Shown here: positions 1 through 61,488 of the stretch, in pieces
Layout: every line of letters starts with the position of its first letter
Position numbering within the stretch: position 1 is the stretch's first letter
IMG/VR virus record: IMGVR_UViG_3300029258_003973
Reading direction: 5' to 3' (one strand)
DNA from: an uncultured virus (IMG/VR IMGVR_UViG_3300029258_003973)
Lineage: Duplodnaviria; Heunggongvirae; Uroviricota; Caudoviricetes
Length of the DNA: 61,488 nt
The notes under the pieces: generated by a model
The model's database searches: none
The model's input: the letters and a program-made list of their open reading frames with translations, nothing else
Told to the model about the DNA's origin: nothing
Position numbers and translations under genes: made by a program

Positions 1-1
1 A

Positions 2-1357
2 GCCGGAATAGCACTTGTCCTAGAGAAGATGAAGAAAGAGGGCAAGATTGATGACGTACTTTATATGAATACTTCAAAGTTATCGAAGAACGATATGCCC
101 AAAGAACGTGTAGATGTTTCCATAACAGTAGTACATCCAAACACTTTCTTGCATTTCAGTCCGGGGCTAGATCTGTTGCAGAAAGCTATAGAGATGTCAG
201 ATAGGAAATTCCTAAGTATAGTGTGGGAAACTGACAGACTTCCTGCGTCATGGACACCTATATTTGAAAGGAACATATTTGACGCCTTTATCACCCCATC
301 ATATTTCGTTGCTGATCTTATACTAGATAGGACAGACAGACCTGTCTACTATTACCCGCACTATATACACATACCAGATATTCCTACTGTAGATATAAAT
401 GATAAGTTGGATGAAAACACATTTACCTTACTATATATCGGTCAGGATACTATGAGAAAGGGGATGCAGGATGCTATCATATCATACCTAAGAGCCCTTC
501 ATTCCGCAGAGGACACACGTTTAGTCCTAAAATATCACAGGCTTTCCGACAAAGAGATTGACACCCAGACTATGATATATCATACGACTATAACTAATTC
601 TTCCAAGCCAAAGACAAGAGTATATTCTATTACTCACATGCTGGATAGGAAAGAAATGTATGCTCTATATCATATGTCATCATGCCTGTTGTTCCCTTCC
701 AGAGGGGAAGGATTTGGGCTACCGGTTGCGGAAGCCATGTCTGCGGGGATTCCAGTAATATATACAAACTGGTCTTCTATCCCAGAAGTGGCAGCTGCCC
801 CTGGAAACATTCCTCTGGAATACACTCTCGACGAAGCTGTAGGGATGTTTCACCATGGGTATGATATAGGGTCAAAGTATTCTGTTCCCAGCATTTCTTC
901 ATGTATGGCGGCAATAACGTCGAAATACACTGAATGGAAGCAAAGCAAAGAGGACTATTATGGTGCAGTCAAAGACAACCGTGGTATAATCGACAGGAAG
1001 TTCGGGTACGAATCAGTTTCAGCATGTATAGAACACTTCATACATATGAAAGATGGGTTTGCTCCGAAGTCGGTTGGCGAGGTAATGGGTTATGAAGAAC
1101 CATCCAGAAGAAGAAAGGAGATTGCTGATGGAAATAATGCCGGGGGTCACAATATCCTGCAAGGAGGACAAAGATTCCCAGAGCCCGTCGGACCGCCCTC
1201 CCTGCTTAACGAGGACCCAGATCAGTCTGGGGAAGACAATAGACTGGTGTGTACAGACCTCCCTGATACTGAGGAGTCAGGACCCGAGTCTGACAATAGA
1301 AGCAATCAAGATGAAGGTGAAACAGGTTCTGATGAAAGACCTGGCGAAATATCCTAA
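2..1357 (+). CDS. GT4 (GT-B) glycosyltransferase, probably 5'-truncated by the window edge
   Basis: RKG motif and PSRGEGFGLPVAEAMSAGIPVI signature; frame is open back to base 2; last ~75 aa are a low-complexity tail overlapping the next gene. Confidence 0.9.
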   Translation, partial: AGIALVLEKMKKEGKIDDVLYMNTSKLSKNDMPKERVDVSITVVHPNTFLHFSPGLDLLQKAIEMSDRKFLSIVWETDRLPASWTPIFERNIFDAFITPSYFVADLILDRTDRPVYYYPHYIHIPDIPTVDINDKLDENTFTLLYIGQDTMRKGMQDAIISYLRALHSAEDTRLVLKYHRLSDKEIDTQTMIYHTTITNSSKPKTRVYSITHMLDRKEMYALYHMSSCLLFPSRGEGFGLPVAEAMSAGIPVIYTNWSSIPEVAAAPGNIPLEYTLDEAVGMFHHGYDIGSKYSVPSISSCMAAITSKYTEWKQSKEDYYGAVKDNRGIIDRKFGYESVSACIEHFIHMKDGFAPKSVGEVMGYEEPSRRRKEIADGNNAGGHNILQGGQRFPEPVGPPSLLNEDPDQSGEDNRLVCTDLPDTEESGPESDNRSNQDEGETGSDERPGEIS

Positions 1358-1379
1358 TATAGAGGTTCTAATTGACTAG
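1128..1379 (+). CDS. hypothetical protein (83 aa)
   Basis: AAGGAG SD 7 nt before ATG 1128; overlaps 3' end of the glycosyltransferase. Confidence 0.6.
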   Translation: MEIMPGVTISCKEDKDSQSPSDRPPCLTRTQISLGKTIDWCVQTSLILRSQDPSLTIEAIKMKVKQVLMKDLAKYPNIEVLID

Positions 1380-1794
1380 TGAAGATACAAACATAGACCC
1401 TTCCTCTGTTCACTCTACTACAAACCAGGCTAATATCAAGATGATTGATAGAAACATAGCCGTGTTCGTAAATGATCATGGGAAAGTGACCCCTATACTT
1501 ATCGTTGCCAGAGCCAAGGTAGATGGAATAGAGTATGCAGCATTGTTTGACACGAGTACAAAGAAGGCGTACGCTGTAGAGGTCGTAAGAGAAGTAGGAG
1601 AGATCAAATACTTCAGGGATCTTGATGGTCCTAACCAGGATGAGGAGTGGGCAGTAATAAGTAACTATTTTCTTAAAGAGAAAGTATATGATCAGAATAG
1701 GATATCTATGTGGATATGGAATACTGCCAGGGAATCAGTAAGAACTGGCAAAATGGCGCCAGGTATCAAAATGTCTAGAATGTCTAATATCTAG
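1372..1794 (+). CDS. DUF1292-like hypothetical protein
   Basis: KVDGIEYAAL...DEEWAVIS resembles the DUF1292 pattern; start could be ATG 1441. Confidence 0.5.
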   Translation: MTSEDTNIDPSSVHSTTNQANIKMIDRNIAVFVNDHGKVTPILIVARAKVDGIEYAALFDTSTKKAYAVEVVREVGEIKYFRDLDGPNQDEEWAVISNYFLKEKVYDQNRISMWIWNTARESVRTGKMAPGIKMSRMSNI

Positions 1795-1943
1795 ATATCA
1801 TCAGGATAATCTATTACATCAGTGGGATCCTCATCAGTGATAACAAATCCAACAGAATCACACCCACAACAGTATATATCTTCCTCGGTGCCTTCCCATT
1901 CGTTCTCACACTTCTGGCAATAGTATTTGTAATTATGCTCCAT
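1791..1943 (-). CDS. small zinc-ribbon protein
   Basis: CQKC...CCGC, acidic tail; GAGG SD before ATG 1943. Confidence 0.6.
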   Translation of the reverse strand: MEHNYKYYCQKCENEWEGTEEDIYCCGCDSVGFVITDEDPTDVIDYPDDI

Positions 1944-2862
1944 GGTTGTTAACCTCTCTACCAAATAGTCTTTCATTCTCGGACACACGTTTTGCTGTAT
2001 TCCCTAAATCGTTCATCTTGAAATACACGACGCTGCCTATAGGGTCTTTCTTCAGAGCTATTTCTACTGCAGACAGTTTCTGCTTTAGTGTGGATACAAT
2101 GATATTATTCTCTTTCTCAAATACATCCATCATATTAGAACCATCTTCCTTGTTCTCTATCTTTATTGTATCCTTTGTCTTTTGCCACTCCTCGTATCTC
2201 TTTTCATGAGCTCTGAGCTCTGTAAGAGTTTCTCTATGATCTCTGGGGGCGTAATATATGGCCATGTTCTTGTCTACATTAGTCATTAATGCATTTATGT
2301 CCAACCCATATAGCTTTCTTGCCTCGGTTAGAGCTCCCTTGGTGCTAAGCTTGTTTCTCTCTCTTCCATTTACGTATAGTACAAATCTATCGGAATTCCT
2401 AGAGAAAGACGAGGCTTCCAGTGAATAGCATTCACCTCTATATGCTCTTGATAACTGCCTGGCAAGTGTATATGAGAAATCTCTAAACTCAGAGAATGCC
2501 ATTATCAGTCTAGAGTGAAAACTGAACCATATTACAGTATGCTCTCCATCCTCTAGGTCGGATATACTGAAGAAGGCATATTTTGCCGAGGCAAACCTTT
2601 CAAAAGCTTGTATTCTAGATGTCCCAATCTTTATAAGCTTTGTTGCCTCTTTCTTTTGCTCTTTCAGATCTGTACTCTTTACTCGAACATAACGGTTTAT
2701 CTCCTTAGAGGAAGTCATATTCTCATATTCCTTGGAATCTACTAACCTTTCTATCTTTATGCCAAACTGGTATAAGATACTGTCAGTATACTCCAACACC
2801 GTCTTTGTTATGTCCGGATCGTATCTCTTTCCAAGCACTATAATAGTGCTATCAAAAGCCAT
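1933..2862 (-). CDS. hypothetical protein (309 aa)
   Basis: long ORF with GGAGG SD. Confidence 0.75.
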   Translation of the reverse strand: MAFDSTIIVLGKRYDPDITKTVLEYTDSILYQFGIKIERLVDSKEYENMTSSKEINRYVRVKSTDLKEQKKEATKLIKIGTSRIQAFERFASAKYAFFSISDLEDGEHTVIWFSFHSRLIMAFSEFRDFSYTLARQLSRAYRGECYSLEASSFSRNSDRFVLYVNGRERNKLSTKGALTEARKLYGLDINALMTNVDKNMAIYYAPRDHRETLTELRAHEKRYEEWQKTKDTIKIENKEDGSNMMDVFEKENNIIVSTLKQKLSAVEIALKKDPIGSVVYFKMNDLGNTAKRVSENERLFGREVNNHGA

Positions 2863-2870
2863 TAGTCCTC

Positions 2871-3248
2871 CTATGTGATCTTGATTTTGTTCCTCAAGAT
2901 CATATCCACTATGGCTGTCGAGAACCCATCTATCACTGCCTCATATGTGGATGAGTTCTCTAGTTCCTCCATTCCAAGCTCGTTTGCTACAGCATGGAGG
3001 GCCTCGTGAAATATGGTCTTCCATACATCTGCATCTTCCCTTTCCCCTACATATATTTCTATCAGCCTGTCTATTAGATTACACTGACCAAATAGGGGAT
3101 GGGCATTGGCTCTAGCATCTCCAACTGAGTATGGCGTATCATGATACTTAACACGCCATTTCGTGGAAAATATATCTATCTCCTTTGGGAATTTGCCTAG
3201 TTTGTTAGATGTATTACGCTTTGTATTACCCGGTTTAGTTGACGGCAT
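2871..3248 (-). CDS. HExxH zinc-metallopeptidase-like phage protein
   Basis: FGQC...TIFHEALHA motif. Confidence 0.7.
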   Translation of the reverse strand: MPSTKPGNTKRNTSNKLGKFPKEIDIFSTKWRVKYHDTPYSVGDARANAHPLFGQCNLIDRLIEIYVGEREDADVWKTIFHEALHAVANELGMEELENSSTYEAVIDGFSTAIVDMILRNKIKIT

Positions 3249-3732
3249 TTATGAGATACCTCCTTCTTCTGCTCTTCTCTGTGCATTCTAAGAGATCATT
3301 TGCTACACATCTAGAACAAAATGTGTCGGTTACCCCCTCTATATTGAGAAAATACAGCTTTCCACAGGTATCGCAATACATCTTGGGGCATCCACCAATT
3401 ATCTTACCATGACACCCCTGTTGTTTACAATCAAAGATATCTGGGTGGGATATTACGAAGGATCTGAACAGTACCTCTTCATTATCACACCCGGCCTTCG
3501 CCAGGAACCCTAACAGTTCTGGATAGTTCTGATAGAACTCCTCAGATATATACTGGTCCCCCGCTAGATCTATACAATATTGTAGTAGTCTTGATACGGG
3601 TTCTTTCTTGGATATGATATGATTTATGGATCTAGCAACAAGATCTTGCAGGCTGAGGCCTGTATTGGATAGGATCGGGCCTAGTAGGTCCTCTATGTTT
3701 ACTACGGGTGTTACGGGTCTGTTGTCTTTCAA
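3235..3732 (-). CDS. Cys-rich hypothetical protein
   Basis: several CxxC pairs in the C-terminal half. Confidence 0.6.
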   Translation of the reverse strand: MKDNRPVTPVVNIEDLLGPILSNTGLSLQDLVARSINHIISKKEPVSRLLQYCIDLAGDQYISEEFYQNYPELLGFLAKAGCDNEEVLFRSFVISHPDIFDCKQQGCHGKIIGGCPKMYCDTCGKLYFLNIEGVTDTFCSRCVANDLLECTEKSRRRRYLINAVN

Positions 3733-3808
3733 CTTACCACGGATTCCTCTATATATGTATCACCCAACTTTCACCCAACCACCATGGTGGGTTTACCCAA
3801 CCATAGGG

Positions 3809-4882
3809 TTATTTCATGTTTGCCTCTTCAGAAATATCCTTGGCATCCATGAATGCAGAATACAGCATAAGGATAAGATCAGTCTTTTGCTGGAAGCTTA
3901 ACTGTGTAGAGAACCTAGGTATAAGCCTCCTATACAGCTCAGCTTTCCTCTTCATCGAGTTTGCTGCATTGTTCCCTTCTCCCTTTATACCCCTTGGATT
4001 GGTTATGAGTCCTAATAGCCTTGCTGTGAGCTTTATCCTGGCCTCTTCTGCCTGTACAGTATTCACTAGTTCCTGTACCATTGGCATAAGATTGTTTGTC
4101 CAGGATAGGGGTTTCCCTAATGCTACCACCTCTAGGGCCCTAAGAATCTCAGAATAAATTGGTCTATCTTCCTGCTCATTCTCTCCGGGAGTTACCTCTC
4201 CTGTTATGAGGTATTCGCCTAGGGTATTTATAGAATCCCTTATGCTAACTCCGCTTCTTTCAAAGATCTGATCTACTATGTACTCAGGTATACCAGTACC
4301 CCTTTCCTTGCCTTCGATGTCAAGCAAAAGTTTCCTCAAATCTGCCTTTTCTGGAGGATAAAACCTATACTTCTGTGCCCGGCCGGCAAGCTTATCATCA
4401 AGTTTATCTAGCCTTGTGACCGTGAATATTATATATATGTTGTTTGGTATGTTCTCTGTTAACTGTAGGAACACCTCCTGGGTTTCTGGCCTCAAGTTAT
4501 GGGCCTCATTTATCATGTAAACTTTCTTATGTGTGAATAAGCCATGTCGTTGGTACTCTATTTCCTTCTCTAACTTCCTAGCGTCATCTATTTTCCTATA
4601 GTTTCCGCCATTTATCTCAAAGAACATTGGGTTTGGCATTCCCTCCATTATCTCGTCTGCCTCTTTTGGAGTACAGTCCGGGTTTAACCCAACTGCTATT
4701 ATTCTTCCAGCAGTAGTCTTTCCAAGTCCACCATGCTCACTGTGAAATATTATGAAGTGACTTAGCTCTGGTGACTTACCCTCTACACTGTTTGCGACTA
4801 TTTGATCACCATGCTGTATAAACTTCGATGTAGGATACATGTCCTTGAACAGTCTTGGTCTGTGTTTATTGTATAGATCCAT
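3809..4882 (-). CDS. dnaX: DnaX-like clamp loader subunit (Pol III gamma/tau family)
   Basis: N-terminal LYNKHRPRLF (cf. LYRKYRP), Walker A GGLGKTT, FEING, KKVYMINEAH (Walker B DE->NE), SIRDSIN sensor 2. Confidence 0.85.
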   Translation of the reverse strand: MDLYNKHRPRLFKDMYPTSKFIQHGDQIVANSVEGKSPELSHFIIFHSEHGGLGKTTAGRIIAVGLNPDCTPKEADEIMEGMPNPMFFEINGGNYRKIDDARKLEKEIEYQRHGLFTHKKVYMINEAHNLRPETQEVFLQLTENIPNNIYIIFTVTRLDKLDDKLAGRAQKYRFYPPEKADLRKLLLDIEGKERGTGIPEYIVDQIFERSGVSIRDSINTLGEYLITGEVTPGENEQEDRPIYSEILRALEVVALGKPLSWTNNLMPMVQELVNTVQAEEARIKLTARLLGLITNPRGIKGEGNNAANSMKRKAELYRRLIPRFSTQLSFQQKTDLILMLYSAFMDAKDISEEANMK

Positions 4883-4912
4883 TGTTCCCCCTTATTTGAT
4901 TTGTTCCAGACT

Positions 4913-5257
4913 CTAGTGTTTATATATAAACTCTGTCTCTTTGTCATTCTCCACTAACTGTATGGCAACGGATACATCTCTATGTAAGACAAAACTGACG
5001 TCTATCATTACTGAATCTGGGGTTACAAGAGTGCCTGGATTGCGTTTACAACCTATACTAAGAGCAACAACTGGATGTCCTTCTTCATCAATTGTAACCC
5101 TTTCTAATACTCCTCTCCGGGAGAGCAAACCGGAGTTCCCATTAAAAGGGGGGAGTCCTTTTCTCCAGATTCTTACAGATATTGTCTTTCCAATATAGTC
5201 AGATAGTGGCTTATGTTTTATTATATCCATTATATTGGGTTTGCCAGATAACTTCAT
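4913..5257 (-). CDS. hypothetical beta-rich protein, paralog of 5254-5619
   Basis: KPLSDYIG...SRRGVLERVTI. Confidence 0.6.
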   Translation of the reverse strand: MKLSGKPNIMDIIKHKPLSDYIGKTISVRIWRKGLPPFNGNSGLLSRRGVLERVTIDEEGHPVVALSIGCKRNPGTLVTPDSVMIDVSFVLHRDVSVAIQLVENDKETEFIYKH

Positions 5258-5619
5258 TGGGAATATACCATCTTTCGTATAATAACAGTTTGGTGTGTGT
5301 GTCTATTCTTGTCTACGATTTCACTAGTATGGTGTTTATATATAGAAACACCATCTGTGGGTATAATTCTTACACGGTACTCTACGTTAGCAAGACTGTT
5401 CACAACAGTTATATACAATAATCCCATTGGGTATATAGAAACGTCACTTAGAGTACCAACCTGGCTTGCAGTGTGTGTTGATAGTGCACTATTGACATTG
5501 GCCCCGAATGCTACATGCAGTGTTACTACCTCCCCTATGCAATCTATTAATGGTTTGAACTTCAGGTAGCCTAAAACCCCGGTGTTATCCACAACACTCT
5601 TTGCTGATTGCACTGTCAT
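5254..5619 (-). CDS. hypothetical beta-rich protein, paralog of 4913-5257
   Basis: KPLIDCIG...SQVGTLSDVSI; ATGA coupling. Confidence 0.6.
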   Translation of the reverse strand: MTVQSAKSVVDNTGVLGYLKFKPLIDCIGEVVTLHVAFGANVNSALSTHTASQVGTLSDVSIYPMGLLYITVVNSLANVEYRVRIIPTDGVSIYKHHTSEIVDKNRHTHQTVIIRKMVYSQ

Positions 5620-5828
5620 AATCCTAACATATCCTTGAAGATATCTGGTATATCTTGGTCACTCGGTTCTGGTTTACCGTCGTCCCATGTTTCCTCTACT
5701 CTAATGTCATGAACCTCTACCATATTCCTTAATGCGTCCTCTGCTTCCATCTCTGACCTGGCCTCTACAGTAGTTTGCATTTTCTTACCCTGTATGGCAA
5801 AGAATATTCTATACTTATGTACCTTCAT
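5616..5828 (-). CDS. hypothetical protein (70 aa)
   Basis: GGAGG SD; coupled to neighbours. Confidence 0.65.
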   Translation of the reverse strand: MKVHKYRIFFAIQGKKMQTTVEARSEMEAEDALRNMVEVHDIRVEETWDDGKPEPSDQDIPDIFKDMLGL

Positions 5829-5836
5829 ACCCCCTC

Positions 5837-7303
5837 CTATATAAAACCAGCTGGCCTTGACATAAGGTCTATAAGATTAGCCCGGGATCTATCGTGCGTG
5901 TACATTTCTGGTACAAATACCCTCAGGGTTTCCCTAGGTCTTGTACAAGCAACATACATTACTCTGAATTCTTCCTGACTATATATATCTACTTTCCGTA
6001 TGTTCACAGGAACTATGACATTATCAAACTCCTTTCCCTTGGCGGCATGTATGGTCATAAGGCTTATAGAGGAACCAGAACAAATGGTGTGATAACTTTC
6101 AGACCTGGTAGTTATCTTACTATAGATAGCATCTGTGACAATACTGTTGTCTACTCCACCGTTCTTCCAGAACTCTTCCACTAGGTACCCATCTTCCTCG
6201 AGTTTCTCTATGAGACCGGTGATTGACTTGACTGATATATCACCATAAAACTCCTCATATTCGTCCAGTACCTCTATGAGATTGTATATATCCTGCCTCA
6301 CTTTGGGTATCATTATAGGTATATCGTTCTTGGGCACAATGGGGTTGTCCTTTCTCATCCCAAATATGTCCTCCAGGGCTTGCCTTGTGTATCTACAATT
6401 TCCTATACGTTTCAGTACCCTCGTGGCTGCCCATGAAACTCCACCTAACAAGTGTCCTGCACCCAGCAGCTCGTGACCAGAGATTCCCCTTCCCATCTGA
6501 GCTATAGCGGACGCGAACGTTACGAATGGATGTGCAGACATCGGTACTATACAATTCACCTCTTTACTTCTATCTCCAAGTTGCCTCATAGTAGAGATTA
6601 TCTCGGCGTTAGTTCTGAATAGCATACCAGTATTATCTTTGATATTCTCTACGACTAAAGATGGGATCAAGATCTCTCTGGCTAGTATAGTTTCAGCACT
6701 GCCGCCATCTCTGTTTGGTACTACCGATACAGGTGGTCTAAATGTGGAAGTGACATACCTAGCTATCTCTGATGGAAGCCTATACGAAAGCGATCTTGGT
6801 ACTGTATTAAAGTCTGGCTTTTCCGATGACAGCATCATCATGTATTTTGGATCAGATCCCTGAAATCCAAATATACTCTGATATGGGTCCCCCACTATGA
6901 GAGAATTAGTAGACACATTCAAAAGACCCTTAACAAACGTGTACTGGGGTTCAGATAGGTCCTGCGCTTCATCTACAGCCAGAAAGTCTATTCTCATGTT
7001 TCCTATAGACCCGGTTGCTCTAGCAAGCAACTCATCATAAAACATATCACCAATAGATGAGACTGCGTCCATCTCCATCTTGTTTGTTCGAGATAATATG
7101 TCATATGCTAATGAGTGGATCGTGGATATATTTACCGAGGCCACCCCTACTTTCTCCTTAAGTTCGTTCGCAGCCTCTCTAGTAAAGGTTATAGCATAAA
7201 TATACTCTGGTTGAGCACTCTTGTTCTCTACCATAGAAGAGATATGATCAGATATAGCGGTCGTCTTTCCCGAACCCGGGACCGAAATCATCAGCTTGTT
7301 CAT
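5837..7303 (-). CDS. UvrD/Rep-family SF1 helicase
   Basis: PGSGKTT, VDEAQD, VGDPYQSIFGFQGS, MTIHAAKGKEFDNV, YVACTR. Confidence 0.93.
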   Translation of the reverse strand: MNKLMISVPGSGKTTAISDHISSMVENKSAQPEYIYAITFTREAANELKEKVGVASVNISTIHSLAYDILSRTNKMEMDAVSSIGDMFYDELLARATGSIGNMRIDFLAVDEAQDLSEPQYTFVKGLLNVSTNSLIVGDPYQSIFGFQGSDPKYMMMLSSEKPDFNTVPRSLSYRLPSEIARYVTSTFRPPVSVVPNRDGGSAETILAREILIPSLVVENIKDNTGMLFRTNAEIISTMRQLGDRSKEVNCIVPMSAHPFVTFASAIAQMGRGISGHELLGAGHLLGGVSWAATRVLKRIGNCRYTRQALEDIFGMRKDNPIVPKNDIPIMIPKVRQDIYNLIEVLDEYEEFYGDISVKSITGLIEKLEEDGYLVEEFWKNGGVDNSIVTDAIYSKITTRSESYHTICSGSSISLMTIHAAKGKEFDNVIVPVNIRKVDIYSQEEFRVMYVACTRPRETLRVFVPEMYTHDRSRANLIDLMSRPAGFI

Positions 7304-7505
7304 TTTCCTCCTCTATTCTCACTACAATATAGTCCTTCTGAAAATCCTCCCATTCTTCTTCAGATATCTCGAAGGCCCGCTTCTTTCCATCGTCCCTTAC
7401 TATTATGAATAATAGCTTGCCGTCATCCAGCTTCTCCAGGAACGTCATGAAAGCGCTCCCACCGGGGAGCCTACAGTAGTATTTCGAGGCTACCTCAGGA
7501 ATCAT
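7248..7505 (-). CDS. hypothetical protein
   Basis: ATGA-coupled to upstream stop at 7502; tail overlaps helicase start. Confidence 0.55.
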   Translation of the reverse strand: MIPEVASKYYCRLPGGSAFMTFLEKLDDGKLLFIIVRDDGKKRAFEISEEEWEDFQKDYIVVRIEEENEQADDFGPGFGKDDRYI

Positions 7506-8623
7506 AGTGTTTTGTATAGTGCCAGCATATTTACATCGTCTTCGTTTGGCTCTACTCGCAACAACATGTGTTTTGTCCACGGGTTAATATGCAACAACAG
7601 CTGAGCCTCTTCTGTCTTAGCCCCTACTGCAGTACACAATGCTGTTATGGTAGATGAATCTATCATATTACATGTGAGAACAGAATCTTCTGTAGACGTA
7701 CACTCTATATCTGCTTCAAATGTATTATTGCTCTTATCTATCATCTTTACGTTTGCCATCCCCTTCTGGGAATCTATATATAACCTCATATAACCGTCAT
7801 GGGATAGTCTATCTATAACCGGGATGGCCTCCAGCAGCTGAGCAACATTTACTGATGCTCTTATAAGAGGCTGCTCTGGGCTCTGGTCTTTCTCCTTGTC
7901 ACCCATAGCTACAGAATCCATGAATGCTTTGTTCTTGGACATAAACCTGCTCTTTGCATACTTGAATGCAGAGTATATGCTGTAATCCTGTTCTTCTATC
8001 ATACAATGTACAACCTGCTTGTCAAGCTTTATCCTAGCCCCCTGAGAGATAACTCCTACCATTACTTCCGGTATTTCGGTCACATCAATATCTAACCCTG
8101 GGTCCCCTTTCAGGGCAAAGAATGCTTTCTGATTAAGCACCGCCATATATCCCCTCTCCTCCGGATTGCCTGCCTCATCTTCTCCCTTCACTGTTATAAC
8201 TCCAGCTGTGGCAAACTCCGTTATCAGAGAAAGCATGTTTCTTCCACGAGATAGTATCGGTGGAAGAGTACCATAATCCTGGGGTTGTAGTGGGGCTACT
8301 ACTGGTGGCGGGACTACACTATCACCATCACAGTAAAGATTCAGGGTGTGCTTTCCATTAGAGAAAGTTATCATCGTTCTTTCCGCAAAGTCAGTGTCTT
8401 TCTTCCTCGCGGTGATATCCCCCTCCATTCCCATTATGGTATGGAGGTCTTTCATTTCAAGATACGCATCGACATCACTATCCATGAATCCTTCTATTTT
8501 GAACCATGAACGGTCCCCGCCAAAGTACAGGTCGCCCTGATAAAGAGCGAAGGTCCGCGTTTCCAAGTTCTCTGCTGATGGTATAAGTTTACAAGCCCTC
8601 TGGAACTTCAATTTGGTTGACAT
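7502..8623 (-). CDS. putative DNA sliding clamp (DnaN/beta-clamp-like)
   Basis: 373 aa (beta-clamp size), alternating beta/alpha character, C-terminal ...NMLAL strand, located between PolB and DnaX-like genes; no diagnostic motif. Confidence 0.5.
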   Translation of the reverse strand: MSTKLKFQRACKLIPSAENLETRTFALYQGDLYFGGDRSWFKIEGFMDSDVDAYLEMKDLHTIMGMEGDITARKKDTDFAERTMITFSNGKHTLNLYCDGDSVVPPPVVAPLQPQDYGTLPPILSRGRNMLSLITEFATAGVITVKGEDEAGNPEERGYMAVLNQKAFFALKGDPGLDIDVTEIPEVMVGVISQGARIKLDKQVVHCMIEEQDYSIYSAFKYAKSRFMSKNKAFMDSVAMGDKEKDQSPEQPLIRASVNVAQLLEAIPVIDRLSHDGYMRLYIDSQKGMANVKMIDKSNNTFEADIECTSTEDSVLTCNMIDSSTITALCTAVGAKTEEAQLLLHINPWTKHMLLRVEPNEDDVNMLALYKTL

Positions 8624-8658
8624 AACATTTACCTCTTATATTTCGTGTTATATGATAT

Positions 8659-9297
8659 CTAATTTCCTGCTGCTTTTGATGTTACTTCATACTCCTCTTC
8701 GAAACGATCAGATCTATCCTTAGCGTTGCCATAATTTACCGGCATGATAAACCCGACAAGACTCCTCTTGTTTGGATCTTCAACATGTTCTTCTACGAAT
8801 AACACGGGCCTTCCCGGGGCTGTAGGAGAAATAGCAGTGGCCGAATTGTGTAATTTCATTATCTTATCATAGTATATCTTCCTTATTAGTGTTCCAGGAT
8901 GGTTCACTTCTTCAAACACTGTATTGCTTGGCTCTAAGATATAACACTTTGTCTCAGACCTCCTCCAATACGCCCTGAAATCTACTGTAATAGGGTGGTT
9001 GTAGAACTGTCTCCTTATCATGGTTGGAAACTCACTAAGGTTTACACTGGTTAGTTCTGGCAAAAGTGTAGCCATGCTGTGGGGAGTAGCTCCATAGTAC
9101 TCCCATACCCCCTTCTCATCTATCCTATACCTGCCACTCTTCAGTAGTAGATCGCTTGTCCCCATTCTATGTATAGGATATAGGACCGCCCACCTCATAT
9201 TGGTGATCCATTTCCCCTCTGACGTTTGTTCCAATATATGGACTATTCCTGGTTCTCTTCCAAATCCACGCATTACTCTTGCGGCTCTTCCATCCAT
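8659..9297 (-). CDS. hypothetical protein (212 aa)
   Basis: GGAGG SD; overlaps PolB 3' end. Confidence 0.7.
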   Translation of the reverse strand: MDGRAARVMRGFGREPGIVHILEQTSEGKWITNMRWAVLYPIHRMGTSDLLLKSGRYRIDEKGVWEYYGATPHSMATLLPELTSVNLSEFPTMIRRQFYNHPITVDFRAYWRRSETKCYILEPSNTVFEEVNHPGTLIRKIYYDKIMKLHNSATAISPTAPGRPVLFVEEHVEDPNKRSLVGFIMPVNYGNAKDRSDRFEEEYEVTSKAAGN

Positions 9298-12053
9298 TCT
9301 GATTCCTCCTCTTCGTCGTCATCATCTGATTCCAGATCCATACTTCCTGTGTCTTCTTCATCATTCATTAGAAGGTCGTCAAAGCTAAGTGCTATCCTTC
9401 TAGGGTCTGCAAATGAGAATCTCTCGATGACGCTTTCTATTTCGTCCTGATACTTCCTCAGGTTTAGCTTAGTTTCTGGAGTCATTTCTGACTCTAGGGT
9501 ATATTGCTCCTTTGTTAGTGTATAGTAATACTCTATTGTATCGTCTACTTCTACAGTCTGTCCGTTCTTTTGCATTCTCTCTATTATATCCATTATGAAG
9601 TAGACCCCCTTCTTTCTATCTGCAGCCGGCTGCATAGATGTCAGGTGTTTGGCCACGGCCCTCAACTGGTCCTCATTCCTGCAGCTTCTCACAGAGGATT
9701 TCAGCTCCTTAGCTCTCTCCTTAGTACTCTTATCTGAACCACTGAATGCTAAGGAGATCCAGTCTATAGCGTTCTGTTTTAACTGAGGCATCCTACTCTT
9801 GGTTGGATCTATGTTCAAATTGAATATCGCTGCTTCAGCATTTCTATATCCCTTATACTCGGATAAATGCCTCTTCAGAGTCTTAGAGAACTTGAATGGT
9901 CCCCTTCCCTCCCTCTTATATACACCGTGAATGTCTCTAGCTTTAGCGAGAGCTTTCATGTACTCTTGTGGATCTGCAGATCTGAACATAATAGCATCAG
10001 CCATAACCCCTACTGCCCTATGCAATATTTCCGCCTTATCGTATCCCTTGAATGATGATCCCTTGGGATACAGCTTGGTTGGGTCAGAATCTTTCCTTAG
10101 TATATAGTTCTTACGTTTGTACATATAAACAGATCCCTCGTCCTCAAACTCAAGGAGAAAGTTCAGATCCTTTTCCGGTATACCAAAGAAGTCACTGGTT
10201 CTCTTTCTGATGATAGAGTTCAGTTTACCAATGTCTACCTCAATGTGGTTTCTATCAAGTAACAGGCCATCAGTGTCTATTTCTATAATGGCCTTCTTAC
10301 CAAACAGACGTACCATCTCAGTCATAGTCCATCGTCCCATAGATGTCACAAATATGGCTGCAGGGAGGTCAGCTATATCATAGTATCTATTACCCTGTAT
10401 ACCATAGAATGTGTTGTTTACTATCTTTGCTTCGGCCTGTATGGCATCATAGTTCATGTATAATCTTTTGATATTTGCATCATTAGTTTCTCTATACTCT
10501 TTCTGATATTCTTTGGCTCTCTTCTTAAACTCATCCCTTACGCCATTATAATGGTCTATCATTTTGCGTATAAATCCATCTGAAGAGAAGTCACATTCGA
10601 ATTTGAACACGGTTTCATAATTATCGTCTGGTACATATATGGTTCTGGAACTTACTGGACCGAACGATACAATACATGGGGTTATCTCCATCTTCTGATC
10701 TAGTGGCATTTGTATATTGGCATCTTCCGGAAGGCCCTCAAATTCTTCTGGCCATTTATCATACGGGATTTCTCCAGTAACCCTATACCTATCATATGAT
10801 ATATTGAAATCATGCATTATATTTGGGTACAGACTCTTAGCATCAAGATAAACTGTCTTATCGAAGTATCCTCTCCTATAGCAGTCCACTATTGCACCCT
10901 GATACTTATCGGCTTCTTTATAGAGATCCTCATACCTTTTCTCATTTCGGGTGAGAGCGAAATAACTGTTCTTCCTACACTCTCTGTATAGGGCTAGGTA
11001 TGACTTCTGCCCTGAGGACATTCTATGTACCATAGAGATAGGACAGGTAAGGAGGTTAGATGCAGCAACGAGTCTTGTCTCATAAATATCATACAGGAAT
11101 TCTGTAGCAGATATATCACTCTTAGCATATGTCATAAACCTCTCCGTATCATTTAAGAGAAGCTCATCCATGCTACTTTTCTCATCTGAGGATATATCAA
11201 ATACCGTACCACCATATGCAATAGTTACTGCTTTTAGCCCCTTGTTTGGTAGAGTAACCAGGTTCTGGTCCGTTTTCACATGTACAAATAGATCGAGGTT
11301 GGGGAGCCCAGGTGAAAACTCTATATCCTCTCTATCATTCATGCCACTGAATGTCCACCTTGGGTAGCTTATAGTCCCCCTTCTCCCAAATTCATCTACG
11401 GGCCCTCTACCCATTGCGACCATGGCCTTTGATAGCTCCGGTGCGTATTTAGAGTTCAGCCTTACTCTAGTCTTTATATATGGAGTATCAAACTTATTAA
11501 TGAAATACCCAACCACGAAGTCCGGGCTCTTACCGCTTGGGCTGACTGTCATGTAATCCAGGGTTTCCATTAGCATATCTACCTCGGACTCCCTGGTCAT
11601 TTTCCTATTTAGGAAAACCTTTGTATCATGATCACGGTACTTCAGTTGTATTGAAAGTATCTGGTCCCTCTCCGCCTTGGAGAAATGAGTATCCGTTGAC
11701 ATAGTTTCTATGTCTAGGAATATTGGGTAAGGGTCTATAGAGTTATCTAAGAGCTCTCTCACCTTATCTGGATGTTCCTTTATCAGCTCCAGAACATAAT
11801 CCATGGTGAGTCTGGCTACCTTTGTACCCGCCCCTGCTGAAGCTGGTATAGTATCGAACTCCTCTTTGTTAATATACGCGGATCCGCCACCAACCAGTTT
11901 TACAAACTGGGCGCCTTCTACAGTATCACTTGCCTCTACTATCCTAAAGGGTTTTACAGGTAATGGGATAATCTTGAAGGTACCTCCCCCACTACAGTAT
12001 AGTCTATTCTGTCCTACTACTCCTAGCGTTACAGGTACCTCTAATGCTCCCAT
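9273..12053 (-). CDS. polB: family B DNA polymerase with 3'-5' exonuclease
   Basis: ExoI LDIET, ExoII YFINKFDTPY, ExoIII YAKSD; motif A DAKSLYPNIM, motif B KIVNNTFYG, motif C EIDTDG; KRKNY. Confidence 0.95.
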   Translation of the reverse strand: MGALEVPVTLGVVGQNRLYCSGGGTFKIIPLPVKPFRIVEASDTVEGAQFVKLVGGGSAYINKEEFDTIPASAGAGTKVARLTMDYVLELIKEHPDKVRELLDNSIDPYPIFLDIETMSTDTHFSKAERDQILSIQLKYRDHDTKVFLNRKMTRESEVDMLMETLDYMTVSPSGKSPDFVVGYFINKFDTPYIKTRVRLNSKYAPELSKAMVAMGRGPVDEFGRRGTISYPRWTFSGMNDREDIEFSPGLPNLDLFVHVKTDQNLVTLPNKGLKAVTIAYGGTVFDISSDEKSSMDELLLNDTERFMTYAKSDISATEFLYDIYETRLVAASNLLTCPISMVHRMSSGQKSYLALYRECRKNSYFALTRNEKRYEDLYKEADKYQGAIVDCYRRGYFDKTVYLDAKSLYPNIMHDFNISYDRYRVTGEIPYDKWPEEFEGLPEDANIQMPLDQKMEITPCIVSFGPVSSRTIYVPDDNYETVFKFECDFSSDGFIRKMIDHYNGVRDEFKKRAKEYQKEYRETNDANIKRLYMNYDAIQAEAKIVNNTFYGIQGNRYYDIADLPAAIFVTSMGRWTMTEMVRLFGKKAIIEIDTDGLLLDRNHIEVDIGKLNSIIRKRTSDFFGIPEKDLNFLLEFEDEGSVYMYKRKNYILRKDSDPTKLYPKGSSFKGYDKAEILHRAVGVMADAIMFRSADPQEYMKALAKARDIHGVYKREGRGPFKFSKTLKRHLSEYKGYRNAEAAIFNLNIDPTKSRMPQLKQNAIDWISLAFSGSDKSTKERAKELKSSVRSCRNEDQLRAVAKHLTSMQPAADRKKGVYFIMDIIERMQKNGQTVEVDDTIEYYYTLTKEQYTLESEMTPETKLNLRKYQDEIESVIERFSFADPRRIALSFDDLLMNDEEDTGSMDLESDDDDEEEESEWMEEPQE

Positions 12054-12056
12054 TCC

Positions 12057-12605
12057 CTATTCCTCCTCTATCTGTTCCTCCGGTAACTCCCTGGTGTTCT
12101 CTGTGAGTTCCCTCCTGCTCCTCTCACTTTTTAACCTATGGATCTCCCTTGTCAAGGATTTGTTCAGAAATTCCACGAGTGAGGGATCTGTGATAGGGTC
12201 ACCCGTCTCCAGATCAATTATTGATCTTTGCGCTCTCTGATCTGGATCATGCCCGTAAGTAATATCCTTTGTTGCAACCATTTCATACGTGATATTATTG
12301 TACTCTACTATATGACGATAGGTCACAAACGACTTTGTGAATGTAGGAAGCTTATCGGGGTCTGGGTTATTTCCCCTCTGAGAATATAGTAAATTGTTCA
12401 AGGGAATATCAAACACGTTTGCTATCCTTTCCAGAAGAATCACGTTGAGGCTCTCTATCTCGCCTCTCTCATAATGGCAGATACATGACCCTGATACACC
12501 AATGAGTTCGCCAAGTCTTTCTTGAGTAAGGTTTGCTTCTACGCGAGATGATGCTATGCGGCTACCCACCGCAAGTGGATTGATACGGTTCATACTTTCC
12601 TCCAA
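12057..12605 (-). CDS. XRE-family HTH transcriptional regulator
   Basis: LTQERLGELIGVSGSCICHYERG; likely start ATG 12593. Confidence 0.85.
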   Translation of the reverse strand: MEESMNRINPLAVGSRIASSRVEANLTQERLGELIGVSGSCICHYERGEIESLNVILLERIANVFDIPLNNLLYSQRGNNPDPDKLPTFTKSFVTYRHIVEYNNITYEMVATKDITYGHDPDQRAQRSIIDLETGDPITDPSLVEFLNKSLTREIHRLKSERSRRELTENTRELPEEQIEEE

Positions 12606-12639
12606 AACGTTAGTATATTGATATTTAGTTGAGACTTAC

Positions 12640-13182
12640 TTACTTAAACAAGGACCACCACTCCTCCTTCCATTCTCCAGCTATGGACCTTTTACCTGTT
12701 AGATAATGGTTGTAGTGCTTCTGCTTTCTTCCTTCGTATACATACTCTCCGAGTATATTCGGTATCCATGATATTGGTACTAGTTTCTTCGAAATGGTAT
12801 AGTTAGTAGAATTGTGACATGTTGTCTGTATATAAAACGCTGACCCGAACTCCTCTATTATAAGAACCCAATCCCCTCCAAATGTAACAACACCAGGACG
12901 AGTGGTAGAAATATATCGCCTTACAATATTTCCGTTTCCAGAGTATAAGGTGGTTTCATAACAGTACGCGCATATTCTATCTATGTTGGTCTCTGACACT
13001 TTAGATGTATCAAGACCTATTTCTACGGTACTGTCCCCTGTTATTATTTCCTCTTTAGGATGGTCACTGTCACACGTAGGCTTCGATGATACGATTAGGA
13101 TTATACATGCCACTATAGATGAAATAATCCCAATTATGAGAAAGCATGCTACCAAGTCTGAATTCCTTGATGGTCTTTTCAT
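12640..13182 (-). CDS. membrane-anchored hypothetical protein
   Basis: N-terminal hydrophobic helix. Confidence 0.65.
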   Translation of the reverse strand: MKRPSRNSDLVACFLIIGIISSIVACIILIVSSKPTCDSDHPKEEIITGDSTVEIGLDTSKVSETNIDRICAYCYETTLYSGNGNIVRRYISTTRPGVVTFGGDWVLIIEEFGSAFYIQTTCHNSTNYTISKKLVPISWIPNILGEYVYEGRKQKHYNHYLTGKRSIAGEWKEEWWSLFK

Positions 13183-13191
13183 ATGTCCCCC

Positions 13192-13779
13192 TTAGTATCT
13201 TGCCCATGACCTTATCTTTGCATCGGGAATTAGTGTTTCCCTCATGGTCTGGTCTGGGTACGTTATTGCCAAGCTTTCCAGAATAGCAATTATATAGGGC
13301 CCGTTGAAGTATGCTATGTTGCCGGCGTTGTACAGCTTTGCTGCAAGTATAACGTTTCCGTTAGCTGCATTTAGACAATCTCTTAATATTAAAGTACCTG
13401 CAAATACGTTTACGTTTGGCTTGAAAAGGTCCCTTATCCTTGGGGTATCCCCTCTCCTAGACACTATACGCTTATACATATATGGCATTACTTGCATCAG
13501 CCCTCTAGCATCTGACCTGGATACTGCCTTAGGGTTCCCCCAGGATTCTGCGTCTACAAATGCACATATTATTCCTGGCTTTACGTCAAACATCTTACCC
13601 TTCCACCATACTGTTTCAAACAAGCTTGGGGTTAGCCACTTATACTGAATCTTCAACTGTACATATTTATGAACGTATGCAGAACGATCCACGTTCAGGG
13701 AACCTGGGCTAGCTACGCTAAAATACAGGAAGACTACTGTTAATACTACTACAATCCAGTACCTATCTGACCTGCACAT
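13192..13779 (-). CDS. lytic transglycosylase (SLT domain) with N-terminal signal/anchor
   Basis: AES...AVS...ARGLMQVMP...YNAG motifs. Confidence 0.9.
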   Translation of the reverse strand: MCRSDRYWIVVVLTVVFLYFSVASPGSLNVDRSAYVHKYVQLKIQYKWLTPSLFETVWWKGKMFDVKPGIICAFVDAESWGNPKAVSRSDARGLMQVMPYMYKRIVSRRGDTPRIRDLFKPNVNVFAGTLILRDCLNAANGNVILAAKLYNAGNIAYFNGPYIIAILESLAITYPDQTMRETLIPDAKIRSWARY

Positions 13780-15749
13780 GTTTCTCCTCCAGCGGAAGTT
13801 GCCGTTGGGACGGGAGTTTCCAGATCTGTGGTTTCTTCTGTACTGTAGAAATGCCTGCGCTCATATTCCCATCTTCTTACTTTGTTCCAATCTGATACAT
13901 TTGTTATGAAGCCGACTACTCTTGTCATATTAGTGACAATAGGTTTGTTACACGTATGACATAGACTCACTTTTCCTACATTTATATGTCCATCTTCACA
14001 TAACGCTATATTTAGGTTTACAGCGTAATAGAGTGCTCCTGCTTTTGTTGACGCTCTTATGATTGACTTCATCTGTTCCTTGTTGTTTAACCGGTGGTCC
14101 ATATTTATGTGCATAATACATCCACCCTGGGCTCTTGAATCGAATCTCCCCTGTAGTACCATCCTTGTATATATATCGGCATTATCTATGAGCGGTACGA
14201 ACTGATTAGAATAGAGGGTATATGGGTTCTGGAAACTAGGAAATATCATCTTGTCAGCTTCACAAAGCTTTATGGCTGCTTGCTCAGCAGGAATCAGCTC
14301 CAAGTTGAATCTCCTCTTGTCGTTGTAATCTTTCTCCTCTCTCATATTGAGGTCGTTTATAAGATCCATACACTCTATCATGAAGGTTGATCCTTCGTCT
14401 GTTGTAATGTCCATATCCATGAACTTACAGGCCTCATACGGGCCTATCAATCCTACAGTAGAGTACTGAAAGTCCAGGTTCATCCATCCATATACATATA
14501 ATGGCAGTCTTCCTATCTCTATGAGATCTCTTATAAGGCGCCGATGCGCATTTAGCACGGCATGGGTTATCTTAACTCTCTTTGCGAGTAGTTCCATAAA
14601 CGCCTCTTTATTGCACCCCGCTTCAATAGCCACCCTCGGAAGATTGATAGTACATACCCTATGGCTACCCACGCTGATACTCCCAGTCCCCAGACTGTTA
14701 GTATGCTCCCGTACAAGTTCAGATCTGAGTCTGCAGCATGAGCTAAGGCAGGTAGCAGGCCCAGTATACAAGTTCAAGAAACCGTACGGTAGATTTGCTT
14801 CAGATACATAATCAAGAAACTCCTCGTCCAGTATTTTCCCATCTTCAGCAACAAGGTTTGCCGTCATAACTGGGAATGTGAAAATCTGCTTCTCTGATTC
14901 CTTGTTGAACCAGTTCATGAACATCTTTTGGATGACCATTACACTGTCGTAGTTTATTCCACTGCCATCCGGATATACCATTAGGGAGAACAGTTCCCTA
15001 AGGAAGTGCATATCATATATCGACATGTTCGAAAATGCACTCTGTGCTCCCCTAAACGAGAAGTTCAGGGAATACACAAGGTTCTGAAAACCTTGCTCTA
15101 TAATCTCAACTTTCTTGGGATCCTCCCAGTAGTTTTCACCAAAGTCCTTCCGAGCAAAGTAATCAAGATATATGAGCAAATTAGGGTAAGATACCGCACC
15201 AGCTATCTGGTTGCTTATAAATGCTGTGGCTTGGACTACAAGGTTTATCATTGTAGAGAAATGTCTTGGGGGGCCTATCTTTATCTTGGTAACAAATGGC
15301 ATGCCTTCTGATACAAGGGGAGCAAGATCGAAAGAGTAACAATACGCCTTATGGGCAAAATGAGAATCATTCAAGTATAATGAGCAATTTATGATACTTC
15401 TTATAGCTTCGTTTGCTACCCCCAGGGCCCCAGAAAGATTTCCACTATCAGACTCATTCTTCAGTATGTATGTCCATATCATATGTAACGCATTTAGCTT
15501 ACTTTCTGCTTTTGCTACCTCATGATCAAACGATACAACACTTCTATCATCCACGTTTGCATTACCATCTACCGATTGGTCAGCTATGGCAGTGGTAGCA
15601 TCTCCGAACAAGAATTCCCTTGTGAACTTTGCCACGTCAAGTTGAGAAGGATGTACTCCTGAGAAAGACAGGATATCATCACCATATTCCTTACGTATCT
15701 TCTCTATTAGTTTGTCGAACCTCTGATCGTGACTGTGCTTTATTTCCAT
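13749..15749 (-). CDS. nrdD: anaerobic (class III) ribonucleotide reductase
   Basis: SSCCRL catalytic loop, TINLPR, C-terminal metal site and glycyl-radical TRVVGF. Confidence 0.95.
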   Translation of the reverse strand: MEIKHSHDQRFDKLIEKIRKEYGDDILSFSGVHPSQLDVAKFTREFLFGDATTAIADQSVDGNANVDDRSVVSFDHEVAKAESKLNALHMIWTYILKNESDSGNLSGALGVANEAIRSIINCSLYLNDSHFAHKAYCYSFDLAPLVSEGMPFVTKIKIGPPRHFSTMINLVVQATAFISNQIAGAVSYPNLLIYLDYFARKDFGENYWEDPKKVEIIEQGFQNLVYSLNFSFRGAQSAFSNMSIYDMHFLRELFSLMVYPDGSGINYDSVMVIQKMFMNWFNKESEKQIFTFPVMTANLVAEDGKILDEEFLDYVSEANLPYGFLNLYTGPATCLSSCCRLRSELVREHTNSLGTGSISVGSHRVCTINLPRVAIEAGCNKEAFMELLAKRVKITHAVLNAHRRLIRDLIEIGRLPLYVYGWMNLDFQYSTVGLIGPYEACKFMDMDITTDEGSTFMIECMDLINDLNMREEKDYNDKRRFNLELIPAEQAAIKLCEADKMIFPSFQNPYTLYSNQFVPLIDNADIYTRMVLQGRFDSRAQGGCIMHINMDHRLNNKEQMKSIIRASTKAGALYYAVNLNIALCEDGHINVGKVSLCHTCNKPIVTNMTRVVGFITNVSDWNKVRRWEYERRHFYSTEETTDLETPVPTATSAGGETCAGQIGTGL

Positions 15750-15762
15750 TACCTACTCCTTC

Positions 15763-16305
15763 TCACTGTATATAACTGTTGAAGAACTCACTGTGGCTCT
15801 TCTCTATGTATTTGTATGGTGAGCTTTCACCTATCCTGACATAGAACCTCTTGTTCTCGTGCCATTCCCCACTGACGTAGGGCCCGGCTATGATCCATGT
15901 AGGGGCTCCATATTTCTTCCGCGCCTTCTCCATTGAATACCCTGTGTATAGCACAGAAACTAACCCTTTCTCATCAGCAAATCTTAATAATGCATTTACA
16001 GCCTCGATCTTCTCGTGATTATCAGTACCAAGGATACATATCCCGTTTATCAGCCCGGATTCTTGTCTCTCTTCTATGAATGAGAGCACATCCTTTATGT
16101 AAGTATGATCCTCTTGCTTAACTTCATATAAATCCTTGGAGTGACAGAGTTCACATCCATTGTCACATGGACCCGAGAAATGTATGTTGACAGTGGTGTA
16201 TGGGCTTTCCAAACACGAAACATCCATATGTCGGATGTTGGCTATTATACCACCATCAGAAGGGGTATGCAAATCGTATTCCATAGCCAACTCCTCTGTC
16301 TTCAA
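15763..16305 (-). CDS. nrdG: NrdD-activating radical SAM protein
   Basis: CDNGCELC cluster motif, LYTGY; adjacent to nrdD; probable start ATG 16284. Confidence 0.85.
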   Translation of the reverse strand: MKTEELAMEYDLHTPSDGGIIANIRHMDVSCLESPYTTVNIHFSGPCDNGCELCHSKDLYEVKQEDHTYIKDVLSFIEERQESGLINGICILGTDNHEKIEAVNALLRFADEKGLVSVLYTGYSMEKARKKYGAPTWIIAGPYVSGEWHENKRFYVRIGESSPYKYIEKSHSEFFNSYIQ

Positions 16306-16343
16306 ATGTCAATTAAAATGAGTTCTAGAGTACCAGTGGTTTT

Positions 16344-16799
16344 CTACAGCCCGGTACTACCATAGCCCTTCTCACCTCTAGTGGTGCTAGATAGGGTGCT
16401 TTCTAGGAAGTTCATCTTCTCTACTTTAGTACAAACCAATTGAGCTATCTTCATATTGGGCTTTACTATAAACTCCTGGGATGAATGATTCACTAATATT
16501 ACCCCTATTTCTCCTCTATACGATGAGTCCACTGTACCGGGGGTATTCAGGACGGTTATCCCATTCTTAAGTGCTAGTCCAGATCTTGGCCTTACCTGTA
16601 TCTCATATCCACTCGGGATCTCCGCTCTTATACCAGTTGGTATAAGAGCAACCATGCCTGGGCCTATTCTAACATCATCTCCTACGTGAGCGAAGACGTC
16701 AGCACCGGAGCACCCGTCATCAGCGTACTCCGGTACTGCGGCCGCAGGCTCACATTGAATCTTGATATCTACAACTTTTGCAATGTGCTCCCTTTCCAT
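16344..16799 (-). CDS. dut: trimeric dUTPase
   Basis: GAD, RPRSGLA, GTVDSSYRGEI, IAQL, RGEKGYGSTG. Confidence 0.97.
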   Translation of the reverse strand: MEREHIAKVVDIKIQCEPAAAVPEYADDGCSGADVFAHVGDDVRIGPGMVALIPTGIRAEIPSGYEIQVRPRSGLALKNGITVLNTPGTVDSSYRGEIGVILVNHSSQEFIVKPNMKIAQLVCTKVEKMNFLESTLSSTTRGEKGYGSTGL

Positions 16800-16804
16800 G
16801 TCCT

Positions 16805-17038
16805 CTACCTCTTCGTCTTCCTAGTACGGATGGAGCCGGCTAGTACATTGCTGGCTACCCTCAGAACATGTTTCCTGGCATCACTGGCGCGTGTGGGCAG
16901 GTCTGTCATTATCCTTTTCCGTATTGTAGCATCCATGCTATCCCATGCCTTTTCTACCTTGACACGAACCTGACCAACGTCAGTTTTCCTGCCCCTTTTA
17001 CCGGTACCTGCCGAAGATTCTCTTACAGTCCTCTTCAT
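16805..17038 (-). CDS. small basic hypothetical protein
   Basis: K/R-rich 77 aa; AGGAGG SD. Confidence 0.6.
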   Translation of the reverse strand: MKRTVRESSAGTGKRGRKTDVGQVRVKVEKAWDSMDATIRKRIMTDLPTRASDARKHVLRVASNVLAGSIRTRKTKR

Positions 17039-17057
17039 TTGTTCCGATCCTCCTTTG

Positions 17058-17375
17058 TTATATTTCCAGCTTACGATACGTGTCTTCCTCTAGCTTGAAA
17101 ACTTCCTGATGCGGGTCGTATGTAGGTCCATAATCTTCAGATATAACCTTCAGGGATTTCAACACTGCTATGGAATCAGTCTCGCTATCTGGAGTACTTC
17201 CTCTAACTATTTGCAGCACATATGTGTATGAATCACTCATGATTGCTTCATAGAGCTGCCTTCTGTCTTCTGAGTATGCCATATTTACATCTACCCAATC
17301 TTTCAATTGCAACTTGGTCTCGAACTGGTAAATCAGCCCCGAGAAACACAGCCTTAGTGGCGGTTTCCTATTCAC
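17058..17375 (-). CDS. hypothetical protein
   Basis: GGAGG SD, GTG start. Confidence 0.6.
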   Translation of the reverse strand: MNRKPPLRLCFSGLIYQFETKLQLKDWVDVNMAYSEDRRQLYEAIMSDSYTYVLQIVRGSTPDSETDSIAVLKSLKVISEDYGPTYDPHQEVFKLEEDTYRKLEI

Positions 17376-17383
17376 ATTCCCTC

Positions 17384-18556
17384 CTATTTCACCCTGAGAT
17401 ACGGGGTTCTCGAGCTTCTTTCTCTATAATTATCCAGCTTCTTTCTTATATCTGCTGGAACGCTTTCTCTACTCAGCTTCTGCGGAAGAATATCAACTAT
17501 GAAATTAGTTATCTCATTCTCCAAGTACTGTGTATCTACCATTCCCTTAAACGGAGTACCCTTCAGCATCTTGTTAGCTCTCTCAGACACGTACTTTCTA
17601 GCTACTCTCTCGGTGTCATATGTTTCAACAGTTTGTTGTACACGAGTAAGATACTCATCTATTACTTCCCTGGCACATATCTCTTCGTCAGGCTCTGATG
17701 GATTCCTCTCATACCTATCCATAAGAGACCGGTTTATGGCCTTTATCCTGTCCTCGTTCATCTTCCGGAACTCTTCCCTCTCTATCTTCTCCCTGATAAG
17801 ATCCTCGGTTCTCATCTCTATAATATTTATAGGGTCAAAGTGGGGATTCCTGTATATATGATAGGGGATGCATATTCCTACCATAAAACACAGGTTGCAA
17901 TTACCCGGAGTATGGGTAATCTTCGTTACATCCTTGTGGGTTTCCCAGTCTGATATGAGCTTCTTTACAGCCTTGAATCGGCTTATCAAATAGTTCTCGT
18001 GTCTTTCCAGATCCGACCTGGTTAACGCATACCTGAATACCTGGTTTGCTCTGACATAGTCTATTAATATCTCTATTTTGTCAGGGTCTACTCCTTTATC
18101 TTTCCATAGCATATAGGCATAGCTCATTATCTGCCGCCTGTCCAAGTCCGGGTAGCAGAATACGGAAGTCTTGTAATCCACTACCAGAATTCTTCCGTCA
18201 CCAAGGTCTACAACTCTATCCGGGATACCTATGATAGTACCAAAGTCCCTCACATCTATGCTCATATATTCCTCTTTGATACTTGGCAAGTTATAGTAAT
18301 CCCTCTTCTTCAGTATAGTAGCAAAGTCTTTTAGGGTTTCTACATTCTTCTTATTGTCGTAAGCTAACATCTCCTCTTCTACGTCTTTGTCAAACTCATA
18401 CTCTGCCAGCTTGTGAAACTTTCTTCCTATGTGAACTGTATCAAGGGCCTTTTGTGTATCTACCCGTGGTAATATTAGCCTGGAGAACAAGTACCCTGCT
18501 CTACAGTCTTCAAACGACTTTATTCCACTAGGAGATAACTTTATATCGTTACTCAT
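17384..18556 (-). CDS. PD-(D/E)XK Cas4/AddB-like exonuclease
   Basis: LSPS..C, GRKFH, GIPDRV, VVDYKT, QIMSY, C-terminal CNLC...C iron-staple cysteines. Confidence 0.85.
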   Translation of the reverse strand: MSNDIKLSPSGIKSFEDCRAGYLFSRLILPRVDTQKALDTVHIGRKFHKLAEYEFDKDVEEEMLAYDNKKNVETLKDFATILKKRDYYNLPSIKEEYMSIDVRDFGTIIGIPDRVVDLGDGRILVVDYKTSVFCYPDLDRRQIMSYAYMLWKDKGVDPDKIEILIDYVRANQVFRYALTRSDLERHENYLISRFKAVKKLISDWETHKDVTKITHTPGNCNLCFMVGICIPYHIYRNPHFDPINIIEMRTEDLIREKIEREEFRKMNEDRIKAINRSLMDRYERNPSEPDEEICAREVIDEYLTRVQQTVETYDTERVARKYVSERANKMLKGTPFKGMVDTQYLENEITNFIVDILPQKLSRESVPADIRKKLDNYRERSSRTPYLRVK

Positions 18557-18920
18557 GATCTCTTCTCCTCTTGTTCTCTATATGACTCCGATATATGTCT
18601 GCAAAGTCACCCAGCTTTATAACACAATATACTTCTCCATCTGCGTCAGCCTTAAACATGGCTGCTACTCTCCCGAGTCTTAAGGCTGCCGACTCTGTTT
18701 TCCAGAAATCCTTCTTCTTTATCGTTACACTACCCGAGGTCTTTTCGGTGTACTTGCATTCCGAGAGCAGCTGGGAGTAAGTTGAGTCTAGGCCCCGGTC
18801 TCTTCCTTTACCATCTCCATCTCCTGCTACACTACCTGAGCCCTTTGTGTCATCTAACCCAAGTGTCTGATTTACTAAGTCCTCAAGTTGATCGAAGCTT
18901 CTAGCTTTAGGTACCCTCAT
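18549..18920 (-). CDS. PD-(D/E)XK nuclease, putative Holliday junction resolvase
   Basis: GSG...GDG...ECKYT pattern, ~120 aa. Confidence 0.6.
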   Translation of the reverse strand: MRVPKARSFDQLEDLVNQTLGLDDTKGSGSVAGDGDGKGRDRGLDSTYSQLLSECKYTEKTSGSVTIKKKDFWKTESAALRLGRVAAMFKADADGEVYCVIKLGDFADIYRSHIENKRRRDHE

Positions 18921-19239
18921 TTCTACATCCTTCCGGTTCACGCAGCTCGTATATGCTCACATTTATAGTGCAATTCTCGTAGTCTATGCTGACATCTATC
19001 CTCACTAGGTTGTCTTCTGGGTTGCATCCCACTTCCTTACACATTTCTTCCAGTAACGTATCTATCAACTGTCCGATTGCGAATTTAGTGGCCGGCTTGT
19101 TTTCACTAACTACAAAATGTTCTAGTACGTTAGCTACCCTGGTCTTCAGAGTGTTCTCGAACCCCTGCAGCCTCATTACCTCCGTCATGTTTGGGCGCTT
19201 CCCCGGTGGGTATGCCCTCTTCCTTAATGTCCTCAACAT
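18907..19239 (-). CDS. hypothetical protein
   Basis: ORF; true start may be an internal Met. Confidence 0.55.
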   Translation of the reverse strand: MLRTLRKRAYPPGKRPNMTEVMRLQGFENTLKTRVANVLEHFVVSENKPATKFAIGQLIDTLLEEMCKEVGCNPEDNLVRIDVSIDYENCTINVSIYELREPEGCRNEGT

Positions 19240-19540
19240 CTTTCTTCTCCCTACTCATGACCTTAGAAAGCCAAGACGGTGTTTTCTTTCTATCTTCTTT
19301 GGATCTCTTAAAGAATTCCTTGAAGCTGAACTTAGCCAAAGAGTTATTGAGAACCATACTTGAATGCTTATCGGCCATTGCTTTTGTCCATGGGGATGAT
19401 ATTTGCGCCAACTCAGCTCTGCGCTTCTGTCGTTTCATTATATCAATCGCCTCCATTCTGATCCTCTCGGCCTTTCTCTTCTTTGCTCTCCTCTGACGAT
19501 TTCTAGCTAGCTTCTTATGCCTTAGCGTTTCATTCCTCAT
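19130..19540 (-). CDS. basic hypothetical protein
   Basis: K/R-rich N-terminus; coupled to upstream stop. Confidence 0.55.
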   Translation of the reverse strand: MRNETLRHKKLARNRQRRAKKRKAERIRMEAIDIMKRQKRRAELAQISSPWTKAMADKHSSMVLNNSLAKFSFKEFFKRSKEDRKKTPSWLSKVMSREKKDVEDIKEEGIPTGEAPKHDGGNEAAGVREHSEDQGS

Positions 19541-20112
19541 TACTTCCTCCTCTTTATTACCTCTTTTGCGAAGAACACCGTATCTTTCTTTGCAAGAATG
19601 GGATGGACGTTTCCACCGCAGGACCCACAGCCTGCGGTGTCAACCAGTATACCCAATGAATAAGTTATAACGCATATCGCCCCCGGGATCACTGATTCCA
19701 GAACTTTCCCTCTCATTTTCTCTATAGATGTTACTTTCTCACCTGAGATTATGCTGCCGGCTACACTACCGAAGCATAAGACACCACTAAACCCGAGTGA
19801 TTTTGACTCAGATAATAACAACTCACCACAATGATAGTAATCTTTCATAGTTATTATTGACTTGGATCGTGTTATACACCTCAATACGTTAGCAAAAGAC
19901 ACATTGTCTGAATTGATCTTAGCATGGTTAAGTAGGTTATTCACAAACGTTGTCCTCTTGTGAAGACCAGACATGGCCAAGTTGCTCTCGGTGTCCTCTA
20001 TTACTGGAAAGTCTGTGACTATCAGAATATCACCACTCCTGTAGTCCGGATTAACGGGGGTATCGTGTTCTCTAAGGGGTCTTATTCTGCAAGTCTTACA
20101 TATGTTGGTCAA
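19540..20112 (-). CDS. degenerate family-4 uracil-DNA glycosylase-like protein
   Basis: CKTC, ANVLRC, C..LL, LCFG..A fold motifs kept, but GEAPG->TDFP and HPS lost. Confidence 0.7.
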   Translation of the reverse strand: MTNICKTCRIRPLREHDTPVNPDYRSGDILIVTDFPVIEDTESNLAMSGLHKRTTFVNNLLNHAKINSDNVSFANVLRCITRSKSIITMKDYYHCGELLLSESKSLGFSGVLCFGSVAGSIISGEKVTSIEKMRGKVLESVIPGAICVITYSLGILVDTAGCGSCGGNVHPILAKKDTVFFAKEVIKRRK

Positions 20113-21046
20113 CGTATACCTCTACTGGGAATAGAACTGAGTTTTCCTTCATCCAAATATGCATCATGCTCTCAGAGAGTGCTTTGTCTTCACATACTTC
20201 CTTTACGGTTCCTATCTGTACTTCGGGGCCAGACTCAGGAGTATATAGCTTGCACCTTCCTACAGACCTGATATACCCGGAAGACCTTAGGAAGTCATAG
20301 GCACTATATATTGGATCCACAATGTTGTTACGTATTATAAAACTGCCTCTATTTCCTGTCAAGCCTCTTTCTCTTTCGCATTTGGTGTACTGATATTGGA
20401 CTCTGGCAACACTCTTTCCCTCTATAATTACTTTCTCTCTGCTTGTAAGATATACCCAAGTATGTGCTGCAGACAATACGTGACCCTTAGTAGCGGGACT
20501 AGATGATTTATCATTTGGAATATCTCTCATCTGAGTTAGTATAACTATATATGGTACTTGCTTCCTCAGACCTATCATAAATGCTTCTTGGCTGCTTTTA
20601 TGAATACCGGTAATTGTGTCAACTACCATCATATCTATGAGACCGTTAGCCACGAGTTCTTTCAAACCGGAATCCCTATAAGCCGTAGCTAAGCCTATGC
20701 CATTCATCAATGAGGGATCATGGTGCATCAATTTGTTCTCGGTGTCATAATACATTACGTTAAGGCCCTGACGCCTTGCCGATATAGCAATCCTCTTCGC
20801 GACTGATGTCCTCCCACCATCTGGATGAGAATATATTAGGGTGGTGCCCGGGTAAATCTTTAGCTCTTTGTCTATCTGTGGAATGCCGGATAGTATTGGA
20901 TCAACTATTCTGGTCTTTACTAGTTCCCTCGCTCTTTCCTCCAACTGCTCCTGGTAAGTCTGAAGTACCTTCTCCACGCTGTCCATCGGTAGGTTGTACT
21001 TTGCGCTTATCTGTTGACATATATCGTTTAGCTCTCTTCTTAGCAA
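20096..21046 (-). CDS. divergent RecA/UvsX-like protein
   Basis: SGIPQID, P-loop HPDGGRT, YYDTENK, MVVDTI, LTQMR. Confidence 0.75.
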   Translation of the reverse strand: MLRRELNDICQQISAKYNLPMDSVEKVLQTYQEQLEERARELVKTRIVDPILSGIPQIDKELKIYPGTTLIYSHPDGGRTSVAKRIAISARRQGLNVMYYDTENKLMHHDPSLMNGIGLATAYRDSGLKELVANGLIDMMVVDTITGIHKSSQEAFMIGLRKQVPYIVILTQMRDIPNDKSSSPATKGHVLSAAHTWVYLTSREKVIIEGKSVARVQYQYTKCERERGLTGNRGSFIIRNNIVDPIYSAYDFLRSSGYIRSVGRCKLYTPESGPEVQIGTVKEVCEDKALSESMMHIWMKENSVLFPVEVYVDQHM

Positions 21047-21551
21047 TATCTTCCTCCGTTAACCTCAATACTGGCTCGGCCTCTGCTATTAATTTGTCCG
21101 CTGATTTCTTCAGTATTTCCAGCCTATCACTGGAGTCCTTCATTATGGCAGAGCCTTTCAGGATCTTATCGTTGGCATCTTGTACAAAGGATATGTTCCT
21201 CAGTAAAGCATTGTAGACTTCCGTGAATTCGTACATGTATCTAGAGATATAATTCTGCATTCCCCTCAGTCTTATTCTCTCATTCTCAGTATACTGCTTG
21301 CATAATTTGCACTTAATATGCCAGGACTTCTCTATGGAATCTATACGCTCCTTACATGCTTTCCTTAACTCACTATGTCTGTCCTCCTCTTCTCCAGCCA
21401 TAGTGTCTATGACATCTGTGGCTTTCTTATGGGCCTTCTGAAACCCTGAAAGGGCCTCCTCTACTCCTCTAGCATATTCATTTGCCAGGGCAAGAGAAGA
21501 GTTATCGACATATTTATAAGACTTATAGAGCTTTACAAAGAACCTGATCAT
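20901..21551 (-). CDS. coiled-coil hypothetical protein
   Basis: ORF directly behind a consensus promoter, no SD. Confidence 0.65.
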   Translation of the reverse strand: MIRFFVKLYKSYKYVDNSSLALANEYARGVEEALSGFQKAHKKATDVIDTMAGEEEDRHSELRKACKERIDSIEKSWHIKCKLCKQYTENERIRLRGMQNYISRYMYEFTEVYNALLRNISFVQDANDKILKGSAIMKDSSDRLEILKKSADKLIAEAEPVLRLTEEDIAKKRAKRYMSTDKRKVQPTDGQRGEGTSDLPGAVGGKSEGTSKDQNS

Positions 21552-21556
21552 ATGAC

Positions 21557-21584
21557 ATTATAGAACAACTTCTATGTTTGTCAA
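21557..21584 (-). promoter_or_regulatory. consensus sigma70-type promoter (leaderless transcript)
   Basis: TTGACA-16 nt-TATAAT on minus strand, 5 nt before ATG 21551. Confidence 0.8.
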
Positions 21585-22807
21585 GTTGTTCTTACCTTCC
21601 TTGATTGCTTTGGCAGAAACCCCAGCTTTGAAAATACATACCTAGCTGCTTCATCTGTCACAGTTTCCATCTCTTCTCTGATAGCCATTAACCATTCCTC
21701 CATAGTAGTATAGTCTGTTCTACATGGAAGAACAACCTCATTTGTTACTCCCCTGAGAATCTTTTCTGCTTCTCCAGCTAAACTGCTAACTTCATTATAC
21801 CGAATGTTCCTTATATCAAAGCTATATCGGCACCTTGATGGTGATGTTATCTCTGCCAAATACTTGGATTCTTCCTTATTAGGCCACCTTACTACCGCTT
21901 TACAGGTATAGGGCACTAAGCCATCAAGCCAGTTATGGTTATTGCAATATACCATATTGCGTGAAAACAACCTCTTAGATACAAGAGAACCAACACGTAT
22001 ATCATACAGAGTTCTGGCCTTCTTTCTATAGGACCGGGGGCATAACAAGTTTTCTACCTCTCGTGCCCTCCCGGGCTCATCTATTGTTTCTGCCCTATTA
22101 TAACCATTGATATGTTCTACGATGTCAGGCAATGCCACTTTGTATTCCTTTGTTACGTACTGATTTATTGAATTATTATACTCATGGTCATATGCCTTAA
22201 AGTATTCAGCACACACAATATAATGGGATGCAATACTATATATGGCTCTATGAATATCAATCTCATTAGATATTGGCATATGTTCTTCCATATGAGTTAG
22301 GACATCAGCATCAACGTCGCCGCCCTCCCGAAGTTCCTCCATCTTAGATACAAATCCAAGATGATCATCTACTGGTATCCTTCTGTTCTTAGGGATAACA
22401 ACTCTGGTACCTATATGTACTCTAGCTATCTGTGCTGCTCCATATGATACTGCAGATAACCAGCCCAGATTGGATATTTCATCAGACTTGTCTGTCTTGT
22501 CATCTTCGGTATCTGGTATTACTACGTCACCATTATATCCTGAAAGTACAGTAGTACTCCCGTTACCAAGCTCAAGTAGACCATTAGGGTAGTACTTTAC
22601 AGCAGGCTTATTATATACCTTGCTCTTATACCCAGGCATTCTATCGATGCACTTTATGCCAGTTTTGTCCTTGGGTATGTCCTCCATCAATGTAGAAAGT
22701 CTATCCTTCAGGTCTATAACTATCATCTCAAACTCTGTCATGGGCTCCAGCAGATTTATAGACTTTACTACATCAGCGTATTCTTCAAACTCTATGAGCT
22801 CTTCCAT
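21581..22807 (-). CDS. hypothetical protein (408 aa)
   Basis: long ORF. Confidence 0.75.
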   Translation of the reverse strand: MEELIEFEEYADVVKSINLLEPMTEFEMIVIDLKDRLSTLMEDIPKDKTGIKCIDRMPGYKSKVYNKPAVKYYPNGLLELGNGSTTVLSGYNGDVVIPDTEDDKTDKSDEISNLGWLSAVSYGAAQIARVHIGTRVVIPKNRRIPVDDHLGFVSKMEELREGGDVDADVLTHMEEHMPISNEIDIHRAIYSIASHYIVCAEYFKAYDHEYNNSINQYVTKEYKVALPDIVEHINGYNRAETIDEPGRAREVENLLCPRSYRKKARTLYDIRVGSLVSKRLFSRNMVYCNNHNWLDGLVPYTCKAVVRWPNKEESKYLAEITSPSRCRYSFDIRNIRYNEVSSLAGEAEKILRGVTNEVVLPCRTDYTTMEEWLMAIREEMETVTDEAARYVFSKLGFLPKQSRKVRTT

Positions 22808-22816
22808 AAGGGCCCC

Positions 22817-23548
22817 CTATATCTTTCTAGCAAACTCCAACAGTTCTCTGAGCGCTGTCCTGGTTTCCTCTGATGATATAGATATGTTCAGGCGCGCGAG
22901 CTGTGACTTAGAGGTGCATTCATTCGTGAACTTACTCATGTTCCTCTTGTATTTCCTTACATATGCCAGAAGCTTCTGTATGTCTGGGTTCTCTCTGAGT
23001 GCTCTCTTCCATGCAAGCATGGCCTTCCGCTCTTTCCTTTCAAGCCTCTGAACCTTGGTTTCCCATATGGCCATGTCCTTCTCTGCATCCTTTCTTGCAG
23101 TTATACGGTCCTCTAGAGAAGACTCGAGATCATCAGCAAGATCCTCTGGGTCTGGCCTTGTGTTCTTAAAGATTCTCAGCTCATCCTGGGCATCTATGAA
23201 CACCTGCAGCTCCGCCACAGTACCCGTTTGAGCCGCCAGCTCTTTCCTCTGGTCCTCATCTAGCTCGTACTCGTTGCGATGGTAGTATCTGTTGCTTTCA
23301 TAAAGATTGTCGAGATCAAGATACTCAACAAATGCTGAGAGGTTCTCTTTATGGTCGTTCAATCTTTGTATTACATTCTGTTCCCAGTCCTCGACAATCA
23401 CTACGGCAGATTGTTTCTCATCTTCACTCAGATCCCTGTTTGTGTTGGCTAGAACCTCAATGGATTTGTTAAGATCCTCGAAGTTAAAGTCTGAGAACAA
23501 CTCAGGTAATGCCATGGCCGCTTTGTTCTTTGTGATTAAGTCATTCAT
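22817..23548 (-). CDS. coiled-coil hypothetical protein
   Basis: helical, E/K/L/R-rich; AAGGAG SD. Confidence 0.75.
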   Translation of the reverse strand: MNDLITKNKAAMALPELFSDFNFEDLNKSIEVLANTNRDLSEDEKQSAVVIVEDWEQNVIQRLNDHKENLSAFVEYLDLDNLYESNRYYHRNEYELDEDQRKELAAQTGTVAELQVFIDAQDELRIFKNTRPDPEDLADDLESSLEDRITARKDAEKDMAIWETKVQRLERKERKAMLAWKRALRENPDIQKLLAYVRKYKRNMSKFTNECTSKSQLARLNISISSEETRTALRELLEFARKI

Positions 23549-23552
23549 TGTA

Positions 23553-24155
23553 CTACTCCTTTGGTATTATTTTGCACCCACACATGGGGCAATAGTTGTG
23601 GTTTGATTCTACCACCGAATTAAACTGTATTATCTGATACTCTCCACATAAAGGACATTTATACCTAGATACCATAGAATTGCGTTCTGAGTCCTTGCTT
23701 ATAGATATATCCTTATCTCTATTGTCGGATACATTTGTATCTTTACCATCAACAGAAGAAGAGTCACTAGTGGCCTCGATGTATACTCTAGTCTTGGCTA
23801 CTAGGTTGACTATTAGATCCTCAATATCTGTGAACAATATAGCTATGGAAATAGGACCAAGTATTATCTGTATCCCTTCCCATATATTGGCCTCAAAGTG
23901 AAACCCAGCATACTTACCTATACATATATATATACTAAGGCCGGGATAGTTCTTTCTATATCCCTTTAGCCACCTACGGACGACTCCCATCTTCTTAAAC
24001 CAGCGCGTATGGAACTCATCTTTCTCTATTCCTTCTATTCTGAAACACTCTCCGTTGTTCCACACTTCTTCCACAGTATACCATGTATCAGAGTCAAGAT
24101 GTCCATTAGAATAGTTAGGTTTCTCCTTAACTAAATCTCCTTTCTGCAGCTTCAT
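23553..24155 (-). CDS. hypothetical protein with C-terminal zinc ribbon
   Basis: CPLC...YCPMCG; central hydrophobic segment. Confidence 0.65.
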   Translation of the reverse strand: MKLQKGDLVKEKPNYSNGHLDSDTWYTVEEVWNNGECFRIEGIEKDEFHTRWFKKMGVVRRWLKGYRKNYPGLSIYICIGKYAGFHFEANIWEGIQIILGPISIAILFTDIEDLIVNLVAKTRVYIEATSDSSSVDGKDTNVSDNRDKDISISKDSERNSMVSRYKCPLCGEYQIIQFNSVVESNHNYCPMCGCKIIPKE

Positions 24156-24349
24156 TTCATTCCTCCAATCAATCCGCAGCTTCCCTCCACGTCCGAGTAA
24201 TGCCCTTTCATTAGAAACTTATAAGGCCTACGTGGGTCCTGCTCAAGGCCTTCATCAGTCCACCCCCATTTCCAAAACATGCACTCTGATCCAATGCAGT
24301 TTCCTTGTATGATCGGGCATATTTTATCTTTAGCCTCTTCTTCTGTCAT
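24152..24349 (-). CDS. small Cys-rich phage protein
   Basis: MTEEEAKDKICP...CIGSECMFW...CGL. Confidence 0.65.
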   Translation of the reverse strand: MTEEEAKDKICPIIQGNCIGSECMFWKWGWTDEGLEQDPRRPYKFLMKGHYSDVEGSCGLIGGMK

Positions 24350-24833
24350 GTGGATTCTCTCTGCTCCTTTGATTCCATCGGTCTATAGCTTCCTTTGCGC
24401 TTTTATCATATCTATCTAGAGCATGTTCAGCATCTGGATTCAGACAAGAAACGTGATACTTTTGCCGTTTGGGATTAAAGAAGAGATTAGCGTCAGCTCT
24501 ACAAAAGGGGCATGGCAGTATCTTGTTACCATTCTGCACGTCTTCTATTACCTCTGATGCAAACTCGCTGGAGGATTTCCAGTCTTTCTTCATAGCTCTT
24601 ATAGATTTAGTACTATACTCATGTGATAGTGTTCCAGATGTAGTCCAGTATTCAAGATATTCTCCGCGTTTACACTCTTCTGTCTTTCCTACACCTACAA
24701 CAGTAGTACCAGAGAAATGATGCACATCTACTTCGTCCCCCTCATCAAAATAGGAGGGGGCTGATCTCCTAGCTATGTGCCCGGCGTCTACGAATAATCC
24801 TATCTTGTCCTTTCTAATTATCGCCACCATCAT
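24330..24833 (-). CDS. protein with C-terminal Lar (restriction-alleviation)-like zinc ribbon
   Basis: LPCPFC...VSC...EAIDRWNQR. Confidence 0.65.
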   Translation of the reverse strand: MMVAIIRKDKIGLFVDAGHIARRSAPSYFDEGDEVDVHHFSGTTVVGVGKTEECKRGEYLEYWTTSGTLSHEYSTKSIRAMKKDWKSSSEFASEVIEDVQNGNKILPCPFCRADANLFFNPKRQKYHVSCLNPDAEHALDRYDKSAKEAIDRWNQRSRENPHDRRRG

Positions 24834-25242
24834 CCTCTATTGGTTCACTAGTATGTTCTCTCCAGGCATTGTCATATATCATCATGGCAAAGTTGGCTAG
24901 ATCAACAGATTCGTGCATTATTCCAGACAAGTCTTTCTTCTCTATCTCGGCATTGAGTTCCATCATCTCATGGGCTGCTTTATGAATTAGATCACTATTT
25001 GGAATCTTCTCCCATCCGCCTTTGTCTTCGTGCTTGGATAGTGTATGCTCCATTTCAGAGGCAAACCTTGACACGGACTCTCGGCACGTCTTCTTTATGG
25101 CGTAGAACATTAGACACGTTCCGCTGGCTATGAATTTCTGATATTCAAGGTTACATACTGAGCAAATGGGTACTCCTTCATAGTACCTGCAATCAACATT
25201 GTGCAGGTTCTTCCCACATATGATGCAATATGTATCTTTCAT
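24814..25242 (-). CDS. MazG-like all-alpha NTP pyrophosphohydrolase-like protein with N-terminal zinc finger
   Basis: CIIC/CSVC plus HEMMEL...ESVDLANFAMM. Confidence 0.55.
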   Translation of the reverse strand: MKDTYCIICGKNLHNVDCRYYEGVPICSVCNLEYQKFIASGTCLMFYAIKKTCRESVSRFASEMEHTLSKHEDKGGWEKIPNSDLIHKAAHEMMELNAEIEKKDLSGIMHESVDLANFAMMIYDNAWREHTSEPIEDDGGDN

Positions 25243-25259
25243 GATTTCCTCACATGATA

Positions 25260-25634
25260 TTACTTGTATCTTACAAGACGTTCTTTAAACCATACTCCAA
25301 TATCTTCAATAGTAATTCTAATGTTATTTGAGGGCCAAGTCGCAATATAGTCCCATTTGAACCTCTGATATAATACCTGTGCAAGTCTTTCTCCATGTTC
25401 CAGATCTTTCAGTAGGTGAAGCATGATAGCCAGTGCTAGCTGTGCTGGACCGGAACCACCATAGCCCCAGTTAAATCCATCAGGTGAGTGGTTTTGTATT
25501 GATTGACTGTATTGTGAAGAAAGAGGTACGTTATTAATTTGTACTAGCTTGGATTGCCAATCTCCCTTGATAGTAATTGGCTCATGACTGATCAAAGCCT
25601 GATACTCTTTGTTTGTCAGAAGTTGTTCTCTCAT
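25260..25634 (-). CDS. DUF6166-family protein
   Basis: NHSPDGFNWGYGGSGPAQLALAI signature. Confidence 0.8.
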   Translation of the reverse strand: MREQLLTNKEYQALISHEPITIKGDWQSKLVQINNVPLSSQYSQSIQNHSPDGFNWGYGGSGPAQLALAIMLHLLKDLEHGERLAQVLYQRFKWDYIATWPSNNIRITIEDIGVWFKERLVRYK

Positions 25635-25843
25635 GATTTACTCACAATATGTTCTAATAGCCGCATTCTTTTCCGGGCCTGATATGCACAAGCAAGTGAG
25701 CATAAAACATATGCAATTGTTATGGTATTGACCCCATTGCAAATGGCAACGGTAAAACCAAATGCTATGCATACAATGCCAAGCAGAATGTATCCCAATG
25801 TTAACAAGTTATACAACTTCAACTCCTTCTTAGTCATTATCAC
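25631..25843 (-). CDS. small two-TM membrane protein
   Basis: two hydrophobic segments. Confidence 0.6.
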   Translation of the reverse strand: MIMTKKELKLYNLLTLGYILLGIVCIAFGFTVAICNGVNTITIAYVLCSLACAYQARKRMRLLEHIVSKS

Positions 25844-25883
25844 AGTCCTCCCACTCTTGCTTTATCTTCATTCTCCTCACAGA

Positions 25884-26276
25884 TTACACTGTTATCTTCA
25901 GCTTACCTATAGCTTTGGATAATTTACTCTTCAGTAACTCGGACAAGTCACAGAATTCATATTCTTCTACAGCGAACGCTATAGATTCTCTTAAACCTTT
26001 AAGCAGTTTCTCATCTGCAACATTGTCTAACACAGAACTGACAGCTTTTAAAGTCTTCTTGTTTACAAGTTCTTTGAACTCATCTGTCTTGGAAAGCTTA
26101 GAAACTATTGTATTTATCCTTGAAGATAATGCCTCTGCTGTAGTATATGCTACTCTATCCATAATAGCTTTGGATAATGCCGAGGCCCTATCAGGTTTAT
26201 TAAGGTCTTCCAGAATTGTTCCTGCTAAAGCCTCCTCAAGAGTGATAGGTTTGTCCGTTTTCTGTGGTTTCGCCAT
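25884..26276 (-). CDS. hypothetical helical protein
   Basis: AAGGAG SD. Confidence 0.65.
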   Translation of the reverse strand: MAKPQKTDKPITLEEALAGTILEDLNKPDRASALSKAIMDRVAYTTAEALSSRINTIVSKLSKTDEFKELVNKKTLKAVSSVLDNVADEKLLKGLRESIAFAVEEYEFCDLSELLKSKLSKAIGKLKITV

Positions 26277-26302
26277 TTGTTTTATTCTCCTTTGTTGTAA
26301 TA

Positions 26303-27502
26303 TTAGCTCATATCATCCGGATCTCTGAAATGTAGAAGAACCGGGAATATGGGTATGTTACTTTTCTCGTCCCTGTTCTGGAACTTTACTGTAGCTAGCT
26401 TACCTATATATTCTTCCTTGTTGTTCCAGATTTCAGCCTTCTGTTCATCTGTCATCTTGGGTGTAGCTTCAAAGGTAACGCTTGGATCACTATCCAGTTC
26501 CAATACCATGGCACCGAGTTTATCAGGATCCAGTTTCTCTGGAGTATATCCCACAACCTTAAACTCAGCGTCCATAAAAGCCTTCCATTTATATAGTCCC
26601 AATGATCTTTTACATTCATAGGGATAACCTTTAAGTCTTATAATCACTCCTTCGAATCCAAGGCCGGTATACTGTTTGAGATAGTGGTTGAACTTAGAGG
26701 CCTTGTCCCACTCCGTTGGAACTATTATTAGTCTGTAATTTGACCTTTCATCTCCAGCATTTAGCCGTCTATTAAGGTCTTCCATTACTTTAGCTCTGTC
26801 TTCTGACATTTCTGAACTCTCTATGTCAAACATATAGAACTGAAGCCGGCTCTTATACTCTTTGAACTTCTCAGGGGTATCTATTTCATCTCCCTTCTTA
26901 TACTTAGTATCACCGGAAACTCTCCTCACAAGGGTCTGTATAGCATTAAAACTCATTCCGTGATGATACAGTTCACCATCTACAAACTTGTACGGATAAG
27001 AGCTTCGTACCAGGAGAGGCTGACATGCCTCAGCTACAGCTTCTCCTATCTCAGGAAGATGCGTGATCTCTTTCCTGCTGCTGGAGTACATCTTGCCAGT
27101 GTCTATGTCTATCTTACATCTGTTGCCATTCAGTTTCCACTGGTATCCTACTATATCCCATGTATCTATCTTCTTCATATGATCATGAAGATCGTTTGCC
27201 TTCATGGGCTTTGTAACGGTAAGATCTGATGTAGTTTCAATGGGAGAGCCTAGGTCACCGGACACTATCTCATATCCCTTCTCTACTTTCTTCCTTGCCT
27301 TTACGAGGGCTTCGGCCAGGCACTGTTGCTCTGGGGTAGTTTCATTTGACTTACCTACGTTCTTTCCTACGGTGTAGGTCTTTGAATCACTCTGCTGAGT
27401 TCCTCCAACCTTACCCCACTCATAAGTCACAACATTTCCATCTACAGTGGCTTTCCACTGTACGTCCCTGGAATTATCTTTCAAAAGTATACTCTTGCTC
27501 AT
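26303..27502 (-). CDS. lig: ATP-dependent DNA ligase with N-terminal WGR-like domain
   Basis: motif I KLNGNR, VDGELY, FYMFD, FEGVIIR, LYKWK, C-terminal OB domain; N-terminal EWGKVGG; AAGGAG SD before ATG 27502. Confidence 0.9.
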   Translation of the reverse strand: MSKSILLKDNSRDVQWKATVDGNVVTYEWGKVGGTQQSDSKTYTVGKNVGKSNETTPEQQCLAEALVKARKKVEKGYEIVSGDLGSPIETTSDLTVTKPMKANDLHDHMKKIDTWDIVGYQWKLNGNRCKIDIDTGKMYSSSRKEITHLPEIGEAVAEACQPLLVRSSYPYKFVDGELYHHGMSFNAIQTLVRRVSGDTKYKKGDEIDTPEKFKEYKSRLQFYMFDIESSEMSEDRAKVMEDLNRRLNAGDERSNYRLIIVPTEWDKASKFNHYLKQYTGLGFEGVIIRLKGYPYECKRSLGLYKWKAFMDAEFKVVGYTPEKLDPDKLGAMVLELDSDPSVTFEATPKMTDEQKAEIWNNKEEYIGKLATVKFQNRDEKSNIPIFPVLLHFRDPDDMS

Positions 27503-27641
27503 TATAGCTCTCCTTTCCTTCTTTATATCCTCTCTCAAATCCGAGTTTATATCCTGCACGTTTACCAACGCTGAAGCTAATCACTACTATCCATCCGGAT
27601 ACCGAGGTGACTGCAAGTATTATAAACACAAGCACATCCAC
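27474..27641 (-). CDS. small membrane protein (55 aa, not in ORF track)
   Basis: GTG start; MDVLVFIILAVTSVSGWIVVISF followed by GYKLGFERGYKEG repeats. Confidence 0.55.
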   Translation of the reverse strand: MDVLVFIILAVTSVSGWIVVISFSVGKRAGYKLGFERGYKEGKESYNEQEYTFER

Positions 27642-27976
27642 TAGTCTGTTTCCTTTCCACCCACTGGGAAGTACTTATCCATCTCACCGGAGGTACATAG
27701 TGCTCCATTATAGTGGGGGCATACCCCGTTCTTGTCACACACACACTCCGCATCTGCTTTGCATGAATCTCGGATCTCTCCTATCGTTCCAGAAGGTAGA
27801 TTGTTAAATGCACCCCGTGCCCGTCCTATCCTATCGTTTATACAATCACTTACGTACTTTCCAATAGGGACAGGACATATCTCCATGGTGCAACACATTG
27901 CGACACACATCATTGCAAGTAGAACCATTACCGCTACAACAACAAAGCCAGTGTCTTCTTCATTATAGTGATTCAT
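27641..27976 (-). CDS. Cys-rich membrane-anchored hypothetical protein
   Basis: GGAGG SD before ATG 27976; TM helix. Confidence 0.55.
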   Translation of the reverse strand: MNHYNEEDTGFVVVAVMVLLAMMCVAMCCTMEICPVPIGKYVSDCINDRIGRARGAFNNLPSGTIGEIRDSCKADAECVCDKNGVCPHYNGALCTSGEMDKYFPVGGKETD

Positions 27977-27986
27977 GCAAGTCCTC

Positions 27987-28130
27987 CTACTTTCCTGGGT
28001 CAACCCATATCATTGTTCCACACTTACAGAAGAATGCTCTCACTTTATCAGGAACTTCTTTAACTATATCCTCCTTACAGTGTGGGCACGTATATGATGC
28101 AGTGACCTTAAAAGTCACTTTAGCTGACAT
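27987..28130 (-). CDS. small zinc-ribbon protein (47 aa, not in ORF track)
   Basis: MSAKVTF...CPHC...CKCG. Confidence 0.55.
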   Translation of the reverse strand: MSAKVTFKVTASYTCPHCKEDIVKEVPDKVRAFFCKCGTMIWVDPGK

Positions 28131-28419
28131 CTCTTTGGTTAGTTTGCTCATCTTGCCTATCCCTTACTATTATAACCGGTTTCCTTATGTTACTGACATT
28201 AATTGCCCCCTGCCGGTCTTTAATCTCTGGTATGAGCTCCTCTATAGTCCGCCATAGATTATGTTTGGCGGTATAGAAACCTTCTTTCTTAAACTCTATT
28301 ATGTCTGATACAATGTCAAACAGATAATAGAATCTTTGTATAGAGTTCTCAGGAATAGGATACGATTTCTCTATTACCTTGGGTTCTTCCTTCTTCTCCC
28401 TTAACCATTTAAACATCAT
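28120..28419 (-). CDS. hypothetical protein
   Basis: AGGAGG SD. Confidence 0.6.
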   Translation of the reverse strand: MMFKWLREKKEEPKVIEKSYPIPENSIQRFYYLFDIVSDIIEFKKEGFYTAKHNLWRTIEELIPEIKDRQGAINVSNIRKPVIIVRDRQDEQTNQRDVS

Positions 28420-28534
28420 GATCCTCCTTTACTTTCCCACAGTGTCTGCATTTGTACCTCTTCCCTTTCTCAAGGGTCTTGAAGCCTTTCTTGCCACAGT
28501 GTTCGCAAACAGTCCTATTGTCTTTCTTAGCCAT
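28409..28534 (-). CDS. small zinc-ribbon protein (41 aa, not in ORF track)
   Basis: MAKKDNRTVCEHC...YKCRHC. Confidence 0.55.
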   Translation of the reverse strand: MAKKDNRTVCEHCGKKGFKTLEKGKRYKCRHCGKVKEDHDV

Positions 28535-29132
28535 ATTGGTTATCCTTCGCTTTAGTTTTATACTCCACTATACGTAGAACTCCTCTTGCTTCCAGCTTCC
28601 TCATAATATTAACGTATGTTCTTGACCGCTTCTTCTTCCCCATAGAGGATATATCATAGCCTCTTGACTCAGCTACATTGAAAAACACATCTTCTATAAA
28701 TGATCTCAGGGATTGCTCGGCATGGTGTCTTTCAGTCCAGTATGATCGTCTTCCTACCTGAACCACATCGCCCCTGAACAGTATTACCCAACATGACCTT
28801 GTTTCATTCGTAAGTGTGGAATTCATTACAAACTCCATTACATGAGATAGAGACTCCAGTCGTATCTCTTCTGTAATATTTACATCAGTTAATGCTGGCA
28901 TAATCATCTCCAAAGTGGGGTGGTATTGGCCGTGGCTGACTTTCCTTTCATTTAAAGTCTTGAACCCATTATTAACGGAGTTCAGAGGACTACCACGACC
29001 CAGAACGTGCCCATTGGCGTACTTGTAAGTGTCCTCGAACTTGCCCCTTTTATCCGATTCAGGGGGTGCTGGCGCACCGCTCCGCTTTCCAAATGGACCG
29101 GGTGTAGAGCTACGGATGCTACTTGCTTTCAT
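28527..29132 (-). CDS. hypothetical protein, paralog of 32077-32463
   Basis: WVILFRGDVV...YW...A...L...LEARGVL. Confidence 0.65.
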   Translation of the reverse strand: MKASSIRSSTPGPFGKRSGAPAPPESDKRGKFEDTYKYANGHVLGRGSPLNSVNNGFKTLNERKVSHGQYHPTLEMIMPALTDVNITEEIRLESLSHVMEFVMNSTLTNETRSCWVILFRGDVVQVGRRSYWTERHHAEQSLRSFIEDVFFNVAESRGYDISSMGKKKRSRTYVNIMRKLEARGVLRIVEYKTKAKDNQYG

Positions 29133-29248
29133 ATAACATCATGATCTGCTAGGTGATAACTGCACCCATCAGAATCTGTATGTATCATGTGCTTGCCGGA
29201 AGAAGCTCTCACACATCTGCGGTATCCCATGTGTCCTGTTTATACCAT

Positions 29249-29371
29249 TGCGAGAGCTGGGAGTTGAACCCAACCATGAACCCCGTAATCAGAGAAGCCA
29301 TCAAACTCTGACCAATTTACATGGTACGTGGGGTTATGAGCCCCACGGTACACCGGTACCATTACTCTCGT
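29249..29371 (-). tRNA. tRNA-Met(CAT), initiator-like, with ~55-nt variable-arm insertion
   Basis: acceptor CGAGAG/CTCTCG, anticodon arm GTGGGG-CTCATAA-CCCCAC, T arm TTGGG-TTCAACT-CCCAG. Confidence 0.7.
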
Positions 29372-29374
29372 CCG

Positions 29375-29645
29375 CTCTCTCGAGCTAGTGTGATGTGAGT
29401 TGAATCTATTCGCTGACCTATCAAAAGATAGGCCAGCTCGCCATGTCAGGCAAACTTTACTATGTCGTTAGCGCCCAGGACTTTAGGCTGTCGTTGCCGA
29501 ACATACTCACCGGGAGTTACTGGCATTTACCCGGCCCCTCTGTCCGTTAGTTCCTTACCGTCATACCATCCATCCAAATCGTTAGTGCCATCTAATCATT
29601 GGAGGTGGTATTAGTTGTAAGGAACACATACCTGACTGAGACATT
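29375..29645 (-). ncRNA. candidate structured ncRNA
   Basis: multiple long stems (GTTCCTTAC/GTAAGGAAC, GTCAGG/CCTGAC, GCTGGCCTATC/GATAGGTCAGC); no minus-strand ORF. Confidence 0.55.
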
Positions 29646-29673
29646 CATGATCCCCAGCATTGAAGCTGCACGG

Positions 29674-30273
29674 CTAAACCGCGGAATCATTCTCCATAAT
29701 TATAGGTTTGAATATAGAGCCATGGAGCATGCTATTGCCATTTACTACTGTTACACCCTTTCCCAGGGTTCCAAACAGTCCGTATGCTTTCCAATCGCAT
29801 ACCTTATCTGTTCCAGGCATATTACACCCGGTGTCGCACTCTACAGGGTTATTGCTTACCCCTCCACACATGGGGCACCTGAACCCGTGCTGTCGTATGA
29901 TATCCCACTCTTCCTTAGAATTAACTAGGAGTACATTATCTCCATCTATTCTAGGTATGTCACCGTAGAATGATGTAATTGACCTACCAGATCCTCTTTC
30001 TTCTTCCCACTTTGTCAATACATCACCCGCCGGGATACCAAGTTTATACTCATAGTGCTTGGCCAAGTCTATAGCTCTCTTAAAAGTGTTGCACGGGAGA
30101 CGATAACATACATCTCCTTTCTTATGGCAGCCCATAGGATTAAAGCACTTCTTGTCTCCATTACATATTCTCAGTGTAGCTGACTTTAAGGACTTGTACC
30201 CGCTGGACTTAACAATATCACTTATTGTTGACGGTAATGTCTTAACAGTACTATTATCATTGTTAGTAACCAT
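29674..30273 (-). CDS. Cys-rich conserved phage protein
   Basis: FRCPMCGG...CDWKAYGLFGTLGKG. Confidence 0.7.
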   Translation of the reverse strand: MVTNNDNSTVKTLPSTISDIVKSSGYKSLKSATLRICNGDKKCFNPMGCHKKGDVCYRLPCNTFKRAIDLAKHYEYKLGIPAGDVLTKWEEERGSGRSITSFYGDIPRIDGDNVLLVNSKEEWDIIRQHGFRCPMCGGVSNNPVECDTGCNMPGTDKVCDWKAYGLFGTLGKGVTVVNGNSMLHGSIFKPIIMENDSAV

Positions 30274-30348
30274 ATAGCTGCTCCTATAAGTATTGCGTTA
30301 GCTATTCCTTGTGCGCTTACACTATCATCTGGTCGTTTATGTTGCTCG

Positions 30349-30708
30349 TTATTCATCAATGGATAACCTCTCTAGATCTGATCTATCCTTACAGCTTACC
30401 TCAGAGTACTGCTCGAGAAGATTTACAAACGTCTTATCGTTAAGATATATAATTCGTACAGGTTTCCTCATAGCAAAACACATACCAAGGTCAAAGATAG
30501 TACCAGTTGATCTAGCATCCCACACAACGTGTACCTCATCGGCCCACTCTATCTTTCCCCTGTTATATTCACAAACCTGGATCTCATTGAATCCTTCATG
30601 GTTGTCGAATGCCGGCAATGATACTTCATGTCCTTCATCCTCCATATGTACCTTATGTAAAACCATCATGTCCTGATAGCACGTTGTGCCTATCACAGTT
30701 ATCTTCAT
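30349..30708 (-). CDS. nucleoside 2-deoxyribosyltransferase-like protein
   Basis: IEWADEV...STGTIFDLGMCFAMRKPV. Confidence 0.7.
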   Translation of the reverse strand: MKITVIGTTCYQDMMVLHKVHMEDEGHEVSLPAFDNHEGFNEIQVCEYNRGKIEWADEVHVVWDARSTGTIFDLGMCFAMRKPVRIIYLNDKTFVNLLEQYSEVSCKDRSDLERLSIDE

Positions 30709-30736
30709 ATTATCCTCTTTCTAAGTATCTAACATG

Positions 30737-30833
30737 CGCCAGGTGGGGACTCGAACCCCTGTTCCATTAAGAACCGATCATTAAAGATCTCAACTCTCCT
30801 CCCGGAGCGACTGTGCCCACAGTGTACCTGGCA
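30737..30833 (-). ncRNA. aberrant tRNA-like RNA
   Basis: acceptor GCCAGGT/ACCTGGC, T arm GGGG-TTCGAGT-CCCC, four internal hairpins, no canonical anticodon arm. Confidence 0.55.
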
Positions 30834-30835
30834 TG

Positions 30836-31301
30836 CGGGCCCAAAGATGTACCTTATCATCCGGGCCCTTTACTGTGCATCCAATTTGTGTCCTGTACAG
30901 TTTCCGTTTAATCCATAGTTTAATCTTATCCAGGGCAACCTACCAGCTGGTTCACGCCGCCATCAAAGGTACTGGATGTCAAGGACTTGTCATGCCTCAT
31001 GCTCGCGAGCCGTGCTCCATCCGGAGCCTAACATTCGCAGTACCCATGGGGGCGGCGGAGAGAATCGAACTCTCGTTTCCCCGCTCTAGTATATGGACCT
31101 CGATTACAGAACAGATGCATTACTAAGCTTAGGGTAATAGTCTTAGTCTGAAAGGAGCTCGTCTACCAGTTCCGACATTCCCTCGCATTTTGTGCTGTTT
31201 GTAACTTTGAGGTTACAAATTGAGGGAAGGAGGACTTGAACTCTCCATGCTCTTATGAGCGCTCCTTCTATAAAGCTTAACCTGAAGCTTAGTCTGTACC
31301 C
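30836..31301 (-). ncRNA. large ncRNA with two circularly permuted (YrlA-like topology) tRNA domains
   Basis: T arm and acceptor 3' strand precede acceptor 5' strand and D arm twice (31152-31267 and ~30927-31085). Confidence 0.7.
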
Positions 31302-31311
31302 TATATAACAC

Positions 31312-32064
31312 CTACCCGAAGATATACTTCAGGATAGCGTCCCCTGTTTCTACTTTGGCGACCTCCTCGGAATTTGCCGCTTCCCTGGCCACCTTTACTG
31401 CCTTGTCCAATTTCTCTATCCTCTCGAGAATGGCCTTTCTGTCATCCTTACTGATAGCCCCAGAGAATCGAACGCTAGTCCATGTACCTATTGGGGCGTC
31501 TTCCGTATATACTTCAACCTGTGCTGGGTGCTTATCAGTGGCTTCAGCCTTGATATGATTCCTCGGGACCTTCTTAGTACGGATTGAGCTTTTCTCTTTG
31601 GATTTGTAAAGACCCGACGCCTTATCATGCTCCCATATTTCCATTGGATCCAGAACCGGGAGTTTGTCAACCAAAGTTCTTATATCCTTGAGCTGTTTTT
31701 CCAGGAATATAAGCGTCGTTACTGGTACGTCTTTGGCAATTGTCATGGAATTATCTTCGTCGATATCTATGGTGATATCGGCTCTGGCCATCGTATTTCC
31801 AGAGTCCTGGGTAGCTACCATGTTTATCATAGCCTCCAGGTCTACGCGAACGTCTGCGAGAACTTCTGGCACATTTTCCTGTACAAGTTTGTCCTCATCA
31901 GGAAGTTTGTTTGCCCCAGTAGGATCATCTTCCAGGGGAGAATACCTTCTTGTCATACCCTCGAACAGATCAGTTCTCTGCAGCTTATGGTATGCCTTAG
32001 TTATGGCTGCCTCCCTTTTAGACTTCTCACCACTTACAATTGCTATTACTTGATTCAGTTTCAT
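31312..32064 (-). CDS. conserved coiled-coil protein (DUF7873-like)
   Basis: MKLNQVIAI...LFEGMTRRYSP...VPVTTLIFLEKQL...ATDKHPAQV...KAVKVAREAAN. Confidence 0.75.
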   Translation of the reverse strand: MKLNQVIAIVSGEKSKREAAITKAYHKLQRTDLFEGMTRRYSPLEDDPTGANKLPDEDKLVQENVPEVLADVRVDLEAMINMVATQDSGNTMARADITIDIDEDNSMTIAKDVPVTTLIFLEKQLKDIRTLVDKLPVLDPMEIWEHDKASGLYKSKEKSSIRTKKVPRNHIKAEATDKHPAQVEVYTEDAPIGTWTSVRFSGAISKDDRKAILERIEKLDKAVKVAREAANSEEVAKVETGDAILKYIFG

Positions 32065-32076
32065 ACTACGTTCCTC

Positions 32077-32463
32077 CTATAAATCAACTCTTTTGAATTC
32101 TATGATTCCTTTTGCTTCCATATAAGCCATTGTCTCCTCGTACTCTGCGTGGTCCATTGTTCTATCGGATGTTCCACTCCACATAAGGTCACTTTTTACC
32201 TTGTCTGTCAAGGCAGCTCTAGCATAAGCTCTCGTATTCCATACTCGCTTCCCGTTCCAAAGAGCTACTCTATTACCTTCCACGAATATACCCCAACTTT
32301 CTGCCTCTGCCTCCGCTCCGATCACAATGGTTTCTGCTCGTATAACAGCAAGAGCCCTTTCACTGTTACCCCTGTGACGGAGCTCGTCCATGACATTTAC
32401 ACCGTCTGATGCTACCATTTTCTCTATTAGCTTGTCTCTCTTGGGTACCCTCGCCTTTGCCAT
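32077..32463 (-). CDS. hypothetical protein, paralog of 28527-29132
   Basis: WGIFVEGNRV...VW...A...L...MEAKGII. Confidence 0.65.
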   Translation of the reverse strand: MAKARVPKRDKLIEKMVASDGVNVMDELRHRGNSERALAVIRAETIVIGAEAEAESWGIFVEGNRVALWNGKRVWNTRAYARAALTDKVKSDLMWSGTSDRTMDHAEYEETMAYMEAKGIIEFKRVDL

Positions 32464-32468
32464 GACTT

Positions 32469-33857
32469 TTATCCCTCAGTTACATCAACTGCTAATCCCT
32501 TTCCGTATCCACTCTCCCACTGAGAATATCCACCACCCTGGGTTATAATCCATACCAGTGGTTTGTCCGGATCGGTTTTTGGCCACCCACAGGGGTATCC
32601 GTCAGTTACACATACATAGAGATCATAATCATGTTGCTTGAACACGTCGTGGGAGAAGAATTCACTAAAGTCTGTCCCACCACATCTGTTTCTTTTCACT
32701 TCTTCAAGATCAGATTCGTGCTGTAGTTCTTCTACTTCCTCTGTGGGTTCAGTATCCCAGTGCACTAGATATAGCTTGTCATTGTTCTCCCTTAGCACTA
32801 CTTTCTTGGCTAGGGCAAATGCTTGATTAACCTCATCGTCACTCATGGATCCGGATTCATCCACTACCATCATCGCGCTGAACCCACGAATTCTCTTCTT
32901 ACCGGGGATCATCTTTGTCCGGCGGTTCATCCTGCCATAACAGCGGGTGTATCCCTTGTTTATTGAACGCTCGCCAACAAGAAGCTGTTCCAATAGGGCC
33001 CAACCTTTTAAGAACTCATCATCAAGTTCATCAAGGAATCCCTGAATAGCTCTTTGCATCTCGTAAGGTGCTGATCCAGCTGCCCTATGTGTAGAACGGA
33101 CTATTTCGGCAATGTCCCGCATATACTCCCGCTTGCCTTCCTGGGTCACTTTCGGGATGACTACGACTCCATTTCCATCCCCAATACTACTCGAACCGTT
33201 GCCTTGCTGTATAACTGTTACATTACCTTGATCGTCTACTTCTATTATAGTAGGTATATTATTCCCATTAAATCCAATATTCTTTAGTATCTTCTTCTCT
33301 TCATTGGGATTGGCTCTCATATGCCTCACTATGGACTCGAATGTAGGAAAATCATCATAGTCTATTCCAGCCTTGCTATATGTCAGCATGTTATTAGAGA
33401 GCTTCTTATACCCTTCCATATCCTGCAAAGCATAGTTTACTGGAAGATCAGCCATTGGTGCATATTTAGTGAAGAACTCTTTTGTACCTATACCAAACTC
33501 TGCCATCATATCGAAACCTCTGGTAAAGTGGTAGTTAAGAACATGCATAAGTTCATGGCTTAATGCATAATCTATCTCATAGTTCTCAGCGTTAGCTATG
33601 AATTCTGCACTATATATCAACCTGATACCATTCTCAGTCATTGTCACTGCAGCCAGTCCGCCCTGGATATTTGCCGGGACTTTCTGTATAGATGAAAAGA
33701 ATATAGGGATAAATTCATCACGTACTATACCATCTATAATATACGCTTGGAATCTCTCCCGGGCCTTCTCCCTTATAGCTTTCCGATCTAACTGCTCTCC
33801 GCTGTCGCCGTGTCTTCCTTGTTTTCCACTTGGTTCTCCAGTTCCACTGACAGGCAT
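32469..33857 (-). CDS. DUF2201-type metallopeptidase-VWA protein
   Basis: HELMHVLNYH zincin motif; MIDAS VDESGSM, GGTDF, TDGY. Confidence 0.9.
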   Translation of the reverse strand: MPVSGTGEPSGKQGRHGDSGEQLDRKAIREKARERFQAYIIDGIVRDEFIPIFFSSIQKVPANIQGGLAAVTMTENGIRLIYSAEFIANAENYEIDYALSHELMHVLNYHFTRGFDMMAEFGIGTKEFFTKYAPMADLPVNYALQDMEGYKKLSNNMLTYSKAGIDYDDFPTFESIVRHMRANPNEEKKILKNIGFNGNNIPTIIEVDDQGNVTVIQQGNGSSSIGDGNGVVVIPKVTQEGKREYMRDIAEIVRSTHRAAGSAPYEMQRAIQGFLDELDDEFLKGWALLEQLLVGERSINKGYTRCYGRMNRRTKMIPGKKRIRGFSAMMVVDESGSMSDDEVNQAFALAKKVVLRENNDKLYLVHWDTEPTEEVEELQHESDLEEVKRNRCGGTDFSEFFSHDVFKQHDYDLYVCVTDGYPCGWPKTDPDKPLVWIITQGGGYSQWESGYGKGLAVDVTEG

Positions 33858-35122
33858 TTCAGTACCTCCTCAAACAGGTCTGCATTCTTCTTCTCTTTGA
33901 ACTTCTCATTGAGCTTGTCTTCCATCTTGCTTAACTGCAGCCTTGTTACTTCCTTTAACAGGCCTACGGCCGAGTCAAGGTCTGTTTTCCTCAGTAGCTT
34001 TATGTACTCAATCGTGTTTCCAGCTACTGCTTCCCACACATCTTCCATTTTGCCTTTCATACCGTTGACCATGTCTGCCATGTATGCCCCGGGATCCTGC
34101 ATTCCACGTATCATTTCCTGCTGTATACGATAGAGATGAACTGATTTCTCTTTAGAGTTTATCATCTTCTCTAGCTTCTTGAACGCTTTCTTGTCCCCCG
34201 CCAGTATCTGGATACCCGATATTTCGAATACATCCTTTATATATTTGGCGAAAAGATCGGCATCATCTATTCTCAGGCAAGCATGGGCTACAGCTTTCAG
34301 TTCAAACGGTATGTTATTTGGATCTATTGCTGGGAACATGTTATTCAGCATATCACTGAAATGAGCAAGCCTTCTTCCTTTGTTGTTATTGAATACAAAC
34401 GGGTGGTCTGAAACAAAGTCAACAAGGGAAGCATTTACACCATGTGCTTTTGCCCATGTGATCCATTCACTTGGAACAGCTTCTATCTTGTATATTGCAG
34501 TTCTGTCCTGGCTAGCTTTACCTATTTTGCTCAGCATGTAATCGTTCACTTGTGGTGGATTCATGCTAGCTATAAGCATTGCTCCATCTGATAGGAACTG
34601 ATCATCAAGCCTTCTGTCATAGAATAGCATGTATATCATTTCCTGTACTTCTTTCGATGCCTGGGCAAACTCATCGAGATGTATGATTCCTTTCCAGTTT
34701 GGGTCAAACGCCTTCTGTAAATACTGGAGCTGTACAAAGTTATATGTAGGCTCCTTCTTGTAATATTCATACAGCAAGTTCTTTATCCCCGCCATATCAT
34801 CACTGTATCCGTTCCCTTCCAGTTTCCTTACAAGGGCCGGAAATCCTCTAAGGTCTTCTGGCTGGATACCCTTGCAGGGGAACCATAGGTACTCTATCCC
34901 TAACTCCTCAGCACACTGTTCCTGAAGATGGTTCTTACCTATTCCTGACTCCCCTATGAGCCAGTTAGCCCACTTCCTTGTTGGTTCATGTACATACTGC
35001 ATCTTCAGAATGTTCTTCATCTGATTTACGGATACTGCAGTTGCATGGTACCATACGGCATCAATCCTTGATAGCCTGCTAAACTCGCCGTCTCTCTTAG
35101 CTTTGGTCTCACTTCGTGACAT
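33788..35122 (-). CDS. MoxR/dynein-related AAA+ ATPase
   Basis: GESGIGKN, DLRGFP, IHLDEF, SMNP; adjacent to VWA partner. Confidence 0.85.
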   Translation of the reverse strand: MSRSETKAKRDGEFSRLSRIDAVWYHATAVSVNQMKNILKMQYVHEPTRKWANWLIGESGIGKNHLQEQCAEELGIEYLWFPCKGIQPEDLRGFPALVRKLEGNGYSDDMAGIKNLLYEYYKKEPTYNFVQLQYLQKAFDPNWKGIIHLDEFAQASKEVQEMIYMLFYDRRLDDQFLSDGAMLIASMNPPQVNDYMLSKIGKASQDRTAIYKIEAVPSEWITWAKAHGVNASLVDFVSDHPFVFNNNKGRRLAHFSDMLNNMFPAIDPNNIPFELKAVAHACLRIDDADLFAKYIKDVFEISGIQILAGDKKAFKKLEKMINSKEKSVHLYRIQQEMIRGMQDPGAYMADMVNGMKGKMEDVWEAVAGNTIEYIKLLRKTDLDSAVGLLKEVTRLQLSKMEDKLNEKFKEKKNADLFEEVLKCLSVELENQVENKEDTATAESS

Positions 35123-35705
35123 TAGCCTTCCTCCGTTTCTTTGGTGTTAATTGTTTTATTCTTTCTATTTCTGATTCAGTGACTCCTTTGCCTATAACAC
35201 TAACTTTATTCCTTGCGTTCCAGAGCGAAGCTGCCACTTCCGATACATTTGCTACTGACCCCAAGGAAACAGTTATGTCCTGGTTCTTTAACAAATCTAG
35301 TGGATTCTCTATCAGATTCTTATCTACATATCCCTTTGTGTTTCCAGAACTAAACATGAGAGCCTTGGTCACGACTACCCCTGTACGTATCATATCATGT
35401 GAGTCGCCTACGGAATACATAGGGAGGTGAATGTTGTTCATTCCACATGGTATAAGAATTATGTCATCGTTCTTTGATAACTTTCCAGAATATTCTAGTA
35501 CACACTCAAGGTCCCCTTCTCCTATATTATCTTTGTCGGCCACAAGAGTGTACAGGGGTTTCTCCTCTGGTATTCTTGATACTAGTTCTATAAACGAAGG
35601 ATCACTCTTTTTGGATACCAAGAAAGTTCTCCTATACCCTCCCCTAACATAGGGGGAGCTCGCTGCTCTGCTCCAGCTATACACATAAAGTTTCATGTAC
35701 ACCAT
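35109..35705 (-). CDS. hypothetical protein (198 aa)
   Basis: coupled between RT and AAA ATPase. Confidence 0.7.
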   Translation of the reverse strand: MVYMKLYVYSWSRAASSPYVRGGYRRTFLVSKKSDPSFIELVSRIPEEKPLYTLVADKDNIGEGDLECVLEYSGKLSKNDDIILIPCGMNNIHLPMYSVGDSHDMIRTGVVVTKALMFSSGNTKGYVDKNLIENPLDLLKNQDITVSLGSVANVSEVAASLWNARNKVSVIGKGVTESEIERIKQLTPKKRRKANVTK

Positions 35706-35707
35706 TT

Positions 35708-36964
35708 CTACTTGCCTCCTGCTGTTTTTGCTAATGCTTCCTGTTCCGCTTTTACATTCAACATCAGTTGTATTTCATCTCTTAACATCTTGATTGCATG
35801 CATCCATGTAGAATACTTCTTGTATTTGTCAGGAGAGATTTGGTATATATGAGCCAACTGCCCAAATATCCTATCAGACCTCCGGTGAAGGGTGTTCCTA
35901 TCGTTTCGTAGTTGTTTGGTGGCCTTTGTCCCACATTCTATATCAGAATACAGTTGTTGCATATCATAATACAGATGGTTCAGTGCTGACCTCAGGAACT
36001 TTTCTTTACCCTTTGGTACATTCAACTTTGTATTTGTTACCATGCCCAGTATCCTATGTTGTCTCCATCTGGCACTATACCTCGTTTTATCGTTGTTGAC
36101 CTTGAAGCCCTTATGCCCGGCTACCTCAAAGTCATTTATACAGTCAGTTACCTTCTGTTGGAAATCTCTATCTATATGAGTTGCCGCGGAGAAGAACATG
36201 TTGTCTGAATACCTAGTATATGTTATATTCTTTCTGGAACACATTCTAGAGAACTTATCGTCCAGTGGTAACAAAACACTGTTAGATATATTCGATGCTG
36301 GTATAGTTCCTATAGGTAAAACAGGCACGGACTTGTTTACTCCCCTGGGGTCACTGCGGGTAGTAAGCACTGCTATGGCTCTGCAAAGATGAGATAGCTG
36401 AGAATCATCTGGAGCTGCCAACTTCTTTCCGCGTCTGATCAGCATCATCTTGGCCTTTATTGAAGCCTTTACAGAAGTTATACTAGCAGGATGTTTGCTC
36501 AGTATTTCCTTAAAGTAATTGTAGTATAACTCGTATATCATCTCTCGTGTTATGGAATAGAAGAAGTCAGATATGTCCAACTTATAAAGGGCAAATGCCC
36601 CTACGTGGGGAGCAGCACAATCTGAACACTTCAGTCCTTTCTTATACGAATAGACCTTTCCATGACTTGGAAGAGGAAACATTCCTGTTAACGAGGACTG
36701 TATATGTATGAGCTCAGCACTTGACACCTTGCATAAGTGACGGGCTTTAGTTTTCCCGTTCACTTTCTTCTTTCTCTTCCATGTCTTATATTTAGAATCC
36801 ATATAGTCAAAGGGAGGATATCCTTTCGCGGTCGCTTTCCATACATCAGGAAAGTACTCATTTATATTATTCCACAAGTGAGCCCACTTCTCTAGGAAAA
36901 GCTTAGGATACTTCTTATGCTCAAGCATTACGATACTCGCGTTGTCTTTATGAGTTTGAGCCAT
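35708..36964 (-). CDS. retron-type reverse transcriptase with variant active site (YSDN)
   Basis: YSYKKG...CAAPH (retron region-X NAxxH-like), LDISDFFYSI, LPIG..AS.ISN, YTRYSDNMFFS, GFKVNNDKT, ILGMVTN (VTG-like). Confidence 0.88.
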   Translation of the reverse strand: MAQTHKDNASIVMLEHKKYPKLFLEKWAHLWNNINEYFPDVWKATAKGYPPFDYMDSKYKTWKRKKKVNGKTKARHLCKVSSAELIHIQSSLTGMFPLPSHGKVYSYKKGLKCSDCAAPHVGAFALYKLDISDFFYSITREMIYELYYNYFKEILSKHPASITSVKASIKAKMMLIRRGKKLAAPDDSQLSHLCRAIAVLTTRSDPRGVNKSVPVLPIGTIPASNISNSVLLPLDDKFSRMCSRKNITYTRYSDNMFFSAATHIDRDFQQKVTDCINDFEVAGHKGFKVNNDKTRYSARWRQHRILGMVTNTKLNVPKGKEKFLRSALNHLYYDMQQLYSDIECGTKATKQLRNDRNTLHRRSDRIFGQLAHIYQISPDKYKKYSTWMHAIKMLRDEIQLMLNVKAEQEALAKTAGGK

Positions 36965-38879
36965 TGTTACCCTCCATATATCTCTCTATCATGTCATTCT
37001 TCACTACTGTTTCTGTATAGTTCTTCATTCCTCTGGCACCTATAGATGAGTCATATGACTTAACTATATCTGGAATATATCTCTTTGCAGATGAAGGATC
37101 CTTCTCTATTCCTACTGCATATAGCCTTCCCTCCAACTCGTTGAGTAGCAGAGCAGCTATTTCCTTAAGGTGTTTCTTCCTGAGTTCAGAGAATTTCGAA
37201 ATTACCTGTATTCTGTTCAGTATCTCTTGCTTGAATACTTTCGTGTTCTCTACTTCCTCTCTATTGGATACCCTAGTACCTTTCTGCTTTCTTCCTGACG
37301 AGAAGCCTATGGTCCCTCCCCCTTGCTTGTTCCAGGTTATGTTGGATGTCATTATTATCAACATACCCCTCGCGTCATGACGTCTTCCCTTAGTATCCGC
37401 CAACATACCTGTACCTAGAAGTTCCATTATATGTTCCATGACGGTCTCGTGTGCCTTTTCTATTTCGTCCAGCAACAAGACTCCTCTAGGTGTACTGTCT
37501 ATGAAATCCATTATCTTAGGGGTATCACCATAGCCTATGTATCCTGGGGGCGCCCCTGTTATTCTACTCACACTGTGCTTCTCAGAATAAGTATTCATAT
37601 CTTCTTTGTGAAATGCGCCATCAAACATAACATCAGCTATCACACGGCCAAGCTCCGTCTTACCGACTCCGCTTGGGCCATAGAATAGAAACACACCGGA
37701 TGGTCTTTCTATGTCGGTGAGGCCAGCAGCAATGGACGTTAAGGTAGGAAGGATCTCAGAAAGGACCTCGTCCTGTCCTATTATCCTCCTCTTTATGCTA
37801 TTCTCAATATCAGAAGATATTACGTTTAGTGATGAGCGAATACCTATCTTAGGACCTATAGTTATATGCACGGCTTCCTCAATTTCCTTCTGGGAGAAAT
37901 CTATATCATCAACATTAGTATGCTCAACCCCAAGACGATAATCATTCTGTATCTTAGGGAATAGAAGCATCCTCATTATATCTATCCCATTGGAAAGCTG
38001 CGAGCCTATTCCATATGCGTTCATTAGTGAGAATATTCTTCGCCCAGTTGGCTCAGTTATCGCATAGCCCTTTGTTACCATGCTGCAAAGAATCTCTATC
38101 ATCTCGTCATCCGAATACTCAGGCATGTCAAACACCTTAGCGTCACAAGCAGGTATTAGGTTTGAAAACCTGCTACTGTTCCTGCATATAAATAGCATGC
38201 AGAACTTTCTGTTCCTGAAGAACTTTATGAACTCAAACTCAGAGGCAGTGTTCATTCCCTCAAGGTCTGCATCATCAAGATAAACTAGACCATTAGAGGA
38301 AAGGCTGATAGGGGTAGCGGCAGAAGACATAGTTCTATAATCAAAAACTACTACCCCTGCTTCTTCGAGACTCTCCCTGAGTTTCATAACTAGGGTAGTC
38401 TTACCAGTCATGCCTTCTCCTCTCAGTACCATGAACTGGCGACCACCTGAAAGAATTGTAGATGTAATGATCTTTACCAGTTTGTCATGAAGCTCGTTTA
38501 CCTTTTGCCCAACAAGCTGAAGAGCAACCGGCTGTGGTATCTCCTCAGAATCAGAGTTACCGAGTACATCAGAGTCATCATCAGTATCTTGCCCACTACA
38601 GGCATTGCTGTTGACGCTACTCTCTGCACCCTGAGAGTTGCCACAGGCAGTGAAGAGAAATTGCCATTCATCATTACAACCTCCATTCTCATTTAATAGT
38701 GCGTCTATTTTCTGCTTAAGCTGAACATCATCCATGCTAGACGCCCACTTCTTCAGTCTTATTCCTTTAGAGCCAAGGGAGCGTGCCACAAGATCTATAA
38801 ACATCCTGGGCTGCTCCCTCACTTCTAAAGCCTTCCGGAAGTGAGCAGTATATAAGTACTTCCTCGCCTTCTGGTCCAT
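36948..38879 (-). CDS. ClpA/ClpB-like AAA+ chaperone with degenerate first AAA domain
   Basis: D2: RIIGQD, RPSGVFLFYGPSGVGKT, GAPPGYIGY, LLLDEIEKAH, IMTSN, GARGMK; D1 GEGMTGKT. Confidence 0.9.
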   Translation of the reverse strand: MDQKARKYLYTAHFRKALEVREQPRMFIDLVARSLGSKGIRLKKWASSMDDVQLKQKIDALLNENGGCNDEWQFLFTACGNSQGAESSVNSNACSGQDTDDDSDVLGNSDSEEIPQPVALQLVGQKVNELHDKLVKIITSTILSGGRQFMVLRGEGMTGKTTLVMKLRESLEEAGVVVFDYRTMSSAATPISLSSNGLVYLDDADLEGMNTASEFEFIKFFRNRKFCMLFICRNSSRFSNLIPACDAKVFDMPEYSDDEMIEILCSMVTKGYAITEPTGRRIFSLMNAYGIGSQLSNGIDIMRMLLFPKIQNDYRLGVEHTNVDDIDFSQKEIEEAVHITIGPKIGIRSSLNVISSDIENSIKRRIIGQDEVLSEILPTLTSIAAGLTDIERPSGVFLFYGPSGVGKTELGRVIADVMFDGAFHKEDMNTYSEKHSVSRITGAPPGYIGYGDTPKIMDFIDSTPRGVLLLDEIEKAHETVMEHIMELLGTGMLADTKGRRHDARGMLIIMTSNITWNKQGGGTIGFSSGRKQKGTRVSNREEVENTKVFKQEILNRIQVISKFSELRKKHLKEIAALLLNELEGRLYAVGIEKDPSSAKRYIPDIVKSYDSSIGARGMKNYTETVVKNDMIERYMEGNNGSNS

Positions 38880-38890
38880 CCGGTCCTCCT

Positions 38891-39205
38891 CTAAAGAACT
38901 ATGTCGTCATTGGAACCCGAACCACCATAACTCCCCTGTTGAGACGAGGAATTCTTCTTCTTAGGAAGATACTTAGCTTCCGAAGGAGATATGATAACGA
39001 GCCTGTCGTCATCGGTGCTATTCTCTCTCCTTTTCTTAGGCACAACTACCTTCAAGGTAACTACATTTGTTCCTAGTTCCCTCTTGACAGCGTCAAGATC
39101 GAAAGTCTTGGACCATATGTACTTGTTTCCCGTACTCTTTGATGCGTACACCTTTGCGTCTACAAAGGCTACAGGACCATCATCTCTTTGTTGATTTCCA
39201 GCCAT
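38891..39205 (-). CDS. putative small ssDNA-binding protein
   Basis: beta-rich core, S/G/Q linker, acidic SSB-like tail NDDIVL; AAGGAGGT SD. Confidence 0.5.
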   Translation of the reverse strand: MAGNQQRDDGPVAFVDAKVYASKSTGNKYIWSKTFDLDAVKRELGTNVVTLKVVVPKKRRENSTDDDRLVIISPSEAKYLPKKKNSSSQQGSYGGSGSNDDIVL

Positions 39206-39250
39206 GTGCTGAACCTCCTTTATTATTAACATATAGGATCAAACTCTTGG

Positions 39251-39279
39251 AAAAGGTGGGGACGATGCCCCCATCCTTT
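39251..39279 (-). terminator. intrinsic terminator after RNA polymerase gene
   Basis: AAAGGATGGGG-GCATCGT-CCCCACCTTTT hairpin with U tract. Confidence 0.7.
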
Positions 39280-39315
39280 ATACTCTCAATATCTGCTAAT
39301 ACTCAGAGTGTGTTG

Positions 39316-42300
39316 CTATTTTCCAGAGAGTATTTCCTGCAATCTCTTGACCTTCTCGGTCATTACCTTATCATGGTCTACCCAATAATAGGGAGAATTA
39401 TCTACGTTACCCATCAGATAATCCATCATGGCTTCCCATATTCCAGATCCTAAGCTAGTATTTGAACATACCCTATTTGCTATGTTCGTAACACATATAT
39501 TTCTAGCACTACGCTGCGTTACTGCCAATACGGGATACTTGGCTTCAAGCATTCTTGTTCTCCCGCCATAGTTCTTTTGCTCCCTAGTGAACATTACGAG
39601 CTCATCTATGCACTCTTCATCAGAGAACCCCAGTTCCTTCAGAGCAGCGAGTATATCATCTTCATTTCCAGATGCCACACCATCCACTACTCTCAAAGCC
39701 GGTTGTCTTATTCCTGCCTTAGCGTCTAGAGTATTCTGAGCCAGCACATGATAGAGTTCCATAGCAGAATTCACCAGGTGCTTCTGCTCTGGTTGCCTAG
39801 TGAATATGAACGATAGACCCAGTGCACCGGTTCTGGCAGTACCATCTTTGATTATCTCAAATGCTCTAGCTGCTTTCATGCACTCGTCAAACCTTTCCTC
39901 AGCGCTCATCCCATTGTACAACTTAGCTAACAGATCTGGGTTCTTTACCACATCACTTTCATGAGGACATCCAAATGTAGAGGCCCATCCGACTCTCTTC
40001 CGCAGCTCACGATGAGCATGTTCAGCAGCAACACCATCTATTACTTTGGACGAAACTACAGCACTCTTTACATCTGGCACCAGTTTTGCCAAATCCCTAT
40101 ATGACTCATGATCTGTCGGGAACATCACGAACAACGCATCACCATCGAGGTCACCATCCATTCCACCTATTACTAGTGGAGATACACCTATAGTACTGTT
40201 ATCCCATAACACAAATGGAACAGCAATAACGTTGTTTGTCCTATGAACTGGATCTCTCTTCAACAGACAATACATCTTGCCCCTGCCATTATACACAGCG
40301 CCCATACTCGGGTGCTCTTTCCTTAACCTATTGAATTCTCTTCTAGGTATGGCAATAGTGAGCTCGTCCTCATGTTCCTGTACCATTCTGGATGATGCTA
40401 CCGCTCTTATCGTAGTCGGGAACACTGGCAGCAAGGCGTCGCGAATCATGCCTCCTTTCCCAGTAAGCATTCCTGCCATGATATTCTTATACCTCGCAAT
40501 CTGATAATTCACATCAGCATCATATCCTCTAGACCTTGAATGCTGTTCAGAGAATACACGGTTAGCATAAACAGCTATTCTACTGAACGTAGCACAGCCT
40601 TTTCCAAGGTCCTGTATAGCATTGTGGGGTGGAACAATGACCTTATCCTTTCCCACCTTTATATAACCATACATGGTAGATATCCTTGGGTCACATGCCG
40701 TATCCTGTAGGTCCATTTCGAGCAAAGACTCATAACTAAGGGGATTTCCGATTGATTCCCTGTCCAAACGGGCCTTGATCTCGAAGCAACCAGCACCTTC
40801 AGGTATGTTTCCTGATAGTGCATGCAACATAGGTATAATACTATTGTTCAGATATGTCTTGGCGCCGGATTTCTCTATTATCTGGTTCACCAGTACAGTA
40901 GCGCCTCTGGATATCATAGTCACTATATCAATTCCCAGCCTAGCATTCTTACTGGTTCTCCTGAAATCATCTACCTCAACTGTCGCTCTTCCGCATAACG
41001 CATCCTTTGCATTGTTATCTAGACGGTACATTGTCCTCATACTTATCGGGACGTCCTCATAGGTAGATCCACCGTACTGTACTGTTCCAGTATATTCTAT
41101 GTCGTACTCTTCCATAGTAGCATCCACATCCTTCATGGATAGTTCCTCCAGGGAATCAACCATCACTGACTCTTTGTTCCCTGACACCATAGAGTTGTAA
41201 TACCCTATAAGGGCCAATTTGTCCTCTATCTCAGCACCTAGGGCCAGCCTTTTCATAACGTACGGAGTAGCTATGTAGTGAGCTCTAACCTTGTTTCCGT
41301 TGCTGTCCTCCCATGTTGGCATCTTTTCATCAGGTAATATCGCACTGATAGTAGATTTGTTCCCGTGAGCATCAGCAACTTTGTCACCGACAACTAGAGG
41401 GTAATACACTAGGGAAGTAAACCTATGGGTAAGCCTTTCTTCTGGTATATCGTCAGCTGGAGTAAACAACTCATACTTAATAACTATCCCAAGGGATTTC
41501 ACCTTCGTTCTTATTTCCTTGGTAACTAATTCACCGGTCATATCCTTGTATTGTATGGCAGCTAGAAGATCACCTCTGCGTATGATGTTCATAGCAGTAG
41601 CGCGATTATCATAATCTCTTTCCTTTGGCCACATGGCCTGCAGCATTTCTCTAGCTTCCGTTACACCTATACCTTCGGCAGGCTTCTTTACATTCCACAC
41701 AGTAACAGGCTTATGAACACTTATACGGTCCACGCACGTCTTGAACGCAGCCATCTTCCTGGCGAACGTTTCAGAGACGACTATACCATCTTCATGATTC
41801 AGAGGATGTGTCATTCTCACACCTGGAATACTTACTGAATCTATTTCAGCTCTCACATCAGTTACAGCAAACGGAAGATCAGGTTCTTCTATCCTGAGAG
41901 CCCTGCTTATTCCTCTGGACACTATAGTTCTTCTTGGATCGTCAGCCATTATTCCTACCACCGATCTTCTCCATGTAGCATATGGGAATACAGAATCATA
42001 TCCCTTCACCAGCCGGCAGTCTACAATACTATACCCATCTCTTATCCTGGCTGTTCTTATAGGCTTGGACTGGCTACCACTACAGAAGTCTATAGGACCT
42101 CCTGACTTTATTGGAATATCCTTAATCAGTGGATGAATAACTACCGAGCCTATCTTATCTGCTATTCTGGAGGGGCCTACTTCTATTTCGTCTTCATCCA
42201 GATCGTTCAAATGTTCACTGCCTATAGGATCGCTTTCATCATCCTCATCTCTACAGTATCCTACAAAGGCCCTTAGTAGAGTATGCATAGATCTTATACT

Positions 42301-42858
42301 TCCACTTATTCCTAGGAAGCCACCTCTCTGAGATCTTTCTATGTCATCTCCTATCTTGGAGTTGAATAGTTCCAACAGTGCCATATCTATAGAGATGATG
42401 TTCCAGTTGTGAATATCAGACACATCGGCTATCTCATCTGGATATAACTCCTCTATAAGTGGAGTAACCTGTCTGAATCTCATGGTTTCCACTTCTGGGA
42501 AGAAGTCATTCAGTGATGATGCTGATTTACTAAGACCTATTGCCCTATTGACATATAGAACATTACCATTAAGCTGAAACACAGCCGGCGGTATCAACAT
42601 ATTTACACGGTACCATAATGACTTGTTCTTGCTCAATAAACCGTTCTCCATTACCATAGGAAGATACAGGTTCCCAGTATATTCTTCACCGGACTCGGAA
42701 CGAAATCCAACCCTTACCAGATGGGCTATATCAATCCCATCCTTATCCTTTGGGTGATCCTCTGCGTATTCAAACATCACCTCATAGGATATCCCATTTA
42801 CTTTACGGTTTCGGCACAAATACTTCTGTAATACGTCAGGCTTTATCAACCTCTCCAT
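39316..42858 (-). CDS. single-chain two-barrel DNA-dependent RNA polymerase (beta+beta' motifs fused)
   Basis: beta-like LNHEDGIVVS and GDKVADAHGNKSTIS; beta'-like LTGKGGMIR, LLKRDPVH and catalytic DLDGD (40138-40152). Confidence 0.9.
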   Translation of the reverse strand: MERLIKPDVLQKYLCRNRKVNGISYEVMFEYAEDHPKDKDGIDIAHLVRVGFRSESGEEYTGNLYLPMVMENGLLSKNKSLWYRVNMLIPPAVFQLNGNVLYVNRAIGLSKSASSLNDFFPEVETMRFRQVTPLIEELYPDEIADVSDIHNWNIISIDMALLELFNSKIGDDIERSQRGGFLGISGSIRSMHTLLRAFVGYCRDEDDESDPIGSEHLNDLDEDEIEVGPSRIADKIGSVVIHPLIKDIPIKSGGPIDFCSGSQSKPIRTARIRDGYSIVDCRLVKGYDSVFPYATWRRSVVGIMADDPRRTIVSRGISRALRIEEPDLPFAVTDVRAEIDSVSIPGVRMTHPLNHEDGIVVSETFARKMAAFKTCVDRISVHKPVTVWNVKKPAEGIGVTEAREMLQAMWPKERDYDNRATAMNIIRRGDLLAAIQYKDMTGELVTKEIRTKVKSLGIVIKYELFTPADDIPEERLTHRFTSLVYYPLVVGDKVADAHGNKSTISAILPDEKMPTWEDSNGNKVRAHYIATPYVMKRLALGAEIEDKLALIGYYNSMVSGNKESVMVDSLEELSMKDVDATMEEYDIEYTGTVQYGGSTYEDVPISMRTMYRLDNNAKDALCGRATVEVDDFRRTSKNARLGIDIVTMISRGATVLVNQIIEKSGAKTYLNNSIIPMLHALSGNIPEGAGCFEIKARLDRESIGNPLSYESLLEMDLQDTACDPRISTMYGYIKVGKDKVIVPPHNAIQDLGKGCATFSRIAVYANRVFSEQHSRSRGYDADVNYQIARYKNIMAGMLTGKGGMIRDALLPVFPTTIRAVASSRMVQEHEDELTIAIPRREFNRLRKEHPSMGAVYNGRGKMYCLLKRDPVHRTNNVIAVPFVLWDNSTIGVSPLVIGGMDGDLDGDALFVMFPTDHESYRDLAKLVPDVKSAVVSSKVIDGVAAEHAHRELRKRVGWASTFGCPHESDVVKNPDLLAKLYNGMSAEERFDECMKAARAFEIIKDGTARTGALGLSFIFTRQPEQKHLVNSAMELYHVLAQNTLDAKAGIRQPALRVVDGVASGNEDDILAALKELGFSDEECIDELVMFTREQKNYGGRTRMLEAKYPVLAVTQRSARNICVTNIANRVCSNTSLGSGIWEAMMDYLMGNVDNSPYYWVDHDKVMTEKVKRLQEILSGK

Positions 42859-42954
42859 ATTTTATACCTCCATATACATGTTATAATCTCGGAGATGTTC
42901 GCGCTCCGATTGTTGTTCGTTTGTATGGAAAAGTCTTCGTGTCCGTATTTTGAT

Positions 42955-43548
42955 TTAAGCGGCTAGGTCAGCTCTTATGGTTTCTACTAATTTATGTAGA
43001 ACCTGCTTATACGCTTCTTCTTTAAATATTGCTCTCTTTATTGCAGACGGGTGCTGTATGGCAGCTACCTTTATAGGTTTCAGATGAGCGGGTGATACTA
43101 TTTCTCCCTCAGCCCTGGTGATCTTTGATTTGCCCAGGACAAACTTCGGGTTAAGGCGGGAGTATGCTATCCTCCCTGCAGCTATTATCCACTTTGGTTT
43201 CACGTTTGTTATTTGCCAATTTAGCCACGATGCGCACGCGTCCATCTGTTCAGTTGTGGGATCCGCGTTCCTTGGTGGTTTGCATAGTACAACATTCGTT
43301 ATATAGTACTCGTTCAAGAACAGTCCTTCCTCTTCCAGTAACTCTACAAGATACGTTCCTGTTGGCCCTACCATAGGTTTCGCCAACCTGTCTTCTTCTT
43401 CACCTGGTGCTTCAGCTACTACCATTATATTAGACCTGGGATTGCCCCGGTATATAACTATGTTTCTTCTACTCATACATAGATTGCATCTCTCGCAACC
43501 TATTATTAAGTTCTCTACTCCAGACTTGTAATTTTCCCCCTCATACAT
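42955..43548 (-). CDS. udg: family-4 uracil-DNA glycosylase
   Basis: CERCNL, AEAPGEEE, TNVVLCKPP, HPSA. Confidence 0.93.
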   Translation of the reverse strand: MYEGENYKSGVENLIIGCERCNLCMSRRNIVIYRGNPRSNIMVVAEAPGEEEDRLAKPMVGPTGTYLVELLEEEGLFLNEYYITNVVLCKPPRNADPTTEQMDACASWLNWQITNVKPKWIIAAGRIAYSRLNPKFVLGKSKITRAEGEIVSPAHLKPIKVAAIQHPSAIKRAIFKEEAYKQVLHKLVETIRADLAA

Positions 43549-43564
43549 TTCAATCCCTCTCGCT

Positions 43565-43822
43565 CTATTTCTGTTTCTTTCCGGTAATGTCCTCCATGGT
43601 TACCTTTCTGCCTAATATCCTCTCTGCATTAGCCATAGCCTCATCCACAGTTCTTGACATCCGTGTTTTCGGCAGGCTAGTGCTTATTTTCTTTGTCTTA
43701 CTCTTTCTCTTGGCTTTAGGTGGATCATCTAAACCGAATGCGGATCTTTTGAACCTAACTTCCCCTCGGAGGGATTTACCATTTTCAATACAGTGGGTAT
43801 ACACTCTCTTCATAAGTCCCAT
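43565..43822 (-). CDS. small basic hypothetical protein
   Basis: GGAGG SD. Confidence 0.6.
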   Translation of the reverse strand: MGLMKRVYTHCIENGKSLRGEVRFKRSAFGLDDPPKAKRKSKTKKISTSLPKTRMSRTVDEAMANAERILGRKVTMEDITGKKQK

Positions 43823-43931
43823 ATATCCCTCCGTGTGCTTTCTCAGCCGTAACGGCCGATATGGTACGGGCGGCTCCTACCATTTCTATCAATAATGGAC
43901 GTGCCTCGCCTGTATGTTTCTTCCAGATATG

Positions 43932-44399
43932 TTACTGGGCTATTTCAAAGTGTGGTAGATCAACAAAAGTTTGATCCATTACTTCGGTATCTCTATCCCA
44001 ATCAGCTCCAGATCTTATCTTGATCCCCATCTGTTCAGCAATACCAAGCACATACCCGGCGAAGAAATACATTCTATTAGTATCTTTCCAGCGGATATGA
44101 GCAGGAGTACTATAATATGGTACTACGTCAACAGCTAGAGATGGAAGAAAGTTATGCTTACTGGGTTTATTGTGCCCATCTTTGTTAGTTACTACAAGCA
44201 ATGGGTTTTCTACAACCCATACACCTGATTCTGTTAGAACCCTCCCTCTCTTGAAGAGCTCCATCTGTTCATCTGCAGTTCTATGACCGTACAGTATCTT
44301 ACAATCAAACCCCTTTATGACTTCATAGAACAGTCTTTGGAGATCTTCATGGCAGCTGTCTAGTCTTTCCCTGGATGTTCTCGAGTACACTGGCATCAT
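43932..44399 (-). CDS. M15-family (L-Ala-D-Glu) peptidoglycan endopeptidase / endolysin
   Basis: G.RT..EQ..L, SKH...AVD, DLPHFE. Confidence 0.9.
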   Translation of the reverse strand: MMPVYSRTSRERLDSCHEDLQRLFYEVIKGFDCKILYGHRTADEQMELFKRGRVLTESGVWVVENPLLVVTNKDGHNKPSKHNFLPSLAVDVVPYYSTPAHIRWKDTNRMYFFAGYVLGIAEQMGIKIRSGADWDRDTEVMDQTFVDLPHFEIAQ

Positions 44400-44772
44400 C
44401 TTTTTCCTTCATTAGTGTCCAACCCTTTGGTGGACAATGATTTATGATGTCATTATACTCTATAAATACTTTGCAGTCAAGCATAATAAGACTGCTAAGA
44501 CTGAAGTTTGTCATTATACACATGTGATCATATTCGCATTCTCTATAACCATATAGTACTATATCTGGTTCCCCCTTGTCTACAACGAGCTCACTTATGG
44601 TCCCGAAGGCATACCATTTACATCGTGGAGATATTCCAGGTGGGCTATCAATGAACAACAAGCAAACGTGCAGATTTCCTTCTGGATCCCTAACAACTGG
44701 ATGGGAGTGAAAAGGGTTCTCGCGGGTCCTCTTGCCTAGTTTGCAAGCTAGGTCTATCAGGTCGTATTCCAT
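44347..44772 (-). CDS. hypothetical protein
   Basis: ORF with SD. Confidence 0.55.
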   Translation of the reverse strand: MEYDLIDLACKLGKRTRENPFHSHPVVRDPEGNLHVCLLFIDSPPGISPRCKWYAFGTISELVVDKGEPDIVLYGYRECEYDHMCIMTNFSLSSLIMLDCKVFIEYNDIINHCPPKGWTLMKEKDDASVLENIQGKTRQLP

Positions 44773-44935
44773 TGCTTTCCTTCCCTCCCATTACTACCTC
44801 AACTATCATTTGCGTCATCTGAGGTAATGACATACCAGGAGCGTTCTCAGCTATCATATGCATGATAGCCGGAGCTTTCTCCCTATTCTGTAACATCATC
44901 TCTACTTTATCTCTCAAGTTCTTATCATTTATCAT
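44690..44935 (-). CDS. hypothetical protein
   Basis: ORF; tail overlaps next gene. Confidence 0.5.
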   Translation of the reverse strand: MINDKNLRDKVEMMLQNREKAPAIMHMIAENAPGMSLPQMTQMIVEVVMGGKESNGIRPDRPSLQTRQEDPREPFSLPSSC

Positions 44936-45104
44936 AGTCTACTTCCTACAGGTATCCTGTATAAGAGCATCTTATTAATAAGCTATGGTCTTCGTTTTCT
45001 TCATACTTCGTTGACATTCTGTTAACGAAGTCGCAGTTTACAAGTTTGCGAGCTTATTAATGAAGTCATATGCTGCCCGTACCGGGCAGTAATAACATAC
45101 CTGT

Positions 45105-45485
45105 TTATCTCCTACCATAATCGTCCTGAAGACGTTCTATGTCGTCCTCTTCTAGTCTTTCTCCTGTTTGTAATTCTAATATCTCCAGAGGTTCTATACT
45201 GGAACACTGGACTCGATGGAGTGTTCCGGCAGGTATAACTGCCTGACTTCCTGGTTTTATAGATCTAAGATAGTTACCGGTTGTGAGCACTCCTGTACCT
45301 GACAATATATGCCAGTACTCGTCCCTGTACTTATGCTTCTGCAGACTCAGTCTGTGTTCAGGGGTAACATGGATGAGTTTTATCTTATACTTTCCGTTGC
45401 TATCTTCCTGGAGTGTCTTAAAATACCCCCAGGGTCTGTGCTCCTTCTTGGCACTTCTGTTTAAAATATCCTTTAAGGCCTTCAT
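45105..45485 (-). CDS. cupin, mannose-6-phosphate isomerase type II C-terminal domain
   Basis: RPWG, RLSLQKHKYRDEYW, HRV, ILELQTG..LEEDDIERLQDDYGR. Confidence 0.9.
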   Translation of the reverse strand: MKALKDILNRSAKKEHRPWGYFKTLQEDSNGKYKIKLIHVTPEHRLSLQKHKYRDEYWHILSGTGVLTTGNYLRSIKPGSQAVIPAGTLHRVQCSSIEPLEILELQTGERLEEDDIERLQDDYGRR

Positions 45486-45505
45486 CTCCTCCTCCGTTGC
45501 ATATT

Positions 45506-45764
45506 TGTCTGGGTGTGGACTCGAACCACTGGGGATCTTTTCAGAGCTTCTCGGGTTGGGTGATTTCTCGTTCCCTCACCTCCCACAGCTGCCGACTTTA
45601 AGCATTCATCGTGGACTCCAACGCACCTCTTCTTGGACCGATTCCATCCCCCTTAAACCAGCGTTCCAGCTGGATGGATGGGGCCTGTTAATTCAGGCTC
45701 AACGCGTCGTCACGTCTTAACCCCCTCACGTAGCCTACCGGCAACCCAGCCGGACTGCCCAGAC
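45506..45764 (-). ncRNA. 259-nt tRNA-framed RNA with ~180-nt insert replacing the anticodon loop
   Basis: acceptor GTCTGGG/CCCAGAC-A, T arm GTGG-TTCGAGT-CCAC, stem GGGGGTT/GATCCCC enclosing a structured insert. Confidence 0.65.
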
Positions 45765-45768
45765 TATA

Positions 45769-45969
45769 CTATCCAGTTACTGTAATCATCTCCCCGTCTA
45801 TCTTGACCTTAACGGGATATCCAAACTTCTTGGCGGTTCTCTTAGCTCTATTGAGTTTGTTTGTCTCCCACCTACGAGACTGATTGTACCTCATTTGAGC
45901 CGAGCTTCTTTTCTTACGACCATGTTTCCTGGTCTTATTACCACGCTTTGTACCACCTGATTCTGCCAT
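45769..45969 (-). CDS. small basic protein
   Basis: K/R-rich 66 aa; AGGAG SD. Confidence 0.6.
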   Translation of the reverse strand: MAESGGTKRGNKTRKHGRKKRSSAQMRYNQSRRWETNKLNRAKRTAKKFGYPVKVKIDGEMITVTG

Positions 45970-46051
45970 TGTAAATCTCCTCTAATGTATTTGCGTCACA
46001 TTTTCATCGTTTAACTGGCCTCCTTTTGTTACAAATATTATAGGTGGTTCA

Positions 46052-46780
46052 TTATTTAGTTTTCAGACGCTTGATTCCAGATTGATACTTCTCTGGATAA
46101 TGGTCAAGCGGATTTCCTGTCCACCAGAGAACCGGATGGAGAGGATATTCATACCACGACATAGATCCTATTTCTATCTCCTTATCCACGTGCCAGAATC
46201 CGAACCAAGCTGGTGGGACTTTACATACAGAATCCATATCATTCACAATTCTATATGACTTGAAAACATGCTTAGCAAAACCCTTTGCAAAGGCATGGTT
46301 TCCTACCCTGGGGGCCCCCAGAGACACACAATAGACCAGGGCACCTTCAAAGTGTTTGGCCAACTGTACTGACGTTCTGGTAGCCAAGGCTCCTCCAAGA
46401 CTATGGCCTGTTACTAGTATCTTTCTGAAGCCAATATACTTCTTCTCTAATAGCTCCTTCAATATAATTGGCCATGCTTCTTGAAACTGGCGCTCAAACC
46501 CCTCATGTACTAGAGCCTTGCTTCCCAGGTCTATACTCTTTGGTTTGACCTTCTTGAAATCAAGGTTGTCTCTCCAGTCGCCCTTTCCATCTGACCCCTC
46601 GAACGCTATTACGAGGAAATCATTCCACAGTCCTATGTCAAATTCCACATTCCCAGTGTCAAATGACTTGTGCTCCTTGTAGATACGGTAGTCTACTTTT
46701 CCATGGTCCCCCTGGTAAGTATTGATACACGCTTGAGCACAAAACTCAAGGATCTTCTTAGTGTTTTTGCTTATAGCCAT
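46052..46780 (-). CDS. class 3 lipase (alpha/beta hydrolase)
   Basis: VHEGF, GHSLGG nucleophile elbow, GAPRVGN, D..CKVP, H. Confidence 0.92.
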   Translation of the reverse strand: MAISKNTKKILEFCAQACINTYQGDHGKVDYRIYKEHKSFDTGNVEFDIGLWNDFLVIAFEGSDGKGDWRDNLDFKKVKPKSIDLGSKALVHEGFERQFQEAWPIILKELLEKKYIGFRKILVTGHSLGGALATRTSVQLAKHFEGALVYCVSLGAPRVGNHAFAKGFAKHVFKSYRIVNDMDSVCKVPPAWFGFWHVDKEIEIGSMSWYEYPLHPVLWWTGNPLDHYPEKYQSGIKRLKTK

Positions 46781-46865
46781 GGGCTCACTCCAGACATTAA
46801 TCTGGATATATTATAGCCCATATCAGTAGGATAAGACTACACAATGTGTGTAGTTATCCCACAGC

Positions 46866-47300
46866 CTACCTGTTCTTGACGTTTGTGGGGTAACTCTTGG
46901 ATTCTATTACTCTCCTCAACATGTTTACCAGTGCTCCCTCAGGTAATCTATCCCCTGTCAAGTACCGCACTATCACTTCGCCGTTGCCATTGTTCTTTGA
47001 AAATAGGTACTTTCCCTTCTTGGTTTCTATGCATTCATTGTTGATAACCAACTCCAGCATAAAGTCCTCGAACATAGTTCTGGGTATTCCCGCTGAAAGA
47101 TCTGAAACACTTACGCCAAGGGAATCGGCAATATGTGATAGGTCCTCCAAGTGAATATCAATGTTCCCTTCCTCGATATTCTCTATGATAAGGCCACCAA
47201 CATTGGATAGTGTTGCTAATTCGGATATTTCCATTCCGAGTCTGGTTCTACATCTTGTGAGGTTTGATCCGAGAGTATTTCTTGCTCTCTTCTCGTTCAT
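46866..47300 (-). CDS. XRE-family HTH protein
   Basis: LGSNLTRCRTRLGMEISELA...IEEG...IADSLGVSVSDL. Confidence 0.8.
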   Translation of the reverse strand: MNEKRARNTLGSNLTRCRTRLGMEISELATLSNVGGLIIENIEEGNIDIHLEDLSHIADSLGVSVSDLSAGIPRTMFEDFMLELVINNECIETKKGKYLFSKNNGNGEVIVRYLTGDRLPEGALVNMLRRVIESKSYPTNVKNR

Positions 47301-47328
47301 ATTTATCTCTCTTTGTAATGGTTCTCTG

Positions 47329-47671
47329 TGGAGATGGTGGGAGTCGAACCCACGTCCTTAAATATAGCTAAGCAACGTCTACATGCTTTTTACCCTACTA
47401 GTATTTCCAAACCACCAGTAGGGTATAGTGGTTTGGGGGTCTCCCTGGAATTCCCATAAACTCTCCGGGAGGATAGAGCAGATGGTATCCCTTGAGTATG
47501 ACACCAGGGAAGGAAGCAAGGGAAACTAGCCTAGCTGGCGACGGCTGCTCTTACGCAGCCATGGCTAAAGGTTCTATGTCGTCCTTTAATTGTTTGTGGC
47601 AGATTACGGGCCTACCACAGCCCGGCATGCAATCACTTGACTATTACTCAAGTCGAAACCTTTTCATCCCC
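47329..47671 (-). ncRNA. ssrA: tmRNA; predicted tag (A)DDIEPLAMAA
   Basis: 5' GGGGATG..AGGTTTCGAC; 3' GTGGG-TTCGACT-CCCAC-CATCTCCA with G3.U70; tag ORF 47583-47551 ends LAMAA-TAA. Confidence 0.95.
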
Positions 47672-47673
47672 TT

Positions 47674-47756
47674 TGGTGAGGGAAGGATTTGAACCTTCGT
47701 AGCCGGTCGACAACAGATTTACAGTCTGCCCCCTTTAACCACTCGGGAACCTCACC
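47674..47756 (-). tRNA. tRNA-Tyr(GTA)
   Basis: GGTGAGG/CCTCACC-A, GCAGA-CTGTAAA-TCTGT, long variable arm, GAAGG-TTCAAAT-CCTTC. Confidence 0.95.
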
Positions 47757-47783
47757 GATTTAGTATTGCAAAATGCTCCGATA

Positions 47784-47969
47784 GCAGCTGGTAGTGATGG
47801 AATACCTATGTGAGAGGAATCACTGTGCTCCAGATTGATCCATCCTATTACAGGACCCTGCCTTTATACTTCATCCCCTTGAAGCTTTATTAGACCCAGG
47901 GTTTACCGTCATTGGGTTTGACTTATTCTTGATCTCTTGATGCTTGAGCCTTGAAAGTCACCAGACTAC
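47784..47969 (-). ncRNA. candidate ncRNA with periodic TCAAG repeats
   Basis: terminal stem GTAGTCTGGT/ACCAGCTGC enclosing TCAAG x4 at 7-8-nt spacing plus further AAG units. Confidence 0.5.
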
Positions 47970-48073
47970 GGGATTCAAAGTCCCATATCTTCTAATTTGC
48001 ATTCAGAAGGATTAGTGTTTACCCACACCCATACAAGGGTCACATACTTTTCCTAGTTTTCACTAAAGAAGCA

Positions 48074-48298
48074 TTAAATGTATTCTTTTACCTCCTGCAA
48101 GGCCTCCATTAATTCATCATAGAGACCAGCTGGTATAGCTATTCCCTTAGAAGTTGGACGCAGCCCATCTTCATCAGGGGGCTTGAACCATGTCCTTATA
48201 TTTATTAGATCATGTCCTTCAAAATGATCTACGGCAACTCTAACAACATCTGTTCCGTTGCCCTTCTCTATGTCCTTATAGAACTTTGTACTGGACAT
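48074..48298 (-). CDS. PC4/YdbC-like ssDNA-binding protein
   Basis: LINIRTWF...LRPTSKGIAI. Confidence 0.85.
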   Translation of the reverse strand: MSSTKFYKDIEKGNGTDVVRVAVDHFEGHDLINIRTWFKPPDEDGLRPTSKGIAIPAGLYDELMEALQEVKEYI

Positions 48299-48337
48299 TA
48301 GGTACCTCCATATTATATAGATAAGAGTAGCAAAACG

Positions 48338-48850
48338 CTACTCCAGAAGATCTCTAGTAGCGTTTATTACCTCGAGTCTGGACTCTATGTTATCATAGAG
48401 ATCCTGCCACTTTGAGAGGCCTTCCAGTTTGTCCTCTTCCCTGTAGAGCCGCACGACAGATACAACTTGTCCTGACTCGGAAGCCATCTTCCTTACCATG
48501 AGCTTCTTGTCTGCTGCATGGGTAGTTAGGGCATTGTATGTGTCCAGCATTATTGGGGACAGCTTCCTCTTTATAGCCAAGGCATCAGCGAGAGTGTATT
48601 GTTCTCCGCGGATTTCTACTGTGACTTCCAAGTTAGTACGGTCTATCCTTCTCTTGAGCTCCAGATACTCCTTGAGAAGATCGTTGTTGCTCTGTATGAG
48701 CTGGCTCACTTTCTTTCTCTGTGTTTCCTCGTCCCCAAATACCGGACGCTCTACGTTGAGAATGGATGAGTACTCTGATATCTGTTCTATGTTCTTGTTC
48801 ATCCTCTTCTCGATAATTCTAAGTTCCTTAAGTCCTTCTACTATCTTCAT
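48338..48850 (-). CDS. DIP1984/septicolysin-like coiled-coil protein
   Basis: MKIVEGLKEL...LKRRIDRTN...TLADALAIK...IESRLEVINAT; AGGAGG SD before ATG 48850. Confidence 0.7.
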   Translation of the reverse strand: MKIVEGLKELRIIEKRMNKNIEQISEYSSILNVERPVFGDEETQRKKVSQLIQSNNDLLKEYLELKRRIDRTNLEVTVEIRGEQYTLADALAIKRKLSPIMLDTYNALTTHAADKKLMVRKMASESGQVVSVVRLYREEDKLEGLSKWQDLYDNIESRLEVINATRDLLE

Positions 48851-49265
48851 TGTTTCCTCCTGGTCCTTGTTCTTTATATAAATTAGACATCCTACGATCC
48901 GTAAGAACATCGTCACTTACGTATTTTAGTAAAACATATACAGTTGATAATATCTTTGGTCCAAATACACCAAGTATATTACTAAAGTCTGCAAGACTTG
49001 GTATCTTGGACAAGTTATACTCTGATATATGTACGGTACGATCAGGCATATATATTGTAACTATGTCAGTAACATTGTCGTTTTCGAACAGCCTTTTCAT
49101 TTCAATGGGAATAGGATTTACTACAAATATATACTGTTCGTCTTCTCCCTGGGTAAATGCATAGAAATATGTACCACTGTTCGATATTATTCTCTCACGG
49201 GTTCCAGACTTCTCTGTCGTGACTTTTACTTTGTCTGCAAGTTCTTCAATATCACGTATATCCAT
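48828..49265 (-). CDS. hypothetical protein
   Basis: ORF. Confidence 0.6.
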   Translation of the reverse strand: MDIRDIEELADKVKVTTEKSGTRERIISNSGTYFYAFTQGEDEQYIFVVNPIPIEMKRLFENDNVTDIVTIYMPDRTVHISEYNLSKIPSLADFSNILGVFGPKILSTVYVLLKYVSDDVLTDRRMSNLYKEQGPGGNNEDSRRT

Positions 49266-49270
49266 AGCTA

Positions 49271-49798
49271 TTATTCTTCCTCCTCAGCGTATACTTCTAT
49301 GACCGGCATAGTATAATATGGTTCATTTGGCGTATTATCATATACCTCAGTTCTCTCTACGGATCCAACTGATTCAAAAGGAATTCTTCGTATAGATACA
49401 TCATGATGAGAATTCTCATTACCATAAGGCTCAGATTGAAATATTAATTCCTCTCTCTCGTAATCTATATCCGATATTTCTCCGGCTTTCCCTCTGTACG
49501 CAAGAGGATTCATATTCCCTATTGATCCACTCATAGTAATTAAGTCTCTGTGTGGGTTCATATATTCACCTATGAGTTTCCGCATTATAGGTTGTAAATA
49601 CTTCCCCATCTTAACTGGTTTGGTTTGTACTGTTCCTGATATTGATCCGGACCCATATGAAAGTATAGTAGGGTTACTTGCGTTCCTATCCACTTCAGTA
49701 ACAACCACTTCCTTTCCAACCAGGTGCTGGAATCTCACAACCTTTGTAAGATTTGGAAGCTTACATACTTTGCCTACAGTATCGTTCTTTCCAGACAA
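49271..49798 (-). CDS. hypothetical protein
   Basis: ORF, TTG start after GAGG. Confidence 0.6.
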   Translation of the reverse strand: MSGKNDTVGKVCKLPNLTKVVRFQHLVGKEVVVTEVDRNASNPTILSYGSGSISGTVQTKPVKMGKYLQPIMRKLIGEYMNPHRDLITMSGSIGNMNPLAYRGKAGEISDIDYEREELIFQSEPYGNENSHHDVSIRRIPFESVGSVERTEVYDNTPNEPYYTMPVIEVYAEEEE

Positions 49799-49945
49799 TA
49801 TAATCCCTCACATATGGAATCCATTCTAGTTTTATCCCCTAATGGCCAACAATTTGTGCGAGTGTAGCGAGCTTAGAATTGTTGGCTTTGTAGGGAGAAG
49901 TTTGTCAACTCCGCAACAGAGTTTTATAACATTCCATATTCTATT

Positions 49946-50635
49946 CTAGTGAATCGTACTCTCTTCTATATGTATATCATCGGTGGGCGCTTTACTCAAG
50001 AGTCCACTTATGAATGCCTTTATAGGGAGTAACCCATCTCCCAACTCCTTCTCCGGATCCTCAGATATTACTTTCTCTATCTCTTCAGTCATCTTATGAT
50101 GACCGTTTTCCTGGTCAACCCCCACTGTTGACATGATTATAGCAGCCCTGCTCATATCACATGGTGCCCCAGTTATTAGCACTCTTACATCGTTTTCATC
50201 TTCTCCATTAATGGCAACACCAACAGTAAAGCAGCTCAATAGCAGTCTTGGTTTCGTGTAGACTACCTGGGCAGCATGCCTTCCCGCTTCCATGAATAAA
50301 GCAACAAGTTCTTCACTATTGGGGGACAGATCTCCTTGTATATCATCATTATGTATTGTAGCAGATATAATTGTGATGTCTCCTGATTCGGCCCTAGCAA
50401 CACCCTTACCGTCATCAGTTTCGTAGAGTACCATATCCTGATACTTTATAAACACGGTAAGTTCTGGCAGCCCGTCTTCCGCTTCATTTGCCGCCGCGTA
50501 GACAGCTGATGCTATCTTATCCATATCGTTCTCGAGTGTTTCCGCAGCGTGAATTCGGACCAGCTCATTGGTCATCTCTTCTATGTCTTTTACTACTCTG
50601 ATTTCTGGAGACTTGATCTCTTTGTTATCGCTCAT
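49946..50635 (-). CDS. acidic hypothetical protein
   Basis: 229-aa ORF. Confidence 0.7.
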   Translation of the reverse strand: MSDNKEIKSPEIRVVKDIEEMTNELVRIHAAETLENDMDKIASAVYAAANEAEDGLPELTVFIKYQDMVLYETDDGKGVARAESGDITIISATIHNDDIQGDLSPNSEELVALFMEAGRHAAQVVYTKPRLLLSCFTVGVAINGEDENDVRVLITGAPCDMSRAAIIMSTVGVDQENGHHKMTEEIEKVISEDPEKELGDGLLPIKAFISGLLSKAPTDDIHIEESTIH

Positions 50636-51071
50636 TGTACGCTTTATACCTCTTCAGTAAATTTGGATAGAATGCTTCATGTGTGAATGATCCAGGATTC
50701 AGGTATCCCATGCTAGCATTGTCAGCATCTATATGGTGGAACTCTCCTTGCTCATCGTATGCTGAAAGACTGCATGGCTCGTTATGGTGATAAAACACTT
50801 CACTTACAACCATCAGTCTATTATATGGCTTTACCACTATAGGGCTTCCGGCTGTTATTTCTCCAGATACATCGATGTAACCCTTTCGTATCTTTGAGTT
50901 ATACAGTCTGTTCCATTCCTTAGCATCATATTCATGTACTCTAGGCGTTGTACCCATAGCCCCATACTCCACTATAAACCTTCCGTCCTTTGATGGATAC
51001 ATTAAATAGTACTTGTCGCTATTCTTGCTTGGATCCTGGCATACCAGAGTCACCTTCTTCTTCTCTGTCAT
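50625..51071 (-). CDS. WGR-domain protein
   Basis: NSDKYY...VEYGAMG...SKIRKGY. Confidence 0.75.
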   Translation of the reverse strand: MTEKKKVTLVCQDPSKNSDKYYLMYPSKDGRFIVEYGAMGTTPRVHEYDAKEWNRLYNSKIRKGYIDVSGEITAGSPIVVKPYNRLMVVSEVFYHHNEPCSLSAYDEQGEFHHIDADNASMGYLNPGSFTHEAFYPNLLKRYKAYNER

Positions 51072-51576
51072 ATCGTTCTACCAACCATATGTGTATTTTT
51101 GAAAATATCTTATCTTTCCAGTATAGTAGTTTGTAGTACAATCTCACGATAATCGAGACCTTCTCGCTCCTGTACAGATTCAACCTATAGGCAAGGTGTA
51201 GTCGGTATCTAAGGGGAAGCCACAGTTCTCTAGACCTGTTAAGATGCTCATTAAAACAATCCCAGTACAATACAAACCCATCATCAGTAGATGATGCACG
51301 CATCTTTAATTCTCCTGCTTGTATAGCAGACAGTAGCTGCCCTTCTGCGGACCTGATTGGAGTAGACCTTGATGTTAGCATTGCGGGGCCTATCTCTGGT
51401 CTGGGATCATCATCGTTGGACTTCTTCAGGATTAGAGGCCTGACTGGCCGGTACATATAGCAGCTTACTACAGCCCCGGTTTGTCCACATTGCACTCGAG
51501 GGCATGGTGCTCTCCCTGCCCCTCTATGTTCCAGGAACTTAACCCTGTGTTCACATCTATGACAAAGGCCAATCAT
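51019..51576 (-). CDS. Cys-rich hypothetical protein
   Basis: GLCHRCEHR...C..SCYMYRP. Confidence 0.6.
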   Translation of the reverse strand: MIGLCHRCEHRVKFLEHRGAGRAPCPRVQCGQTGAVVSCYMYRPVRPLILKKSNDDDPRPEIGPAMLTSRSTPIRSAEGQLLSAIQAGELKMRASSTDDGFVLYWDCFNEHLNRSRELWLPLRYRLHLAYRLNLYRSEKVSIIVRLYYKLLYWKDKIFSKIHIWLVERYDREEEGDSGMPGSKQE

Positions 51577-51687
51577 GCGGATCTCCAGTAAGGATATATT
51601 GTTAGCAGGGCTGCATCAGCCCTAACGTCCCCCGGACGTTCAGTCCCAGATGGATAGGGACTCTCAAGATTGTAGAAGTTTGTTAAA

Positions 51688-52263
51688 TTAATTCCATAAT
51701 GTATACATTTTGATTCTAGAACGCTCGAATTCGGAGAAGGCTTTCCTATCATGTCTTATTCTCTTAATGGCTTTCCTTATGCCATCACGCTTTGTCATTC
51801 TGTATAGTCTTTTCCACCACTTTGCGCGTATATATACTACTCTTACTGGCCTTCTAAAGATCCCACTGGTGTATTTTACAAAGTATTGTATTCCAGCCGG
51901 GTCTATAATGTACACGTCTTTCCCTGCCAGGTCTTGTCTCAGTGCACAGTATGCACTACCATCAAACTCGGTGTACGCAACTATGTGGCTCTTAGGGTAT
52001 TTAGCAATGTCCTGCTTGGTGACAAATATATGGGCGACACCATCTTCCTCTCCCATTCTTATCTCTCTAGTAGTACGGGAGACAACTTTCTTCAGACCAA
52101 GCACATTGCATATGTGATCTTTACCTGAACCACTCTTCCCAACCATGAGGATGAGTTCTCTAAGTGGCTGTCTCTGGGTGCCCCTCCCATTCTCATAGTC
52201 AAAGTTTCCTCTCTTAGGTTTCTTGTCGTTTATTGTACGTATCATTGTATTACATCCTAACAT
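51688..52263 (-). CDS. guanylate kinase-like protein
   Basis: GKSGSGKD, VSRTTREIR.GE.DG..H.FV, YIIDPAG; probable start ATG 52245. Confidence 0.85.
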   Translation of the reverse strand: MLGCNTMIRTINDKKPKRGNFDYENGRGTQRQPLRELILMVGKSGSGKDHICNVLGLKKVVSRTTREIRMGEEDGVAHIFVTKQDIAKYPKSHIVAYTEFDGSAYCALRQDLAGKDVYIIDPAGIQYFVKYTSGIFRRPVRVVYIRAKWWKRLYRMTKRDGIRKAIKRIRHDRKAFSEFERSRIKMYTLWN

Positions 52264-52267
52264 TATG

Positions 52268-52328
52268 ATATACTATGTCAAGTATATTTCTTTTGGTTTA
52301 TTAGGTTAATTACTTGACATATTATATA
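52268..52328. promoter_or_regulatory. divergent promoter region with inverted repeat containing TTGACA
   Basis: TACTTGACATA(G/T)TATAT on both strands at the strand switch. Confidence 0.6.
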
Positions 52329-52370
52329 CTGTCCTATTTGTTTCCAGATAGAGACTGACAGGAGAATAAT

Positions 52371-53318
52371 ATGAGGGACACAGCTTTGATCACAGGGGCA
52401 ACCGGCTTTATGGGGCCCTACATTACGAGAGAGCTGGCCCCACTGTTTGATTCCATAATACTCCTACATAGAGAAAGCTCCCGTCTCTCCGAGCTAGCTA
52501 TAGATGATAACATACAACTATGTAAGTCCGACCCTGATAGTATAGAGGACATGTTCAAGGAGCGGGGCCACTCCATAGAAGGGATAGTACATCTTGCAAC
52601 CCACTATGCCAAATCTCATGCCCATAGTGATATAGCTAATATGATAGATGCAAATATATCACTTCCTCTAGTGTTGCTAAGTCTTGCTGATAAATATGGA
52701 TTGGAGTGGTTTATCAATACTGGAACATGTTTCGAATATGCTCCATCTTTGCACCCCATTACAGAAACAAGTCCATTGAGACCAGTCAATCTCTACGCAC
52801 AAACCAAAGCCTCTTTCTATGATATGATACAACATATAGTCACATACGAGAGTAACCTGAGGATCATGACTCTAAGACCATTTTACGCATATGGCGTTGG
52901 TAACTATCCTCACAAACTGATACAGACTATGGTAATGAATGCTCTAACCGGGAAAGATATCACTATAGACAGGCCATATGATAAATCTGACTTTATAAAT
53001 GTTAAGGATATAGTTACGGCTTATAGGCTGACAGTAGAATTCCTACGTGAAAATACAGGAAATGAGCCTATAGGCGATCCTGTTCTTAACATAGGATCGG
53101 GAGAGGCATATACGCCCCTAGACATAGTTAAGGTTATAGAATCTATCTCAGATCTCAAACCTACGGTGATTTTACCACCAGAAGCAGGGTTGAGACCCCC
53201 TAGAGTAACTGTATCTGACTCATCCCGGGCCCGTAACCTATTGGGATGGAATCCAAAAGTGAGTATTACAGAGGGTATTGGTGACATACTAAGCAGCTTT
53301 ATAGATATATTACATTAG
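52371..53318 (+). CDS. NAD-dependent sugar epimerase/reductase (extended SDR)
   Basis: ITGATGFMG, NTGT..EY, YAQTK. Confidence 0.9.
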   Translation: MRDTALITGATGFMGPYITRELAPLFDSIILLHRESSRLSELAIDDNIQLCKSDPDSIEDMFKERGHSIEGIVHLATHYAKSHAHSDIANMIDANISLPLVLLSLADKYGLEWFINTGTCFEYAPSLHPITETSPLRPVNLYAQTKASFYDMIQHIVTYESNLRIMTLRPFYAYGVGNYPHKLIQTMVMNALTGKDITIDRPYDKSDFINVKDIVTAYRLTVEFLRENTGNEPIGDPVLNIGSGEAYTPLDIVKVIESISDLKPTVILPPEAGLRPPRVTVSDSSRARNLLGWNPKVSITEGIGDILSSFIDILH

Positions 53319-53329
53319 GAGGTGAATAC

Positions 53330-53866
53330 ATGGAACTCATAAAGACGCCACTAAATGGCGTCCATCTTATCAAAAACAGGCCATTCTCAGATCACAGGGG
53401 GGATTTCAGGAAGCTTCTACACGTGCCTACATTCAAGGATATGGGACTGGAAACCAAGTTCAAGGAGGCTGTGTATAGTACATCTACTAGGAATGTAGTC
53501 AGGGGTATGCATTTCCAGATACCCCCAGCAGATCATGTAAAGCTAGTATGGGTTTCCTTCGGTGTTATACTTGACGTAGCCCTATGCGTTGATAGAAAGT
53601 CAGAAGACTTTGGAAGATATTGCAGTCAGAAACTTAACCATAGTGATGGTATAAGTATGTATATAGGGAAGGGATATGCCCACGGATTCAGAGTAATCAG
53701 TGACGTGGCTGTTGTCAACTACATGACTACTACGGTTCATGCTCCGAAGAAGGATATGGCCGTAAGATGGAATAGCTTTGGGATGTCATGGAGGGTTGCC
53801 AACCCTATACTTTCTACCAAGGACCAGAATGCCATGACTCTGGAAGAGTGGAGAGATATGAAATGA
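53330..53866 (+). CDS. rmlC: dTDP-4-dehydrorhamnose 3,5-epimerase family
   Basis: DHRG.F, RGMHFQ, KLV, AHGF, LSTKD. Confidence 0.92.
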   Translation: MELIKTPLNGVHLIKNRPFSDHRGDFRKLLHVPTFKDMGLETKFKEAVYSTSTRNVVRGMHFQIPPADHVKLVWVSFGVILDVALCVDRKSEDFGRYCSQKLNHSDGISMYIGKGYAHGFRVISDVAVVNYMTTTVHAPKKDMAVRWNSFGMSWRVANPILSTKDQNAMTLEEWRDMK

Positions 53867-54855
53867 ATATAGATACAAGAATAAGCAAGGAAAGGACACC
53901 TCTGCAAGACGTTATACCTCTAAGTACTCCGTTTGTTCTATTTATCGATCCATGTGACACGTGTAACTTCCAGTGTAGATTCTGCCCCACAGGAAACAGA
54001 ACAAAGATGAGGGAAACAAAGGGCAGAAACTACGGTGCCATGCTGATGTCTACCTACGAGCAGATTATGTCAGACCTGTATGAATTTCATGATAATGTTA
54101 AGGTAGTTAGGCTGTATAAGGATGGAGAACCCCTACTGAACAAACACTTTCCGGAAATGGTAAGGATGGCAAAAGACACTGGGAAAGTAGATCAAGTAGA
54201 TACAACAACAAATGCGGCAAGACTAACTAGGGAGCTATCGGATAGTATAATAAGATCTGGTATAGATAGAATAAACATATCGATAGAGGGGATGTGTGAT
54301 GAGGATTACAGGTTCTTCTCCCGGGCTGAGGTTGACTTTACTCTTCTTGTTGATAATATAAGGTATTTGCATGACATCAGCGGGGATTGCTATATATTTG
54401 TGAAGATAAACGAAGATACAATAACAGAAGACAAGAAGAAGAAGTTCTTTGATGTCTTTGGACCTATTTCTGATGGAATAGGAACAGAACATGTCATGGA
54501 ATGTTGGCCCCAGTTTGATGCAGATGTATATGCAAACCAAGAGGTAGGAATATATGGTCAACCGCTAACTAACGTATCGGTGTGCCCCTATATATTCTAC
54601 TCATTTTCAGTGAACTCTAACGGCACAGTAAGTGCCTGCTTTCTGGACTGGAGTAGAGAGCTTATTGTGGGGAACATAGGAGAAACATCCCTTGTTGACA
54701 TATGGAACAGTAAAGAAATGAACGCCCTCAGAATATCATTCCTAAAGGGTAATCGCAACAAGCATCCGTTTTGCAGGAAATGTGCTCAGTTGACTCATGG
54801 GATGCCTGATAATATAGATGCGTATGTAGACAATATCATAAAGGCAATGGGGTAG
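53863..54855 (+). CDS. radical SAM protein with SPASM/twitch domain
   Basis: CNFQCRFC, DGEPLL, C-terminal CPY...C..D...CRKC; ATGA-coupled start 53863. Confidence 0.9.
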   Translation: MNIDTRISKERTPLQDVIPLSTPFVLFIDPCDTCNFQCRFCPTGNRTKMRETKGRNYGAMLMSTYEQIMSDLYEFHDNVKVVRLYKDGEPLLNKHFPEMVRMAKDTGKVDQVDTTTNAARLTRELSDSIIRSGIDRINISIEGMCDEDYRFFSRAEVDFTLLVDNIRYLHDISGDCYIFVKINEDTITEDKKKKFFDVFGPISDGIGTEHVMECWPQFDADVYANQEVGIYGQPLTNVSVCPYIFYSFSVNSNGTVSACFLDWSRELIVGNIGETSLVDIWNSKEMNALRISFLKGNRNKHPFCRKCAQLTHGMPDNIDAYVDNIIKAMG

Positions 54856-54862
54856 TATTATC

Positions 54863-55708
54863 ATGGCTATCTTACCATCACAAGCTGAATATATTGCAAG
54901 AATATGTAATGAGAATAACATCAATGGATCAGTAATAACGATGGGAAGAACTGATGTTTTTGTTACTCTCCCCGAGTTAACAACAATACTGAAGAACCTG
55001 GGAATAGTATATGAAGACCACGAAGGTCTTGAATTCAAGGACATAAATAGAGGAAAGAAAGCAAACGAATTAATAAAGGCTAATAAACATTTGCGTAAGT
55101 CTTGTGGGAATCAGCGAGTAATTGGAGAATATGCAATAACCGACGAGTTCTTCTTCAATAGTTTAGGCTTTGATATAATTCAATGTATAGACCTAAACCC
55201 TAATGCCGGCAGGCCCACTATTGTTTTTGACATGAATGAAAGGGACATACTTCAGGCTACAAATAACATGAAGTATGATGCCGTTATTGATACAGGTGTT
55301 ATGGAGCATGTTTTTGATATTAGATCCTTCCTGTTGAACTGTACAGATCTCGCAAAAGATAACGGGCATCTGATCCATGTTATGATATCAAACAACACTA
55401 TGGATCACGGTTTCTACCAGTTTTCTCCGACTTTGTTCAAAGACTATTACACGGCTAACAAATACAGGGTAATTGATATTACACTTCTAGAACTATCAGA
55501 GAATAAGTTCATACCTACCGATTCCCCATGGATAAAACGATGGGAGTTCTACAGAACATGGAAATATGATCACAATCTCTTTAGTAAGAATAGTTTTGGA
55601 CAATTATCTAGCTCTATTTATTATACTATGATGTGTGCACAGAAGATTCCTGGGTGCGAAAGAAACATTGCGCCACAACAAGATAGAAAAGGATTATTAC
55701 CATGGTAG
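54863..55708 (+). CDS. SAM-dependent methyltransferase-like protein
   Basis: YDAVIDTGVMEHVFD...HGFYQFSP. Confidence 0.7.
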   Translation: MAILPSQAEYIARICNENNINGSVITMGRTDVFVTLPELTTILKNLGIVYEDHEGLEFKDINRGKKANELIKANKHLRKSCGNQRVIGEYAITDEFFFNSLGFDIIQCIDLNPNAGRPTIVFDMNERDILQATNNMKYDAVIDTGVMEHVFDIRSFLLNCTDLAKDNGHLIHVMISNNTMDHGFYQFSPTLFKDYYTANKYRVIDITLLELSENKFIPTDSPWIKRWEFYRTWKYDHNLFSKNSFGQLSSSIYYTMMCAQKIPGCERNIAPQQDRKGLLPW

Positions 55709-56403
55709 ATACTATACAGTCTTACAGAGAAAACATAGTCTTTGACCTGGGATTCTACAATGGACTAGATAGTTTATGGTATCTAGAGAAAGGATATCAA
55801 GTAGTGGCAGTGGAAGCCAATCCAGAACTTGCTGAGAGAGGAGCAAGGAAACTTGAGAAATTTATATGTGCTGGTCAGATTACTATTGTAAACGCAGCTC
55901 TTTCTGAAAGAGATGATGATCTTATAGATTTCTTTATAAATGATAATATGCTAGAATGGAGCAGTTGTAACAAACTCATGGCAGAGAGCGATGGTTCTAA
56001 CGCTAGAGTAGTAAGTGTTCGTTCCATAACGTTGATGAAGCTCATTGAAACATTCGGATTACCATACTATGTGAAATCAGACATAGAGGGGAACGATGGT
56101 GTTGTTGCTAGACAATTACTGGAACTACCTAAGAAACCACAGTATGTATCGTTTGAGATAGGCAAGAAGAACTACTATGATATCTTACCATGGTTGTATG
56201 TGTCTGGGTACAGCTCTTACCAACTAATAAACCAATTGCATACTCCAAAAGGTACCTCTGGTGCATTTGGAGAATATCTTGATGATGATAATTGGATATC
56301 ATTTGATAAGGCATTAGAGAGATATGTTAAATATAAGTTATTGAAAGAAGACGACAATGTTAATCTCGCTGTAGGATGGATAGATATACATGCAAAACTG
56401 TAA
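55702..56403 (+). CDS. FkbM-family methyltransferase
   Basis: VFDLGFYNG, VAVEANP, KSDIEG. Confidence 0.88.
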   Translation: MVDTIQSYRENIVFDLGFYNGLDSLWYLEKGYQVVAVEANPELAERGARKLEKFICAGQITIVNAALSERDDDLIDFFINDNMLEWSSCNKLMAESDGSNARVVSVRSITLMKLIETFGLPYYVKSDIEGNDGVVARQLLELPKKPQYVSFEIGKKNYYDILPWLYVSGYSSYQLINQLHTPKGTSGAFGEYLDDDNWISFDKALERYVKYKLLKEDDNVNLAVGWIDIHAKL

Positions 56404-58027
56404 CATTCTTTATATAATACCACCGAGTATTGGTATGGAGTACATAACTGATAGTTCTACAACTCGCTCTATTCCATCTCTCGCAGTTCCATACGGAATA
56501 CTGTCTATAGATACATACGTTAAGTCCAAAACAGAAATTCCCATACATTCTAATATTCTCGATCTTAATGAGATTATCATTTCAGAAATGGATCAGGCTA
56601 TTAATATAATAGACAATCTGGAAACTATTCTCGAGACCATGATAGAAGACGAGGAGAAGATAAATATATTTGCTATTTCTGCTCTCTTCAATACAAACTA
56701 CAGTTATCTAGAGGTCATATCTAAGACAGTGAAAAGACATACTCAAGATGCTCTATGTCTCATAGGAGGGGGACTAGCCACAAACATACCCCGTAGGATA
56801 ACAAGAGATTTTCCAGACATAGATGGAGTATGTTACTCAGAGGGAGAAATCCCATTTCTAAACCTCATACGTTCCATTGACAGGGGTACCAATCCAATAA
56901 CACATATGACCAAGAGTGTTTCATGGTACACTCAATATTCTACTAAGGATAAACGATTAGTTCCTCAACTAATTGACGATCTTGATGAAATACCTATATT
57001 GGACTATTCTCTGATAGATCTGTCAAAATACAGTAAGCGTTCCGTGAATAAAATAGAGCGAGGCCAAAGGACAGGTAATGAAATAACAATACATACTTCA
57101 AGAGGGTGCCCATATAATTGTATATATTGTGCTAATGGGTCAGTTCATGGTAAGAAAGTACGGTATATGAGCACCGAAAGAGTAATATCTGATATATCAA
57201 CACTAAGCAAACGTCACAACGCTGATGTTGTTATGATAGAAGATGATCATTTCCTATCTGATAGTAATAGGGCCATTGAAATACTGACAGAATTATCACG
57301 TAAAGAAATATCTATAGAGTACCCTAATGGCATTGCTGTAAAGCAATTGAATAGAAAGATGGTAGATGCTTTGCATAAGTCTGGGGTAAAAGAAGTACAA
57401 CTTGCCGTGGAGTCTTGTTCCGATAGGGTCCTAAAGAATATAATCAACAAACCACATACATTGCATGATATAAAGACCGCTGTAAGTTTGCTGAGGGAAA
57501 AAGATATACGAATTCATGCGTATATTGTTATAGGTATTCCTGGCGAAACCGATAAGGACCGGAAGGAGTCATTAGATAATATAATAGAAATAGGGTTCGA
57601 TTGGGTATACTATTTCATTGCTACACCAGTAGTAGGGAGTAGGCTGTATAATATATGCATAGAACATGGATATATAGATCCCAACGATATGTTTTCTAAT
57701 CATACTGTAAACAGAGGATGCATTACGGCTCCGGGAATATCCCCTAATGATATCGAAAAGATACAATACTTTATGAACTTGGAGACCAATTTTGTTAGAA
57801 ACCATAACATGAGAACTGGTAATACTGATCTAGCTATGCGGTATTTTAAGGATATTACCGATAGATACCCAGATCATGCCATGGCTTTCTACTTCTATGC
57901 AAAATGCCTAGAATTATCACCAGGGAGTAATGGTTCTGCTAGCAAGTATATGACCATAGCTAGAGATATTATATCAAGCAGCTTAGAATGGACATCGTAT
58001 TTTGATAAATTCAACATAGAGGTGTAA
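56390..58027 (+). CDS. B12-binding radical SAM (class B methyltransferase-like)
   Basis: PYG, IGGG, SEGE, TSRGCPYNCIYC, EDD, GIPGET. Confidence 0.9.
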   Translation: MQNCNILYIIPPSIGMEYITDSSTTRSIPSLAVPYGILSIDTYVKSKTEIPIHSNILDLNEIIISEMDQAINIIDNLETILETMIEDEEKINIFAISALFNTNYSYLEVISKTVKRHTQDALCLIGGGLATNIPRRITRDFPDIDGVCYSEGEIPFLNLIRSIDRGTNPITHMTKSVSWYTQYSTKDKRLVPQLIDDLDEIPILDYSLIDLSKYSKRSVNKIERGQRTGNEITIHTSRGCPYNCIYCANGSVHGKKVRYMSTERVISDISTLSKRHNADVVMIEDDHFLSDSNRAIEILTELSRKEISIEYPNGIAVKQLNRKMVDALHKSGVKEVQLAVESCSDRVLKNIINKPHTLHDIKTAVSLLREKDIRIHAYIVIGIPGETDKDRKESLDNIIEIGFDWVYYFIATPVVGSRLYNICIEHGYIDPNDMFSNHTVNRGCITAPGISPNDIEKIQYFMNLETNFVRNHNMRTGNTDLAMRYFKDITDRYPDHAMAFYFYAKCLELSPGSNGSASKYMTIARDIISSSLEWTSYFDKFNIEV

Positions 58028-58028
58028 C

Positions 58029-59147
58029 ATGAAGACACTAAGTATTCTCGAAGCGCTCTATGATATACAAAGCAGAGAAGTGATACTTCCTGTAGAAGAT
58101 ATAACAGAACCAGTAATAATATATGGCGCTGGAGAATTAGGACAGTTAGCTTCATCTGCCTTGACAGCTGCAGGGGTAGAGATTTCTCATGTTATAGATC
58201 GGGTAACATATCCTCCTAGGAAAGTAGGAGACCACAACGTAATTTCTGCATCGGATATCACTATAGATGAAATGATGAAGAGTACTACATTGATATGTGT
58301 ATCCAAATTTCCTCCAGATGAGATATCTCTATACCTAAATTCAAGAGGGTTTAAGGATGTAAGACCATTCTATAATGTGTCGTTCCTCTTTGGCGATAAA
58401 TATCCTATCAATAACGGATGGAATGGTAATGATATAGAGAAAGACCATATAAACAAGGTATATGATGTAATAGATCTCATGGGTGATAATATATCGGCAG
58501 CACACTACGTTAGGTTCCTATACTGGCATATGTTTAGAGAAGAGGTACTTGTAGAAGGCGCATTGATAAACGTAGACAACCGATACTTCATACCCGAGAT
58601 ACTCAGGATTCTAGGAGACAGTGAAGTGTTCGTGGACATAGGTGCGCATTGTGGTGCTGCTGTAGAAAGATTCAGACTATTTACTAGGAAGAATTATGAT
58701 AGTATATATGCGTTTGAACCCGATGATAGTAACTACGAGATATTACTCATGGGGAAATCAGACGATAGAGATAGTTATATAAAGACCGTACTTAGTAGCT
58801 CTGAGAAGGTTGTCAATTTCAAACACGGTTTGGGCTATGCTTCCAAGATAGCAGGAGACGGTATAGAATGTTATACTAGAACACTAGACAGCTTTCATAT
58901 CCCAGCTAGCATTATAAAGATACATGTTGAAGGACATGAGCTAGATGTTATACAGGGAGCTCAAGATACTATACAGAAGAATCGTCCTATAGTTATGGTT
59001 ACAACATATCACAATCCTGATGGGGTATATAAGATACCCATAAAACTGGCTGAGATATGTAGTGATTATATTATGTTGTTCAGATTACACAGTTATATGG
59101 GGACAGGTAGTGTAATATATATGGTACCAAAGGAGAGACTTTCCTAA
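58029..59147 (+). CDS. FkbM-family methyltransferase with N-terminal Rossmann-like domain
   Basis: IYGAGELG; FVDIGAHCG, AFEPD, IKIHVEGHE. Confidence 0.85.
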   Translation: MKTLSILEALYDIQSREVILPVEDITEPVIIYGAGELGQLASSALTAAGVEISHVIDRVTYPPRKVGDHNVISASDITIDEMMKSTTLICVSKFPPDEISLYLNSRGFKDVRPFYNVSFLFGDKYPINNGWNGNDIEKDHINKVYDVIDLMGDNISAAHYVRFLYWHMFREEVLVEGALINVDNRYFIPEILRILGDSEVFVDIGAHCGAAVERFRLFTRKNYDSIYAFEPDDSNYEILLMGKSDDRDSYIKTVLSSSEKVVNFKHGLGYASKIAGDGIECYTRTLDSFHIPASIIKIHVEGHELDVIQGAQDTIQKNRPIVMVTTYHNPDGVYKIPIKLAEICSDYIMLFRLHSYMGTGSVIYMVPKERLS

Positions 59148-59150
59148 CCA

Positions 59151-60479
59151 ATGGATATTATACACATAACACCACATGTTGGAGGAGGGGTAGGCAGTGT
59201 ACTGAACACATGGGTACACAATGATAATTACAACACACATGGAATTATATGCTTGGAGCCCCCCAATAGGGTTCCCGCCTACCTTGGGAAATGCATCCTT
59301 GATACTCAGAATACTAGACAACACGTGAGAAACGCCGATGTTGTTGTATTTCACTTGTGGAACAATCCACCCATGTATGACCTATTGACCGGTGTATCTG
59401 ACATTCATCTTCCTGATAAGTTCAGGGCCGTAGCATGGGGGCATTCCTCTGGAACATATCCTCCATACATGGTTTATTCTCGTCAAATATTATCTTACTT
59501 CGATAAGATAGTATTTACCTCCCCTATAAGTTACACTACTATATCTAAGCTTCAGCGGTCTCGGTACAAGAACAAATTGTGTTCCATATGGTCAACAAGT
59601 GGTCTGTGTATAGGGTCAGAACTATATAGACCAGGACTCAATATAACATACATAGGCTCTATGGATCTAAAGAAAATGGCACCATGGTTCTTCGATGCGT
59701 GCTATGATATTATTGCGCTGATAGACAACGTAAAGTTCCATATGGTGGGGGACGGGCCAGACCTTCACACTATGCGTAAAGATGTTATATCCAATGGGAG
59801 AAAGGACAACTTCATGTTCCATGGATATACCAAAGATATAAAGCAACTTCTAGCTATAACTAACGTGTTTGGCTATCCCCTATCTAGGTTTCACTTTGGC
59901 ACATGTGAACAGGTTATAGGGGAAGCCATGTCATGTGGAATACCAGTAGTATCAACAGACAACAAGGCTGAGTCATATATACTGAAGAATGGCCATTACG
60001 GTTTACTATCTAAAGACAAAGACACATACGTCAAGAATGTTATACAGCTCATACATGATGAAAGATTGTATGCTATTCTTGCTGAGAGATCTTTGGAAAG
60101 AGCTAAGGACTTATATTCAGTCGATAGAATGATCACACTATGGAACAGTCTACTTAAACAGGTAGCAGTACTGCCAAAGATAAAGAAACAATGGAGTGAC
60201 CGCAAAACGATAGCTAGAGGCTTCGATGTATTTTTGGAATCAATAGGAAAGTACAGCAGACTATTCTGCGATATTGATGACGACGCAAACTATACCATTA
60301 GTAAAGTGCTTAGGGTAACAGATACAACACCAAGTTGCTGGTCCGGGCCTAATAAAGGTACTCCTGAGCATTACATAAAGCATTATGTTAATAACTATAA
60401 TCTAAGAGATCAAAAGTTAGAGAGATGTGTAAACCAAATTAAGGAGAGGGAAGAGAAAAGCAATGAGAAATCCTATTGA
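59151..60479 (+). CDS. GT4 glycosyltransferase
   Basis: HVGGGVG, VGDG, EAMSCGIPVV. Confidence 0.88.
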   Translation: MDIIHITPHVGGGVGSVLNTWVHNDNYNTHGIICLEPPNRVPAYLGKCILDTQNTRQHVRNADVVVFHLWNNPPMYDLLTGVSDIHLPDKFRAVAWGHSSGTYPPYMVYSRQILSYFDKIVFTSPISYTTISKLQRSRYKNKLCSIWSTSGLCIGSELYRPGLNITYIGSMDLKKMAPWFFDACYDIIALIDNVKFHMVGDGPDLHTMRKDVISNGRKDNFMFHGYTKDIKQLLAITNVFGYPLSRFHFGTCEQVIGEAMSCGIPVVSTDNKAESYILKNGHYGLLSKDKDTYVKNVIQLIHDERLYAILAERSLERAKDLYSVDRMITLWNSLLKQVAVLPKIKKQWSDRKTIARGFDVFLESIGKYSRLFCDIDDDANYTISKVLRVTDTTPSCWSGPNKGTPEHYIKHYVNNYNLRDQKLERCVNQIKEREEKSNEKSY

Positions 60480-61215
60480 TACTTACCTTCAAGAAGCTGA
60501 ACAGAGAATACAGACATATCCCAAAGACAAACAACTAGTGGATAGTGCCAATGAGTTCAGAATACATACATGCAGAACTATGTATTCGTATAATTTCACG
60601 TGGGCAGGCATACCTATAATCCAAAACCCATGGGATATCCAAGCATTTCAAGAACTAGTATGGAAAGTCAAGCCAGAGGTTATAGTGGAAACGGGAATAG
60701 CCTTTGGCGGTTCTTTAATGTTAAGTTCTTCAATGCTGGGAATTCTAGAAGATTGTGGTATTATAACAGAAGGAATAGTAGTTGGAGTAGATATAGACAT
60801 AAGAGAACACAACAGAGTATCTATAAGAAATCATCCACTGTCCAAACGTATACATATGATAGAAGGATCTAGTGTAGAGCAGTATACAGTGTCTGAAGTG
60901 TCCAACATTGCGGATGGTAGAAAAACCCTAGTTTGCTTGGATAGTAGTCATACACATGAACATGTACTAGAAGAACTAAGTTTATATACTCCGCTGGTGA
61001 GCAAAGACAGTTACTGTATCGTGTATGACACTGGTATTTCGGAAGTTCCTGAGGATAAGTTAAGTCCAAGAGAATGGAATAGATACAGGAACCCAAAGAG
61101 CGCGGTGAATGAATTCCTGACAAATACCTCTGAGTTTGAAATAGACCGTTCTTTCGATAAGAAGTATCTTATTCCTGCTGCTGTTGGAGGCTATCTGAGG
61201 AGGATCCATGAGTAG
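60463..61215 (+). CDS. CmcI/cephalosporin-hydroxylase family (sugar O-methyltransferase)
   Basis: YSYNFTWAGIPIIQ.P.D, VETGIAFGGS, LDSSHTHEHV. Confidence 0.9.
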   Translation: MRNPIDTYLQEAEQRIQTYPKDKQLVDSANEFRIHTCRTMYSYNFTWAGIPIIQNPWDIQAFQELVWKVKPEVIVETGIAFGGSLMLSSSMLGILEDCGIITEGIVVGVDIDIREHNRVSIRNHPLSKRIHMIEGSSVEQYTVSEVSNIADGRKTLVCLDSSHTHEHVLEELSLYTPLVSKDSYCIVYDTGISEVPEDKLSPREWNRYRNPKSAVNEFLTNTSEFEIDRSFDKKYLIPAAVGGYLRRIHE

Positions 61216-61488
61216 AAAATATATTATAGGAATAACTTCTATAGATCGAAGTCCTGAAGAAAATTATCTTGCTGATACTCTAGCAAGCATGGATAGGTCA
61301 GGAATATTCAGATCAAAGATACCACATGAGGTACATATATTCGACTCCGGATCCCCAAATCTTGACTATATACCAAAGGACTATCCTGTTACTATTCATC
61401 TCCCGATGGAAGAAGAGGTATTAAAGATAAGGGAGATATACAAAGATCCGGAAAGAAATCACATTACTCTGAGACAAAACATGGTATG
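61208..61488 (+). CDS. partial gene, possibly glycosyltransferase-related (truncated by window end)
   Basis: MSRKYIIGITSIDR...NYLADTLAS...HIFDSGS; frame open to window end. Confidence 0.5.
   Translation, partial: MSRKYIIGITSIDRSPEENYLADTLASMDRSGIFRSKIPHEVHIFDSGSPNLDYIPKDYPVTIHLPMEEEVLKIREIYKDPERNHITLRQNMV

What the first reader, a model, noticed from the sequence alone, without database searches (positions are those of the whole stretch)
30737..39205. Candidate new system: RT / ClpB / MoxR-VWA / coiled-coil operon ending in permuted tRNA-like RNAs
Seen: downstream of the terminator at 39251-39279, eight genes (SSB-like, ClpB-like, retron-type RT, hypothetical, MoxR-like AAA, VWA-metallopeptidase, hypothetical, DUF7873-like coiled coil) are joined by overlaps or gaps of 12 nt or less and run straight into ~560 nt of tRNA-like non-coding RNA. 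The RT start overlaps the ClpB stop, leaving no room for the msr-msd RNA that retrons carry upstream. Known: MoxR+VWA pairs are common chaperone modules, and Mauriceville/Varkud plasmid RTs initiate at a 3' tRNA-like CCA end. Inference: a phage ribonucleoprotein/chaperone machine in which the RT (active or not) binds or copies the co-transcribed tRNA-like RNA. The linkage could also be coincidental operon packing.
Basis: partly seen in the sequence, partly recalled or inferred. Interest (0 to 1): 0.9.

Follow-up and report, generated by a model that had tools for sequence, protein, structure and literature searches.

The report
Phage RT–chaperone module beside permuted tRNA mimics
A large uncultured phage carries a conserved gene block built around an unusual retron-type reverse transcriptase, and next to it two RNAs shaped like tRNAs whose halves are encoded in swapped order, but nothing yet shows that the enzyme uses these RNAs.

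Summary
Eight minus-strand genes (38891-39205 down to 31312-32064) are joined by overlaps or gaps of 12 nt or less and run into 575 nt of structured non-coding sequence.

The RT is retron-type by sequence and fold, but its catalytic motif reads RYSDN, not YxDD. This is invariant in all 11 close homologues.

ClpB-like, RT, 198-aa protein, MoxR and VWA-metallopeptidase keep this order in the divergent contigs that reach far enough. MoxR and/or VWA also lie just upstream of retron-type RTs in 11 of 50 other phage loci, in a different gene order. A complex prediction supports RT binding to the 198-aa protein (0.75, best control 0.02).

DUF7873 is not conserved with the block, and "SSB-like" found no family support.

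Two RNA elements are true circularly permuted cloverleaves. ARAGORN calls them tRNAs only after in-silico un-permutation, and mismatched-half controls gave 0 of 288 each. Their topology matches YrlA-type Y RNAs, but the Ro-binding motif and a TROVE gene are absent.

The RNA-RT link rests on position only. Six distant RT-MoxR-VWA loci have no tRNA-like element, and odd tRNA-like elements occur elsewhere in the window.

Verdict: a real, apparently undescribed protein module. RNA membership is unproven.

The parts
39251..39279 (-). GC-rich hairpin followed by UUUU, between the RNAP beta-like gene and the block. It is a possible weak terminator or attenuator.
   Evidence: flags 39255-39275 on the + strand only. 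Reading the minus strand gives 6 of 7 pairs plus UUUUCC.
38891..39205 (-). Small protein (104 aa from the RBS-preceded ATG) with a Gly/Ser-rich linker and an acidic C-terminal tip. 'SSB-like' is unconfirmed.
   Evidence: No family hit. A homologue is at the same position in L005, 64% identical over 80 aa.
36948..38879 (-). Hsp100/Clp-type AAA+ ATPase (643 aa). It has a canonical second ATPase domain plus D2-small domain. The N-terminal half is divergent and carries its own P-loop.
   Evidence: AAA_2 2.5e-35 and ClpB_D2-small. NCBIfam ClpA/ClpB models match residues 326-638 only and score far below their cut-offs. It is conserved upstream of the RT in L004, L005 and L006.
35708..36964 (-). Retron-type reverse transcriptase (418 aa) with the non-canonical motif C RYSDN. 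Its start overlaps the ClpB-like stop by 17 nt.
   Evidence: Searches give retron RT family matches. All 15 PDB profile hits are retron RTs, best 8e-24. The AF2 model has pLDDT 84.3, and the top Foldseek hits are retron Eco7/Ec78/Eco8/Ec86 RTs. RYSDN is invariant in 11 of 11 homologues.
35109..35705 (-). 198-aa protein with no recognised fold, predicted to be a binding partner of the RT's C-terminal helices.
   Evidence: It is conserved directly after the RT in L004 and L005. The family has 27 representatives among 1.84 billion proteins, all standalone at 167-233 aa. The AF2 model has pLDDT 79.5. No Foldseek match reached E<=0.001, and the best VIA Z was 2.5. The complex score was 0.75 against a best control of 0.02.
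33788..35122 (-). MoxR-type AAA+ ATPase (444 aa).
   Evidence: AAA_5 and phrog_1297 1e-25. It is 77% identical to the L004 copy and 55% to the L005 copy.
32469..33857 (-). VWA (DUF2201) protein with an N-terminal HExxH metallopeptidase region and a DxSxS MIDAS motif.
   Evidence: DUF2201 1.3e-10 and phrog_1314 5.6e-40. The invariant residues H101, E102, H105 and the DESGSMS motif appear in alignment A3.
32077..32463 (-). 128-aa hypothetical protein, not a fixed member of the block.
   Evidence: No family hit. In L005 the only weak homologue lies 1.8 kb past VWA, beyond the RNA region.
31312..32064 (-). DUF7873 protein (250 aa), not conserved with the block.
   Evidence: PF25283 3.6e-88. It is absent from L005.
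31118..31295 (-). RNA element A, a circularly permuted type-II cloverleaf derived from tRNA-Leu(CAG). The 3' half is at 31221-31266 and the 5' half at 31146-31184. The 7-bp acceptor stem is capped by a linker hairpin, and the 'anticodon' stem continues into a basal helix formed by the flanks.
   Evidence: The fold has z = -4.62, with 0 of 200 shuffles as stable. After un-permutation ARAGORN calls tRNA-Leu(cag), 85 nt. 103 of 288 junction variants are called, against 0 of 288 in the controls.
30868..31117 (-). RNA element B, a circularly permuted type-I cloverleaf. The 3' half is at 31047-31083 and ends in acceptor strand, discriminator C and an encoded CCA. The 5' half is at 30931-30961. An 85-nt linker hairpin caps the acceptor stem, and there is a long imperfect basal helix.
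   Evidence: After un-permutation ARAGORN calls a 75-nt tRNA in 8 of 8 junction variants and in 183 of 288 variants. The fold has z = -2.05, with 6 of 200 shuffles as stable. A weak Rfam tmRNA_permuted hit scores 13.4 bits, E 2.5.
30737..30867 (-). RNA element C, a 5' hairpin followed by a non-permuted tRNA-like multi-helix junction. It has a 7-bp acceptor stem, a T arm and three further hairpins but no anticodon loop. It ends 28 nt before the next gene's ATG.
   Evidence: The fold has z = -2.22, with 6 of 200 shuffles as stable. Rfam tRNA-Sec scores 15.8 bits, E 4.4. The T arm and 5' acceptor were found.

Best explanation
Two different things lie side by side.

(1) A conserved phage protein module.
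- Its core is a retron-derived reverse transcriptase with an altered catalytic motif (RYSDN).
- A 198-aa partner of unknown fold sits on the RT's C-terminal helical domain.
- A MoxR AAA+ ATPase and a VWA-metallopeptidase complete the core.
- In this phage lineage an Hsp100/Clp-type unfoldase and a small acidic-tailed protein are coupled upstream.

Shown: the family assignments, the conserved adjacency, and its recurrence in other phage lineages with a different gene order.

Inferred mechanism.
- The RT-partner complex is the nucleic-acid-handling core, as in retrons, where the RT pairs with an accessory or effector protein.
- The AAA+/VWA-peptidase pair assembles, remodels or proteolytically switches this complex or its target.
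- The second catalytic Asp alternates between Asn and Asp among sister RTs. The function therefore either tolerates Asn in a still active polymerase or depends on binding rather than polymerisation.
- The nucleic-acid substrate is not identified.

(2) A 575-nt array of three tRNA-derived structured RNAs.
- It is probably transcribed with the block, since no terminator was detected on the coding strand.
- Two elements are circularly permuted cloverleaves that keep the tRNA tertiary-contact nucleotides. Their acceptor stems are capped by a linker, and their 'anticodon' stems extend into a long helix.
- This is the topology of YrlA-type tRNA mimics.
- They most likely act as tRNA mimics or as RNase P/Z-processed elements of the phage's own RNA repertoire. 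They are probably not a fixed part of the RT module.
For: Module.
- Gene order ssbL, ClpB-like, RT, 198-aa protein, MoxR, VWA is kept in L005. ClpB-like through VWA is kept in L004. ClpB-like and RT are adjacent in L006.
- The A6 scan used patterns outside motif C and returned 50 phage RT loci. Eleven of them (L010, L011, L012, L017, L018, L019, L024, L026, L032, L033, L053) have MoxR and/or DUF2201-VWA upstream on the same strand.
- In 10 of these 11, VWA ends 0.5-1.7 kb before the RT. In L032 only MoxR was detected, about 5 kb away.
- Five of the 7 RYSD[DN] RTs in that set have the pair, against 6 of 43 others.
- RT-partner complex score 0.75, best control 0.02. This mark was reached by 116 of 157 solved complexes and 2 of 215 mismatched pairs. 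The runs agree in at least 81% of contacts, and the partner's pLDDT is at least 70.
- The predicted interface uses the partner's invariant W162 region and conserved RT residues 380-404.
- RT identity as retron-type.

RNA.
- Searches give the folds. Searches give the un-permutation tests and controls.
- Read from the sequence: U8, A14, G18G19, the T-loop UUCRA and a covarying Levitt pair (A15-U48 in A, G15-C48 in B).
- The YrlA arm order V-T-AS-D comes from passages of PMC4201824.
Against: - Most of the conserved adjacency comes from related phages, so shared ancestry of gene order contributes. L010/L001 and L024/L002/L009 are the same contigs, and L017/L033 are near-identical.
- In L011, L019 and L024 the MoxR and VWA genes are separated by two opposite-strand genes and sit next to the terminase. 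A virion-assembly role independent of the RT is therefore possible. The jumbo-phage review proposes exactly that role for the MoxR-vWA-peptidase pair (passages of PMC7824862).
- Thirty-nine of the 50 phage retron-type RT loci show no MoxR or VWA within 8 kb.
- The small proteins between VWA and RT in the distant loci are not detectably related to the 198-aa protein (hhalign probability 0.1%).
- The tree is a quick, unfinished search, and the relation between the two RT clades is unresolved.
- No msr-msd-like RNA, cDNA or expression data exist.
- The complex score is a model's confidence, not a measurement.
Confidence: 0.5

Rival explanations
1. The RT (active or not) binds, is primed by, or copies the co-transcribed tRNA-like RNAs. 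The eight genes plus the RNA would then form one ribonucleoprotein system. For example, the RNase P-processed, CCA-ended element B could serve as primer or template.
For: - The first sizeable non-coding stretch downstream of the RT block is tRNA-like structured RNA in both genomes that can be examined (window; L005).
- Retron-type RTs need a structured ncRNA, and there is no room for one upstream because the ClpB-like stop overlaps the RT start by 17 nt.
- Elements A and B are closed by flanking inverted repeats, as retron ncRNAs are. This comparison with retrons is recalled, not tested.
- Element B encodes a CCA end.
Against: - Six of 6 distant RT-MoxR-VWA loci have no tRNA gene (ARAGORN) and no convincing tRNA-like element within about 8 kb.
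- The RNA regions of the window and L005 share no sequence and differ in architecture. L005's two recognisable tRNA-like elements are not permuted.
- In the window, two non-conserved genes separate VWA from the RNA.
- Similar odd tRNA-like elements occur elsewhere in the window.
- No complement of 12 nt or more to the RNA 3' ends exists elsewhere in the window.
- RYSDN leaves catalytic competence open.
Confidence: 0.2
2. Coincidental packing. The genes are neighbours only by phage synteny. MoxR plus VWA-peptidase would be a virion-assembly chaperone pair. The RT (with its partner) would be a separate phage-borne retron-like conflict gene. The Clp-like ATPase would be a general chaperone. The RNAs would be decaying or rearranged tRNA genes.
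For: - The MoxR-vWA-metallopeptidase pair is described in jumbo phages without an RT and is proposed to act in virion assembly (PMC7824862).
- In L011, L019 and L024 the genes lie beside the terminase.
- Thirty-nine of 50 phage RT loci lack the pair.
- DUF7873 and the 128-aa gene are not conserved with the block.
Against: - The RT-VWA-MoxR neighbourhood survives a complete change of gene order between clades.
- It also appears with RYADD RTs in further clades.
- Translational coupling by start/stop overlaps runs through the block.
- Elements A and B keep perfect 7-bp acceptor stems, the tertiary-contact nucleotides and extra basal helices, which is not what decay would leave.
Confidence: 0.2
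3. Elements A and B are permuted tRNA genes in the strict sense. The precursor would be circularised or ligated at the anticodon side and opened at the acceptor stem by RNase P and 3' processing. This would yield functional decoding tRNAs, as in Cyanidioschyzon merolae.
For: - The 3' half lies upstream of the 5' half, with a processable 7-bp acceptor stem.
- Element A keeps an intact 7-nt loop with a CAG anticodon and discriminator A.
- Leader and trailer pair next to the anticodon stem.
Against: - Element B has no plausible anticodon loop. The anticodon ARAGORN reports changes with the junction chosen.
- No splicing endonuclease or RNA ligase was seen among the window's ORFs that were scanned.
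- Searching the held papers for 'permuted tRNA' plus 'phage' gave 9 papers. None of the 8 listed titles or abstract openings describes one in a phage (listing only).
Confidence: 0.05

Closest known systems
Retrons (RT + msr-msd ncRNA + effector), e.g. Eco7/Ec78, Ec86, St85
   Same: The RT is closest to retron RTs by profile and by fold. It is paired with a small accessory protein predicted to bind it, and ATPase-containing partner genes are nearby.
   Different: Motif C is RYSDN, not YxDD. There is no space for an upstream msr-msd RNA. The partners (198-aa novel fold, MoxR, VWA-metallopeptidase, Hsp100-like) matched no PADLOC retron-effector model. The block sits in the replication/transcription region of a large phage and is conserved there.
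MoxR AAA+ / vWA-metallopeptidase chaperone pair of jumbo phages (Iyer et al. 2021, PMC7824862)
   Same: The domain pair is the same: an AAA_5 MoxR ATPase plus a VWA domain fused to an N-terminal HExxH peptidase, encoded in large phages.
   Different: The passages read from that paper mention no RT and propose virion assembly. Here the pair is contiguous with an RT, and it is linked to RTs in 11 of 50 other phage RT loci.
YrlA-type bacterial/phage Y RNAs (Chen et al. 2014, PMC4201824)
   Same: Elements A and B have the same arm order: variable region, T arm, capped acceptor stem, D arm. The ends join in a long helix. Both keep tRNA tertiary-contact nucleotides. Both have a 7-bp acceptor stem, like the RNase P-cleaved M. 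smegmatis YrlA.
   Different: There is no GNCGAA motif in the array and no TROVE/Ro60 gene among the window's ORFs that were scanned. No sequence-level match to any Rfam family was found. Element A keeps a full tRNA-Leu-like D loop, variable arm and anticodon-loop sequence.
Circularly permuted tRNA genes (red alga C. merolae) and two-piece permuted tmRNA
   Same: The 3' half is encoded before the 5' half. The acceptor stem is closed by an intervening segment, and element B has an encoded CCA, as in permuted tmRNA.
   Different: These elements are in a phage. Element B has no convincing anticodon loop. Rfam tmRNA_permuted scores 13.4 bits against a gathering score of 47. The phage already has a one-piece tmRNA.

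Membership tests
Retron | RT of the retron clade by sequence and fold | tested here: met
   PADLOC retron RT models reach 4.4e-33. All 15 PDB profile hits are retron RTs. Foldseek ranks 1-17 are retron RTs.
Retron | Catalytic YxDD motif | tested here: not met
   The motif is RYSDN in the window and in 11 of 11 aligned homologues.
Retron | msr-msd ncRNA with flanking inverted repeats next to (usually upstream of) the RT | tested here: inconclusive
   Upstream is excluded by the 17-nt overlap with the ClpB-like gene. The downstream RNAs have flanking helices but are tRNA-shaped, and no retron ncRNA model was available to test.
Retron | Production of msDNA | not testable with these tools
   No RNA or cDNA data were found. 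No RNA run is listed.
YrlA / Y RNA | tRNA-like module with arm order V, T, capped acceptor stem, D, and ends joined in a stem | tested here: met
   Shown for elements A and B by the folds and by un-permutation with controls.
YrlA / Y RNA | GNCGAAN0-1G Ro60-binding motif near the 5' end | tested here: not met
   No GNCGAA match on either strand within 30709-31311.
YrlA / Y RNA | Encoded within about 4 kb of a Ro60/TROVE gene on the same strand | tested here: not met
   No TROVE hit among the 70 window ORFs scanned with Pfam. The rest of the phage genome could not be searched.
Permuted tRNA gene | 3' half upstream of 5' half, together forming a full cloverleaf | tested here: met
Permuted tRNA gene | Processing to a mature decoding tRNA (rejoined anticodon loop) | not testable with these tools
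   No RNA data. Element A has an intact 7-nt loop sequence. Element B has none that is convincing.
Two-piece (permuted) tmRNA | Match to Rfam RF04321 | tested here: not met
   13.4 bits against a gathering score of 47, E 2.5.
MoxR-VWA chaperone pair | MoxR-type AAA+ ATPase next to a VWA protein with a MIDAS motif | tested here: met
   AAA_5 and DUF2201 hits. The DESGSMS and HExxH motifs are invariant.
ClpB / Hsp100 | Two canonical AAA+ domains with an N-domain and middle coiled coil (full-length equivalog) | tested here: not met
   Only residues 326-638 match. TIGR03346 scores 202.5 bits against a cut-off of 1232. The N-terminal half has only weak P-loop hits.
SSB | OB-fold SSB family match | tested here: inconclusive
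   No hit in Pfam, PHROGs, NCBIfam or PDB. The Atlas model has pLDDT 0.38. No structure of my own was made.

The most novel reading that the evidence does not exclude
A virulent large phage encodes a retron-derived RT with an RYSDN active site that forms a complex with a novel-fold partner. MoxR/VWA-peptidase and an Hsp100 unfoldase would switch or assemble this complex. It would act on the adjacent circularly permuted tRNA mimics, which are opened by RNase P into two-piece, CCA-ended and possibly aminoacylatable tRNA-like RNAs, using them as primer or template. That would be a tRNA-primed, retron-like system of a phage, joining Y-RNA-like tRNA mimicry to reverse transcription.
Probability: 0.12. 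Interest if true: 0.9.

Novelty: new variant of a known kind. Interest (0 to 1): 0.66.

Why it matters
Retron-type RTs are known as bacterial defence components that work with an ncRNA and an effector.

Here a distinct RT clade has an invariant Asp-to-Asn change in the catalytic motif. It is fixed in the core region of large uncultured phages. It is predicted to bind a protein of unrecognised fold, and it recurs next to MoxR/VWA-metallopeptidase genes in several phage lineages. If these genes work together, this would add a new partner set, and a phage-side role, to retron-like RTs. It would also give the widespread but unexplained phage MoxR-VWA-peptidase pair a testable context.

Separately, the two permuted cloverleaves are, as far as my searches show, the first such elements noted in a phage without a Ro60 gene nearby. 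They extend the known range of tRNA mimics.

Tried and rejected
- Megablast of the 9-kb block against GenBank phages found no match.
- tblastn of the VWA protein against phages found no match.
- tblastn of the window RT and the L011 RT found only unannotated fragments and one Staphylococcus phage, at 23-34% identity.
- IMG/VR scans with the single RT protein and with the MoxR and VWA alignments found no relatives.
- The genome-contig scan with A1 found nothing. The attempt with A4 was rejected because the alignment was not conserved enough.
- No whole genome is held for this window, and the records behind L003 and L005 are not held. A Ro60/TROVE gene or RNA ligase elsewhere in the phage could therefore not be sought.
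- Sequencing runs: no RNA holder is listed. Five DNA runs from 4 studies hold the stretch and may include the source.
- The 198-aa protein against the 'middle' proteins of distant loci: hhalign probability 0.1%.
- The 198-aa protein against the C-terminal extension of the 612-aa RTs P0012 and P0013: E 0.037 and 0.006 in one-to-one comparisons, probability 6% or less. This is too weak to call a fusion. The exhaustive profile search found no fused form.
- Fold of the 198-aa protein: no Foldseek match at E<=0.001. The best VIA Z was 2.5.
- The permuted reading of the T arm at 29273 gave 0 of 288 variants called, so it was rejected.
- ARAGORN with long introns and a lowered threshold gave scattered calls, some in coding sequence. 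I treated them as unreliable.
- The search for a primer-binding-site-like complement to the 3' ends of A, B and C found matches of 11 nt at most, near chance level. One search was void because it matched the elements' own opposite strand.
- Promoter-like sites in 28000-43500 were at chance level: 35 found against 33.8 expected.

Full report
**What is there.**
The window is part of a large uncultured phage. It carries family B DNA polymerase, UvrD-type helicase, clamp loader, NrdD/NrdG, dUTPase, DNA ligase, UDG and an RNAP beta-like 1180-aa protein. It also has a tRNA-Tyr and a one-piece tmRNA.

Downstream of the RNAP beta-like gene lies a GC-rich hairpin. The scan flags it on the + strand only. 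On the coding strand it has 6 of 7 pairs followed by UUUU. After it, eight minus-strand ORFs are joined by overlaps or gaps of 12 nt or less.

- An Hsp100/Clp-type ATPase: AAA_2 2.5e-35 and ClpB_D2-small, but only residues 326-638 match ClpA/ClpB models.
- A reverse transcriptase.
- A MoxR-type AAA_5 ATPase.
- A DUF2201 VWA protein with invariant HExxH and DESGSMS motifs.
- A DUF7873 protein, 3.6e-88.

The 'SSB-like' label for the first small protein found no support in Pfam, PHROGs, NCBIfam, PADLOC or PDB. The Atlas gave only viral hypothetical proteins. Only its Gly/Ser-rich linker and acidic tip recall SSB.

**The RT.**
RVT_1 scores just below its cut-off (27.3 against 29.6 bits). However, PADLOC retron RT models reach 4.4e-33 and NCBIfam retron_St85_RT 6e-32.
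- A profile of 11 homologues hits 15 PDB sequences, all retron RTs, best 8e-24.
- The AF2 model has pLDDT 84.3. Its best Foldseek matches are the retron Eco7/Ec78, Eco8, Ec86 and Ec83 RTs, E 4e-14 to 1e-10.
- The family is rare. The word-based search of 5.8 billion proteins found 15 proteins at E<=0.001 among 2269 candidates.
- In the 11 that I aligned (36-55% identical to the window RT), motif C reads RYSDN without exception. The motif A aspartate is kept.
- The second Asp/Asn position varies among more distant relatives. RYSDD occurs in L011 and L012, next to RYSDN in L001, L002, L007 and L019.
- Either the polymerase tolerates Asn here or polymerisation is not the selected function. As recalled knowledge, GDN is an active motif C in mononegavirus polymerases. 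I cannot decide between these.

**Is the gene linkage more than packing?**
The metagenome scan returned three divergent relatives of the window RT.
- By tblastn, L005 (RT 44% identical) keeps RNAP beta-like, small protein, ClpB-like, RT, 198-aa protein, MoxR and VWA in the same order.
- L004 (54%) keeps ClpB-like through VWA.
- L006 (37%, 2.1 kb) keeps ClpB-like and RT.
- DUF7873 is absent from L005. The 128-aa gene has only a weak homologue there, 1.8 kb further on.

This much could be inherited synteny. The stronger evidence comes from unrelated gene orders. A scan of IMG/VR with an alignment of three distant RTs, using peptide patterns outside motif C, gave 50 phage loci.
- In these, phmmer and then profiles built in a script found MoxR and/or DUF2201-VWA genes upstream of the RT on the same strand in 11 loci: L010, L011, L012, L017, L018, L019, L024, L026, L032, L033 and L053.
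- In 10 of the 11, VWA ends 0.5-1.7 kb before the RT. Pfam confirmed DUF2201_N plus DUF2201 and AAA_5 in the five loci checked.
- Caveats: L010 and L024 are the contigs of L001 and L002, L017 and L033 are near-identical, and L032 shows only MoxR.
- Five of the 7 RYSD[DN] RTs in this set have the pair, against 6 of the other 43.
- In a quick, unfinished tree (SH-aLRT only), the window clade (15 rows, support 99, all RYSDN) and the L001/L002/L007/L011/L012/L019 group (inside a 13-row clade, support 96) are separate. Their mutual relation is unresolved.
- The RYADD RTs with the pair fall in two further clades. I left out L003, L009, L010, L024 and L033 as duplicates, and P0004 and P0014.
- The RT-MoxR-VWA neighbourhood therefore recurs across RT lineages.

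Against a joint function:
- In L011, L019 and L024 two opposite-strand genes separate MoxR from VWA, and the group abuts the terminase.
- The jumbo-phage review proposes virion assembly for the MoxR-vWA-peptidase pair and mentions no RT in the passages I read (PMC7824862).
- Thirty-nine of the 50 loci lack the pair.

**The 198-aa protein.**
It follows the RT by 2 nt and is conserved there in L004 and L005.
- An exhaustive profile search found 27 representatives among 1.84 billion proteins, all standalone at 167-233 aa.
- Its AF2 model has pLDDT 79.5, built from 22 sequences. It has no Foldseek match at E<=0.001, and its best VIA Z is 2.5.
- The complex prediction of RT plus this protein scored 0.75 against a best control of 0.02. 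That mark was reached by 116 of 157 solved complexes and 2 of 215 mismatched pairs. The runs agree in at least 81% of contacts, and the partner's pLDDT is at least 70.
- The contacts join RT residues 332-404, the C-terminal helices with the conserved K380 and Y384, to the partner's invariant W162 helix.
- This supports binding but does not show it.
- The small proteins in the equivalent position of the distant loci are cysteine-rich and not detectably related.

**The RNA.**
ARAGORN and Rfam gathering thresholds find nothing in 30709-31311. Permissive Rfam gives only weak tRNA-Sec and tmRNA_permuted hits. The region nevertheless folds better than all 100 shuffles (z = -3.27).

Element A (31118-31295; z = -4.62, 0 of 200 shuffles) reads in this order:
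1. 3' strand of an 'anticodon' stem.
2. Long variable arm.
3. T arm.
4. 3' acceptor strand and discriminator A.
5. A linker hairpin.
6. The perfectly complementary 5' acceptor strand.
7. U8.
8. A D arm with the tRNA-Leu-type loop.
9. 5' strand of the anticodon stem, followed by a 7-nt loop sequence with CAG.

Element B (30868-31117; z = -2.05) has the same order with a short variable loop. It has an encoded discriminator C plus CCA and an 85-nt linker. In both, the flanks extend the anticodon stem into a long helix. Both keep U8, A14, G18G19 and the T-loop, and their Levitt pair covaries: A15-U48 in A and G15-C48 in B (read from the sequence).

Test by in-silico un-permutation:
- ARAGORN calls A as tRNA-Leu(CAG), 85 nt. 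It calls B as a 75-nt tRNA in 8 of 8 junction variants. The native order gives 0 genes.
- Over 288 junction variants each, A is called 103 times and B 183 times. Four mismatched-half controls and the candidate at 29273 gave 0 of 288 each.
- The same detector found no further case in 56 sequences totalling 849,506 bases.

Element C (30737-30867; z = -2.22) is a non-permuted tRNA-like junction without an anticodon loop.

**What the RNAs resemble.**
The arm order (variable region, T arm, capped acceptor stem, D arm, ends joined in a stem) is that of YrlA-type Y RNAs. M. smegmatis YrlA has a 7-bp acceptor stem that is cut by RNase P and receives CCA (passages of PMC4201824). Two defining features are not met.
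- There is no GNCGAA motif in the array.
- There is no TROVE/Ro60 gene among the 70 window ORFs scanned. The rest of the genome was unreachable.

They also fit the formal definition of permuted tRNA genes, but B lacks a credible anticodon loop.

**Do the RNAs belong to the RT block?**
For:
- The first large non-coding stretch after the block is tRNA-like in both examinable genomes. L005 8811-9440 has z = -4.61 and two cloverleaf-like elements.
- No minus-strand terminator was detected within the block.

Against:
- The two RNA regions share no sequence and differ in design.
- Two non-conserved genes intervene in the window.
- The six distant RT-MoxR-VWA loci have no tRNA (ARAGORN) and no convincing tRNA-like element.
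- The window has other odd tRNA-like elements: 29133-29673 with z = -4.53, and 45510-45764.
- No PBS-like complement was found.
- No RNA run is listed, so expression is untested.

**Literature.**
Full-text searches gave the following.
- 'reverse transcriptase, MoxR, phage, VWA' gave 9 papers. I read passages of two of them.
- 'retron, von Willebrand, AAA, phage-encoded' gave a listing only.
- 'DUF2201, reverse transcriptase' gave 0 papers.
- 'permuted tRNA, phage' gave a listing only.

None describes this RT-partner set or permuted tRNA-like RNAs in a phage. The MoxR-vWA/DGR-RT conflict systems of multicellular bacteria (PMC7159879) use a different RT clade and a different context. Supplements were not consulted.

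**Verdict.**
The protein part is a real, conserved and apparently undescribed retron-like module of phages, with function inferred only. The RNA part is a genuine pair of permuted tRNA mimics plus one tRNA-like element. The claimed functional union of the two is possible but currently rests on position alone.

Noticed in passing
window 47326-47756 (-): A tRNA-Tyr(GTA) is followed 2 nt later by a full-length one-piece tmRNA (Rfam 150.6 bits), both encoded by the phage.
   Followed up: partly
window 29133-29673 (-): A second long non-coding stretch (541 nt) is strongly structured (z = -4.53, 0 of 100 shuffles). It has a T-arm-like motif at 29273. A permuted-cloverleaf reading was rejected (0 of 288 variants called).
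   Followed up: partly
window 45510-45764 (-): A 255-nt element whose ends form a 7-bp acceptor-like stem next to a T arm (tmRNA-like or intron-containing tRNA-like). Its overall fold is no better than shuffles (z = -0.34). It starts 5 nt after a 66-aa, very basic ORF (45769-45969) that I read from the sequence.
   Followed up: partly
L005 11119-11310 (+): A tRNA-Pro is followed directly by a tRNA-like element of about 110 nt. Nineteen nucleotides around its T arm are 95% identical to the 3' end of the window's tmRNA.
   Followed up: no
L053 5062-7056 (+): The VWA-metallopeptidase protein of this distant locus carries a LAGLIDADG_3 domain (2.5e-8) at residues 242-292. This suggests an intein or homing-endonuclease insertion.
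   Followed up: no
window 52371-61486 (+): A plus-strand cluster of sugar-modification genes: NAD epimerase, dTDP-sugar 3,5-epimerase, two radical SAM enzymes (one SPASM, one B12-binding), FkbM-type and CmcI-type methyltransferases, and glycosyltransferases.
   Followed up: no
L011, L019, L024 (about 400-2900, -): In the distant RT-MoxR-VWA loci the terminase large subunit gene lies divergently next to MoxR. This places that version of the module in the packaging/morphogenesis region.
   Followed up: partly
proteins P0012, P0013: The sister clade of the window RT consists of 610-612-aa RTs (also RYSDN) with a C-terminal extension of about 200 aa and no known family. Its similarity to the 198-aa partner is weak (hhalign E 0.006).
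   Followed up: partly

Follow-up and report, generated by a model that had tools for sequence, protein, structure and literature searches.

The window analysed here, a stretch of 61,488 nucleotides, is the second half of a linear virus record of 123,488 bases with an estimated completeness of 55%. Its minus strand carries the gene of a 170-aa DIP1984-like protein (48338-48850; weak Pfam, NCBIfam, and PHROG matches), followed by a PC4-like gene (48074-48298; Pfam PC4, E = 1e-10) and by a structured noncoding RNA of 300 nt (47774-48073). On the same strand, tRNA-Tyr(GTA) (47674-47756) lies 18 nt behind the RNA, and a phage tmRNA (47326-47671; Rfam RF00023, 150.6 bits), which Rfam detects and ARAGORN misses, follows after a gap of 2 nt. 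As described before, the PC4-like gene stands between the DIP1984-like gene and a tract free of open reading frames, none of 50 aa or more being found within 47757-48073. It was considered as a component of the module and rejected, since tblastn places PC4 in the window's own locus only (n = 73 loci); from this comparison it is a local insertion between the DIP1984-like gene and the RNA. A scan for sigma-70 promoters is uninformative (5 sites vs 8.9 expected). Elsewhere in the window, the list of open reading frames shows sugar-nucleotide, radical-SAM, and glycosyltransferase-like genes at 52371-61215 on the plus strand, a block that runs against the orientation of the remaining window.

The preliminary description called the product of 48338-48850 DIP1984-like, a label that holds for the fold and stops short of family membership. 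The AF2 model of the protein (pLDDT 93) has the DIP1984-like fold, a long helical hairpin plus a beta-hairpin; its top Foldseek match is DIP1984 (PDB: 3KDQ; E = 1.7e-3, prob 1.00), which is also the best match in VIA-align (Z = 11.7, rmsd 7.1, 149 residues aligned; next 9.0), and hhalign of its family against canonical DIP1984 gives 95%. Because both curated cut-offs are missed, that of NF038048 with 28.8 bits vs 70 and that of PF20935 with 25.5 bits vs 27, the protein is best described as a predicted DIP1984-fold protein of a distant subfamily and not as a member of DIP1984/DUF6847 sensu stricto. It is also matched by phrog_1491, labelled tail fiber, with E = 2.5e-12, and a profile search collects 1205 relatives at the 50% cluster level. 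ESCRT-III hairpins match the model weakly (Snf7, Z = 8.6; CdvB, E = 0.2). A sequence search of the PDB gives no significant match, and tblastn with P0080 against plasmids and phages gives none. Lysine or arginine occupies positions 8, 11, 15, 16, 35, 66, 94, 95, 116, 134, 141, and 158 in more than 70% of rows in an alignment of 222 sequences.

Fold and heptad repeats of the RNA

The minus-strand segment 47774-48073 is a real structured RNA element. It is larger than the tract first delimited, for which GTAGTCTGGT/ACCAGCTG had been taken as the closing pair; of 51 homologues, just 12-41% show pairing at those columns, and the 5′ limit is placed about 110 nt further upstream because a covarying closing stem joins 48062-48073 to 47774-47785. 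The alignment used (A2) was made with MAFFT, was not fitted to structure, and holds 51 sequences with a mean column identity of 37% (left out are L003, L058, L078, L090, L093, L106, L079, L115, and L116). Two-sided changes occur across these copies in 34 of the 36 proposed pairs, with frequent G-U states, and 88.4% of 1817 cells are paired, compared with 71.2% in shuffled and 34-46% in slid controls, in which relatedness partly remains. A blind mutual-information scan of A2 ranks the proposed helices first. The comparison of cognate with swapped partners, in whose controls relatedness also partly remains, gives z values of 4.5 to 15.4 for seven helices, and two unrelated segment pairs put through the same test give −0.8 and −0.5.

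Read from its 5′ end on the minus strand, the element opens with the first strand of the closing stem P1/P1b and a conserved G-N-A-A junction (48057-48073), pairing with 47774-47785; this stem (columns 3-15 with 507-520) is 92-99% paired and has two-sided changes in 10 of 11 pairs. The 5′ partner of a long-range kiss (48040-48046) pairs with a loop of the 3′ domain (47807-47813), is 87% paired, and covaries in 5/5 pairs (z = 11.8). It adjoins a 5′ H-type pseudoknot (48015-48040), in which 48037-48040 pairs with 48021-48024 and 48025-48028 with 48015-48018 (z = 4.5 and 11.7; first stem 73% paired in the raw alignment). The variable region that follows (47970-48009), 29-100 nt long among homologues, forms two hairpins, one with a YUGAA loop that we take to be T-loop-like; a YUGAA-type motif is present in 32 of 51 copies vs 5.4 expected from shuffles. 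A central H-type pseudoknot (47895-47922) separates the two repeat runs and covaries in both stems (stem 1: 99% paired, 4/4 pairs; stem 2: 89% paired, 3/3 pairs), with z values of 11.2 and 11.5 for cognate against non-cognate partners. The 3′ domain (47786-47837), with an AA-C junction and an invariant G-C-T, consists of a 4-bp stem (47830-47833 with 47788-47791; 100% paired, 3/4 pairs covarying) and an inner stem (47819-47824 with 47793-47798; z = 12.3).

The nested folding energy of the window's RNA is unremarkable (z = −0.41) and lends no support to RNA structure, for which the pseudoknots and single-stranded runs may be the reason. A tRNA-Cys-like reading of 47965-48035 was rejected, as neither ARAGORN nor Rfam gives a match there and homologues show the pseudoknot and variable hairpins instead. 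Pieces resembling a tRNA T-arm or D-arm are seen inside the variable region in RNAs of type II (see below) and of distant loci, namely L122, L147, L148, L116, and L184.

Run 1 (47923-47954) holds four T-N-A-A-G-N-N units at spacings of 7/7/8 nt and run 2 (47862-47889) holds four more. The four CTTGA sites reported for the plus strand (47928, 47936, 47943, and 47950) are all in place, with a fifth at 47878, and both runs read as they had been described. A three-unit YHAAG array with 7-8 nt spacing occurs at this site only in the 123-kb genome (2 overlapping matches), compared with a mean of 0.3 and a maximum of 2 in 30 shuffled genomes. Among homologues the unit is T-N-A-(A)-G-N-N, spaced by 7 nt (178 cases) or 8 nt (44 cases); run 1 has four units in 34 of 51 copies, and run 2 has four in 24, three in 17, and five in 6. 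The best autocorrelation lag is 7 in 37/51 copies vs 8/51 in each of two control sets. Both the letters and the spacing of the repeats are under selection: across 18 close pairs, differences amount to 0-4% at the constant letters and 4-6% in the stems, and the variable letters, which are compositionally biased, change at about the synonymous rate (0.17/0.28/0.43 vs synonymous 0.12/0.44/0.41). Frozen constant letters beside drifting variable ones would fit sites recognised by a protein rather than a guide. By eye, the wording of the repeat tracks the protein subfamily, with YAAG here, TTAG in Bacillus phage C30-3, and AAAG in T5. In L001, L002, L003, L041, L045-L047, and L086, hairpins are inserted between repeat units with the unit count on either side intact, which suggests a flexible strand on which each unit is read separately.

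Gene and RNA across phages and bacteria

Three scans yielded 85 loci, from which 7 cut before the stop codon and 12 duplicates were removed to leave 66; the RNA was sought with an nhmmer model built from 35 seeds and, separately, with a pairing descriptor. By nhmmer, 59 of these 66 loci have the RNA downstream of the gene (24/31 non-seed; the window's own locus is counted, and L115 and L116 enter as partial matches), and the nhmmer model has one match in the virus's own genome. An RNA-first scan with the pattern of the 3′ domain gave 22 viral matches, of which 12 are true RNA copies, every one with the gene within 2 kb upstream (11 of these 12 are contigs already among the loci), and the remaining 10 are chance matches without gene or RNA. 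Among sequencing runs no holder of the RNA is listed, which carries no weight in either direction. The suggestion that gene and repeat RNA form a general pair is thus borne out, and the search behind homologues finds repeats that are present and an RNA that covaries. In about 47 of 56 full copies the distance from stop codon to RNA is at most 40 nt; in at least six loci, the window's included, genes or tRNAs stand in between, and of the other protein-coding neighbours none is shared by more than 10 of 73 loci. A tRNA on the same strand is present near the RNA end in 23/55 loci (up to 600 nt before it or 300 nt after it), any tRNA is near the RNA in 31/55, and 24/55 show none, all being raw counts without a background rate.

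Eight loci (L115, L116, L121-L123, and L146-L148) form a second type (type II): by eye, their RNA looks related, with some eight units in direct succession and ends that differ; their best mean lag is 7 and the strict descriptor finds 0/8. A search by way of Bacillus phage C30-3 leads to 504 phage records, mostly T5-like, and nine distant proteins, including ORF080 of T5 and gp530 of phage G, match the window's family (hhalign 99%; HMM E-values from 1e-6 to 3e-18). With the strict pairing descriptor, 30 of 51 type I copies and three of nine distant tracts (T5, G, and ME3) contain the core, and no shuffled sequence does. Its relaxed form finds the core in 7/9 distant cultured phages vs 0.13 in shuffles, missing L182 and L186, and the relaxed-core match in L185 looks spurious. 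The cognate kiss in each of the seven relaxed-core phages gives 6.6 vs 4.8 (2/20000 permutations). In T5 the gene is ORF080 (L179:2396-3034, equal to AY587007 43426-44064) and the RNA tract follows directly (L179:3035-3410); this tract is conserved in 438 records, with 80% or more of its length covered and an identity of 90% or higher in nearly all of them. The phrog_1491 family, annotated as 'tail fiber protein' in many T5-like, Bacillus, and Klebsiella phages, corresponds to the distant DIP1984-like protein with the same RNA core, and the 'tail fiber' annotation looks wrong.

In samples of Chloroflexota and Verrucomicrobiota, the canonical DIP1984 genes precede a different conserved tract with a weak 7-nt signal. 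These tracts (L149-L173) are about 200 nt long and structured, with a GAGGGYGG motif in 13/19 and an apparent 5′ pseudoknot, and they show no nhmmer match to the present RNA and 0/19 matches to the descriptor; Rfam gives no match for the four canonical tracts scanned. The canonical set has 26 loci, with L154, L156, and L169 (near-duplicates), L158, L167, L168, and L174 left out; L158 (genome G148) enters only the tally 20/301.

Comparison with DUF7873 and known systems

The preliminary description saw the same architecture twice in the window, the other instance being the DUF7873 gene (31312-32064, minus strand; PF25283, E = 4e-88) and the RNA behind it (31040-31305, minus strand, limits drawn by eye), which, again by eye, has split tRNA-like arms and belongs to a separate RNA family. 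The parallel stands at the level of layout, since in both modules a conserved RNA with AAG-type or purine-periodic motifs comes after the gene of a helical protein in a tRNA-rich setting, and fails for the RNAs. The nhmmer model of the DIP RNA finds 0/33 and the core descriptor 0/27 among DUF7873 loci, and the DUF7873 RNA has split tRNA arms and a period near 6 rather than 7 nt, a soft figure, as a best lag of 6 in 13/26 is accompanied by the same lag in 15/51 far-downstream controls. BLAST of the 48338-48850 protein against that of 31312-32064 gives no similarity, and hhalign of the two profiles returns a probability of 0.3-2.5%. The DUF7873 HMM reaches at least 4 bits in 68 of 226 DIP-like proteins vs 1-10 in reversed and shuffled sets (best 19.1 bits), with the signal over the N-terminal hairpin and the invariant Asn before the beta-hairpin aligned in both families. 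A remote kinship of the two proteins is thus possible from the profile signal, and it is still compatible with an atlas structure search of DUF7873 that lists no DUF6847-named cluster. The two families show independent distributions, with no co-occurrence in other phages (0/23 and 0/22 records, many of them fragments; 0/4 and 0/5 among near-complete records) in a search whose positive controls worked. The two are better regarded as independent modules of similar logic.

Around DUF7873, the minus strand at 30730-31305 shows several split tRNA-like arms, T-arm first and D-arm later, together with AAGC-type repeats; the arms are missed by ARAGORN and Rfam, and the layout recurs in most of L004-L036. 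Just upstream of DUF7873, at 32469-35122 on the minus strand, lies a pair formed by a MoxR-type AAA ATPase (AAA_5) and a DUF2201 vWA/metallopeptidase.

Rfam 15 has no match for the window's RNA or for the RNA in 14 homologous and 16 distant loci, the only matches being tRNA and tmRNA. In the open-access literature, including the available part of 10.64898/2026.09.15.751765, no description of the RNA and no RNA partner of the DIP1984 family is found. A large RNA of this kind with a dedicated protein partner is apparently undescribed. PAK_P3 sRNAs are about 100 nt long in the available text of PMC4933390, and no link to the present RNA is made.

Compared with DIP1984/DUF6847 itself, represented by the crystal structure 3KDQ, which has several chains, the present protein shares the whole-chain fold and, as in canonical loci, its gene precedes a conserved tract; it is phage-borne and has 170 aa rather than about 150, and the canonical tract differs in sequence. 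TRAP and Hfq are oligomeric rings that read spaced NAG and ARN triplets, respectively, and a similar one-site-per-subunit reading of spaced AAG-type motifs is probable here; the folds are unrelated, and the target in our case is one dedicated, co-encoded, ornate RNA.

As given in the available part of PMC12286853, ROOL and GOLLD are large multi-pseudoknot phage RNAs near tRNA islands, of unknown function, which form RNA-only cages of ~650-800+ nt, ROOL being without an identified protein partner. The present RNA, matched by neither Rfam model, is about 300 nt long, is tied to one protein gene, and has periodic single-stranded sites; unlike ROOL, this additional family of large RNAs with several pseudoknots comes with a named protein partner. 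VIPR, in the available text of 10.64898/2026.04.26.720920, uses guides of 9-16 tandem 5-nt GGY/NN units with hypervariable NN, and the phage protein Vipr is proposed to polymerise on this periodic vrRNA, which has a pseudoknot. Judged from that text, the two systems resemble each other in a periodic RNA of constant and variable letters, in the pseudoknot, and in a proposed polymerising phage protein; they differ in that the period here is 7 and not 5, there is no GGY, the 4+4 units are split by a pseudoknot, the variable letters are neutral, and the protein is a helical hairpin (3KDQ match) and not RAMP-like.

A proposed ribonucleoprotein

We consider it probable that gene and RNA form a two-part ribonucleoprotein, in which an oligomer of the protein sits on the heptads. 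This reading is favored because gene and RNA are linked in both directions, the structure covaries, and the repeat letters are frozen, and because the twelve basic positions are conserved and the RNA core is found in distant cultured phages. Against it weigh the net charge of the protein, which is about zero, the PC4 gene that separates gene and RNA in the window, and the 7/66 loci without RNA within the DNA examined. The RNA would share a transcript with the tRNA cluster and the protein gene and would fold into a compact knotted core of closing stem, 5′ pseudoknot, long-range kiss, and 3′ stem; this core would display one single-stranded run of four 7-nt units on each flank of the central pseudoknot. 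The helical-hairpin protein, the proposed and still putative RNA-binding subunit, would oligomerise and read T.A.G of each unit, and about one binding site per unit would give a particle of fixed stoichiometry. Late in infection such a stable particle might protect or support translation, as a decoy or shield against host defences that cut RNA or tRNA, or as an aid to RNA repair. This is the most likely role and also the weakest step, named tentatively and with the chances somewhat against it, since it is drawn from the tRNA-cluster neighbourhood alone.

Other readings account for part of the same evidence. In type III toxin-antitoxin systems (ToxIN), tandem pseudoknot repeats lie upstream of a ToxN-type RNase, and by analogy the RNA could restrain a toxic or membrane-active helical polymer until cut; the strict one-to-one linkage of gene and RNA with no third gene, the pseudoknots plus repeats, and the weak ESCRT-III fold matches would agree with this. 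We think it unlikely, given that the RNA lies downstream and has one ornate fold rather than tandem pseudoknot copies, that ESCRT-III scores of this size are usual for any helical hairpin, and that seven loci have the gene without RNA nearby; membership of type III proper was rejected on position and fold and on the lack of any ToxN-type Pfam or fold match. A cis-acting 3′ element, serving transcript stability, feedback, or tRNA processing and bound by the protein to regulate its own operon, would explain the usual start of the RNA at most 40 nt past the stop codon and its frequent position directly before a tRNA. In at least six loci, however, that of the window among them, whole genes or tRNAs separate the gene from the RNA, and a closed 5′-3′ stem with three pseudoknot-type contacts is more typical of a free RNA, which makes such an element improbable.

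That the RNA assembles without protein, like ROOL or GOLLD, with the gene as a passenger of a tRNA-region transcript, is quite improbable: as a large multi-pseudoknot phage RNA near tRNAs it resembles them (PMC12286853, as far as available), but gene and RNA stay together down to 20-30% protein identity while other neighbours change, single-stranded periodic letters are under selection, and Rfam gives no match. A VIPR-like programmable guide, its target spelled by the variable repeat letters, is suggested by the likeness to vrRNA of constant and variable letters alternating in a pseudoknotted frame (available text of 10.64898/2026.04.26.720920). We regard it as very improbable, as the variable letters are biased in composition and not hypervariable, the tract is well kept in the 438 T5-like records, the virus's own 55% complete genome has no gapped target below 2 mismatches, the protein is not RAMP-like, and the RNA has only 8 units and no GGY. 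Hardly credible, too, is that the repeats serve as binding sites on DNA, with stems that are incidental; a PC4-like nucleic-acid-binding gene does adjoin in this genome, yet PC4 is absent from the other 72 loci, the orientation is fixed, and the covariation tolerates G-U and includes pseudoknots.

If gene and RNA do form a ribonucleoprotein, the DIP1984 fold, whose structure is solved but functionless, gains a testable ligand, and many records of T5-like and other phages would, as the data suggest, hold half of an RNA-protein module under the label 'tail fiber'. With the pair present in phage T5 and the tract in 438 phage records, the system is experimentally accessible in E. coli, and it bears on the role of whatever phage tRNA clusters contain besides tRNAs. 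A broader view, which we offer as doubtful, is that an ancient ribonucleoprotein class has DIP1984-fold proteins (T5 ORF080, phrog_1491, and those of bacteria) as its protein half, each subfamily polymerising on its own periodic RNA code, with DUF7873 as a remote 6-nt branch and the two members in this virus shielding translation.

Three loci without the RNA have features of their own. Behind the gene, L064:3008-3900, L073:479-1040, and L092:2914-3560 show an array of tRNA-like pieces together with bulged hairpins that recur. Ro60 is a TROVE protein whose gene adjoins that of YrlA, a Y RNA; membership of the present pair in this class was rejected, there being no recurrent TROVE neighbour among the scanned clusters and no RF02553 match. 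After the tRNA-like array of L092 stands a gene of 488 aa (L092:3562-5028) with a weak C-terminal vWA match and no match to Pfam TROVE, which may be Ro60-like. A structured-looking upstream tract is common to L064 and L092.
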